Shown one piece after another: positions 1-33,580 of a DNA stretch of 33,580 nucleotides. The notes beneath the pieces were generated by a model that was given only the letters and a program-made list of their open reading frames with translations, had not been told where the DNA came from and made no database searches. This stretch comes from an uncultured Clostridia bacterium (lineage in GTDB: Bacteria; Bacillota; Clostridia; Oscillospirales; Acutalibacteraceae): assembly GCA_947629295.1 (NCBI GenBank), contig CANRDH010000001.1, positions 1 through 33,580 of the forward strand, in the 5' to 3' direction. Made by a program: the position numbers and the translations under genes. How positions within the stretch are numbered: the stretch's first letter is position 1; the number at the start of each line of letters is the position of its first letter.

Positions 1-291
1 GTCAGGGTATTGTCCGGAGGAGAAAAGGTACGCTGTATGCTTTCAAGAATGATGATGTTCGGGGCAAACTGTCTTGTACTTGACCAGCCGACCAACCACC
101 TTGACCTTGAATCCATTACGGCGGTGAACAAAGGACTTCAGAATTTCAAGGGAGTGGTGCTGTTTACTTCGCACGACCATGAATTTATTTCGACTGTCGC
201 AAATAGGATTATAGTTATAGAAAAGAACGGAATAAAGGATATCACAAGAAGCTATGATGAATATATAGCCGAAAGATACGGTGCGGACTGA
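1..291 (+). CDS. ABC-F family ATP-binding protein, C-terminal fragment (5' end lies outside the window)
   Basis: Frame 1 is open from base 1. It carries the ABC signature LSGGEK, Walker B plus ABC-F hallmark LVLDQPTNHLD, and H-loop TSHDHEF. Stop at 289-291. Confidence 0.8.
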   Translation, partial: VRVLSGGEKVRCMLSRMMMFGANCLVLDQPTNHLDLESITAVNKGLQNFKGVVLFTSHDHEFISTVANRIIVIEKNGIKDITRSYDEYIAERYGAD

Positions 292-318
292 GAATAAATC
301 GGTAAGGAAGTGTTTAGT

Positions 319-1017
319 ATGGGCAGGGCAGAGGAATTTCTTGACAAATACAGGGCTCTTGAGGAGGCTCTTTGCAAAAAATACGGTATGGACGAAAAAA
401 GCGGAAGTCCTATCATGCGGTTTATCAATGACAAAGAAAGCAGAGAGTACAAGGATAAGCTTGACCTTTGCCGTGAAATACGCAATTTTCTTTCGCATCA
501 TTCCGAATTTGGCGGAGAGCGTATAGTGGAGCCTTCTCAGGTTATGATTGACTTTCTCGATGAGGTTACGGATTATATCCGCAAACCGCCGCTCGCTATC
601 ACCCGTGCGACGCTTTTTAACGATATTATGAAAACATCGCCTGCGCAAAAGGTACAGACCGTTATGAAAAAAATGCAAAGACTTGGCTTTTCCCATGTTC
701 CCGTTATAGAAAACGGCATTTTTACAGGGGTGTTCAGTATAAGTACGGTTTTTACATATGCTTTTAGGAACGGTATGACCTCGTTGAATGATGAGATGAC
801 GATATCGGATTTTTCCGAACTTCTGCCGCCGGACAGACATGAAACCGAATGTTTTCGGTTTGTGGGCAGGGAGTCGACATTATTTGATGTCAGAAACGAA
901 TTTGAGAAAAAATCACGTCAAAGCAGGCGGCTGGCGGTTGTGTTTATTACTGAAAACGGTTCCGTCGGAGGACGTATCCTCGGAATGCTCACTCCGTGGG
1001 ATGTAATAAGCGAATAG
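319..1017 (+). CDS. CBS-pair domain protein with an N-terminal helical HEPN-like (RNxxxH) domain
   Basis: RBS AAGGAAG at 304-310 is followed by ATG 319; the track ORF opens at GTG 310. The C-terminal half has two CBS repeats (RLGFSHVPVIENGIFTGVFS and RRLAVVFITENGSVGGRILGMLTPWDVI). The N-terminal ~90 aa are helical and carry EIRNFLSHH, with RNFLSH at nt 481-498. Confidence 0.75.
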   Translation: MGRAEEFLDKYRALEEALCKKYGMDEKSGSPIMRFINDKESREYKDKLDLCREIRNFLSHHSEFGGERIVEPSQVMIDFLDEVTDYIRKPPLAITRATLFNDIMKTSPAQKVQTVMKKMQRLGFSHVPVIENGIFTGVFSISTVFTYAFRNGMTSLNDEMTISDFSELLPPDRHETECFRFVGRESTLFDVRNEFEKKSRQSRRLAVVFITENGSVGGRILGMLTPWDVISE

Positions 1018-1049
1018 AAAATATATTTGATTGACGAGGTTAGTTAAAA

Positions 1050-2150
1050 ATGAACCGGAAAAAGGTTTTGGTTGCAATGAGCGGCGGCGTTGACAGCTCA
1101 GTTGCAGCGGCGGTTTTAATGAATGATTATGAGGTTACCGGCGCGACCTTAAGACTTTTCACCAATGAGGATATAAAGCTTGACAGGAATAAAAGCTGCT
1201 GCTCTCTTGATGATGTCGAGGATGCACGATTTGTTGCTAATAAGCTCGGGTTTAACCACTATGTATATAATTTCGGGGAACGCTTCAAGGAATGTGTTAT
1301 AGATAAATTCAATAATTCATATATAAACGGTCTTACACCGAACCCCTGCATAGACTGCAACCGTTTTATTAAATTTGACGCACTTCTCAAAAGAGCGGAG
1401 CTTCTGGAAAATGATTTTATCGCAACGGGTCACTATGTGCGCAGACGTTTTGATGAGGCAACAGGTAAGTTCAAGCTCCTAAAGGGTTTTGACCCCGCAA
1501 AGGATCAGAGCTATGTATTGTACGGTCTTACTCAGTATCAGCTTTCAAAAACACTTTTCCCGATAGGTGAGCTTACAAAGGAGCAAACAAGGGAGATAGC
1601 CCGTAAATACGGACTGGCTAATGCTTCAAAGCCCGACAGTCAGGATATATGTTTTGTTCCGGACGGCGATTATGCTTCTTTTATCGAGGAATATACGAAA
1701 AAAAATTTCCCTGAAGGCGATTTTGTCGATAAAAACGGCAATATTCTCGGTCGGCACAGAGGTATAATAAGATATACCATAGGTCAGAGGAAGGGGCTGG
1801 GTATTGCACTCGGTGAGCCTGCTTATGTTATATCAAAGGATATAAAAAATAACACCGTCACGCTCGGAAACAATGAGGATCTGTTTACCGATACGGCTTA
1901 TGCGGGTGATGTAAACTGGATATCGGGTCAGGCGCCGTGTGAACCGCTTAGAATAAATGCAAAGGTTAGATATAATCAAAAGGAACAGCCGGCAACATTA
2001 TACCCCCTTGAAAACGGAGGTATAAAAGTAGTGTTTGATTCCCCACAGAGAGCTATAACCTATGGTCAGGCTGTTGTATGCTATGACGGAGATACGGTTA
2101 TCGGCGGAGGGACCTGTATGCCCGAACATTCATTGTATAAAACTACTTGA
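1050..2150 (+). CDS. mnmA: tRNA 2-thiouridine(34) synthase MnmA
   Basis: PP-loop VLVAMSGGVDSSVAA, catalytic-Cys context NPCIDCNRFIKF, DQSYVL and QDICF motifs. The 366-aa length is typical. Confidence 0.93.
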   Translation: MNRKKVLVAMSGGVDSSVAAAVLMNDYEVTGATLRLFTNEDIKLDRNKSCCSLDDVEDARFVANKLGFNHYVYNFGERFKECVIDKFNNSYINGLTPNPCIDCNRFIKFDALLKRAELLENDFIATGHYVRRRFDEATGKFKLLKGFDPAKDQSYVLYGLTQYQLSKTLFPIGELTKEQTREIARKYGLANASKPDSQDICFVPDGDYASFIEEYTKKNFPEGDFVDKNGNILGRHRGIIRYTIGQRKGLGIALGEPAYVISKDIKNNTVTLGNNEDLFTDTAYAGDVNWISGQAPCEPLRINAKVRYNQKEQPATLYPLENGGIKVVFDSPQRAITYGQAVVCYDGDTVIGGGTCMPEHSLYKTT

Positions 2151-2211
2151 AAACCGTAAGGTGATGTTGTATAATTGATTCAGAAATACAGTGATAAACC
2201 GGAGGATTAAC

Positions 2212-3465
2212 ATGAATTTGGACAGAAAAAATATAGAAAAAATATTGTTTATAGGAATAATATTCATTCTTGTTTACCTCGGACTTCAAAATATGAGCGT
2301 TGTTGTTTCGTTTTTTATATGGGTTTTGCAGGTAATGCTTCCGTTTATCATAGCAATATGTTGTACACTGTTCCTTAATGTACCGCTTAAGGCTATTGAA
2401 AAACGTCTTTTCAGAGCTAAAAACGGCAAACCGGTCAAGCCTATACTTGAAAAGATGCGCCGGCCGGTATCACTTGCTTTATCTATAGCTTTGTTTATTG
2501 CGGTTATAGGAGCATTTCTCATAATTATAATACCGGAAATAGGAAGAAGCCTTAATGCGCTTGCGGCGGCTATACCGGGAGCGATTAATCAGTTCAGGGA
2601 TTGGATTACTCAACTCGGAGAGGAAAATGAGGTCGTTAAGGACGCACTCTCCAATATAAAAATAAATTGGGATGATGTCACCAAATACATAACCAGCTTT
2701 TTACAGAATGATGCCGCAGGCGTGGTAAGCTATGCAATGGGAATGATCTCCTCAATTGTAGGTATTGCAATAAACTTTTTCCTCGGAATCGTCTTGTCCA
2801 TATATGCGCTTATGCAAAAGGAAAAGCTTTCCTCAAGTGCCAAAAAGCTTATTTATTCCATTTTCCCGGTAAAGGCTGCTGATTTTATAGTTGAGGTAGG
2901 TACTCTTACCAACCGCTCCTTTTATAACAGTATCACAGGACAGATGATGGAATGTGTTATCCTCGGAAGTCTTACCGCTTTGGGTATGACGATTTTCGGT
3001 TTCCCGTATGCCGCACTTATAGGGGTCATGGTTGCCGTGCTTTCATGGATACCTATGTTCGGCGTGGGAATAGGCGCTGCTATCGGTGCTTTGTTCATCC
3101 TGACAGTTGACCCTATACAGGCAATATGGTTCGTTGTGTTTATGATATGTCTGCAGCAGATTGAGGGTAATTTTATTTTCCCGAGAGTTGTGGGAAATAA
3201 TATGGGACTTCCGCCCATTCTGCTTGTTTCCGCAATTATACTTTTCAGTAATTTCTTTGGTATAGTGGGTCTCCTTATAAGCGGTCCGACTATGTGCGTT
3301 ATATATACCCTTGTAAGACGTTTTATGTTTACAAGACTGAGAGCCAAAAAGATACCTCATGAGAAATATGAAGTGAAGCCTGAAAGATTCAGACCGAGAA
3401 GGCGCAAGGTCAATACGAAAAAAAACAGGTTCAAGCTGCCTATGAAAATGAAAAAAAAGAATTAG
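2212..3465 (+). CDS. AI-2E family (PerM/UPF0118) membrane transporter
   Basis: GGAGG at 2201-2205 is followed by ATG 2212; the track ORF opens at GTG 2191. Multi-pass hydrophobic protein with the family-typical QQIEGNFIFPRVVG segment and a Lys/Arg-rich C-terminal tail. Confidence 0.8.
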   Translation: MNLDRKNIEKILFIGIIFILVYLGLQNMSVVVSFFIWVLQVMLPFIIAICCTLFLNVPLKAIEKRLFRAKNGKPVKPILEKMRRPVSLALSIALFIAVIGAFLIIIIPEIGRSLNALAAAIPGAINQFRDWITQLGEENEVVKDALSNIKINWDDVTKYITSFLQNDAAGVVSYAMGMISSIVGIAINFFLGIVLSIYALMQKEKLSSSAKKLIYSIFPVKAADFIVEVGTLTNRSFYNSITGQMMECVILGSLTALGMTIFGFPYAALIGVMVAVLSWIPMFGVGIGAAIGALFILTVDPIQAIWFVVFMICLQQIEGNFIFPRVVGNNMGLPPILLVSAIILFSNFFGIVGLLISGPTMCVIYTLVRRFMFTRLRAKKIPHEKYEVKPERFRPRRRKVNTKKNRFKLPMKMKKKN

Positions 3466-3511
3466 AACATGGTTTGGTTCGTCAATACGGTAAAAATACG
3501 GAGGGATAGGT

Positions 3512-6500
3512 TTGCCGAAATTTAAACGAATATGCAGCTTTATGCTCGCTATTACTACATTATTGGGAGGAAGTGCAATGTCTGTCGGTGCAGCCACAAC
3601 AAAGGAAAAAGAAAAAAAAGAAGAGGTCGTGTATGCTCATGAGCTTGATAAACAGGCATATAACGGCGACGATCTCGGGGCGGTTTATAAGAAAACAGAA
3701 ACTACCTTTAAGGTATGGGCACCAACTGCGGAAAGAGTCGCCGTAAAGCTTTACGCAACGGGAAGCTCGGAGGAAGAAGGAGCGGAGGAAATATCCACTA
3801 CTGTTATGAAAAAGGGTAAAAACGGTGTTTGGAGCCTCACCCTTAAGGGGGATAAGAAAAATCTTTATTATACATATCTTGTTACCAACGGCGGAACAAC
3901 ATCGGAAACTGCCGATGTCTATTCCAAGGCTGTCGGTGTAAACGGCAATCGAAGCATGATCGTTGACCTTGATTCCACAGATCCCGAGGGATGGGATAAG
4001 GACAGTCATGTTTTATACGACGACCCCACGGACGCAATCGTCTGGGAGGTTCATGTGCGTGATTTTTCTAAAAGTGAAATTTCCGGAGTTTCTTTGAAAT
4101 ATCAGGGAAAATACCTTGCCTTTACCGAAAAGGGAACTACCGTAGATAATAAAGGGGATGTTTCCACCTGTATAGATTATCTGAAAAAGCTCGGGGTAAC
4201 TCATGTTCAGCTTATGCCCGTATATGATTATGCGACGGTTGACGAAACAAAAGTGAACGGCGAGGAAGGTAACTGGGGCTATGACCCGAAAAACTACAAT
4301 GTGCCGGAAGGCTCATATTCCACGAATCCTTATGACGGAAATGTCCGCATAAAGGAATTCAAGCAGATGATTAAAGCTTTGCATGATGCGAATATAGGCG
4401 TAATTATGGATGTTGTATACAATCATACTTACACTGCAAAAGGAAGCTGCTTTGAAAATACCGTTCCCGGGTATTATTACCGTCTTAATGAGGACGGCTC
4501 TTTTTCCGACGCTTCGGGCTGCGGTAACGAAACTGCAAGCGAGCATCTTATGTACAGAAAATATATGATAGATTCTGTGCTTTACTGGACAAATGAATAT
4601 CATATAGACGGCTTCCGTTTTGACCTTATGGGTATACATGATGTTGAAACAATGAACCTTATACGTCAGGCTCTTGATAAGAACGTAAAGAACGGAAAAA
4701 AGATAATAATGTACGGTGAGCCTTGGGCTGCTGCGGCTCCGGCTACAAATGAAAAAACCGCAGTCAAGGAAAATGCAAAGCTCCTCAGTGACAGAATAGG
4801 AGTATTTAACGATAGTTTCCGCGACGCTGTAAAAGGTCATGTATTCAATGCGCAGGAGCCGGGATTTGTGCAGGACGGAAGCAATTCGGATACACTTAAG
4901 AAATGTATTCCGGCAAACACGGTTGACTCGGCTGCTTTCCTGAAGCAACCATCGCAGTCTGTTACATATATGTCCGCACATGATAATTATACTCTTTACG
5001 ATAAGTTGGTCATATCTACAAAGAACGATGAAAGCTTTGATGAAAGAGATGAAAATATTGTAGATATGAATAAGCTTGCCGCCGCTGTAATGATGACATC
5101 TCAGGGTACGGTATTTATGCAGGCGGGAGAGGAATTTGCAAGGACAAAGCTGGGTGACGATAACAGCTATATTTCCTCGGATAAAATTAATCAGCTTGAT
5201 TGGAATAACCTGATAAAGTATGCGGATTTGGATTCATATTATCAGGGACTTATAGAAATACGCAAGAATTTCAAGCCTTTCAGGGACGCTACTGTCGAAT
5301 CGGCAAAGAAAATTTCGTTTTCGGACACAGACAGCGGTGTGATTGCATATACTCTTGAAAATTCCATCACAAAGGACAGCGAATGGGGATATGTTGCCGT
5401 ATTGTTTAATTCGGGCGATGAAAAGGCAGAGGTGACTCTTAAGCAAAGCGGAAAAACCGCACTTCCGAAAAAATGGGAAATTGTGGCTGACGGCAGTCAG
5501 GCAGGGCTTGAGGGTATCGGAGTTATTGAGGGCAATAAGATTACGGTTGAGCCGAAATCCGCCCTTATACTTGCTGATAAGGAAAGCTTTGATAAGCTTG
5601 CTCTTAAATCGGATAAATGTATCGTCAATATCGAATATAAGGACAGTGAAAGCGGAGAGGTTATAAAGAAGCAGGTTCTTAAGGGAGCCGAGGGCGACGG
5701 GTATACCTCTGTAAGAAGCGACTTTCTTGATGTGGAATATGATTATATCGGTATTGACGGTGAAGAAACGGGGAACTTTACCAAGAATCCTAAAACAGTC
5801 ACCTATAATTATAAAAAATTTGACGGAAAGATTGTTACTCTTACAGTTAATTATATGAAAGAAGGGAGCGAATTTCTTCAGACAGGGGAAACCGAAGCTG
5901 CCGGAAGTTACACTGAGAGCGTCAGAGAGGGAAGTCCGTACAATGCGCCGATAAAGGTGATAGACGGTATGAAGCTGAAAATTGATAAATTCCCCCAAAA
6001 TTCATTTGGAATGGCATATCAGGATGATATTACAGTTACCTATTATTATGAAAGTATAGGTGCGGAGGATTTGGTAATACATTACTATGACGATTCGGAC
6101 AGAGACGGTGTTTGTGTGTATATATATGCGGAAACAGAGGACGGCGAAAAGGCATATACGGATAAGGCTCCCGGAAGCAGGATGACGCCTGACAGTGAGC
6201 TTGGAGACGGCTGGTACAGTATCACTGTCAAGGATATTGGAAATGTCAGCGGTTTAAAGGCAAAATTCAGTGATACAAAAGGTAAGAATCCTGATTCGAC
6301 AGAATATGATACAGCCCATGAAGTATGGATAGAAAACGGGGTCGTTACGCACAGAGGAGAAGTAAATGTTATCTATCTTGACGGTCAGGGTAATGTTCTG
6401 GATTCCGCCGTGCTCAGCGGCAGGGAGGGGATCGAATATCAGACCAAGAAGGCACAGTTTGAAAATATGAAGTTTGTAAGTGCTACCTCTAACACCGAGG

Positions 6501-6682
6501 GATTATATACCGAGATGCCGATATATGTTTTATACAGCTATGAAAAGCTGAAGATAACCGAGAAACCGGATGTTATGAGAGTGGTTATTGCTTTGTGCTG
6601 CTCATTTACGCTTACACTTACGGCTGCGGGAATACTGACGGCGGTATATTTCAGAAAAAAGAAAAAGTTAAAAATAAAGTAA
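3512..6682 (+). CDS. pulA: Type I pullulanase (GH13) with signal peptide, MucBP-like and starch-binding-like C-terminal modules, and a C-terminal TM anchor
   Basis: TTG start after GGAGGGA, followed by a signal peptide. Pullulanase motif NWGYDPKNYNVPEGSY. GH13 regions I-IV are present: MDVVYNHT, DGFRFDLMG, MYGEPWAA, YMSAHDN. Three MucBP-like repeats (VNIEYKD...TVTYNY, TVNYMKEG...TVTYYYE, VNVIYLDGQG...VLYSYE). Terminal hydrophobic helix VVIALCCSFTLTLTAAGILTAVYF followed by RKKKK. Confidence 0.9.
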   Translation: MPKFKRICSFMLAITTLLGGSAMSVGAATTKEKEKKEEVVYAHELDKQAYNGDDLGAVYKKTETTFKVWAPTAERVAVKLYATGSSEEEGAEEISTTVMKKGKNGVWSLTLKGDKKNLYYTYLVTNGGTTSETADVYSKAVGVNGNRSMIVDLDSTDPEGWDKDSHVLYDDPTDAIVWEVHVRDFSKSEISGVSLKYQGKYLAFTEKGTTVDNKGDVSTCIDYLKKLGVTHVQLMPVYDYATVDETKVNGEEGNWGYDPKNYNVPEGSYSTNPYDGNVRIKEFKQMIKALHDANIGVIMDVVYNHTYTAKGSCFENTVPGYYYRLNEDGSFSDASGCGNETASEHLMYRKYMIDSVLYWTNEYHIDGFRFDLMGIHDVETMNLIRQALDKNVKNGKKIIMYGEPWAAAAPATNEKTAVKENAKLLSDRIGVFNDSFRDAVKGHVFNAQEPGFVQDGSNSDTLKKCIPANTVDSAAFLKQPSQSVTYMSAHDNYTLYDKLVISTKNDESFDERDENIVDMNKLAAAVMMTSQGTVFMQAGEEFARTKLGDDNSYISSDKINQLDWNNLIKYADLDSYYQGLIEIRKNFKPFRDATVESAKKISFSDTDSGVIAYTLENSITKDSEWGYVAVLFNSGDEKAEVTLKQSGKTALPKKWEIVADGSQAGLEGIGVIEGNKITVEPKSALILADKESFDKLALKSDKCIVNIEYKDSESGEVIKKQVLKGAEGDGYTSVRSDFLDVEYDYIGIDGEETGNFTKNPKTVTYNYKKFDGKIVTLTVNYMKEGSEFLQTGETEAAGSYTESVREGSPYNAPIKVIDGMKLKIDKFPQNSFGMAYQDDITVTYYYESIGAEDLVIHYYDDSDRDGVCVYIYAETEDGEKAYTDKAPGSRMTPDSELGDGWYSITVKDIGNVSGLKAKFSDTKGKNPDSTEYDTAHEVWIENGVVTHRGEVNVIYLDGQGNVLDSAVLSGREGIEYQTKKAQFENMKFVSATSNTEGLYTEMPIYVLYSYEKLKITEKPDVMRVVIALCCSFTLTLTAAGILTAVYFRKKKKLKIK

Positions 6683-6718
6683 ATTATTTCATATAATGAT
6701 ACATTATTTCAAAATAAT

Positions 6719-6770
6719 GGACTGCCGCATTAGGCTTGGTAAGCTCAATGCGGCAGTCCTTTAATTTTTT
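6719..6770. terminator. Bidirectional rho-independent terminator between convergent pulA and the pcrA operon
   Basis: Perfect 13-bp stem GGACTGCCGCATT / AATGCGGCAGTCC (6719-6759) followed by TTTAATTTTTT. The opposite strand is also followed by A/T-rich sequence. A second small hairpin CTGCCG/CGGCAG lies at 6782-6802. Confidence 0.8.
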
Positions 6771-6824
6771 ACACTGAACTGCTGCCGTAAAACAGGCGGC
6801 AGTAACAGATAAGCATTAGAAACG

Positions 6825-7790
6825 TCAGTTATCCGTGTTACTCTGTAGGTGCCCTGAAAACGGAGACACGCAGTCATCCCTTGTCAGTGGTATTCCGCTT
6901 TGAAGCTTTCTTATCAGGTAAAGTGATTTTTCTTCGGCTTTGTCCGTAAGCTCAAAAAAGCTTTCACTGTGTATGCTGCCGTCGACGGGAGAAACCCACT
7001 GATTATGTTGTAAATTTGCGGGGTCTTCCGATAAATCTATATCTATATTTCTGAAAAAAACAGATACGATTGGAGGAAGTTTAAAAAGCTTTTCCAGCCC
7101 CTTGACAGAATTTCTTTTTAACGACAGCCTATCATTGAGAACACGCAGAGATATGCGCCAGTCAATCATTGCACGTATTATTTCATGCTCGTTTATGTCA
7201 GGAGCAATATCCGAGGCGGTCAGACAGGAGGTGAGTATTTCAGCCGTTTTATGATAAGCTTGTTTGTCCTTTGGTGAGGTGTCTTCAAGTCTGAATTTAT
7301 ATACCGCTCCTCTTCCCTCGTGCATAAGCATTATTGTATCGAGGGATCCCTCCAGTTTATTGTGATAAACCGAGCTTAGATTTATTTTTTTGGCAATTTG
7401 TGAAAAGTGACTGTTCGGAGAGATTACATCTTTCACCGTTTTTCCGTTTGATATTTTCTCTGCATAATCTACTATATACGGGTGGGCGATCGAATCATAC
7501 GCATAATGCGTTACAAAGCCGAAGGCATAGCTCATTGCCGCGTAATCCTCGGTTACCCTTGAATATTCGTAGAGATAATTGAGAATGATTTCCGCTTTTG
7601 TACCGTGCATGATATGTGATACCTTTGACAGACTTCTTAGCATCTGCCACGGCATCAGCCTGTGTGAAAAAAAGATATCGGGACCGTTTGCTCCCCACAA
7701 AAATATATTACGCTCAAGCTCGGGAATTGAGGGTGATATTTTTCGGAAAACTCTTTCCGCCAAAAGATAATGTGATATTACGGCAGGCAT
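6825..7790 (-). CDS. Zinc-dependent phospholipase C-like family protein (metal-dependent hydrolase fold)
   Basis: N-terminal MPAVISHYLLA, GANGPDIFF, HIMHG and GFVTHYAYDSIAHPY His/Asp-rich motifs are typical of Zn_dep_PLPC-like proteins. AGGAG RBS. The start lies 16 nt downstream of the pcrA stop. Confidence 0.55.
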   Translation of the reverse strand: MPAVISHYLLAERVFRKISPSIPELERNIFLWGANGPDIFFSHRLMPWQMLRSLSKVSHIMHGTKAEIILNYLYEYSRVTEDYAAMSYAFGFVTHYAYDSIAHPYIVDYAEKISNGKTVKDVISPNSHFSQIAKKINLSSVYHNKLEGSLDTIMLMHEGRGAVYKFRLEDTSPKDKQAYHKTAEILTSCLTASDIAPDINEHEIIRAMIDWRISLRVLNDRLSLKRNSVKGLEKLFKLPPIVSVFFRNIDIDLSEDPANLQHNQWVSPVDGSIHSESFFELTDKAEEKSLYLIRKLQSGIPLTRDDCVSPFSGHLQSNTDN

Positions 7791-7806
7791 TTTAACACTC
7801 CTACAG

Positions 7807-10185
7807 TTATAGTATAGTCAGATTTGTATAATTAGCCATAAGCTTTTTTGTTCCCACGCTGTCAAATGCAATTTCAAGAAGAGTATCGGACGCCATGCTT
7901 TTTGCATTAACAATAAGTCCGTCACCGAAGGTTTTATGTCTTACTCTCATTCCCACAGAATAGCTCAGAGAGTTTTTTTGCTTTGCCGGCGCGGAGGATA
8001 TGATTCTGCTTTGCTGCATATCATTTTGCCGCTTCATACCTGATTGTATACGTCCGAAGCCGGGGTTTTCGGGACGCTTATGCACTTTTTCCTCAACAAG
8101 ACCGCCGGGAAGCTCATAAAGAAACCGTGACGGTTTGTTTCTTGAGGTTTTTCCGAAAAGTGTGCGTGAGCCGGAATTTAAGAGATAAAGCTTGTTTTTT
8201 GCTCTTGTTATGCCTACATAGGCAAGTCGTCTTTCCTCCTGCATATCCTCCTCCGACATAAGAGAAAGATAGCCGGGGAAGATATTTTCCTCCATTCCCG
8301 GGATGAATACTGTATCAAATTCAAGGCCCTTTGCGGAATGAAGAGTCATGAGTATGACATAGCTTTCCTCATCGTCGGAATTGTAGCTGTCTATATCACT
8401 CAAAAGTGCAATTTCCTCCAAAAAGCCCTGCAAGGTGGCGTTGTCGGGATTTTCCTGCTCATAGCGGATAATGCTTGATTTAAGCTCTCTGATATTTTCG
8501 ACAGCCTCATCTCCGTGATTGCTTTCATTCAATATAAAGGGTATATAGTCGATTTTTTCTATAAGCTTACTGTACATTTCGGAAACAGAATTGCCGACCT
8601 CAAGCTCATGGGACATTTCCTCTATAATCAGGCAGAATTCTTCAAGCTTCATCCGGGATTTTTGTAAAACCTCAAATTCGTCACTTCTTTTCATCGTTTC
8701 AAACATACTCTGACCGAGCATATCTCCGATTTCCTCAATTCGGGAAACTGTCTTGTCACCTATTGCTCTTTTGGGTATATTTATTATACGCTTCAGCCTT
8801 ACATTGTCATTGTGGTTGCATATTACGCTGAGATATGCTATCATATCACGTATCTCACGTCTTTCGTAAAATCGGCGTCCGCCTATTATTCTGTAGGGTA
8901 TCGCCGAGCGCACCAAAGCACGTTCTATATTCTGCGACTGTGAATTCATCCTGTAAAGTATTGCATAATCCCTGTAGGATTTTCCGTTTGCAATTCCGTC
9001 AAGAACGGTGTTTGCAATAAACGTACTTTCATCGCGTTCGTCAAAGGCATTGTAATGGATAATTTTATCCCCCGCCTCATTATCCGTCCAAAGGGTTTTA
9101 TCCTTTCGGGCAATGTTATTTTTTATTATGAAATTAGCCGCCGATAATATGTTTCTTGTTGAGCGGTAATTCTGTTCAAGCTTTATTGTATAAGCATTTT
9201 CAAAGGTTTTTTCAAAATCAAGAATGTTACTTATACTTGCTCCTCTGAATTTATAAATGCTCTGGTCGTCGTCTCCCACAACGCAAAGATTGTTATGCAC
9301 GCTTGAAAGCAGCCGCACAAGCTCATACTGCATATGGTTTGTGTCCTGATATTCGTCCACCATTATATACTTAAACTGATTGCCGTATTTTTCCAGTACC
9401 TCGGGAAAATTCCGGAGAAGCACTACAGTATTAAATATCATATCGTCAAAATCCATAGCGTCCGACTTTAAGAGTCTGTCTTGATAAGCTTTATATACCT
9501 TTGCTATGGACATAAGTCTGTTGTCTGTACCGGCATATTCCGCAAAATCATCGGGCGTCATCAGATTATCCTTTGCATTGGATATTTCCCGGAGTGCGTC
9601 CTTCGGGGAAATCATTTTTTCGTCTATTCCGAGTACCCGCAGACAGTCCTTTATAAGGCGCTTCTGGTCGTCTGCGTCGTATACCGTAAAATGTGCGCTG
9701 TATCCCAGGAAATAACCGCATCTGCGCAGTATCCTTCCGCAGGCAGAATGAAAGGTTGACGCCCATATGTCAAGACCGCATTCTCCGACCTTAGCGCAGA
9801 TACGCTCTTTAAGCTCTGCTGCTGCCTTATTGGTGAAGGTTATTGCAAGTATTCTCCACGGTGAAGGAGCGGAAACAGAAAGCTTTTGTGCGAGATCGTC
9901 ACGCAGATGTGTTTTTGATTCGGCCGTTTTTCGTATTTCCTCAATTTCTTCATCTGTATAATCCCCGTATATTTCATCGGTTTCATATGCCCGACCCCAA
10001 CGGAGAATATTTGCTATTCTGTTTACGAGGACAGTGGTCTTTCCGCTGCCCGCACCCGCAAGTATAAGCAGGGGGGAGCTTACTCTGTATACCGCCTCCT
10101 GCTGTTTATCGTTAAGGTGTGAAAATTCATTTTCTATAATTTCTCTCCTCAGAGCCGCAAGCTCTGAATAGGCTGCTTCATTCAT
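7807..10185 (-). CDS. pcrA: ATP-dependent DNA helicase PcrA (UvrD family, SF1)
   Basis: Walker A AGAGSGKTTVLVNRIA, motif II MVDEYQDTN, TLHSAKGLEFDTVF, YVGITRAK. The C-terminal tail GMRVRHKTFGDGLIV is typical of PcrA. Confidence 0.93.
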   Translation of the reverse strand: MNEAAYSELAALRREIIENEFSHLNDKQQEAVYRVSSPLLILAGAGSGKTTVLVNRIANILRWGRAYETDEIYGDYTDEEIEEIRKTAESKTHLRDDLAQKLSVSAPSPWRILAITFTNKAAAELKERICAKVGECGLDIWASTFHSACGRILRRCGYFLGYSAHFTVYDADDQKRLIKDCLRVLGIDEKMISPKDALREISNAKDNLMTPDDFAEYAGTDNRLMSIAKVYKAYQDRLLKSDAMDFDDMIFNTVVLLRNFPEVLEKYGNQFKYIMVDEYQDTNHMQYELVRLLSSVHNNLCVVGDDDQSIYKFRGASISNILDFEKTFENAYTIKLEQNYRSTRNILSAANFIIKNNIARKDKTLWTDNEAGDKIIHYNAFDERDESTFIANTVLDGIANGKSYRDYAILYRMNSQSQNIERALVRSAIPYRIIGGRRFYERREIRDMIAYLSVICNHNDNVRLKRIINIPKRAIGDKTVSRIEEIGDMLGQSMFETMKRSDEFEVLQKSRMKLEEFCLIIEEMSHELEVGNSVSEMYSKLIEKIDYIPFILNESNHGDEAVENIRELKSSIIRYEQENPDNATLQGFLEEIALLSDIDSYNSDDEESYVILMTLHSAKGLEFDTVFIPGMEENIFPGYLSLMSEEDMQEERRLAYVGITRAKNKLYLLNSGSRTLFGKTSRNKPSRFLYELPGGLVEEKVHKRPENPGFGRIQSGMKRQNDMQQSRIISSAPAKQKNSLSYSVGMRVRHKTFGDGLIVNAKSMASDTLLEIAFDSVGTKKLMANYTNLTIL

Positions 10186-10235
10186 ATATTTACATTCTCC
10201 TGTTTTGACGTATATATTTTTTTTCGTACCATACT

Positions 10236-10264
10236 ATTTTACAACAAAATGATAATAATATCAA
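10236..10264 (-). promoter_or_regulatory. Sigma-A-like promoter for pcrA
   Basis: On the minus strand: TTGATA, 17-nt spacer, TAAAAT, about 50 nt upstream of the pcrA ATG. Confidence 0.45.
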
Positions 10265-10445
10265 ATGAATTTGAAATTTTTGCCTGCGTTTTGCTTTGAC
10301 AATAATTAAAAAAATATGCAATTTATTGCTCCATTGTACATATTTTTATTAATGGGAGATTTGACCCCAAAAGGTATAATTTTCGGGACAGAGAGCTATT
10401 AATGAAAGGAGTTTCCTTTCAGACAAACAAGAAGGAGGAGTTTTT

Positions 10446-11453
10446 ATGAAAAGTATAAAAGGCATAGATGTTTCATATGCTCAGGGTGATATTGATTTCG
10501 ACAGGATAAATAAATCACAGGTTCAATTTGTCATTGTACGCAGCAGCTTCGGATGGGAAAAGAATCAGAAGGATAATAAATTTGAGCGTAATATAAAGGG
10601 TTTTCAATCAAAAGGGATCCCTTGCGGTGCATATCATTATTCTTATGCAAAAAGTAAGGAGGATGCCGTTAAGGAGGCTAAATACTGCCTTGAATGTATA
10701 AAGGGCAAAAAGCTCGAGCTTCCCGTATTTATTGATTTGGAAGACCCTTCCGTAGCAGCGCAGGGAAAAAGGGTATGCACGGATATAGCAAAGACATTTT
10801 GCGATTATATGAAAAAGGCAGGCTATAAAACGGGGATCTATATCAATCCTAATTGGCTTAACAACTATGTCTACAAGGATGAGCTTATTGGAAAATACAC
10901 CATATGGCTTGCTCAGTGGGAAAGCAAAAAGCCCGCTTTTGATTGCTCTCTGTGGCAGTATAATGTGGGAGGAAACGGAAGCATCTCGGGAATCAGCGGA
11001 CGCTGCGACCTTGATATTATGTACGTAGACGAAGCCGCAAAGCCGGAAACGGGATCCGTGCCCGAAGCTGATAAGAAACCCGCTGATGACAGCAAAAAGG
11101 CAGTCTTCAGAAAGGGTGACGAGGTCAAGGTGCTGAACCCGATAAATTATGACAACGGGGAGAAATTTATTGTATATCCGAATGAAAAATATACTGTTAT
11201 TGAAGCAGTCGGAGACAGGATCGTGATAGGTATAAACGGTCAGGTTACTGCGGCTGTAAATAAAAAATATCTCAGCAAGCCGGGTTCGGGCAATAAAAGC
11301 AATAGCTATACCTATGTTATTCAGCCGGGAGATAATCTGTCCTATATCGCTGAAAAATACGGCACAACAGTGGAAAAAATCGTAAAGGAAAATAATATCC
11401 CGAATCCCGACCTTATTTACGCCGGAGATAAACTTAAGATAACTGTCGAATAA
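10446..11453 (+). CDS. GH25 muramidase (lysozyme) with SH3-like and LysM cell-wall-binding domains, no signal peptide
   Basis: The GH25 N-terminus GIDVSYAQGDIDFDRI...FVIVRSS starts at residue 5. A Pro/Lys/Asp-rich linker follows, then an SH3-like segment FRKGDEVKVLNP...YTVIEAVGDRIVIG. C-terminal LysM YVIQPGDNLSYIAEKYGTTVEKIVKENNIPNPDLIYAGDKLKI. Strong RBS GAAGGAGGAG. Confidence 0.88.
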   Translation: MKSIKGIDVSYAQGDIDFDRINKSQVQFVIVRSSFGWEKNQKDNKFERNIKGFQSKGIPCGAYHYSYAKSKEDAVKEAKYCLECIKGKKLELPVFIDLEDPSVAAQGKRVCTDIAKTFCDYMKKAGYKTGIYINPNWLNNYVYKDELIGKYTIWLAQWESKKPAFDCSLWQYNVGGNGSISGISGRCDLDIMYVDEAAKPETGSVPEADKKPADDSKKAVFRKGDEVKVLNPINYDNGEKFIVYPNEKYTVIEAVGDRIVIGINGQVTAAVNKKYLSKPGSGNKSNSYTYVIQPGDNLSYIAEKYGTTVEKIVKENNIPNPDLIYAGDKLKITVE

Positions 11454-11500
11454 AAAACAGACCGGGCTGTTTAAAGCAGCGGTATTCTGTAAATCAAGCA

Positions 11501-11549
11501 CGGCACACAGCGGTTTGCTATCGTAAATTTCTGTGTGCCGCCTTTTTTG
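11501..11549 (+). terminator. Rho-independent terminator after the lysin gene
   Basis: 10-bp stem CGGCACACAG / CTGTGTGCCG (11501-11540) followed by CCTTTTTTGT. Confidence 0.75.
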
Positions 11550-11604
11550 TTTCGACAATTTTTTCTCTCCGAAAGAAATATGAGTTTAAAATTATATAAA
11601 ATTC

Positions 11605-11634
11605 TTGACAAAAACATACCAATCGTTATACAAT
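11605..11634 (+). promoter_or_regulatory. Sigma-A-like promoter at the head of the long rny leader
   Basis: TTGACA (11605-11610) with TATACA or TACAAT at 16-18 nt spacing. It lies about 410 nt upstream of the rny start. Confidence 0.4.
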
Positions 11635-12044
11635 ATATAAAGACGGAAAACGTCTTATGGGTTTTTGCCCGATGACTGAATTTTCAACTCAATTATGCCG
11701 TTTTTATATATTATATTTTTTAATATTATAGCAACAGGATAATTTTATTATTTAATACGGTGCGATTGTGCGCAGTTATGCCGCATAGGTCGTGTAATTT
11801 TATAATACTTCTTTATCGGCAATCTGCCGCTGTGCGGCAGGTGTGAATACAATAAAATATAATATTATGTCGTCGCTGCCGTCGTTCTCTGCGAATTTCG
11901 GGGAGCAGAAAGAGTTCCCGTGTGTGTTTGCCGCAGAAGAATGAGGTATGTGTTTGTAAAGCGGCACCTTTGAGCTGATTGACAGACTTATTAAACTGAG
12001 TAAAAAATCAGAATGAAAGAATCAACTTAGGAGGTGTCAGATTA

Positions 12045-13598
12045 ATGGATCCGGTTATGGCAATAGTACTTATTGTTGTCATTGCTGTGATTGTCGGAGT
12101 ACTTGCTTTTTTTGCCGGTGTAAATTACCGCAGGAAAATCGGCGAAGAGAAGATCGGTTCGGCTGAAAAGGAAGCCGAAAGGATTGTTGAGGAGGCTAAG
12201 CGTTCGGCAGAGGCTTCTAAAAAAGAGGCTCTTATAGCAGGAAAGGACGAAGCACACAGACTTCTTACCGAGGCTGAAAAGGAAATATCCGACAGGCGCA
12301 GAGATATTCAGCGTCAGGAAAGACGTATACAACAAAAGGAAGAAACCGTGGAAAAAAAGCTGGACAGTCTTGAAAAAAAGGAAGAGGCTGTATCACAGAA
12401 AAACAAGGCTGCCGAAAGCAGACTTGCCGAGGCAGAAAAAATCAAGCAAAGCGAATTTGAGATGCTTGAAAAAATTTCGGGTCTTACGTCCGAACAGGCT
12501 AAGGCCTACATCATTAACAATCTTGACAATGAGCTCACACATGAAAAGGCTGTCAAGATTATGGATTTTGAGCAAAAGACGCGTGATGAGGCGGAAAAGA
12601 CTGCAAGAGAGATTATTTCCCTTGCCATACAGAGAGTTGCCGCTGATCATGTCAGTGAATCCACAGTATCGGTAGTACCTCTTCCAAACGATGAAATGAA
12701 GGGACGTATAATCGGACGAGAGGGAAGAAACATAAGGGCAATCGAAACGATTACGGGCGTCGACCTTATCATTGATGATACGCCCGAGGCTATAACGCTT
12801 TCGTGCTTTGAGCCTGTTAAAAGAGAAATTGCAAGGGTAATGCTTGAAAAGCTTATATCCGACGGAAGAATACATCCCGCGCGCATAGAGGAAATGTATG
12901 AAAAAGCCCGCCGTGAGGTTGAGGCTATGATAAAGTCCGAGGGTGAAAGAGCAATTATTGAGGCCGGTGTAAACAATATACATCCCGAGCTGGTCAAGCT
13001 TCTCGGAAGGCTGCATTTCCGCACAAGCTACGGTCAGAATGTGCTTGACCATTCGCTTGAGGTTGCATACCTGTGCGGTATAATGGCGTCCGAGCTTGGT
13101 CTTGAGCCTACAATGGCAAGAAGAGCAGGACTTTTGCATGATATAGGAAAAGCTCTCGACCATGAGATAGAGGGCTCGCATATTGAAATCGGCGTTGATG
13201 TTGCCCGCAAGTATAAGGAAAGCGAGCTTGTGGTACATGCCATCCATGCACACCATGGCGATGTTGAAGCAAAAACGATTATTGCATGTCTTGTGCAGGC
13301 GGCAGACGCTATATCCGCGGCTCGTCCCGGGGCAAGAAGAGAAAATATTGAAAACTACATCAAAAGGCTTGAAAAGCTTGAGGAGGTTGCTTCATCCTAC
13401 GAGGGAGTCGAAAGGAGCTTCGCAATACAGGCGGGTCGTGAGGTTCGCATTATCGTTAAGCCCGAGGTTATAAAGGATGATGATATGGTATTGCTCGCAA
13501 GAAACATCTGCAAGAAGATTGAGGAAGAGGTTGAATATCCCGGTCAGATTAAGGTGAATATAATCAGAGAGAGCAGAGCAATAGAGTATGCAAAGTAA
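12045..13598 (+). CDS. rny: Ribonuclease Y
   Basis: N-terminal TM helix, Glu/Lys-rich coiled coil, KH motif [13 protein letters not shown], and HD domain [10 protein letters not shown]...LLHDIGKA. Strong AGGAGG RBS. Confidence 0.95.
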
Positions 13599-13609
13599 TA
13601 GATAATTTG

Positions 13610-13661
13610 TGCCGCACTGTCGCACAGGCGTTGGAAAAACGCTGTGCGGCAGTTTATTTTT
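13610..13661 (+). terminator. Rho-independent terminator after rny
   Basis: Stem CGCACAGGCG / CGCTGTGCG extended by TGCCGC/GCGGCA, followed by GTTTATTTTTAT. Confidence 0.65.
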
Positions 13662-13738
13662 ATCTTCAGATAGCCGTATGAACTATTTTTTTGCTTTGGC
13701 ATATTATGTGGTATAACCATCATAAGGAGGAATACATT

Positions 13739-14560
13739 ATGTCGGATAATATTATCGGCTGCGATAATGATTTCAGCTTTGACAAGGTAAAAGAGGCTGT
13801 TTGTATAAATGCGCCGAGGATCTATGACTCATGCCTTGATAAGGATTGTCTGGAGGACCTTCCCGTTTTTCTTACCAAGCCCGGTCAGTGTCTTATAGAT
13901 AAGGCAACAAGTGTTCGCCTTAACAGTGTAAATGTATGCAATGTTGCGGTGAATCTTCAGCCTGTTCCCTTCCATAACGGCTTCTATGCTGTGGATATGA
14001 CTTTTTATTTTGATGTATGTCTTGACGCGTTCATGGCCCCCAATGCTCTGCCTATGCCCGTCAAGGGACTTGCGGTATTTTCAAAGAGAGCCGTGCTTTT
14101 CGGAAGCGAGGGCAGCGTAAAAATATTCACGTCGGATTGCCCCGATTCTCCCGAGGGAGTAGGTACGGCAAGTCAGAATTGTCCTAAGGCAGTGGTTCAG
14201 GTTGCCGAACCGATCGCTCTTTCTGCAAGACTCAGCGAAAAACACGGTCATTGCCAGATGCCTCCTTGCCGTATACCTGAATGTATTATGCACCGCTATG
14301 GAGGAGAATTTGTGCAGAGTGAAAGTGATAAGGAGGTTCTTGTTTCTATCGGTATGTTTACGGTTGTTCAGCTTGAGAGGGATGTTCAAATGCTTATTCC
14401 CGCATATGACTTCTGCATACCGAAGAAGGAATGTATATCCAATTCCGAGGACCCGTGCGAGCTTTTCAGCAGCATAGATTTTCCGACGGGTGAATTTTTC
14501 CCCAAAAACTGCCCGTCAGACTCAAAAAAGAAATTCGGCTGCGGCTGCGGCGGAGATTAA
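13739..14560 (+). CDS. Hypothetical cysteine-rich protein (18 Cys in 273 aa), no signal peptide or TM; possibly spore-associated
   Basis: AAGGAGG at 13724-13730 then ATG 13739; the track ORF opens upstream at 13691. Long ORF with consistent coding character and a C-terminal FGCGCGGD. I recognise no family. Confidence 0.6.
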   Translation: MSDNIIGCDNDFSFDKVKEAVCINAPRIYDSCLDKDCLEDLPVFLTKPGQCLIDKATSVRLNSVNVCNVAVNLQPVPFHNGFYAVDMTFYFDVCLDAFMAPNALPMPVKGLAVFSKRAVLFGSEGSVKIFTSDCPDSPEGVGTASQNCPKAVVQVAEPIALSARLSEKHGHCQMPPCRIPECIMHRYGGEFVQSESDKEVLVSIGMFTVVQLERDVQMLIPAYDFCIPKKECISNSEDPCELFSSIDFPTGEFFPKNCPSDSKKKFGCGCGGD

Positions 14561-14591
14561 ACGCCGGCGTATTCCGAAATCAATAAATTTA

Positions 14592-14631
14592 TGTGCTCTG
14601 CCATTGTTTTACTGTATTACGGCAGAGCACA
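14592..14631 (+). terminator. Hairpin, probable terminator with a weak U-tract, after the Cys-rich ORF
   Basis: 11-bp stem TGTGCTCTGCC / GGCAGAGCACA with an 18-nt loop. The downstream sequence is A/T-rich but is not a clean T-run. Confidence 0.45.
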
Positions 14632-14714
14632 ATATTATGTATATGCAGGAATTTTCTGTGTGAGCAAATGTTGTAAGGGAAAACGAAAAAATTAATATTT
14701 TTATGGAAATATTA

Positions 14715-14743
14715 TTGACAATTATATTAAATAAATTTAAAAT
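14715..14743 (+). promoter_or_regulatory. Sigma-A-like promoter for ymdB
   Basis: TTGACA (14715-14720), 17-nt spacer, TAAAAT (14738-14743). Confidence 0.45.
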
Positions 14744-14810
14744 AATTATATAGACCGATAATTACGGATTTATTTGCAGATAATTTGACTCGGACAGGAT
14801 GATAAAAGGA

Positions 14811-15581
14811 ATGAAAATTCTTGCAATAGGTGATGTGGTGGGATTTGCAGGCTGTGAATTTCTCAGGAGCAGGTTGCCGCAGCTGAAAAGAGAGGAAAAA
14901 ATTGATTTAGTTATTGCAAACGGTGAAAATTCCGCAGACGGAAATGGTATTAATCCGGAATCTGCCGAATATCTGTTTTCGAGCGGAGTGGATATAATTA
15001 CAGGGGGAAATCACAGCTTCAGGCACAGAAAATGCTTCCGTCTTTACGACGAATCTCCGTTTTTGCTCAGACCCGCAAATTTTCCCGAGGCTACTACCCC
15101 CGGAAGGGGTTGGACGGTATATGATATGGGGCGTGTGCAGGTCGGAGTTATAAATCTGCTTGGATGTACTTATATGGAAAGCCTTGAAAGCCCATTCTGC
15201 ACGGCAGACAGACTTATAAAGGAATTGGGTACAAAAATAATAATAGTCGATTTCCATGCCGAGGCAACTTCGGAGAAACTTGCACTCGCATATTATCTTG
15301 ACGGAAGAGTATCGGCAATATTCGGGACGCATACTCATGTTCAGACCGCTGATGAAAGAATTTTGAAAAACGGGACGGGATATATAACCGACGTCGGTAT
15401 GACAGGTCCGCTGTATTCGGTATTAGGTGTGAAACCCGAGCTTGCAATTAAAAAGTTTAAAGAAAAGCTCCCCGTTCGTTTTGAGCTTGCAGAAGGACAG
15501 TGCGGAATGGATTGCATTGCTTTTGAGATAGATGAAAGAAGCGGGATGACAATTTCATTGAAACGTATTCAAATTCGGTGA
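14811..15581 (+). CDS. ymdB: YmdB-family metallophosphoesterase (2',3'-cyclic-nucleotide 2'-phosphodiesterase)
   Basis: MKILAIGDVVG..., DLVIANGENSADGNGI, DIITGGNH, VDFHAEATSEK, GTHTHVQTADE. The position downstream of rny matches Bacillus synteny. ATG 14811 is preferred over 14799 by homology to typical N-termini. Confidence 0.88.
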   Translation: MKILAIGDVVGFAGCEFLRSRLPQLKREEKIDLVIANGENSADGNGINPESAEYLFSSGVDIITGGNHSFRHRKCFRLYDESPFLLRPANFPEATTPGRGWTVYDMGRVQVGVINLLGCTYMESLESPFCTADRLIKELGTKIIIVDFHAEATSEKLALAYYLDGRVSAIFGTHTHVQTADERILKNGTGYITDVGMTGPLYSVLGVKPELAIKKFKEKLPVRFELAEGQCGMDCIAFEIDERSGMTISLKRIQIR

Positions 15582-15616
15582 AAATTTGTGCAAAACGGAA
15601 TATTTTATGAAAGTAC

Positions 15617-15645
15617 TTGAATATTTTTCCTTTTGTAGTTATTAT
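15617..15645 (+). promoter_or_regulatory. Promoter-like element upstream of spoVS
   Basis: TTGAAT (15617-15622), 17-nt spacer, TATTAT (15640-15645). Confidence 0.35.
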
Positions 15646-15707
15646 ATATATTGATAATTCGCTTTTAGCAATTATGGAAGATAAATTTGTCAGGAGGTTG
15701 GCTGATA

Positions 15708-15968
15708 GTGGAAATACTTAAGGTGTCATCAAAATCTTCGCCCAATTCCGTTGCAGGTGCGATTGCAGGTGTTGTAAGGGATTACGGCTGTGTGGAAATT
15801 CAGGCGGTAGGAGCAGGTGCTACAAATCAGGCATTGAAGTCTGTTGCAGTGGCAAGAGGATATCTCGCTCCTATGGGAATAGATCTTGTATGTATCCCCG
15901 CTTTTACCAATATTGAAATAGACGGTGTAGACCGTACCGCAATGAAGCTTATTGTTGAGGTCAGATAA
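15708..15968 (+). CDS. spoVS: Stage V sporulation protein S
   Basis: The 86-aa product from GTG 15708 (RBS AGGAGG at 15692-15697) is (M)EILKVSSKSSPNSVAGAIAGV...IQAVGAGATNQALKSVAVARGY...CIPAF...AMKLIVE. This is near-collinear with Bacillus SpoVS as I remember it. Confidence 0.92.
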   Translation: MEILKVSSKSSPNSVAGAIAGVVRDYGCVEIQAVGAGATNQALKSVAVARGYLAPMGIDLVCIPAFTNIEIDGVDRTAMKLIVEVR

Positions 15969-16072
15969 TATCCTTTTCGGCGATGAACGAAAAATTCATG
16001 GCTGGGTATGTACATCGAAGTTTTTTTATGTTACAATAAAATCGGTAAAAAATTAATGAGGATGTGCTGAAA

Positions 16073-17764
16073 ATGATAAACGGATCCGGTTATAAAAACG
16101 CACTGATATCCGGTGCAAACAATATCGCTTCGCATAGGGCTGAGATCAATGCTCTTAATATTTTTCCCGTTCCCGACGGCGATACGGGTACAAATATGTC
16201 AATGACTGTCAGTGCTGCGGTGGAGTCCTTGGAGGAACAAAGTCCGAAAAGTGTTTCCGAGTGTGCGACTGCTGCGGCTTCTGCAATGATAAAGGGCGCA
16301 AGGGGAAATTCGGGAGTTATACTTTCATTGCTTTTTAAGGGTATAGCTAACGGTCTGGGCGACTGTGATGAAATGGATGGAAAGACCTTTGTATCTGCAT
16401 TCCATGTTGGTGTTGAGATGGCATACAAGGCTGTTATGAACCCGACCGAGGGTACGATACTGACCGTTGCAAGAATGGCGTTTGACGCGGGCAGGGCTGC
16501 GGCTGAAATGGATAATGACCCGATAATAGTTCTGGGTGCGATTTGCTCCGCAGCGCATGAGGCGCTTGATAAGACCCCCGAAATGCTGCCGGTGCTTAAA
16601 AAGGCGGGGGTTGTTGACGCGGGCGGTATGGGTCTTTGTATGATACTTGACGGTATGCTTTCACTTCTCCGTGACGGCGTTATGATAGAGGCTGCGGAGG
16701 AAGCGCCGGAGGCGCGGACCAAGGCTGATTTGAATGATGAGTTTTTCAGGAATGCCGCCGCTGAATTTGACGGCGAGATTAAATATACATATTGTACGGA
16801 ATTTATTATAGGAAGACAAAAGGAGCTTTCGAGAAAGCCTGATGAACTTAGGGATTTCCTTGAGGGGATAGGTGATTGTGTAGTTGTTGCCGAGGATGAG
16901 GATATAATAAAGGTACACGTGCATACGGAAAATCCGGGCAAGGCATTGGAGGAAGCGATAGGCTACGGTGAGCTTCTTACAGTCAAGATAGAAAACATGA
17001 AGGAGCAGCACAGAAAGGCTGCCGAGGAGTACGAAAAAGAAAAAGCAGCCGCGGAGGAGGCTCAAAGAAAGCTTGAGGAGCTTAAGCCGGTTGAGCCTGA
17101 ACAGGATGTCGGCTTTGTTGCCGTTGCTGCGGGTGAGGGTCTTGAAAATGTATTCAGGGAACTCGGATGCTGTCATGTAGTCAGCGGGGGTCAAAGCATG
17201 AACCCGAGTACGGACGATATATACCGTGCCGTTATGGCTACTCCGGCAAAAACCGTGTTTGTACTTCCGAATAACAAGAATATAATACTTGCCGCAGAGC
17301 AGGTTGTTCCGCTTGTTACAGACAGGGAGGTCATTGTAATACCTACAAAAACAATTCCGCAGGGTCTTGTGGCTATGCTTTCTTATGCGAAGGACTCTAC
17401 GCCTGAGCTTAATTGTGAATATATGACTGCGTCCATTTCCAATGTGTCAACAGGACAGGTTACCTATGCGGCGAGAAATTCGGAGTACGGACTTATGAGG
17501 ATAAAGGAGGGTGAGATAATCGCCCTGAATAACGGTAAGCTTACCGTTAAGGAAAAGGATCCGGTAAGGGCTGTGGTGAAGCTTGCTAAGGAAATGATAA
17601 GCAAGGATACCTCGTATGTTAGTCTGATATTCGGCAATGGTATTACCGAAGAACAGGCCGGTGCTGCGGTTGACGGAATAAGGGCAAGGACAGGGATAGA
17701 CGCCGATATTTCAATAATAGACGGCGGGCAGCCCGTGTATTACTTTATTCTTTCTGTTGAGTAA
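16073..17764 (+). CDS. yloV: DAK2 domain fusion protein YloV
   Basis: Dak2 motif PVPDGDTGTNMSMT, GARGNSGVILS, an acidic linker, and a C-terminal DegV-like/YloV half. It lies directly upstream of recG as in Bacillus. GAGGA RBS then ATG 16073. Confidence 0.85.
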   Translation: MINGSGYKNALISGANNIASHRAEINALNIFPVPDGDTGTNMSMTVSAAVESLEEQSPKSVSECATAAASAMIKGARGNSGVILSLLFKGIANGLGDCDEMDGKTFVSAFHVGVEMAYKAVMNPTEGTILTVARMAFDAGRAAAEMDNDPIIVLGAICSAAHEALDKTPEMLPVLKKAGVVDAGGMGLCMILDGMLSLLRDGVMIEAAEEAPEARTKADLNDEFFRNAAAEFDGEIKYTYCTEFIIGRQKELSRKPDELRDFLEGIGDCVVVAEDEDIIKVHVHTENPGKALEEAIGYGELLTVKIENMKEQHRKAAEEYEKEKAAAEEAQRKLEELKPVEPEQDVGFVAVAAGEGLENVFRELGCCHVVSGGQSMNPSTDDIYRAVMATPAKTVFVLPNNKNIILAAEQVVPLVTDREVIVIPTKTIPQGLVAMLSYAKDSTPELNCEYMTASISNVSTGQVTYAARNSEYGLMRIKEGEIIALNNGKLTVKEKDPVRAVVKLAKEMISKDTSYVSLIFGNGITEEQAGAAVDGIRARTGIDADISIIDGGQPVYYFILSVE

Positions 17765-17781
17765 AAATAAATAGTGTGAAT

Positions 17782-17827
17782 CACGATAAGATTATGGTGC
17801 GTACACTGTGGTTTTATCGTGTTTTTA
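17782..17827 (+). terminator. Rho-independent terminator after yloV
   Basis: Stem CACGATAA / TTATCGTG (17782-17821) followed by TTTTTAT. Confidence 0.55.
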
Positions 17828-17887
17828 TAGGTGTGGTCAGTTGCCGTATCATTAGCTGAATTTTTTTGAAATCAAGGGAGGTCTGAT

Positions 17888-19933
17888 ATGCCTTCACTTT
17901 TTAATATGCCTTTGGACAGGCTTAAGGGAATAGGCTCGGGCAGGGCAAAGCTGTATAATAAGCTCGGTGTTGCCAGCGTAGGCGAACTGCTGAGGCTTTA
18001 TCCGCGCACATATGAGGATTGGAGCAATCCGTGCAGAATAGCGGAGGCTGCCGAAAATACACCCTGCTGTATAAGAGCATACATAGAAAAGGTATCAAAG
18101 CCTGCAAGAGTACACGGAAATTTGATGATTTTCAAGTTTATTGCAAGCGACGGGTACGATAATATAACGATTACATTTTTTAATCAAAGATATGTTTATG
18201 AAAGGCTTTCCGGCGGGGGAGAATTTCTATTTTACGGAACGGTGAAAAGATTTTTTGATAATTATGAGATGTCCTCGCCTTCAGTGTCCAATATAAACAG
18301 CGCAGGTATACATCCTGTATATCCGCAGACTGCCGGTCTTACAACCAAACAGATAGAATCCGCAGCACGTCAGGCGGAGGCGCTTCTTCCGCCGAAAATG
18401 AACGACCCCATCCCTCCCGGTATATTGGAGGAATACGGCTTATGCTCACTTGATTTTGCGATAAGAAAAATACATTTTCCCGACAGCCTTGATGACGTGG
18501 AAACGGCAAGAAAGAGACTTGCCTTTGAAGAAATGCTCATTTTGCAGCTGGGAATGGCAAGGCTTAAAAGAGGTGGAACAAGGGGGAGATCCGTGTTCAG
18601 GATAACAAAGGAGTACAGCGAAGAATTCAGAGCTCTCCTTCCGTTTTCCCTGACATCGGCACAGGAAAGAGCTATCATGCAGTGTATATCTGATATGAAA
18701 GATTCGGTATATCCGATGAACAGACTTATACAGGGCGATGTCGGCTCGGGAAAGACAGCGGTTGCGGCTGCGGTATGCTATGCCGCAATAAAGAACGGTA
18801 TGCAGTGTGCTTTTATGGCTCCGACAGAAATACTTGCGGTACAGCATTATAAATCGATGAGTGAGCTTATGGGAAACAGCGGCATAAGGCTTGCACTGCT
18901 TACGGGTTCCGTAACAGCGGCAGGGAAAAAAGCAATATATGAGGCTCTTGAAAAGGGTGAAATTGATCTTATTATAGGTACCCATGCTTTGATATCCGAT
19001 AATGTATGCTTTGCTTCACTCGGTCTTGTTATAACAGACGAGCAGCACCGCTTCGGTGTAAAGCAAAGGGCTGCGCTTATTTCAAAGGGAGCAAACCCTC
19101 ATATTATGGTAATGTCTGCAACGCCGATACCTCGGACGCTTGCGCTTATGATATTCGGGGATCTTGATTTATCCGTACTTGACGAGCTGCCGCCGGGCAG
19201 ACAGGCGGTCGAGACATACCTTATTGACAGCGGCAAACGTCAAAGGGCATTCGGATTTTTAAAAAAGGAGATTGATAAGGGCAACAGGTGCTATATTGTA
19301 TGCCCGCTTGTGGAGGAGAGCGAGTCGGAGCTGGAATCTGCGGAGAATTATGTTAAAAAACTGAGAAATACTGTTCTCGGAGGTTTTAGGATAGGACTTT
19401 TACACGGTAAGATGAAGGGCTCGGATAAAGAGTCGGTAATGTCGTCTTTTCAGTCCGGAATGATAGATATACTCGTTTCGACTACCGTTATCGAGGTTGG
19501 AGTAAATGTGCCGGAGGCAACGGTTATGATGATAGAAAATGCCGACCGTTTCGGTCTTTCACAGCTTCACCAGCTTCGCGGACGGGTGGGCAGAGGAAAG
19601 GATAAATCATATTGTATACTTGTTTCTGATAATCAGACCGGAAATACAAAAGAAAGATTGTCCGTTTTGTGCAGAACAAACGACGGTTTCAAAATAGCTG
19701 ACGAGGATTTGAGGCTGAGAGGTCCGGGAGATTTCTTCGGCTCACGGCAGCATGGTTTGCCCGAGCTTAAGATTGCAAGTATGTCGAGCATGGATATGAT
19801 AGACGAAACACAGGCGGCGGCAAGGAAAATCCTTGAGAGCGATCCGGAGCTTACCGCAAAGGAGCACAGGGGGCTTTACTATGAAATACGCCGGCTTTTT
19901 GCAAAGGCCGGAAGTACCGAACAGCTTCAATAA
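17888..19933 (+). CDS. recG: ATP-dependent DNA helicase RecG
   Basis: N-terminal wedge/OB region, Walker A GDVGSGKT, DEQH box TDEQHRFGV, MSATPIPRTL, QLHQLRGRVGRG. Confidence 0.94.
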   Translation: MPSLFNMPLDRLKGIGSGRAKLYNKLGVASVGELLRLYPRTYEDWSNPCRIAEAAENTPCCIRAYIEKVSKPARVHGNLMIFKFIASDGYDNITITFFNQRYVYERLSGGGEFLFYGTVKRFFDNYEMSSPSVSNINSAGIHPVYPQTAGLTTKQIESAARQAEALLPPKMNDPIPPGILEEYGLCSLDFAIRKIHFPDSLDDVETARKRLAFEEMLILQLGMARLKRGGTRGRSVFRITKEYSEEFRALLPFSLTSAQERAIMQCISDMKDSVYPMNRLIQGDVGSGKTAVAAAVCYAAIKNGMQCAFMAPTEILAVQHYKSMSELMGNSGIRLALLTGSVTAAGKKAIYEALEKGEIDLIIGTHALISDNVCFASLGLVITDEQHRFGVKQRAALISKGANPHIMVMSATPIPRTLALMIFGDLDLSVLDELPPGRQAVETYLIDSGKRQRAFGFLKKEIDKGNRCYIVCPLVEESESELESAENYVKKLRNTVLGGFRIGLLHGKMKGSDKESVMSSFQSGMIDILVSTTVIEVGVNVPEATVMMIENADRFGLSQLHQLRGRVGRGKDKSYCILVSDNQTGNTKERLSVLCRTNDGFKIADEDLRLRGPGDFFGSRQHGLPELKIASMSSMDMIDETQAAARKILESDPELTAKEHRGLYYEIRRLFAKAGSTEQLQ

Positions 19934-19955
19934 AAGATTTGGGGGTAAAGCAATA

Positions 19956-20564
19956 ATGCCAGGATCCGAAAAATACTTTGGTATATTACATGAAGGAAAG
20001 CCGGATCTTTTTACGGCGGCTTTTGAAAAATCACGGCTCAGCGACGATGATATAACAAAATTGAATCTGAGCTGAATTATTCACTGCCGCGGGGATACAG
20101 AGAGTTTCCGCAAAGCATCGGGTTTCCCGCTCTTACGGTGTATGTTACATTTTGCGGCGGCAGATGTGCCGCTCGTTTTGTGATACATTTTCCGGGGGAA
20201 GAAAATTGCTATGTTCCTGTTGAAGATGATGAAGATAATGTATTGGCTGATTTTGATTTGTACAGCTATGACGGCGTTGTTTATAGTGATTGGCTGAAAC
20301 AGCTTTCTGTGAAAGTCGGGGATATGACGGCATGGCTTGAGGCAGGCTATATACCGTTCGGTGATTTCTAACGCGGTATCCGGAGAAATATACAGCATAC
20401 ATCATGAGGATATATATACTACGGAGGATTGGGAAAGCCCGGAGGCAGTGTGCGAATGTATGGAAAATGAGGCAAGCGTGCTTTGTCGGGATATTAACGA
20501 TTTTCTCAGGCTTATCTGCACCGGAGAGCCTTATGATGAGGATGATTTGACTTTTTGCGGATAA
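19956..20564 (+). pseudogene. SMI1/KNR4 (SUKH-1) family immunity-type gene disrupted by two compensating frameshifts
   Basis: Three consecutive ORF pieces in frames 0, 2 and 0. They join into ...SDDDITK|IESELNYSLPRGYREFPQSIGFP...LADFDLYSYDGVVYSDWL...AWLEAGYIPFGD|..NAVSGEIYSIHHEDIY...DINDFLRLIC. The breaks fall at the A-run 20057-20060 and the T-rich GATTTCTA at 20363-20370. GGGGG RBS precedes ATG 19956. Confidence 0.65.
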
Positions 20565-20594
20565 TAATATAAAGTGAAAGGCAGGTATAAACCT

Positions 20595-21029
20595 ATGGAA
20601 GAAAAACAAAGCTTTGAAGAATTCAAGAAACAGCTTCTTGAAGAAAATGAAAAAAATTACGGAGATGAGATTCGTGAGGAATACGGAGAGGACGTTTATG
20701 AAACAAGCTCGGATATCCTTGCAAGTCTTACGGAGGAAAAGTGGAGAAGATCCGAGGAACTCAGGATAAAAGCGGAGGATATGCTGCAAAGGCTTGCACC
20801 GCAGGGTGATGCAAAAAGCGACGAGGCGGCGGAGATGGCAAGACTGCACGGAGAATGGGCGAGGATTTTTTGGGAGAGTGAAAATTATTCTCCCGAGGCA
20901 CATCTTGCCGTGGCTGAGATGTACGTAAACGATGAGCGCTTTTCCGCATATTATAATTCGATCGTTGATGGCGGCGCGGAGTTTATATATGAAGCAATAA
21001 AAAATTATTGTGAAAAGTTTATGAAGTAA
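20595..21029 (+). CDS. Stand-alone TipAS antibiotic-recognition domain protein (no MerR HTH)
   Basis: YGDEIREEYGEDV...LTEEKW...AAEMARLHGEWARIFWESENYSPEAHLAVAEMYVNDERFSAYYN...GAEFIYEAIKNY matches the TipAS pattern. The alternative start GTG 20574 cannot be excluded. Confidence 0.65.
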   Translation: MEEKQSFEEFKKQLLEENEKNYGDEIREEYGEDVYETSSDILASLTEEKWRRSEELRIKAEDMLQRLAPQGDAKSDEAAEMARLHGEWARIFWESENYSPEAHLAVAEMYVNDERFSAYYNSIVDGGAEFIYEAIKNYCEKFMK

Positions 21030-21152
21030 CATCTTTATATCCGCTGAATAATATGTATTAGCAGCGAAAACAAGGGAGTTTGAAAATTAAGGGTAAGCCT
21101 TAAGAAACTGCAATGTGTTAGCTGTAAAAATTATAAATGCGGGTGTAGAAAT

Positions 21153-21458
21153 ATGAGTAATCCTTATGATGTATATCCGGAATATCCTTCGGATGAGTGC
21201 GAAGAATGCAAAAAGTTTTCCAAGCATTTTATAGATATAACAACACCTGTCGATATTATGCCGAAGGTTCGCGTGGGTAAGGTAGAGATTGAATGCTGCG
21301 GCGACCCGATAGTAATATGTGACAAAAATAAGAAAGACTGCAATGTCTGCCATTTGGTTTTTGTACAGAAGGTAAGCATAAAGGTTCCGATTAAGTATGA
21401 GTTCAAGGCTGACGTCGGAGAAAGCTGCACAGACTGCTGCGCAGACAAGGATAAATGA
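21153..21458 (+). CDS. Hypothetical small cysteine-rich protein (10 Cys in 101 aa)
   Basis: The ORF is followed immediately by a strong terminator. It has CC pairs (IECCGD, TDCCAD) and a CxxC-like pair (DCNVCH). The RBS is weak and I recognise no family. Confidence 0.5.
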   Translation: MSNPYDVYPEYPSDECEECKKFSKHFIDITTPVDIMPKVRVGKVEIECCGDPIVICDKNKKDCNVCHLVFVQKVSIKVPIKYEFKADVGESCTDCCADKDK

Positions 21459-21467
21459 TTTGCAGCG

Positions 21468-21494
21468 GGGATACGGGAAAACCGTATCCCTTTT
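21468..21494 (+). terminator. Rho-independent terminator after the small Cys-rich ORF
   Basis: 9-bp stem GGGATACGG / CCGTATCCC with loop GAAAA, followed by TTTTCCTGTTTT. Confidence 0.8.
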
Positions 21495-21568
21495 CCTGTT
21501 TTGTGATGGTATAAAAAAACGGGTATTATTTTTGTATAAAATATCGTATTAAATAAGCAATAAAAATA

Positions 21569-21597
21569 TTGATTTTTTAATATAATTTTAGTATAAT
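21569..21597 (+). promoter_or_regulatory. Near-consensus sigma-A promoter about 290 nt upstream of the LRR gene
   Basis: TTGATT (21569-21574), 17-nt spacer, TATAAT (21592-21597). Confidence 0.5.
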
Positions 21598-21759
21598 CTT
21601 TATAGGAGAATTTCATATCCCCATTTCTGCTGCGGAATGTCGGAGATGTTTTGTAAAATGCCTGCGGGCAGATTTCGGAACATCTTATTTTATTCCTAAT
21701 TTTTTGTATATTTATTTTGCAGAGATTAAATAAAATATATAAAAAAATCGTAACAACTC

Positions 21760-21788
21760 TTGAAATTTCATTAAATATTTTGTATATT
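21760..21788 (+). promoter_or_regulatory. Second promoter-like element upstream of the LRR gene
   Basis: TTGAAA (21760-21765), 17-nt spacer, TATATT (21783-21788). Confidence 0.4.
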
Positions 21789-21887
21789 TATATATGTAGA
21801 GTTTATTTTTATTTACAGGAAGGGATTTTGAAGATATGAAATGTTGTTTCTCGATTTTTGAAATTCCACATAAGGCGGTGAGATTGG

Positions 21888-24329
21888 ATGCAATGTAAAC
21901 AATGCGGCAGCGAGTGGAAAACAAATGCGCGCAATGCCGGCATGACAAGCTGTCCGTTCTGCGGAGCTAAGCTTGAGCAGGAGGAAGAAAACAAGATTGT
22001 TTTCCAGAATGCCAAGGAGGCTTTAAGATACATAGTAAAAAGCTATGGTGTAGATGTAATACTCGATGGACAACAGCTTAAAACAGTTCTTGCGGAGCTG
22101 ATTCCCGATCTGAAGCAGGAGCGAAAGCTTTTTATGGATGCTTTTGAGGCGGGAGTGTGCAACGCACTCTACCTTGCACACGCACAGGCAGAGATCGATA
22201 AGTGCATAGCTATACTGCAATCAATAAAGGTGCTTACGCAGGAAGCGTGTATAGCTGAAAAATGGGCGTGCTATGTGGTGGAAACCTATGTTTATGCCCT
22301 TAATTGGAATGTTCCGATGTTTGGAATCACGCCTAATATCCATATGTATCAGATACCCGAAAGCATTGATGAGTCGGGTGAGGGAGGAAAGGACCCCAGA
22401 CTTCTTCAATCAGGAGATTATTATGTGGATCAGAGCGCTTCCGATGATGAAATGTGGAATAAGGCTTCCGAAAACGGCGGTAATGATTTCGTAGCTCCCG
22501 AGCAAAACGAGCAGCAGGAGATACCTGAACAGGATACGGGCGATAAGGCGGAGAAGGAAGAACAGCCTGCCGAAGAGGAGAAAATTGAATCTCCGGTATT
22601 CGATTTTACAGAGGAAACCGAACAGCCTGAACAGCAGGAAGCTCAGCAGCCTGAAATTAATGAAACTGCTGAGGAGGCTCAGGAGACGGAATCCGCAGCT
22701 GTGGATGAAGAGCCTGAACCGCAATCACCTGTATATGATTTTACCGAACAGACTCAGGAACCTGCCGAAGAGGAAAAAATTGAATCTCCGGTATACGATT
22801 TTTCAGAGGAAGCTGAACAGCCCGAACAGGATGAGGCTCAGCAAACAGAAGAAGAAATTAAGCCCCCTGTATACGATTTTACAGAGGAGGCTCAGCAGCC
22901 CGAACAGACTGCCGAGAAGGAGGAACCCGCCGAAGCTCCCAAGCAGCCTGAACAGCCTGCTCATAATACTTCAGATGCGGCAGTTCAACAGAATATGAAT
23001 CCGAATCAGCAGATGCCGTGGGGATATAATCCGTGGATGGCACAGGGTCAGCAGATGCCGGGACAGCAGATGCCGTGGGGATATAATCCGTGGATGGCAC
23101 AGGGTAAGCAAATGCCCGGACAGCCCGGGGAACAGCAGATGCCGTGGGGATATAATCCGTGGATGGCGCCGAATCAGCAGATGCCCGGACAGTCCGGAGA
23201 ACAGCAGATGCCATGGGGATATAATCCGTGGATGGCGCCGAATCAGCAGATGCCGGGACAGCAAATGCCGAATCAACAGGCACAGGGACAGCAAGCGCCT
23301 GTTCAGCCGCAGCAGATGCCTCAGCAGCCGGCGGCCCCCGAACAGCCTGTACCTCAGCCGCAGCCGGCCGAACAGACGGCAATACCATCCAATGAGCCTA
23401 TTCCTGACGCTGCTCCTGCGCAGATCCCGTCAAATGCTCCGATTCCGGACGGCAAACCGGAGATCCCCGCAGCAGAGGAGAGTGCAAAAACGGAAATTCC
23501 TGCCGGTATAAAGGTATTTACAAGCAATGACGCAACCAGATTCAGGGGTGCCGGTCATGCACAGATTCAGGAGGGATATCAGGTTATAGAGGATTGTGCT
23601 TTCTCGGGATATGACACGATTGAATCGATAGAATTGCCTTCAACGATTGTCAGCATTGGTGAAAGGGCTTTTGAGAATTGTAAAAAGCTTATAAACGTCA
23701 ATATTCCCGAAGGCGTTACTGAAATAGGCAGGGGAGCGTTCACAGGATGCTCAAATCTCCCGAAGATAGAGCTGCCGTCAACATTGAGCAGAATAAGACA
23801 GAGCACATTCAGTGGCTGTCAGGCACTTAAGGAGATAAAGCTCCCGTCAGGTTTAAAGGGCCTTGGTAAGCAGGTGTTTCTTAACTGTGAATCACTTTTG
23901 GAGGTAGTAATTCCGGACGGCGTTGAAGAGCTTTCAGAAAACCTGTTCAGCGGATGCCATAGTCTTGTTAAGGTGGTTGTACCGGAAAGTGTTCACGACA
24001 TAAGAAAGAATGTATTCAGTTGGTGTGAGGCACTTAAGACTGTGAATATTCCCGAGGCTGTTAAGGTTATCGGCGCAGGCGCATTTACGGGATGCTCGTC
24101 GCTTAAGACTGTCAATATTCCTAAGAATCTTGAGGTTATTGAATACGGTGCATTCAGCAACTGCAGCTCACTTAAGAGTCTTGTACTTCCGGATTCGATT
24201 ACAACGATTGAAAATAATGCGTTCAACGGCTCCAACAGAACTCTCAGGGTTACCTGTTCAAAGAATAATTCCTATATTAAGCGTTATTGCAGAATGAATC
24301 GTGTAAAGCTTGAAAGCACTGAACAGTAA
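21888..24329 (+). CDS. Zn-ribbon / helical domain / acidic and Q-P-W-rich tandem repeats / BspA-type leucine-rich-repeat protein; no signal peptide or TM detected
   Basis: N-terminal CxxC...CxxC (MQCKQCG...SCPFCG). A ~130-aa helical region follows. Then four SPV[YF]DF[TS]E motifs in an acidic tract and four QQMPWGYNPWMA repeats. The C-terminal ~270 aa hold BspA-like LRR units (IELPSTIVSIGERAFENCKKL, VNIPEGVTEIGRGAFTGCSNL, and others). Confidence 0.85.
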   Translation: MQCKQCGSEWKTNARNAGMTSCPFCGAKLEQEEENKIVFQNAKEALRYIVKSYGVDVILDGQQLKTVLAELIPDLKQERKLFMDAFEAGVCNALYLAHAQAEIDKCIAILQSIKVLTQEACIAEKWACYVVETYVYALNWNVPMFGITPNIHMYQIPESIDESGEGGKDPRLLQSGDYYVDQSASDDEMWNKASENGGNDFVAPEQNEQQEIPEQDTGDKAEKEEQPAEEEKIESPVFDFTEETEQPEQQEAQQPEINETAEEAQETESAAVDEEPEPQSPVYDFTEQTQEPAEEEKIESPVYDFSEEAEQPEQDEAQQTEEEIKPPVYDFTEEAQQPEQTAEKEEPAEAPKQPEQPAHNTSDAAVQQNMNPNQQMPWGYNPWMAQGQQMPGQQMPWGYNPWMAQGKQMPGQPGEQQMPWGYNPWMAPNQQMPGQSGEQQMPWGYNPWMAPNQQMPGQQMPNQQAQGQQAPVQPQQMPQQPAAPEQPVPQPQPAEQTAIPSNEPIPDAAPAQIPSNAPIPDGKPEIPAAEESAKTEIPAGIKVFTSNDATRFRGAGHAQIQEGYQVIEDCAFSGYDTIESIELPSTIVSIGERAFENCKKLINVNIPEGVTEIGRGAFTGCSNLPKIELPSTLSRIRQSTFSGCQALKEIKLPSGLKGLGKQVFLNCESLLEVVIPDGVEELSENLFSGCHSLVKVVVPESVHDIRKNVFSWCEALKTVNIPEAVKVIGAGAFTGCSSLKTVNIPKNLEVIEYGAFSNCSSLKSLVLPDSITTIENNAFNGSNRTLRVTCSKNNSYIKRYCRMNRVKLESTEQ
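22566..22920 (+). repeat. In-frame imperfect duplication (~195-nt period) encoding acidic SPV[YF]DF[TS]E-containing units
   Basis: CCTGCCGAAGAGGAgAAAATTGAATCTCCGGTATtCGATTTT at 22566 recurs at 22761 with two mismatches. Related CCTGTATA[TC]GATTTTAC cores occur at about 22728 and 22866. Confidence 0.8.
23007..23275 (+). repeat. In-frame tandem repeat (57/69/69-nt spacing) encoding four QQMPWGYNPWMA(Q/P)(G/N)(Q/K)QMPGQ units
   Basis: The 35-nt core CAGCAGATGCCGTGGGGATATAATCCGTGGATGGC starts at 23007, 23064 and 23133. A fourth copy at 23202 has one substitution. Confidence 0.9.
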
Positions 24330-24345
24330 ACTAAAATAATGTCGG

Positions 24346-24370
24346 GCGGCAGGAATTCTCCTGCCGCTTT
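24346..24370 (+). terminator. Rho-independent terminator after the LRR gene
   Basis: Stem GCGGCAGGA / TCCTGCCGC (24346-24367) with a 4-nt loop, followed by TTTGCGTTTC. Confidence 0.65.
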
Positions 24371-24402
24371 GCGTTTCAGAAGATAATAAGGAGATGAAGA
24401 TC

Positions 24403-24687
24403 ATGAGATATTTTTCGGATAAAAAGCTTGATGAAATGAGAGACAGAGCAAGAAAAGAGTTTGGCGGCGAGGACGAAAATATTTATCTTGCATACATAGA
24501 TAAAATAGAAAGGCTTGACAAAAGGAACGACGAATACGGTGACGCTCGGGAAGAATTGCTTCTTGCAATAGCTGAACTTGAAAGGGTGACCGAGGGATAT
24601 GTACACAGGGGAAGGGCGGATCCCAATGACGAGGATAATGACGCATTTGAATATGAGAATTATAATTTCGACGGGTTATCTGATTAA
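24403..24687 (+). CDS. Hypothetical small acidic protein (94 aa)
   Basis: AAGGAG at 24388-24393 with ATG 24403 at good spacing; ATG 24394 abuts the RBS. Helical and Asp/Glu-rich, with no recognised family. Followed by the hairpin ACATACTCCC/GGGAGTATGT at 24691-24720. Confidence 0.5.
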   Translation: MRYFSDKKLDEMRDRARKEFGGEDENIYLAYIDKIERLDKRNDEYGDAREELLLAIAELERVTEGYVHRGRADPNDEDNDAFEYENYNFDGLSD

Positions 24688-24914
24688 TTGACATACTCCC
24701 CCACCCGTGAGGGAGTATGTATCGGTTTAACTATAGATATATTGCATAATAAACAAGCTATTTATTATTAAAATAATGTTAAAATTATCTAATATTATAG
24801 TATTTTTTATCAATTTATTAATTATATAACAAAAGGTTAGATGAATTTGTTGCGCTTTTTCGACAAATAATTTTATCGATGTAAAAAAAATTTTTAAAAA
24901 TTTTACAAAAACTA

Positions 24915-24943
24915 TTGATAATTTTTATAAATGATGTTATTAT
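24915..24943 (+). promoter_or_regulatory. Sigma-A-like promoter for the ABC transporter operon
   Basis: TTGATA (24915-24920), 17-nt spacer, TATTAT (24938-24943), within a ~300-nt very AT-rich region. An 8-bp inverted repeat ACCGTTGA/TCAACGGT (24958-24994) lies just downstream and is a possible operator or leader hairpin. Confidence 0.45.
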
Positions 24944-25036
24944 TGATATGGAATTTTACCGTTGAGTACGGAATATGTTACTTAGTTCAACGGTATTACT
25001 TCTTAATATTTTTATTCTAAAAAGGAGCGAAAAACC

Positions 25037-26395
25037 ATGAAATTGAAGAGAGTATTAGCATTAGCTATGGCTGCTGCTATGGCAGGATGTTTCTTCGCAG
25101 GCTGTAATGATGACAGCGGGAACGGGGGTTCCTCAAACGGCGGAGCAGGCAGCACAGGCAGCACAGGCAGCGGAGGCGGAGCAAGCGGCTCTGTTTATTG
25201 GCTTAACTTTAAGCCTGAGTCAGATGGAGTGCTTCAGGAAGTTGCTAAAATGTATACGGATGAGACCGGTGTTCCGGTAAAGGTTGTAACAGCTGCATCC
25301 GGAACCTATGAGCAGACACTTTCGGCCGAGATGGATAAGTCGGATGCTCCGACGCTGTTCGTTATCGGTAACGAGGCAGGCGTAAAGAAGTGGGGCAGCT
25401 ACGCTATGGATCTTAAGGACACCAAGATTGCCGGTGAGCTTAACACCGACGCGTATAACCACTATGATGCTGACGGAAAGCTTGTATCAATAGGTTATTG
25501 CTATGAGAGCTACGGCATTATAGTAAACCCGGATCTCGTAGAGCAGGCAGGTCATAAGGTTGAAGATATTAAGGATTTTGCAAGCCTTAAGACTGTTGTT
25601 GAGGATATACACAACCGTGCAGGCGAGCTTGGCTTCGACGCATTCACCGCATGCGATATGGACGACAGCTCATCATGGCGTTTCACAGGTCATATGGCAA
25701 ACCTTGAGTACTATTATGAGGAGCAGAAGGCAGGCAAAACATGGACAGAGTGTCCGGCTACCATCACAGGCGATTATTTGCCGAACTTCAAGAATCTGTT
25801 TGATCTCTGCATAAATAACAGCATTACGGATCCTAAGGAGCTTGCAACAGGCGGACATGATCCGGATACTCAGTTCAAAGAGGGCAAGGCAGCATTTACG
25901 GTACAAGGCTCATGGACATATGCAGGCGATACCAATTATTCCGGCTCAGTTCCGAATGCCAAGATGATTCCTTACTACTGCGGAGTTGAAGGCGAAGATA
26001 AAGCAGGTCTTAACTGCGGTACAGAAAACTGCTGGGCAGTAAATGCAAATGCTTCCGAAGAGGATCGTAATGCAACAATAGAGTTCATGTATTGGTGTGT
26101 AACAAACGAAGAAGCTTCCAAGAAACTCGTTGAATCATTCGGCGTTATGCCTTATAAGAGCGCTGCCGAGTCCACAAACGGATTCCTTAAGGATGCGGAA
26201 ACTCTTACATCTAACGGTAACTATGTAATGGATTGGGCTACAAACTTCCAGCCGAACGTAGATGAGTATCGTAAAGCTTTGGTTTCTGCTCTTAACACAT
26301 ATTGTGCTGACCAGACGGACGCTAACTGGGATCAGGTTAAATCAGCGTTCGTTGACGGTTGGGCAACACAGTATAATGCAGCTAATGCAGGTTAA
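25037..26395 (+). CDS. Carbohydrate ABC transporter substrate-binding lipoprotein (family 1 SBP)
   Basis: Signal peptide with lipobox FFAGC, a Gly/Ser-rich tether (GNGGSSNGGAGSTGSTGSGGGASGS), then an SBP_bac_1-like body of typical size. Confidence 0.85.
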   Translation: MKLKRVLALAMAAAMAGCFFAGCNDDSGNGGSSNGGAGSTGSTGSGGGASGSVYWLNFKPESDGVLQEVAKMYTDETGVPVKVVTAASGTYEQTLSAEMDKSDAPTLFVIGNEAGVKKWGSYAMDLKDTKIAGELNTDAYNHYDADGKLVSIGYCYESYGIIVNPDLVEQAGHKVEDIKDFASLKTVVEDIHNRAGELGFDAFTACDMDDSSSWRFTGHMANLEYYYEEQKAGKTWTECPATITGDYLPNFKNLFDLCINNSITDPKELATGGHDPDTQFKEGKAAFTVQGSWTYAGDTNYSGSVPNAKMIPYYCGVEGEDKAGLNCGTENCWAVNANASEEDRNATIEFMYWCVTNEEASKKLVESFGVMPYKSAAESTNGFLKDAETLTSNGNYVMDWATNFQPNVDEYRKALVSALNTYCADQTDANWDQVKSAFVDGWATQYNAANAG

Positions 26396-26441
26396 TTCAA
26401 CTGCTGAAGTTTGCTGAAGTAATTTTAGCCTGATGCAAAGC

Positions 26442-26469
26442 GGCGGGCGTAATCGCCCGCCCCTTTTTA
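26442..26469 (+). terminator. Intercistronic hairpin/attenuator between the SBP and permease genes
   Basis: 8-bp GC stem GGCGGGCG / CGCCCGCC with loop TAAT, followed by CCTTTTTAT. Confidence 0.7.
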
Positions 26470-26492
26470 TCTGTATTAAGGAGATGATTTTT

Positions 26493-27476
26493 TTGACTAA
26501 TGATGAACTCGCAACAAAGAATGAGCCGTTGCAAAATGAAGAAGTGCATGAATCTCCTTTGGCGAAGTTAAGTCGTTTTTATTGGGGAAAGAACAGGAAG
26601 AGTCCTTTGACAAGGCCCTTGAGAAAGTGGTTTATTCTGTTTTTGGGTCCCGTTACAGCAGCTTTTATAATCGGTTTTGTATGGCCCTTTTTGCAGGGTA
26701 TATATCTGTCCCTTTGTAATTTTCAGCTTATAAAGGACGCTAAATTTGTAGGCTTCGGAAACTACATAAAGGCGTTCACAGACGCAAGCTTTATGCGTTC
26801 GTTCTGGTATACAGCCTTGTTTGCAATCGTAAGCCTGCTGCTCATAAATATTCTTGCTTTTGCGGTAGCATACGCTCTGACATTGGGAATTAAGGGAAGC
26901 AATCTTTTCAGAACGGTGTTCTTTATGCCTAACCTTATAGGCGGTATCGTTCTCGGTTATATTTGGTCAATGATTTTTGACGGTGTGCTTTCCGCTTTCG
27001 GAACATCTATTGTTCAGAACAGTACATGGGGTTTCTGGGGCTTGATAATCCTTATGTGCTGGCAGCAAATCGGATATATGATGATTATTTATATTGCCGG
27101 ACTCAATGCTATCCCCGAAGATATGCTCGAGGCTGCTAAGATTGACGGAGCTAACAAATGGCAGACACTTTGGAGGGTTACCATTCCCAACCTTATGCCT
27201 TCAATAACAATCTGCACATTCCTGTCTCTGACAAACGGCTTTAAGCTCTTCGACCAGAACCTTGCACTTACATCCGGTCAGCCTATCGTTATGCAGGACG
27301 GTGTTCCAATCAAACAGACAGAAATGCTTGCTTTGAATATTTATAACACGTTCTATAGTTCAAATAACTCTGCACGTGGTACGGCACAGGCAAAGGCTGT
27401 TATATTCTTTATCCTTGTTGCTGCAATAGGTCTTGCACAGCTTGCGTATACAAGAAAGAAGGAGGTGCAGCAGTGA
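26493..27476 (+). CDS. Carbohydrate ABC transporter permease (MalF/LacF-like)
   Basis: Six-TM profile and EAA loop LEAAKIDGANKWQTLWRVTIPNL. The track ORF (from 26433) runs through the upstream terminator. AAGGAG at 26478-26483 favours TTG 26493; ATG 26484 abuts the RBS. Confidence 0.85.
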   Translation: MTNDELATKNEPLQNEEVHESPLAKLSRFYWGKNRKSPLTRPLRKWFILFLGPVTAAFIIGFVWPFLQGIYLSLCNFQLIKDAKFVGFGNYIKAFTDASFMRSFWYTALFAIVSLLLINILAFAVAYALTLGIKGSNLFRTVFFMPNLIGGIVLGYIWSMIFDGVLSAFGTSIVQNSTWGFWGLIILMCWQQIGYMMIIYIAGLNAIPEDMLEAAKIDGANKWQTLWRVTIPNLMPSITICTFLSLTNGFKLFDQNLALTSGQPIVMQDGVPIKQTEMLALNIYNTFYSSNNSARGTAQAKAVIFFILVAAIGLAQLAYTRKKEVQQ

Positions 27477-27477
27477 T

Positions 27478-28386
27478 ATGAAATTAAAAAAAGGTTCCGA
27501 TGCCGCTGTTAATCCCCATGAAGATATGCTTAAGGGTTCAAAGCTCTCAAATGAGAAGAAACAGCGAAAGGCTTTAACTATTGTTCTTGCAGTTATTTGT
27601 ATAGTTTATGTTTTTCCTGTTTTGGCAGTTGTTGTAAACTCCTTTAAAACCAACACTGCTGTTAAGACAAATACCTTTGAATTGCCTTTCGGTGAAATGT
27701 GGGCAGGATTCGATAACTTTATAAAGGGTATGACCTTCGGTAACTACCCGTTTATAGAAAGTGTTAAGAACAGTCTTATTATTACTTTGATATCAACTGC
27801 TCTTATAGTAATTTGCACATCAATGGCAGCTTGGTATGTAGCTCGTGTAAATTCGTTGTTCTGCAAGGTGATTTATTACCTTTGCGTATTCTCAATGGTA
27901 GTACCCTTCCAGATGGTTATGTTCACACTTTCAAAAACAGCAGACAACCTTAATCTCAACACACCATGGACCATACCGATAATATATCTTGGTTTCGGTG
28001 CCGGTCTTGCAATCTTTATGTTCGTTGGCTTTGTAAAATCGATACCGATTGAAATTGAGGAAGCTGCTGCTATTGACGGATGCGGACCTATCAGAACATA
28101 TTTTATGATTGTATTCCCTATGCTTCGTCCCACCATGATTTCTGTTGCAATTCTTGAAATTATGTGGATATGGAATGACTATCTCCTTCCGTATCTTGTA
28201 TTGGATATAAACGAATACAGAACTATTCCGATTCATATCCAGTATCTCAAAGGAAGCTACGGTACCGTTGACCTCGGTGCAACAATGGCAATCATACTTA
28301 TGAGTATCATACCTGTAATAGTATTCTATCTCATATGCCAGAAGTATATTATCAAAGGTGTTGCTGCAGGTGCGGTAAAGGGTTAA
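27478..28386 (+). CDS. Carbohydrate ABC transporter permease (MalG/LacG-like)
   Basis: AAGGAGG at 27459-27465 then ATG 27478, 2 nt after the upstream stop. EAA loop EEAAAIDGCGPIRTYFMIVFPMLRP. Confidence 0.85.
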   Translation: MKLKKGSDAAVNPHEDMLKGSKLSNEKKQRKALTIVLAVICIVYVFPVLAVVVNSFKTNTAVKTNTFELPFGEMWAGFDNFIKGMTFGNYPFIESVKNSLIITLISTALIVICTSMAAWYVARVNSLFCKVIYYLCVFSMVVPFQMVMFTLSKTADNLNLNTPWTIPIIYLGFGAGLAIFMFVGFVKSIPIEIEEAAAIDGCGPIRTYFMIVFPMLRPTMISVAILEIMWIWNDYLLPYLVLDINEYRTIPIHIQYLKGSYGTVDLGATMAIILMSIIPVIVFYLICQKYIIKGVAAGAVKG

Positions 28387-28420
28387 TAACATACTTAAAA
28401 ATTGACAAATTTTTCTCAGA

Positions 28421-28459
28421 ACCGACATGACGGATCAGGCCCGTTGTGTCGGTTTTTTT
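28421..28459 (+). terminator. Rho-independent terminator after the ABC operon
   Basis: Stem ACCGACA / TGTCGGT (28421-28453) followed by a run of T. Confidence 0.65.
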
Positions 28460-28528
28460 GCGTTATTTGAGGAATTATGCAGAATAATAAATAAAATATC
28501 AGTAAATTATCTGTTTTTATCCGCATTA

Positions 28529-28557
28529 TTGACAAATATTACTGCAAGTAGTAAAAT
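28529..28557 (+). promoter_or_regulatory. Consensus-like sigma-A promoter for the Ter-type operon
   Basis: TTGACA (28529-28534), 17-nt spacer, TAAAAT (28552-28557), about 65 nt upstream of the first ORF. Confidence 0.5.
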
Positions 28558-28620
28558 GTAACTGTTAAGGTATATTTTGGATAACGGTGCATTTTCTTAA
28601 TGTAAACGGAAAAATTATTT

Positions 28621-30933
28621 ATGATAGGTATTGAAGGTGAAAAATCTGTGTTTACTCATATCAAAGCGGGCGGACTTAATGATTTTTTCACTGAACTGCA
28701 AAATCGTCCCCAAAATGGAATATATTTTTACAGAATTAACGGATACAATGAGCAAATCGAAAATTTCATAAGGAAATATTATGACAGCGCCTTGAAAAAC
28801 GGAATTGTCATTGAGGGACATATACCCAACCCCGATAATAATATGCTTGGATATTATAATGAAATGATGGGTGCGGATTTCAGCATTGACAGGGAATTTA
28901 TATCCCGGGCTTTGAAAAAATGGCTTCCGAGAATGAATTTCAATCAAAACGGAGAGGTATCTTCGGCAATATATGATACCCTGTGCAGTCTGAAAGAAAA
29001 CGGTAAAAACGAAAGTATGCTGAAAAATGCATATATAAAGTTTATGTGTTGGTTTTATTATAAATTTGAAAGAATTGTAAGCAGGCTTGGGGGGAATAAT
29101 ATTCCTAAGCTTCTCTATGAGGGAAATGTAAGTAATTATGAGCTTCTTATGTTAAGAATACTTGCCTGCTCCGGATGTGATGTACTTATCCTGCAATATG
29201 GCGGAGATAAGGAATATCTGAGGTCAGACCCGCAATCCGAATTTTCTTATTCCCTTGTATTGCCGGATATGCGTGATTTTCCAAAGGATTTCAGTCTGGG
29301 CAAAATCAGGGAAGAAAATGAGAAAAAAATCAGCAGACAGATGATTTTGGGGGATATGCCCGGGATAAGTGCATGCACCAATGCATGGATAAAGGGGAAG
29401 GGCTTTGAGGACCTTCTGACGCCGACGGCTCAAAGGGGAAATGATCCTTCTCTTTTTTATAATTGCTATATAAGAATAAACGGCACAGAGGATAAGATAA
29501 GCTATCTTAATGAATTGTACAGATATCAGCTTGAAGTAAAAAACAGAGAAAGAAAAATAGTTATAGTTGAGGGGGAGCTTCCGCTGCCGAGCTATGACGA
29601 GATAGCTAAAATCCGTAAGGGAAATTATAAGAGCGTTGAACGGCTTATTGCCGATATGGCTTCAAATATAAGATATCAGAATAAAGCAGAGCTGCGAAAG
29701 CTTATTGTTTATGCCTTTGCGGATATTATATCCGAGTATTCCGAGAAAGCCGGTATGAATTTGAACCGACTGACAAGCAAAGCAGTTTATATTCTTTGTT
29801 GGCTCAGAAGATATGGCGAGGTGCTGTTCAAAGGATGGAGGATGCCGGATACTGCAAGTTTCGTTTATCTTGGGGGCTGTCGGAATGAAAATGAAGTAAT
29901 GTTTATAAAGCTTCTCTCAAGACTTCCGGTTGATGTTCTTATACTTGTGCCTGACAAAAGTAAAAAATGTATACTTGAGGATAAGCTTCTGTATGAGATA
30001 AATTACAAGGAAAGCTTAGTTGTAAAAAAATATCCGCAGGACCCTTCAGAGCTCAGGCTCGGGACGGCGGCTTATCATGCCGAAAGAGAGCTTGACAGCA
30101 TATTGTATGAGGATTCGGGTATCTACCGTGACCGGCAGTACGGGCGGGCGGACTCGGTAATTATGAAAACGATGTATGAGGAAATATATATTCTATGGAA
30201 GCAGGAGATGAAATACAGACCTAATTTCAAGGTTATTGACGATACCGTGACGGTGCCTGTTATATTTTCCAAGATATGCGGAGTGAAGGACAAGAATCTG
30301 GGAGCCTATTGGGCGGATATAAAACAGCTTTTTACACAGGATACGCTGATATATAACCGCTTCCCGATAATCAAGGCGGGAGCACATAATCCCTTGAAAT
30401 CCGTTGCCGCAGAATTTCTGAAAAACGGAAGACTGCAAAGAAATGTCATAAAGAAGCATAAACTTTATAAATACGGTTTTCTCCGTGAGGAAGTTCAGGA
30501 GCATATTCTTGATAAAATTCAGCTTATGATAAACAAAAGAATTATAAGGGGTACGTTTGAAAGCGGCACAGAATATATGATAGCAGCAACCGTGTTGAAT
30601 CTGGATAAAAGTGTAATAAGGCTTATACAGAAATTTGATTTTACTAAATCAAATCCGAAAGTAATATGCCTTTCCCTTGACGAGGAGGGTATGACGCTTG
30701 AAGATACTGTATTTCTTACCTTCCTGAGTCTTGTCGGTTTTGATATTGCCGTATTTGTACCGACGGGCTATCAGACAATAGAGCGATACTATAACGATGG
30801 GAAAGCTATGTTTGATGAGCATCAGGTCGGAGAGTATATGTATGATTTAAAGGCTCCCGATTTCAGTATGATCAGGGATAAGGATGACGTTAAAATACCG
30901 TGGTATGAAAAAATATTTAAGAGAGGAAGATGA
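28621..30933 (+). CDS. YceG-like protein (TelA/TerD-associated family, Pfam YceG_bac type), 770 aa
   Basis: Genomic context matches Bacillus yceG-yceH. Segments resemble the family as I recall it: YFYRINGY, NPDNNMLGYYNEMMG, KKWLPR, GKNESMLKNAYIKFMCWFYYKFERI, PKLLYEGNVSNYELLMLRILACSGCDVLILQY. An alternative start at GTG 28648 follows GAAGGTG. Confidence 0.7.
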   Translation: MIGIEGEKSVFTHIKAGGLNDFFTELQNRPQNGIYFYRINGYNEQIENFIRKYYDSALKNGIVIEGHIPNPDNNMLGYYNEMMGADFSIDREFISRALKKWLPRMNFNQNGEVSSAIYDTLCSLKENGKNESMLKNAYIKFMCWFYYKFERIVSRLGGNNIPKLLYEGNVSNYELLMLRILACSGCDVLILQYGGDKEYLRSDPQSEFSYSLVLPDMRDFPKDFSLGKIREENEKKISRQMILGDMPGISACTNAWIKGKGFEDLLTPTAQRGNDPSLFYNCYIRINGTEDKISYLNELYRYQLEVKNRERKIVIVEGELPLPSYDEIAKIRKGNYKSVERLIADMASNIRYQNKAELRKLIVYAFADIISEYSEKAGMNLNRLTSKAVYILCWLRRYGEVLFKGWRMPDTASFVYLGGCRNENEVMFIKLLSRLPVDVLILVPDKSKKCILEDKLLYEINYKESLVVKKYPQDPSELRLGTAAYHAERELDSILYEDSGIYRDRQYGRADSVIMKTMYEEIYILWKQEMKYRPNFKVIDDTVTVPVIFSKICGVKDKNLGAYWADIKQLFTQDTLIYNRFPIIKAGAHNPLKSVAAEFLKNGRLQRNVIKKHKLYKYGFLREEVQEHILDKIQLMINKRIIRGTFESGTEYMIAATVLNLDKSVIRLIQKFDFTKSNPKVICLSLDEEGMTLEDTVFLTFLSLVGFDIAVFVPTGYQTIERYYNDGKAMFDEHQVGEYMYDLKAPDFSMIRDKDDVKIPWYEKIFKRGR

Positions 30934-30936
30934 TTT

Positions 30937-32109
30937 ATGGGATTGGATTTTTCTAAGGTGAATACTCAGGCGAAGGAACAGGAAAGAAGCGAAAACAACG
31001 AGCTTGCAAAAACAGGAACTCCCGAGGAGCCCATTGTTGAAACCTTTGATATGGCCGCCGAAAGACAAAAGCTTAACAGCGAGCTTACGGCCTCAAGGGA
31101 GGTTGATGAGCTTGTGAGTAAGATAGAAGTCAGCGATATGCAGACGATAGTAACTTTCGGCGGAGAGGTTGCCGAGGAGATTTCAAAGGCTTCCGATATC
31201 GTGCTGAACAGCATGAATCTCGCACAGCTTGAAAAATCAAGCGCAATGCTTAATCAGCTTACAAAGATAATGTCGCAGTTTGATATAGAGGAGGTAAGCG
31301 AGGAAAAGGGCTTTTTCGGAAAGCTGTTCAATAATGCAAAAAAGCAGCTTGATAAAATACTTGCAAAATATCATACCATGGGTGACGATGTCGATAAGAT
31401 ATATGTTGAACTGCGCAAGTATGAGGATGAAATAAAACATTCTAACAGGAACCTGGAGCAGATGTTTGAGGCAAATGTAAATTATTACCATGAGCTTGTA
31501 AAGTATATTCTTGCCGGAGAACAGGGATGCAGGGAAATTCAGGCATATATAGAGAAGCGCCGGAAGGATCTGGAGGAAACAGGGGATAATTCCATACAGT
31601 TTGAGCTTCAGGCATGTCAGCAGGCGCTTATGATGCTTGAACAGAGAACTCAGGATCTCAGAACTGCCGAAAATGTCGCTATGCAGTCTGTCCCCATGAT
31701 AAAAACTATAGAATACAGCAACCTTAACCTTGTAAGAAAAATAAATTCGGCATTTATCGTTACACTGCCGATTTTCAAGCAGGCTTTGGCACAGGCTATA
31801 ATGCTGAAAAGACAGCGTGTTCAGGCTGAGGCTATGCAGGCGCTTGACGAAAAAACAAATGAGATGCTTGTCAAAAACGCGAAAAACAGCGTCGAGCAGT
31901 CTAAGCTTACGGCACAGCTTGCTTCGGGAAGCTCCATTAAGACGGAAACACTTGAAACGACCTGGAGAACCATTATGGACGGTATTGCCGAAACAAAGAG
32001 AATACAGGAAGAGGCACAAAGACAGCGTATTGATGATCAGGCAAAGCTTCAGGCTATCAAGGACGAATTTGAAAAAACTTACAGTGTGCCGACATCTGAA
32101 TCGGTTTAG
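30937..32109 (+). CDS. telA: TelA/YceH/KlaA family toxic-anion-resistance protein
   Basis: All-helical 390-aa protein with the family-typical N-terminal segment (IVTFGGEVAEEISKASDIVL) and long coiled regions. The start lies 3 nt after the yceG-like stop. Confidence 0.85.
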   Translation: MGLDFSKVNTQAKEQERSENNELAKTGTPEEPIVETFDMAAERQKLNSELTASREVDELVSKIEVSDMQTIVTFGGEVAEEISKASDIVLNSMNLAQLEKSSAMLNQLTKIMSQFDIEEVSEEKGFFGKLFNNAKKQLDKILAKYHTMGDDVDKIYVELRKYEDEIKHSNRNLEQMFEANVNYYHELVKYILAGEQGCREIQAYIEKRRKDLEETGDNSIQFELQACQQALMMLEQRTQDLRTAENVAMQSVPMIKTIEYSNLNLVRKINSAFIVTLPIFKQALAQAIMLKRQRVQAEAMQALDEKTNEMLVKNAKNSVEQSKLTAQLASGSSIKTETLETTWRTIMDGIAETKRIQEEAQRQRIDDQAKLQAIKDEFEKTYSVPTSESV

Positions 32110-32203
32110 TGGGAATATATTTATGCTTCGACTATGGCAATGTTATATCGGTGCCGCAGGACGGGCGCCGGAAGAATAAAAAAACTATCAGGAGGAAACA
32201 GCT

Positions 32204-32785
32204 ATGGCAATCAGTTTATCAAAAGGACAAAAGGTAGACCTTACAAAGGGCAATCCCTCTCTTAAAAATATTATGGTGGGACTCGGATGGGATGTGAATC
32301 AGTATGATACGGGCTACGCATTCGATTTGGATGCTTCCGCATTCCTTTTGGGTGCAAACGGAAGGTGCATAACCGAAAAGGATTTCGTTTTTTACGGTAA
32401 CCTTGAGCATCCGTCGGGTGCTGTAAAGCATATGGGCGATAACCTTACAGGTGAAGGCGAAGGCGATGACGAACAAATTGAAGTTGACCTTTCGCTCATA
32501 CCCGATAATATAAACAGAATTGCCTTCACCGTCACAATATATGATTCCGACAAACGCAGGCAGAATTTCGGACAGGTAAGCAATTCTTTTATAAGAATTG
32601 TTGATCTTACTACCGGCAATGAGATTCTAAGATATGACCTTGCCGAAGATTTTTCAATCGAAACCGCTATTGTAGTCGGTGAAATATACAGAAATAACGG
32701 CCAGTGGAAATTCAATGCCATAGGAAGCGGCTTCCAGGGTGGACTTGCCGCACTTTGCGGAAATTTCGGAATAGAAGTTGCATGA
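32204..32785 (+). CDS. terD: TerD-family stress protein (YceD/YceE-like)
   Basis: [102 protein letters not shown]. Strong AGGAGG RBS. Confidence 0.93.
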
Positions 32786-32859
32786 TGTTTATAAATCAAA
32801 GAGGGATGGATTTCCGATTTTGAATTGGCGGTAGCCTGCCGCGCGGAAGGAGTAAAGGT

Positions 32860-33465
32860 ATGGCAATTAATCTTACAAAGGGGCAAAAGGTGAATTTGCG
32901 TAAAAGCGGCGATTCGGGTCTTGGTGAAATTCTGATAAACCTTAACTGGAATGCACGCATACGAAAGAAAGGCTTTTTTGCAAGTCTGTTCAGCAATGAT
33001 TCAAATATAGACCTTGACCTCGGATGTCTTTATGAGCTGAAAAGCGGAAAGAAGGGCACTGTTCAGGCGCTTGGCAAAGCCTTCGGCTCATTGAGCAGGG
33101 AGCCGTATGTCTCCCTTGACGGCGATGACAGAACAGGTGAAAATCTTTCGGGCGAAAATCTTAGAATCGACGGAAACAGGATATCGCAGATAAAGAGAGT
33201 GCTTGTATATACATTTATCTATGAAGGCGTTGCAAATTGGCAGGAAGCCGACGCTGTTGTTACGATAAAATATCCCGGAGCGGAGGATATAATAGTAAGG
33301 CTGGATGAGTATAATTCAAGCAAGAGAATGTGTGCACTTGCACTGTTTGAAAATGTTTCCGACAGTACATTCAGTGTTCAGAAGCTTATACAGTTTTTCA
33401 GCGGTCATAGTGCTATGGACGGAGCATTTAATTGGGGCCTGAAATGGGTACCGGGAAGAAAATAA
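32860..33465 (+). CDS. Divergent TerD-domain protein (YceC/TerA-like paralogue)
   Basis: MAINLTKGQKVNL, IDLDLGCLYEL and VSLDGDDRTGENLSGENLRIDG are collinear with the TerD fold, but the acidic metal-binding motif is degenerate. AAGGAG RBS. Confidence 0.8.
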   Translation: MAINLTKGQKVNLRKSGDSGLGEILINLNWNARIRKKGFFASLFSNDSNIDLDLGCLYELKSGKKGTVQALGKAFGSLSREPYVSLDGDDRTGENLSGENLRIDGNRISQIKRVLVYTFIYEGVANWQEADAVVTIKYPGAEDIIVRLDEYNSSKRMCALALFENVSDSTFSVQKLIQFFSGHSAMDGAFNWGLKWVPGRK

Positions 33466-33482
33466 GAGGGGAGAATAAACGA

Positions 33483-33580
33483 ATGAATCTTGAAAAAAAA
33501 GAGCAGGCAAAGCAGATAAAGAAATATGACGGCTTAAGCGATAAGCAGGTTGAGGAATCAAGAGCAGAACACGGCTCCAA
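33483..33580 (+). CDS. P-type cation-transporting ATPase (Ca2+-ATPase-like N-terminus), 5' fragment running off the window
   Basis: My own translation gives MNLEKKEQAKQIKKYDGLSDKQVEESRAEHGS. The G-L-S-x-x-x-V-x-x-x-R-x-x-x-G pattern is the Cation_ATPase_N opening of P2-type pumps. A GGGGAG RBS lies 17 nt after the upstream stop. Only 32 codons are visible. Confidence 0.55.
   Translation, partial: MNLEKKEQAKQIKKYDGLSDKQVEESRAEHGS

Follow-up and report, generated by a model that had tools for sequence, protein, structure and literature searches.

This locus raises a simple question: where does a protein work when it carries a domain of surface proteins and no signal for export? The window which we have analysed (the whole stretch of DNA, 33,580 nt) contains an open reading frame of 813 aa in which a four-Cys zinc ribbon is followed by a helical domain, a long region of disordered repeats and an array of BspA-type leucine-rich repeats (LRR_5). 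Domains of this last type are normally found on secreted surface proteins. Here they come without an export signal, so that the protein probably acts inside the cell. The reading which we prefer, with a probability of about one half, is that it stays in the cytoplasm and works there as a tethered binding scaffold. Our literature search found no paper which combines 'LRR_5' with 'zinc ribbon', and among the papers listed on BspA-like proteins, signal peptides and Firmicutes this architecture is not described in any title or abstract beginning. The features of the gene and its surroundings are listed in Table 1.

Table 1. Features of the locus, with positions in the window; residues are numbered from the first Met of the large protein.
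Feature	Position	Strand	Basis or details
Upstream terminator-like hairpin	21467-21491		-20.4 kcal/mol, z -3.2
Sigma-A-type promoter, TTGAAA, 17-nt spacer, TATATT	21760..21788	+	Scan, 10/12 consensus positions
Hairpin in the 5'-UTR, immediately before the ribosome-binding site	21822..21867	+	MFE -13.9 kcal/mol
Shine-Dalgarno-like AAGGCGGTGA	21872-21881	+	Read from sequence
Zinc-ribbon/head/disordered-repeat/LRR_5 protein gene, 813 aa	21888..24329	+	ORF and Pfam
Four-Cys zinc ribbon, residues 1-30 (C3, C6, W10, C22, P23, F24, C25)	21888..21977	+	
Helical domain of the head, residues 36-138	21993..22301	+	AlphaFold2
Invariant extended motif NWNVPMFGITPNIHMYQIPE, residues 139-158	22302..22361	+	Orthologue alignment
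Acidic disordered region with four SPV[FY]DF motifs, residues 161-375	22368..23012	+	
Q/P/M/W/Y-rich repeats QQMPWGYNPWMA x4, residues 376-480	23013..23327	+	Tandem-repeat finder (TRF)
Pro/Ala-rich linker, residues 481-545	23328..23522	+	Composition
BspA-type LRR_5 array and basic C-terminal cap, residues 546-813	23523..24326	+	Pfam PF13306
Intergenic hairpin, core GCGGCAGG-loop-CCTGCCGC then TTTGCGTTT	24338..24375	+	MFE -24.2 kcal/mol, z -4.15
Conserved acidic partner gene, 94 aa	24403..24687	+	Start given by ORF lister, 24394
Terminator-like hairpin after the small gene	24691..24720	+	MFE -16.9 kcal/mol, z -2.7

A preliminary description of this DNA had already proposed the order of domains, and it holds. 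The reading frame opens with the ribbon, a helical domain follows, and the last part, of about 270 aa, is clearly BspA-like. Only the length of the low-complexity region has to be corrected: the repeats are there, but the disorder which contains them spans about 385 aa (residues 161-545) and not about 330. The start codon is firm. We looked for an in-frame start further upstream, a possibility which the preliminary description had kept in mind, and found none; a stop codon lies two codons 5' of the ATG, so that no upstream start could add a signal peptide.

We will begin with the LRR array, where the profile LRR_5 (PF13306) matches in two stretches, about residues 566-790, with 215.7 bits for a gathering cutoff of 27.7 (E 1.9e-64). 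Its nearest relatives of known structure are 4fs7_A (2e-65), 4gt6_A, which is named a 'cell surface protein', TpLRR of Treponema (6mlx_A) and pneumococcal PcpA (4cp6_A); the last two we take to be surface proteins. The C-terminal part presumably forms the same curved binding solenoid, and it ends in 29 residues with a pI of 9.9. However, the protein differs from the BspA-type proteins. It has no signal peptide, lipobox, transmembrane segment or wall anchor, and it adds the zinc-ribbon and helical head, the disordered repeat tether and a small acidic partner gene.

The absence of a signal peptide and of any hydrophobic helix, as first described, is borne out by hydropathy, a crude test: the highest Kyte-Doolittle value in a window of 19 residues is 1.09, while about 1.6 is expected for a transmembrane segment. 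The Pfam search of the protein gave no dockerin, SLH, cell-wall-binding or other anchoring domain. Thus hydropathy and Pfam together reveal none of the marks of a secreted or surface adhesin of the BspA kind (signal, lipobox, membrane or wall anchor). The same genome offers a control, since it has seven other LRR_5 genes: six of them have an N-terminal signal or lipoprotein-like sequence and the seventh is truncated at the end of a contig.

The N-terminal head is the most conserved part of the protein. The ribbon cysteines (C3, C6, C22, C25) are invariant in all 23 aligned orthologues, the ribbon residues are nearly invariant in the alignment of distant relatives of the head, and the pattern CxxC...CxxC is found in 140 of 147 distant head representatives. 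The TFIIB-type model Zn_Ribbon_TF (PF08271) reaches 20.0 bits, below its gathering cutoff of 29, so that we place the ribbon outside this family, among the generic ones; the LysW ribbon (PF21344) stays at 15.2 bits for a cutoff of 27. Among solved structures the ribbon resembles only generic ones (LysW-type 5k2m_E, E 0.018, and RNA polymerase subunit P), and profile searches against PDB sequences gave generic zinc-ribbon or chance matches, all with E >= 0.018. AlphaFold2, from an alignment of 44 sequences, models the head with a mean pLDDT of 87 and places seven helices between residues 42 and 137 at 95-98. This fold has no counterpart in the PDB by Foldseek at E <= 1e-3; the wide search with VIA-align has its best Z, 6.0, with a designed repeat protein, within noise for helical models. 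No model of Pfam, NCBIfam or PADLOC matches the helical domain, and a search of the ESM Atlas with the head returned unnamed clusters only.

Ribbon and helical domain form a sizeable, uncatalogued domain family. With phmmer the head finds 662 representatives at E <= 1e-3 (97 at E <= 1e-10), which means at least 662 protein clusters at 50% identity. Its defining traits are an N-terminal CxxC...CPFC ribbon and, behind it, some 100 aa of helical domain, with an alignment that extends over residues 1-145; our protein shows them. In most matches the alignment runs from residue 1 to about 140-150, and in 149 of the 150 matches listed the head starts within the first 37 residues (P0176 is the exception). 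Behind it the tails are interchangeable: Sel1, DUF6273, MORN, LRR_5, RCC1, TPR and kinase, and further FGE-sulfatase, NPCBM and DUF5050. It is a case of one head with many tails. Whether the union of ribbon and LRR_5 recurs was asked by the preliminary description, and it does, in five further clusters (P0040, P0045, P0062, P0081, P0145), none of which has a hydrophobic segment of KD >= 1.6. This wide family and the pairing with a small gene, discussed below, go beyond what had been described.

The head looks cytoplasmic. A strong hydrophobic helix (KD >= 2.19) stands directly behind the head, at residues 157-205, in 8 of 147 representatives, which places the head on the cytoplasmic side. Four of the membrane-bearing proteins can be compared with ours: P0057 and P0143 (DUF6273), P0094 (MORN) and P0166 (FGE-sulfatase). 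They share the N-terminal head (E 1e-9 to 1e-13) and, as here, a linker leads from it to a repeat or binding domain. They differ by a strong transmembrane helix at residues 167-191, absent from our protein, which leaves their tails outside and the head inside. Other members are fusions of a cytoplasmic type, with an S1 domain (P0047) or L7/L12 C-terminal domains (P0042); in P0122 the head is followed by a protein kinase domain, ahead of a late transmembrane segment, and in P0006, known from one contig only, it is fused to flavodoxin. A zinc ribbon at the N-terminus acquires its zinc-bound fold in the cytoplasm. On the other hand LRR_5, DUF6273, MORN, FGE-sulfatase, NPCBM, RCC1 and DUF5050 are typical extracellular domains of Firmicutes. 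Some of these tails (DUF6273, MORN, FGE-sulfatase) do stand behind a membrane helix, so that an unknown route could also carry the forms without such a helix out of the cell.

The stretch directly behind the head, NWNVPMFGITPNIHMYQIPE (residues 139-158), has a mean pairwise identity of 93% over 23 orthologues, compared with 75% in the helical domain and 63% in the LRR array. It is modelled with low confidence in the monomer (pLDDT 47-61), and we consider it a candidate site for binding a partner. The acidic stretch which follows has a net charge of -57 and its SPV[FY]DF motifs are found at residues 238, 283, 303 and 329. From 4 to 10 copies of this motif are present in 11 of the 14 proteins examined, ours included; the regular expression has no match in G166, G012 and G114, which have SPVIDF, SPVFDP and SPVFEA, and none in locus L023 either. 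The four QQMPWGYNPWMA units are detected by TRF with periods of 57 and 69 nt and 91-95% matches, and [YW]NPW is found in 13 of 14 orthologues examined. The linker up to residue 545 has 25% Pro and 18% Ala. With its acidic and Pro-rich character, the linker looks like a stalk that spans the wall, a likeness which counts against a cytoplasmic reading.

Orthologues are found in about 20 uncultured Ruminococcus-like genomes of several genera. There are 19 related loci in all, 13 of them with a full-length orthologue, and the whole architecture is kept. The gene block is syntenic in close relatives, while the gene and its downstream partner are conserved across genera. The preliminary description had placed the gene in a small accessory stretch; this is only partly right, as orthologues across several genera make 'accessory' an overstatement. 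Its neighbours are recG, a gene with a TipAS domain and an ABC sugar-transport operon. No kinase, vWA, PP2C or defence gene lies near it within the window; the lack of the first three, and the typically extracellular kinds of tails, we have counted against a scaffold. A Cys-rich gene of 101 aa (12 Cys) is conserved upstream in nine loci, separated from the large gene by a terminator and 429 nt.

Behind the large gene there is nearly always a small acidic one. We find it directly downstream in all 18 loci in which the 3' end of its large neighbour is present, and also in G166; two genomes with an orthologue do not have it at all. In the small protein the N-terminal MRYFSD and the C-terminal DEDxDA[FY]EYENY are invariant. 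AlphaFold2 models it as three helices (residues 9-73) with a disordered tail, at pLDDT 72.6. It belongs to no family of Pfam, NCBIfam or PADLOC, Foldseek finds nothing at E <= 1e-3, and its relatives form 103 clusters which are all unnamed or 'hypothetical'. We considered its tail, EYENY[DN][FY], as a mimic of the SPV[FY]DF repeats and rejected this idea: the resemblance is loose and two genomes devoid of the small gene are too few for a correlation.

The pair has its own regulatory surroundings. The AT-rich upstream region, which had been estimated at about 430 nt, measures 429 nt, and terminator-like hairpins flank the gene on both sides, as had been described. A promoter of the form TTGAA[AT]-17-TATA[GTA]T is found by regular expression in 15 of 16 orthologue upstream regions (L050 has TATTAT instead), and such a conserved sigma-A-type promoter argues for vegetative expression. 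No conserved element resembling those of sigma-E or sigma-K is seen in these 16 regions. The AAGGCGGTGA element is kept before the ATG in 15 of 16, the upstream sequence of L050 ending short of it, and its GCGGTGA core is invariant in all 12 aligned 5'-UTRs. The hairpin of the 5'-UTR is at best a weak candidate for a conserved structure. In 12 orthologues 80.8% of the cells pair and four of nine pairs change on both sides, a result reached by 4 of 500 shuffles; however, its MFE is no better than that of shuffles (z -0.46), RNAalifold gives no consensus structure for the alignment, and the hairpin is missing from the short leader of L049.

The intergenic hairpin is a different case. Its stem sequence is conserved in 14/14 loci with the small gene (three of them with CCTGTCGC), it is absent after the large gene in the two loci which have no small gene, and it occurs once in this genome of 1.6 Mb. 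Rfam gave a single chance match to a miRNA (E 0.66) over positions 20900-25100. One run of an RNA library contains a single contig of 183 nt identical to positions 24047-24229, too little to show transcription or co-transcription.

How might such a scaffold work? The head and the invariant motif behind it would dock to a conserved intracellular partner or structure. The disordered residues would be a tether, with multivalent acidic-aromatic SPV[FY]DF motifs and aromatic, Q/P-rich PWGYNPW repeats, and at its far end the LRR_5 solenoid would capture a protein ligand. Transcription would start from the vegetative sigma-A-type promoter. The three-helix protein encoded behind the intergenic hairpin may be an accessory or regulatory partner, possibly in contact with the large one. 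The preliminary description had already favoured an intracellular scaffold over an adhesin. The missing signals, membrane segment and anchor, the cytoplasmic-type fusions of the head and the signals on the other LRR_5 genes all speak indirectly for this view, which keeps the probability given above and no more. We also count in its favour the kinase, vWA and PP2C genes beside some distant head genes, described below, the conserved promoter and start, and the architecture kept in orthologues.

The alternative which survives best is a surface or released adhesin. The protein would leave by a non-classical route, either lysis or a translocator which recognises the head, with the small protein perhaps as a chaperone, and its LRR_5 array would bind an external target. 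We consider this unlikely. It fits the solved LRR relatives, the signal-bearing LRR_5 genes of the same genome and a head family with the usual extracellular kinds of domains, in 8 of 147 members behind a membrane helix. Chaperone or partner genes adjoin some genes of secretion substrates, and the small helical protein next door recalls them; however, two orthologue-bearing genomes do without it. Against an adhesin we have the lack of any signal, membrane segment or anchoring domain and the ribbon itself, which would fold in the cytoplasm. This genome has a type VII EssC and five WXG100-like genes on another contig (C7), but neither protein matches WXG100 (PF06013) or LXG in Pfam at E <= 0.1. 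In G166, of the same genus, 100% complete and with the gene pair, EssC has no match and there is only a weak WXG100 match inside a frame of 1448 aa; G114, which has an orthologue, has no match to EssC either. The lack of EssC in these two genomes is our reason for rejecting type VII export as a general explanation. The non-classical export which the preliminary description had left as an alternative is weakened for type VII secretion only.

It is quite improbable, in our opinion, that the protein serves as the receptor arm in intracellular signalling of a conflict or defence type, with the LRR as the sensor of an invader protein and the head as the relay to kinase, vWA and phosphatase modules encoded elsewhere. 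The idea comes from distant head genes: in seven loci inspected a protein kinase adjoins in three, a vWA protein in three and PP2C in one of these, all such neighbours being confined to distant loci (L051-L053 and L057). In G281 ribbon-less paralogues of the head stand one after the other, and neighbouring copies bear Sel1 or LRR_5 tails. Passages of PMC10542128 describe the TerY-P triad of vWA, PP2C and Ser/Thr kinase with a zinc ribbon as cytoplasmic signalling, and report TerY-P-like modules as stand-alone antiphage systems. The distant head genes resemble this triad. Our gene has no vWA, PP2C or Ser/Thr kinase adjacent in the window, and in TerY-P the ribbon sits on the kinase, while here it is on a repeat protein. 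A second parallel is given by the effector-associated domains (EADs) of bacterial conflict systems, which passages of Kaur et al. 2020 (PMC7159879) present as small N-terminal helical modules before interchangeable sensor or effector domains, including repeat and FGE-sulfatase-type (FGS) domains. The likeness to one adaptor with many tails is in logic only: no Pfam EAD model matches at E <= 0.1, no fold in the PDB matches the head above noise, and no NTPase, vWA or MoxR gene lies near ours. A search of PADLOC-DB 2.0 with both proteins of the pair and two neighbours gave 0 families at E <= 0.1. The head has no match by tblastn in phage and plasmid collections, and within its clade the gene is well conserved and stably syntenic rather than patchy.

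Very improbable, finally, is a role on the surface of spores. The mother cell would make the protein in its cytoplasm and deposit it on the spore coat or exosporium, a route which calls for no signal peptide, the repeats being a flexible outer layer and the LRR exposed. Outer spore proteins commonly have low-complexity repeats, SpoIVA is present in the four orthologue-bearing genomes tested (4/4) and the feature-based Atlas look-alikes of the Cys-rich gene include a cluster with CryBP1 in 13% of its members (a weak lead, with a low score of 0.77), but the promoter fits sigma-A, neither protein matches a sporulation family in Pfam or NCBIfam, and the Cys-rich gene lies beyond a terminator and the upstream region.

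Going back to the cytoplasmic scaffold, a broader proposal can be built on it, which we regard as rather doubtful. The head might be the mark of a large and so far undescribed class of receptor-like proteins inside the cells of Bacillota, in which repeats of 'extracellular type' (LRR_5, Sel1, MORN, RCC1, DUF6273) would be redeployed in the cytoplasm. As a common adaptor, the head would connect them all to one hub, which in some lineages would be a kinase/vWA/PP2C switch. In this subfamily the prion-like PWGYNPW and acidic SPVYDF repeats might drive a multivalent assembly, tuned by the small acidic partner, the dosage of which would be set by the invariant intergenic hairpin.

In gut and oral bacteria, LRR_5 proteins of the BspA type routinely receive the annotation of surface adhesin. 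If there is indeed a conserved, signal-less LRR_5 subfamily with a cytoplasmic-type head, this annotation should not be applied blindly. Naming the partner of the head would explain hundreds of unannotated proteins of gut Firmicutes, and the two-gene unit is a tractable entry point, with an invariant peptide motif, short linear repeats and an RNA hairpin of invariant sequence.

The large gene is a single long ORF, and its start is firm because an in-frame stop lies two codons before the ATG and a Shine-Dalgarno-like AAGGCGGTGA, 6 nt ahead of it, recurs ahead of the orthologue starts. A hidden N-terminal extension bringing a signal peptide is thus ruled out. The preliminary description had a four-Cys ribbon, a helical domain, repeats and an LRR part in this protein, and all these main points were correct; the low-complexity region is there too, somewhat longer (residues 161–545) than the 330 aa or so proposed. 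It had also seen no signal peptide or hydrophobic helix, which agrees with a Kyte-Doolittle maximum (19-residue windows) of only 1.09 and with the stop found where an upstream in-frame start was looked for. In Pfam the protein matches LRR_5 with 215.7 bits (E 1.9e-64); the zinc ribbon is under all cutoffs and no anchoring domain (dockerin, SLH, wall-binding or other) is found.

Features of the window and of the large protein
Feature	Position	Strand	Remarks
TipAS antibiotic-recognition-domain protein, 151 aa	window 20574–21029	+	without obvious MerR DNA-binding part
Cys-rich ORF, 101 aa, 12 Cys	window 21153–21458	+	no family match
Large gene	window 21888–24329	+	813 codons
Four-Cys zinc ribbon	residues 1–30		C3, C6, C22, C25
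Helical domain	residues 36–138		
Extended motif	residues 139–158		NWNVPMFGITPNIHMYQIPE
Very acidic stretch	residues 161–375		net charge -57; four SPV[FY]DF motifs
Repeat units	residues 376–480		QQMPWGYNPWMA, four copies
Pro/Ala-rich linker	residues 481–545		
LRR_5 array and basic C-terminal cap	residues 546–813		
Intergenic hairpin, large/small gene	window 24338–24375		-24.2 kcal/mol, z -4.15
Small gene	conserved Met at window 24403		94 codons from this Met; 97 codons listed
ABC sugar-uptake operon, ordinary, downstream	window 25037–28386	+	lipoprotein-type SBP_bac_8 solute-binding protein and two permeases

The genome of the window, a MAG with 79% completeness, amounts to 1.6 Mb in 213 contigs and has seven further LRR_5 ORFs. 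Six of them have a hydrophobic signal- or lipoprotein-like N-terminus and the seventh is truncated by a contig end, so that the large protein is an exception within its own genome. Indirect evidence on the whole favours a place inside the cell: we give about an even chance (0.5) to the reading that it is intracellular and forms, together with the small acidic protein encoded downstream, a conserved unit with a vegetative promoter.

Nineteen loci with clear relatives of the large gene came from a scan in which each species had a single genome; according to the database records they are in uncultured Ruminococcus-like or Clostridia MAGs from rabbit gut and rumen; a genome search added three orthologues (in genomes G166, G114 and G012). 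LRR_5 is carried by 27 of 30 head matches in a word-index search. The order of the parts is the same in every full-length orthologue, and both the SPV-x-D/E motifs and the [YW]NPW repeats are retained. Compared pair by pair, 23 orthologues are on average 75% identical in the helical domain, 74% in the ribbon, 63% in the LRR and 39–56% in the disordered parts. The 20-residue stretch NWNVPMFGITPNIHMYQIPE is the most constrained piece, with 93%; it is unstructured in the AlphaFold2 monomer model and we infer a putative docking site for a conserved partner. In two loci (L019, 6001–8638; L028, about 5989–8420) the large gene is broken up as two ORFs inside the repeat region, either by a frameshift or by an assembly error in the repeats; the corresponding region of a third locus (L050) contains a run of N.

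In 18 of the 18 loci that reach the 3' end of the large gene, the small gene follows directly, as it does in G166; it is retained even where all other neighbours are different. It was not found in G114 and G012, where the next genes code for a PucR-type regulator and an SPFH protein, respectively. Both the N-terminus MRYFSD and the acidic-aromatic tail DEDxDA[FY]EYENY of the small protein are invariant. It is modelled as a bundle of three helices and a disordered tail (pLDDT 72.6). It falls in 103 clusters, every one unnamed or "hypothetical", with no family match in Pfam, NCBIfam or PADLOC and no fold match.

Between the two genes there is a hairpin whose stem GCGGCAGG/CCTGCCGC is kept in sequence at 14 of 14 loci, with a G-U variant in three and without any compensatory change. 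It occurs once in the window's genome, and ordinary terminators take its place at two loci without the small gene. A stem which stays constant while its flanks diverge is unusual for a plain terminator and suggests more than simple termination: the hairpin might set the ratio of the large and small products, as an attenuator or as a binding site. Upstream, about 100 nt before the ATG of the large gene, there is a TTGAAA-17-TATATT element, visible also in the upstream regions of 16 out of 16 orthologues. As a sequence it fits a housekeeping sigma factor and not the sporulation sigmas. Another hairpin, in the 5'-UTR, lies just ahead of the ribosome-binding site. It folds with an unremarkable energy (z -0.46) and RNAalifold predicts nothing there; support from covariation is modest, with four pairs changed at both positions, a level also reached by 4 of 500 shuffles.

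The head is found in many other proteins. A HMMER search with residues 1–165 against 1.84 billion representatives gave 662 matches at E <= 1e-3 and 97 at E <= 1e-10; among the 150 proteins listed, the match starts within the first 37 residues in 149. The CxxC...CxxC pattern is present in 140 of 147 representatives. We have scanned with Pfam 73 of the 150 listed proteins, choosing the longer ones. Their tails are Sel1 (22), DUF6273 (13, including P0047, which has S1 and DUF6273 together), MORN (6), LRR_5 (5), RCC1 (4), FGE-sulfatase (3, one partial) and TPR only (3). Single cases are DUF5050, protein kinase, L7/L12 C-terminal domains, Hsp70, EF-G domains, ABC ATPase, NPCBM and DUF7910; four proteins have weak or ribbon-only matches and five have none. 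A TIR domain occurs in none of the 73. The head itself has no Pfam family in these 73 proteins, apart from sub-threshold zinc-ribbon models in three (P0039, P0046, P0049), and no name is available in NCBIfam, PADLOC or the ESM Atlas. Its AlphaFold2 model (44-row alignment) has a mean pLDDT of 87, with helices at 95–98 in residues 42–137. Against the PDB, Foldseek finds nothing at E <= 1e-3, and the top Z of an exhaustive VIA-align search, 6.0, is within noise for helical models. By these sequence and fold comparisons the head is a widespread module without prior description.

P0006 (449 aa, on a single 6.6 kb contig) has the head and PIFDF acidic repeats joined to a flavodoxin domain, not to LRR_5, which is either a genuine exchange of tails or a chimera of the assembly. 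In genome G281 (L056, 7543–10887; L057, 6699–8847) tandem paralogues have a head that lacks the zinc ribbon, and Sel1 or LRR_5 tails are carried by adjoining copies; radical-SAM, vWA and FtsK-like genes lie near them.

The main argument against an intracellular location is given by the tails of the head family, which are of kinds usually seen outside Firmicute cells. A 19-residue window of at least 1.6 is found in 21 of 147 representatives, and in eight a strong helix (at least 2.19, residues 157–205) comes immediately after the head; as their sequences read, these eight must have the head in the cytoplasm and the tail outside. No segment of that kind appears in the five fusions of head and LRR_5. 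Since the tails are of extracellular type and some are placed outside by a transmembrane helix, two rivals are kept. Export of the large protein by some non-standard route is unlikely, at roughly one chance in five. A role at the spore surface, reached through the mother cell, is quite improbable; it is retained because each of the four genomes tested has SpoIVA. The Cys-rich gene is also conserved upstream in nine related loci (40–85% identity), with a weak Atlas lead (0.77) to a cluster having CryBP1 in 13% of its members. However, the promoter is sigma-A-like and no sporulation family is linked to either protein. The TipAS-domain gene is likewise kept nearby in nine loci, two of which have it on the opposite strand, while synteny of the sugar-uptake operon is limited to the closest relatives.

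By analogy, the family recalls a defence or signalling system, of which the large protein might, with low probability, be a part. Among seven loci of distant head genes, a protein kinase adjoins the head gene in three and a vWA gene in three, one of them also with PP2C. Such genes lie next to the head gene in L051 (30–5083, the one with PP2C), L052 (3775–6806) and L053 (724–4930), each from a different genome of the same bacterial family, arranged like the TerY-P triad. This triad is described as a switch working by phosphorylation, with relatives that act against phages (PMC10542128). The logic of one adaptor with many tails also parallels that of the effector-associated domains described in PMC7159879. 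However, the large gene has no kinase, vWA or PP2C neighbours; PADLOC gives no match, and no relative of the head turns up in the phage and plasmid collections.

Type VII export is rejected, since EssC has no match in G166 (same genus, 100% complete, with the gene pair) or in G114, and neither protein matches WXG100 or LXG in Pfam. The window's own genome has a type VII cluster in contig C7 (about 9297–19862), where five WXG100-like genes come after EssC (1680-aa frame) and a signal-bearing, lipoprotein-like LRR_5 gene of 357 aa (16554–17624) lies among them.

With the large protein inside the cell, its cytoplasmic-type head would stand at the N-terminus and a long, multivalent disordered tether would lead to an LRR_5 binding domain at the far end; this protein and its small acidic partner would be transcribed as a conserved unit from a vegetative promoter. 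Its LRR part is ordinary and of an already known kind. What appears to be new, as judged from the literature and family libraries searched, is the architecture without signal, the family of proteins that share the head, and the pairing of the two genes with an invariant hairpin between them.

Follow-up and report, generated by a model that had tools for sequence, protein, structure and literature searches.

The five genes at the end of the analysed stretch of DNA (33,580 nucleotides; hereafter the window) raise the question of which membrane protein serves a Ter-type gene cluster that carries no TerC gene, and whether the P-type ATPase following its TerD genes fills that place. Genes for Ter, TelA and YceG proteins occur widely, in pathogens, on plasmids, in gut commensals and in jumbo phages, and affect resistance to tellurite, oxidants, antibiotics, colicins and phages. 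We know of no agreed biochemical mechanism for these proteins, nor of a resolved common function for Ter since the work on tellurite resistance. An initial annotation of the window had read the locus as a variant module in which a Ca2+-pump-like ATPase replaces TerC; the features on which this reading rests are collected in Table 1.

Table 1. Genes and transcription signals of the Ter-type operon (positions in the window)
Feature	Position	Strand	Size or description
Intrinsic terminator	28418..28456	+	16-bp stem, then T run; pattern scan
Sigma-70-type promoter	28529..28557	+	TTGACA-17 nt-TAAAAT; 11/12 consensus positions
ORF 1, YceG_bac protein	28621..30933	+	770 aa
ORF 2, TelA	30937..32109	+	390 aa
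ORF 3, canonical TerD	32204..32785	+	193 aa
ORF 4, divergent TerD paralogue	32860..33465	+	201 aa
ORF 5, putative P2-type ATPase	33483..33580	+	first 32 codons; cut by window end

The gaps between the five co-oriented ORFs are 3, 94, 74 and 17 nt, in exact agreement with the initial annotation. The terminator closes the upstream operon for an ABC sugar transporter (an SBP_bac_8 protein and two BPD_transp_1 permeases), and its hairpin is kept with compensatory changes in four relatives (L007-L010; approximately 78% DNA identity). The consensus-like promoter that had been placed 3' of this terminator was also recovered by pattern scan; it is conserved in the same four relatives, and its -35/-10 block is invariant across five relatives, with diverged flanks. 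Inside the operon, five terminator-like sites were found versus 4.2 in shuffled sequence, all of them weak and within ORFs, consistent with the claim that no convincing internal terminator exists. None of the intergenic folds was significant versus shuffles, and at Rfam gathering thresholds neither a riboswitch nor any other RNA element turned up in the window or in five related loci whose TerD-ATPase gaps are long. The five genes probably form a single, co-transcribed operon, judging from this layout, although weak promoter-like sites (9/12) inside the second TerD gene mean that the ATPase could also be transcribed independently.

The product of the first gene matched Pfam YceG_bac (PF14266; E 5e-116) in three stretches, corresponding to three tandem YceG units, and is a soluble protein with three periodic hydrophobic core segments and zero transmembrane helices; at least 3038 YceG_bac homologues were found, most of them from Lachnospiraceae. 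TelA, a member of the toxic anion resistance protein family whose gene begins directly after the 3-nt gap past the yceG stop codon, matched PF05816 (E 5e-100) over model positions 1-329 of 332, so that both assignments hold in HMM searches. An AF2 model of YceG, built on a 13-sequence alignment, had a pLDDT of 70.6 and returned nothing from the PDB at E<=0.001 in Foldseek. The view of YceG as a repeated P-loop-type alpha/beta protein was set aside, the Foldseek matches being non-significant (TM about 0.1-0.15), and no conclusion was drawn from them. Sequence searches of solved structures gave no useful match for TelA, YceG or the divergent TerD, the last having no sequence match in the PDB.

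Both TerD annotations were likewise upheld. The first TerD protein (PF02342; E 1e-85) aligns full-length with Klebsiella TerD (2KXT; E 5.5e-69), its Ca2+-binding signature is intact and its Ca-site motif is that of the Klebsiella protein. The second exceeds the cutoff of the same model (E 3e-9; 36.9 versus 25.3 bits) over residues 1-133 only and has a degenerate acidic motif (GDDRTGENLSGEN); this divergent paralogue type is present in 20 related loci. TerD is reported to bind Ca2+ and to affect Ca homeostasis (Pan 2011 and Daigle 2015, as cited in PMC8123226). With two TerD-domain proteins, one of which would suffice, and co-oriented TelA and YceG_bac, the locus has these features of a Ter/yce-type cluster, but not its TerC-superfamily integral membrane protein.

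The ATPase call is weak on the window alone because only 32 aa of the ORF, which is preceded by a ribosome-binding site (AGAGGGGAG) and the 17-nt gap, fall within it, and Cation_ATPase_N stays sub-threshold there (E 0.009; 16 versus 20.4 bits). Recovery of the full gene, which the initial annotation had called for, succeeded in part: a contig of the same species (L002; 99.8% identity over 1158 nt with the window end) extends the ORF to 630 aa (partial), with Cation_ATPase_N, E1-E2_ATPase and Hydrolase domains and the DKTGT motif, and the complete length of 920 aa comes only from a 96% identical orthologue (L007:5228-7990). This orthologue has Cation_ATPase_N, E1-E2_ATPase, Hydrolase and Cation_ATPase_C, together with DKTGT and the hinge motif TGDGVND, as in type II P-type ATPases. 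The annotated P2, Ca2+-pump-like character agrees with the longer proteins, and no catalytic residue is missing. The PMCA-type Ca2+ model (TIGR01517) was the best NCBIfam match in all ATPase classes, followed by the PMR1-type model, and the closest solved structures to the L007 protein were ACA8 and LMCA1. All 47 class-a proteins carry the single Ca2+-site motifs AVPEGLPL, VNLVMD(S/G)LGA and FQLVINVAAV, that is, the PEGL Glu in TM4, Asn and Asp in TM6, Asn in TM5 and no acid at the SERCA E771 position; DKTGT, TGDGVND, the PEGL Glu, the TM6 N..D and the TM5 Asn are retained in all classes, with equivalents in classes b and c. On TIGR01517 the L007 orthologue passed the equivalog cutoff narrowly (517.7 versus 507.05 bits), more distant class-a proteins scored 532-552, class b 473 (below the cutoff) and class c 640-663; ion specificity is insecure owing to this narrow pass and to the score of class b. 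The protein is thus best matched as a P2 pump closest to PMCA/P2B, with predicted Ca2+ export. It shares its domain set with Listeria LMCA1, Arabidopsis ACA8, PMCA and S. pneumoniae MgtA (Mn2+/Ca2+), and with single-site P2 Ca2+ pumps it shares DKTGT, TGDGVND, the PEGL Glu, the TM6 Asn/Asp and Ala at SERCA E771. Set against these pumps, it has no calmodulin-binding autoinhibitory extension (Cation_ATPase_N starts after only about 15 residues, and the chain stops shortly past TM10) and no riboswitch, and it lies within a Ter operon; transport itself is predicted.

TerC and TerB, which the initial annotation had missed in the operon, and DUF475 were not found in the 1.5 Mb made up by the window and its relatives. 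Against the window and 83 loci, the TerC-superfamily queries (TerC of B. thuringiensis and of E. coli, DUF475 of Lactococcus) reached no better than E 0.38 in tblastn and had zero phmmer matches, the best E for an E. coli TerB query was 4.7, and the window had zero Pfam TerC or TerB matches. Nor does a TerC gene lie immediately downstream of the ATPase: in the nearest relative whose ATPase is complete, the gene is followed by an unknown minus-strand ORF, a nitroreductase and SpoIIE. The idea that the ATPase occupies the TerC position gains direct positional support from plasmid pFI430 of Lactococcus cremoris MG1363 (L093), where the cluster C-C lyase>PRTase>StiP>hyp>YceG>TelA>TerDx3>DUF475 has the same core order, no TerB, and proteins 27-55% identical to those of the window; its transporter slot is taken by a 356-aa DUF475 protein that also matches Pfam TerC (55.7 bits), whereas in the window it is taken by the ATPase. 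The Bacillus yceCDEFGH operon (yceCDE-meeF-yceGH in B. subtilis and B. anthracis; L090 is a B. thuringiensis plasmid) shares co-oriented TerD paralogues, YceG_bac and TelA and also lacks TerB, but it has TerC (MeeF) between the TerD genes and yceG, in the order TerD-TerC-YceG-TelA as opposed to YceG-TelA-TerD-pump, and its YceG is a 543-aa protein of two units, approximately 25% identical to that of the window. This operon responds to stress, and mutants in yceGH show sensitivity to reactive oxygen species (PMC10550928, PMC6813211).

By gene content, the window has the reduced core of a larger conserved Ter cluster, which adds PRTase, StiP, C-C lyase, YceG-trypsin, rhomboid and HAD genes. The window and its closest relatives, L007-L010, lack PRTase_2/TRSP, StiP-PELOTA, ATPgrasp_Ter, C-C_Bond_Lyase and HAD, and genes of this nucleoside-like metabolite module are present in most of the more distant relatives. 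In the five-gene form of the window lineage, the biosynthetic genes, the rhomboid and the HAD gene have been lost and the pump has been kept.

Conservation of the TerD-ATPase junction was surveyed in 80 species-level related loci from Lachnospiraceae, Ruminococcus albus 8, Fusibacter, Anaeromicropila and Bulleidia. The ATPase directly follows the last TerD gene in 62 of the 80, a raw count inflated by kinship since most of the genomes are related Lachnospiraceae; it lies directly upstream in two (L051 and L077), elsewhere in the cluster in one and is absent from three, and 12 contigs end too early to be scored. The adjacency nonetheless goes beyond chance, as the initial annotation had supposed, when the in-place replacement of the ATPase by a paralogue of approximately 35% identity in one clade is also considered. 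Between class a and class b, ATPase identity falls from 0.82 to 0.36, and YceG and TelA are 0.64 and 0.76 identical, compared with 0.64 and 0.79 within class a. In relatives, the HAD gene of the Ter biosynthetic set often starts 0-40 nt after the ATPase or overlaps it, which places the ATPase inside the cluster and not at its edge.

These data bear on the reading of the ATPase as an ordinary housekeeping Ca2+ efflux pump, inherited by synteny downstream of the cluster and functionally unlinked to TerD, TelA and YceG. Many of the adjacent cases could stem from shared ancestry alone, given the relatedness of the sampled Lachnospiraceae; the ATPase has no unusual domains, the internal promoter-like sites would allow it a separate transcript, and the three loci that keep YceG-TelA-TerD without it, and without TerC, imply that the soluble proteins can persist with no adjacent transporter. 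We nevertheless regard a housekeeping role as decidedly unlikely. The gene sits between the TerD genes and a Ter-associated HAD gene with short gaps or overlaps, and it stays with the cluster where the flanks are rearranged (R. albus 8 and L016) or where it has itself moved upstream. It was exchanged in place for a distant paralogue while YceG and TelA diverged normally, and the window lineage, which shed the biosynthetic genes, the rhomboid and the HAD gene, held on to it. For the ATPase-less loci, a substitute transporter was also sought around L062, L071, L077 and L051; no TerC was present among the neighbours, which were an opposite-strand Na:alanine symporter, an amidohydrolase, histidine kinases, a GGDEF protein, a TetR regulator and an AMP-binding enzyme.

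The variant-module reading is supported at the level of comparative genomics by the conserved junction, the lack of TerC and the Lactococcus slot, and we consider it probable that the single operon is a reduced Ter-type stress module whose sole integral membrane part is a single-site P2 (PMCA/LMCA1-like) cation-exporting ATPase, the only product of the operon with transmembrane helices. A stress that raises cytoplasmic Ca2+ (possibly Mn2+) would load the acidic sites on the canonical TerD protein; TelA, which is soluble, and the YceG protein with its three domains would serve as a membrane-proximal scaffold. With this scaffold the TerD paralogues may detect or buffer the cation and work on the pump or together with it, and the pump would extrude the cation at the cost of ATP. 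In other Ter/yce clusters a TerC-superfamily secondary transporter would do the exporting, displaced here by a primary pump. The coupling of TerD, TelA and YceG to cation transport is suggested by gene context, and whether physical or regulatory, it stays conditional along with the identity of the ion and the triggering stress. No description of an operon combining Ter genes with a P-type ATPase was found in the full-text literature, a scope that does not take in the survey of Anantharaman, Iyer and Aravind (2012); in a later summary by the same group, the membrane part is TerC and no ATPase is mentioned.

The identity of the ion is the point on which a second explanation departs from the stress-module reading. 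Here the pump would be a functional analogue of TerC in the sense of MeeF/MeeY, exporting Mn2+ and not Ca2+ to the membrane's outer face, either metalating secreted or membrane enzymes or preventing Mn intoxication, with the Ter proteins as cytoplasmic metal handlers. Single-site P2 pumps of the PMR1/SPCA type transport both Ca2+ and Mn2+, the PMR1-type model was second-best here, and the same slot holds a TerC-superfamily protein in Lactococcus. MeeF and MeeY, which are TerC proteins, export Mn2+ and metalate exoenzymes, and meeY of B. subtilis is controlled by a Mn-responsive riboswitch (PMC10550928); a streptococcal PII-type ATPase linked to Ca2+ efflux, itself controlled by a yybP-ykoY-family riboswitch, protects against Mn2+ toxicity (PMC6649816). 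By family and by structure, however, the pump is best matched by Ca2+ pumps (PMCA-type, ACA8 and LMCA1), the Rfam searches gave no Mn riboswitch in the window or the five related loci, and the TerD motif kept here is the one known to bind Ca2+; export of Mn2+ in place of Ca2+ seems unlikely.

A pump in place of TerC in a conserved operon of gut Clostridia points to divalent-cation export as the core membrane task of Ter systems. That it has repeatedly been kept, exchanged for another of its kind and preserved in a pared-down operon, at a slot held elsewhere by a TerC-superfamily protein, provides independent genomic evidence that the soluble Ter proteins may work with membrane cation export. 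It is possible, as a tentative generalisation, that TerD, TelA and YceG act as accessories to, or regulators of, a membrane cation exporter (a TerC-superfamily carrier or a P2 ATPase), and that Ter systems have in common the extrusion of Ca2+/Mn2+ across the membrane, or its delivery there, when stress triggers it. If so, Ca-binding TerD paralogues would be to the pump what calmodulin is to PMCA, and the clostridial core of five genes would be the smallest natural form for reconstitution. One pump and four soluble proteins make a small, tractable set, and the pump's ATP hydrolysis, which is easily assayed, could serve to probe regulation by TerD, TelA or YceG.

The gene content of the relatives bears on a third explanation, in which the cluster is a conflict or defence system: TerD would sense a nucleoside-like signal made by the PRTase, StiP, ATP-grasp, C-C lyase and HAD proteins, and the pump would be the effector that alters the balance of ions when phages or toxins attack. 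The window copy, having no signal-making genes nearby, would then be a remnant or would depend on genes elsewhere. The full biosynthetic set does adjoin the same core in relatives, a published account treats Ter as a system of resistance to phages and xenobiotics that has signal, sensor, membrane and sub-membrane parts (PMC7824862), and gut jumbo phages carry a Ca2+ P-type ATPase as well as TerD genes (PMC12880540). Against this, none of the five proteins matched a PADLOC defence model at E<=0.001, on which ground assignment as a defence system was rejected; no YceG relative was found in viral contigs, and the surroundings are housekeeping genes of the same GC content as the operon, not a defence island. 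The reduced five-gene form is moreover conserved in several species, which disfavours decay to a remnant, and a defence role is judged very unlikely. The IncHI2-type terZABCDEF determinant (L091) has TerD paralogues with the same Ca-site motif and differs from the window in having TerB, TerC and a VWA protein and in lacking YceG, TelA and a P-type ATPase; PRTase and ATP-grasp genes lie nearby both in this determinant and in the clostridial relatives.

Profile searches against Pfam upheld the assignment of four of the five operon products to YceG_bac, TelA and TerD (twice), and the five ORFs were found where the initial annotation had placed them, with re-measured gaps of 3, 94, 74 and 17 nt (see table). 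The GC content of the operon (0.39-0.44) is in line with that of the window (0.425). Transmembrane helices are present in the pump alone; the hydrophobic stretches of YceG form the buried core of each of its three repeats. A scan of the window located a promoter (TTGACA-17-TAAAAT) matching the consensus at 11 of 12 positions and, upstream of it, a 16-bp terminator hairpin ending an ABC sugar transporter unit; both elements were kept in four relatives (approximately 78% DNA identity), in which the surrounding sequence had diverged. The described succession of terminator and consensus-like promoter was thus recovered, and so was the lack of a convincing internal terminator, as candidate sites were weak, located inside ORFs and no more frequent than in shuffled sequences. 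The three intergenic regions of the operon folded no better than shuffled sequence, and no Rfam elements were matched in the window or in five related loci.

Features of the window and of related loci (L-numbers)
Feature	Sequence	Position	Strand	Remarks
Pullulanase/alpha-amylase, cell-surface	window	3512-6682	+	CBM48, CBM26, MucBP
ORF, 289 aa	window	13691-14560	+	no Pfam match at E ≤ 1e-4
ORF, 295 aa	window	20145-21032	-	no Pfam match at E ≤ 1e-4
ORF, 150 aa	window	21164-21616	-	no Pfam match at E ≤ 1e-4
BspA-type leucine-rich-repeat protein, large surface-type	window	21888-24329	+	813 aa
Inverted repeat GTTGAT-TTT-ATCAAC	window	~28507-28527		partly degraded
YceG_bac gene	window	28621-30933	+	Pfam YceG_bac E 5e-116, three matched stretches
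TelA gene	window	30937-32109	+	Pfam TelA E 5e-100
8-bp GC-rich hairpin, telA-terD gap	window	32148-32171		CGGUGCCG...CGGCGCCG
Canonical TerD gene	window	32204-32785	+	Pfam TerD E 1e-85
Second TerD gene	window	32860-33465	+	weaker Pfam TerD, 36.9 bits (cutoff 25.3), residues 1-133 only
ATPase ORF	window	33483-, off window end	+	32 residues in window; Cation_ATPase_N sub-threshold, E 0.009
YceG-trypsin fusion/rhomboid, examples	L037; L087; L030; equivalents	7831-9291; 7920-9359; 9384-9980
AIM24-TerD pair	L018, L020, L022, L027, L028 and ~15 loci	2-3 kb downstream of ATPase; e.g. L088 19649-21295	-
ORF after pump	L007	8080-8913	-	no Pfam match
LMCA1 homologue	L090 (NZ_CP151872.1)	9003-11669	-	717 bits to 6zhf

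The hairpin in the telA-terD gap, the fold of which was not significant relative to shuffles, was rejected as a terminator on the operon strand because an A run, not a U run, comes after it; it may serve in processing or stability. Just 5' of the -35 box, three of the nearest relatives (L007, L008 and L010) carry the inverted repeat GTTGAT-TTT-ATCAAC (alignment columns ~164-180), a possible operator for some regulator.

The fifth ORF had been called a P2-type, Ca2+-pump-like ATPase from its first codons. An exact-protein look-up with the second TerD retrieved six metagenomic contigs from the same organism (99.7-99.9% DNA identity to the window end), and the same-species contig L002 lengthens the ORF to 630 aa, with Cation_ATPase_N, E1-E2_ATPase and Hydrolase domains and the DKTGT motif. 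The nearest relative with a complete pump gene (L007) encodes 920 aa with all domains of type II, 96% identical across the 630 aa known for the window species, and these two sequences bear out the ATPase call. The proposed class also held: the L007 pump narrowly passed the NCBIfam equivalog for PMCA-type Ca2+-ATPases (517.7 bits, cutoff 507.05), its nearest solved structures are Arabidopsis ACA8 and Listeria LMCA1, and all 47 full-length orthologues have kept DKTGT, TGDGVND and the Glu of PEGL, together with Asn and Asp in TM6, Asn in TM5 and Ala at the position of SERCA Glu771. Judged from sequence, this residue set is the pattern of a one-site pump. A long regulatory extension is absent.

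When one genome per species was scanned, a YceG relative turned up in at least 498 genomes; ATPase position was scored by tblastn and ORF clustering in the best 80 loci, mostly from Lachnospiraceae but also from Ruminococcus albus 8, Fusibacter, Anaeromicropila and one Bulleidia. The adjacency seen in the window recurred among these best 80 of at least 498, the ATPase gene directly following the last TerD gene on the same strand in 62. It was directly upstream of the cluster on the same strand in two (L051, L077), elsewhere inside the cluster in one (L016), and absent from the available sequence in three (L013, L062 and L071), the neighbours of which hold no substitute TerC; in the other 12 the contig ended too early to judge. 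The pumps fell into classes a (window type, n = 47), b (n = 11) and c (n = 2). Identities within class a were 0.64 (YceG), 0.79 (TelA) and 0.82 (ATPase), while between classes a and b they were 0.64, 0.76 and 0.36, respectively. As ATPase identity drops with YceG and TelA unchanged or nearly so, one clade has, on these identities, put a distant paralogue in place of its pump. This in-place exchange, together with the PMCA-type model likewise being the top NCBIfam match for classes b and c, is what argues most strongly that such a pump is required there.

TerC is reportedly the sole membrane part named in a later summary by the group behind the 2012 Ter-system survey, and the initial annotation had proposed that the pump takes its position. 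Neither TerC nor TerB is present within the window. Queries with B. thuringiensis TerC, E. coli TerC, E. coli TerB and Lactococcus DUF475 against the window and 83 related loci (1.5 Mb) gave a best tblastn E of 0.38 and nothing with phmmer, in agreement with the reported absence of both; immediately 3' of the L007 pump are a minus-strand ORF, a nitroreductase and SpoIIE, not a TerC gene. The Lactococcus cremoris MG1363 plasmid pFI430 carries, in order, C-C lyase, PRTase, StiP, a hypothetical protein, YceG, TelA, three TerD and DUF475, the last of which also scores above threshold on Pfam TerC. This order is shared with the clostridial loci, a TerC-superfamily protein occupying the slot in which they have the pump, and the proposed positional equivalence is thereby substantiated. 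The B. thuringiensis plasmid cluster (L090) has the classic order of three TerD, TerC, YceG and TelA. A close homologue of LMCA1 lies convergent to that operon, 36 nt past the telA stop, and a Ca2+ pump therefore adjoins a Ter cluster even with TerC present, although this may be chance. In gut jumbo (Jug) phages, a P-type ATPase translocating Ca2+ is encoded in the same genomes as several TerD genes with high transcription, though not next to them (PMC12880540), an independent co-occurrence of both gene kinds. No YceG relative was found in viral contigs, and none of the five operon proteins matched PADLOC defence models.

The TerC proteins MeeF (YceF) and MeeY are Mn2+ exporters that metalate exoenzymes, and the gene for the former is part of the yceCDE-meeF operon (PMC10550928). 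In S. pneumoniae, a yybP-ykoY-family riboswitch controls a Mn2+-protective PII-type ATPase with a link to Ca2+ efflux (PMC6649816), as a Mn-responsive one does meeY in B. subtilis (PMC10550928). Binding of Ca2+ by TerD and an effect of a TerD-domain gene on calcium homeostasis in Streptomyces are both cited in PMC8123226. Mutation of yceGH sensitises B. anthracis to reactive oxygen species (PMC6813211). These findings lead us to propose that the operon may be a cation-handling stress module, in which TerD proteins would bind the cytoplasmic cation, a membrane-proximal assembly would be made up of TelA and YceG, and the pump would drive Ca2+ (or Mn2+) out with ATP, equivalent to secondary transport by TerC elsewhere. 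What the comparison demonstrates is the gene content, its conservation, the in-kind replacement of the pump, the intact residues and the equivalence of position; we infer the ion and the trigger, as well as co-transcription of the genes and coupling of their products. The association itself is real, and its reading as a putative cation pump system is supported by the comparative evidence. No description of a Ter and P-type ATPase association was found in the searchable literature, which did not cover the 2012 survey. The operon is of moderate interest because the variant is a practical entry point to the function of Ter proteins.

In most relatives the gene order is PRTase_2/TRSP, StiP-PELOTA, (ATPgrasp_Ter), C-C_Bond_Lyase (reverse orientation), YceG-trypsin fusion, rhomboid, YceG, TelA, two to four TerD, ATPase and HAD, often followed by AIM24 and TerD in reverse orientation. 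The biosynthetic genes around the core are the Ter-associated nucleoside-like metabolite set described in comparative genomics. The pump sits between the TerD and HAD genes, often with gaps of 0-40 nt or overlaps. It is retained in the reduced form found in the window and in its nearest relatives, rabbit-gut MAGs (L007-L010), a form that has ABC permeases directly upstream, two TerD genes and no HAD. The fusion of a YceG domain to a trypsin-like protease and the rhomboid protease, directly 5' of yceG in most relatives, are both missing from the window, and suggest that regulated proteolysis belongs to the full system. The acidic motif GDNLTG.G.GDDE is retained in the canonical TerD paralogues, and the second TerD type of the window carries GDDRTG....GEN instead. 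The AIM24-family protein and a longer TerD paralogue, which is without the acidic metal-site motif, form a conserved pair convergent to the main cluster in approximately 20 relatives and absent from the window lineage. A conserved ORF of 260-296 aa without a Pfam match (L007, L010, L011 and L012) follows the ATPase (or HAD) gene on the minus strand in the four closest lineages.

The remainder of the window consists of chromosomal housekeeping genes, including mnmA and those for an AI-2E transporter, PcrA, a GH25-LysM lysozyme, RNase Y, YmdB, FakA and RecG. YceG homologues bear the names Lachnospiraceae and Clostridium, and the pullulanase and the BspA-type protein are consistent with a gut-associated Clostridia host.
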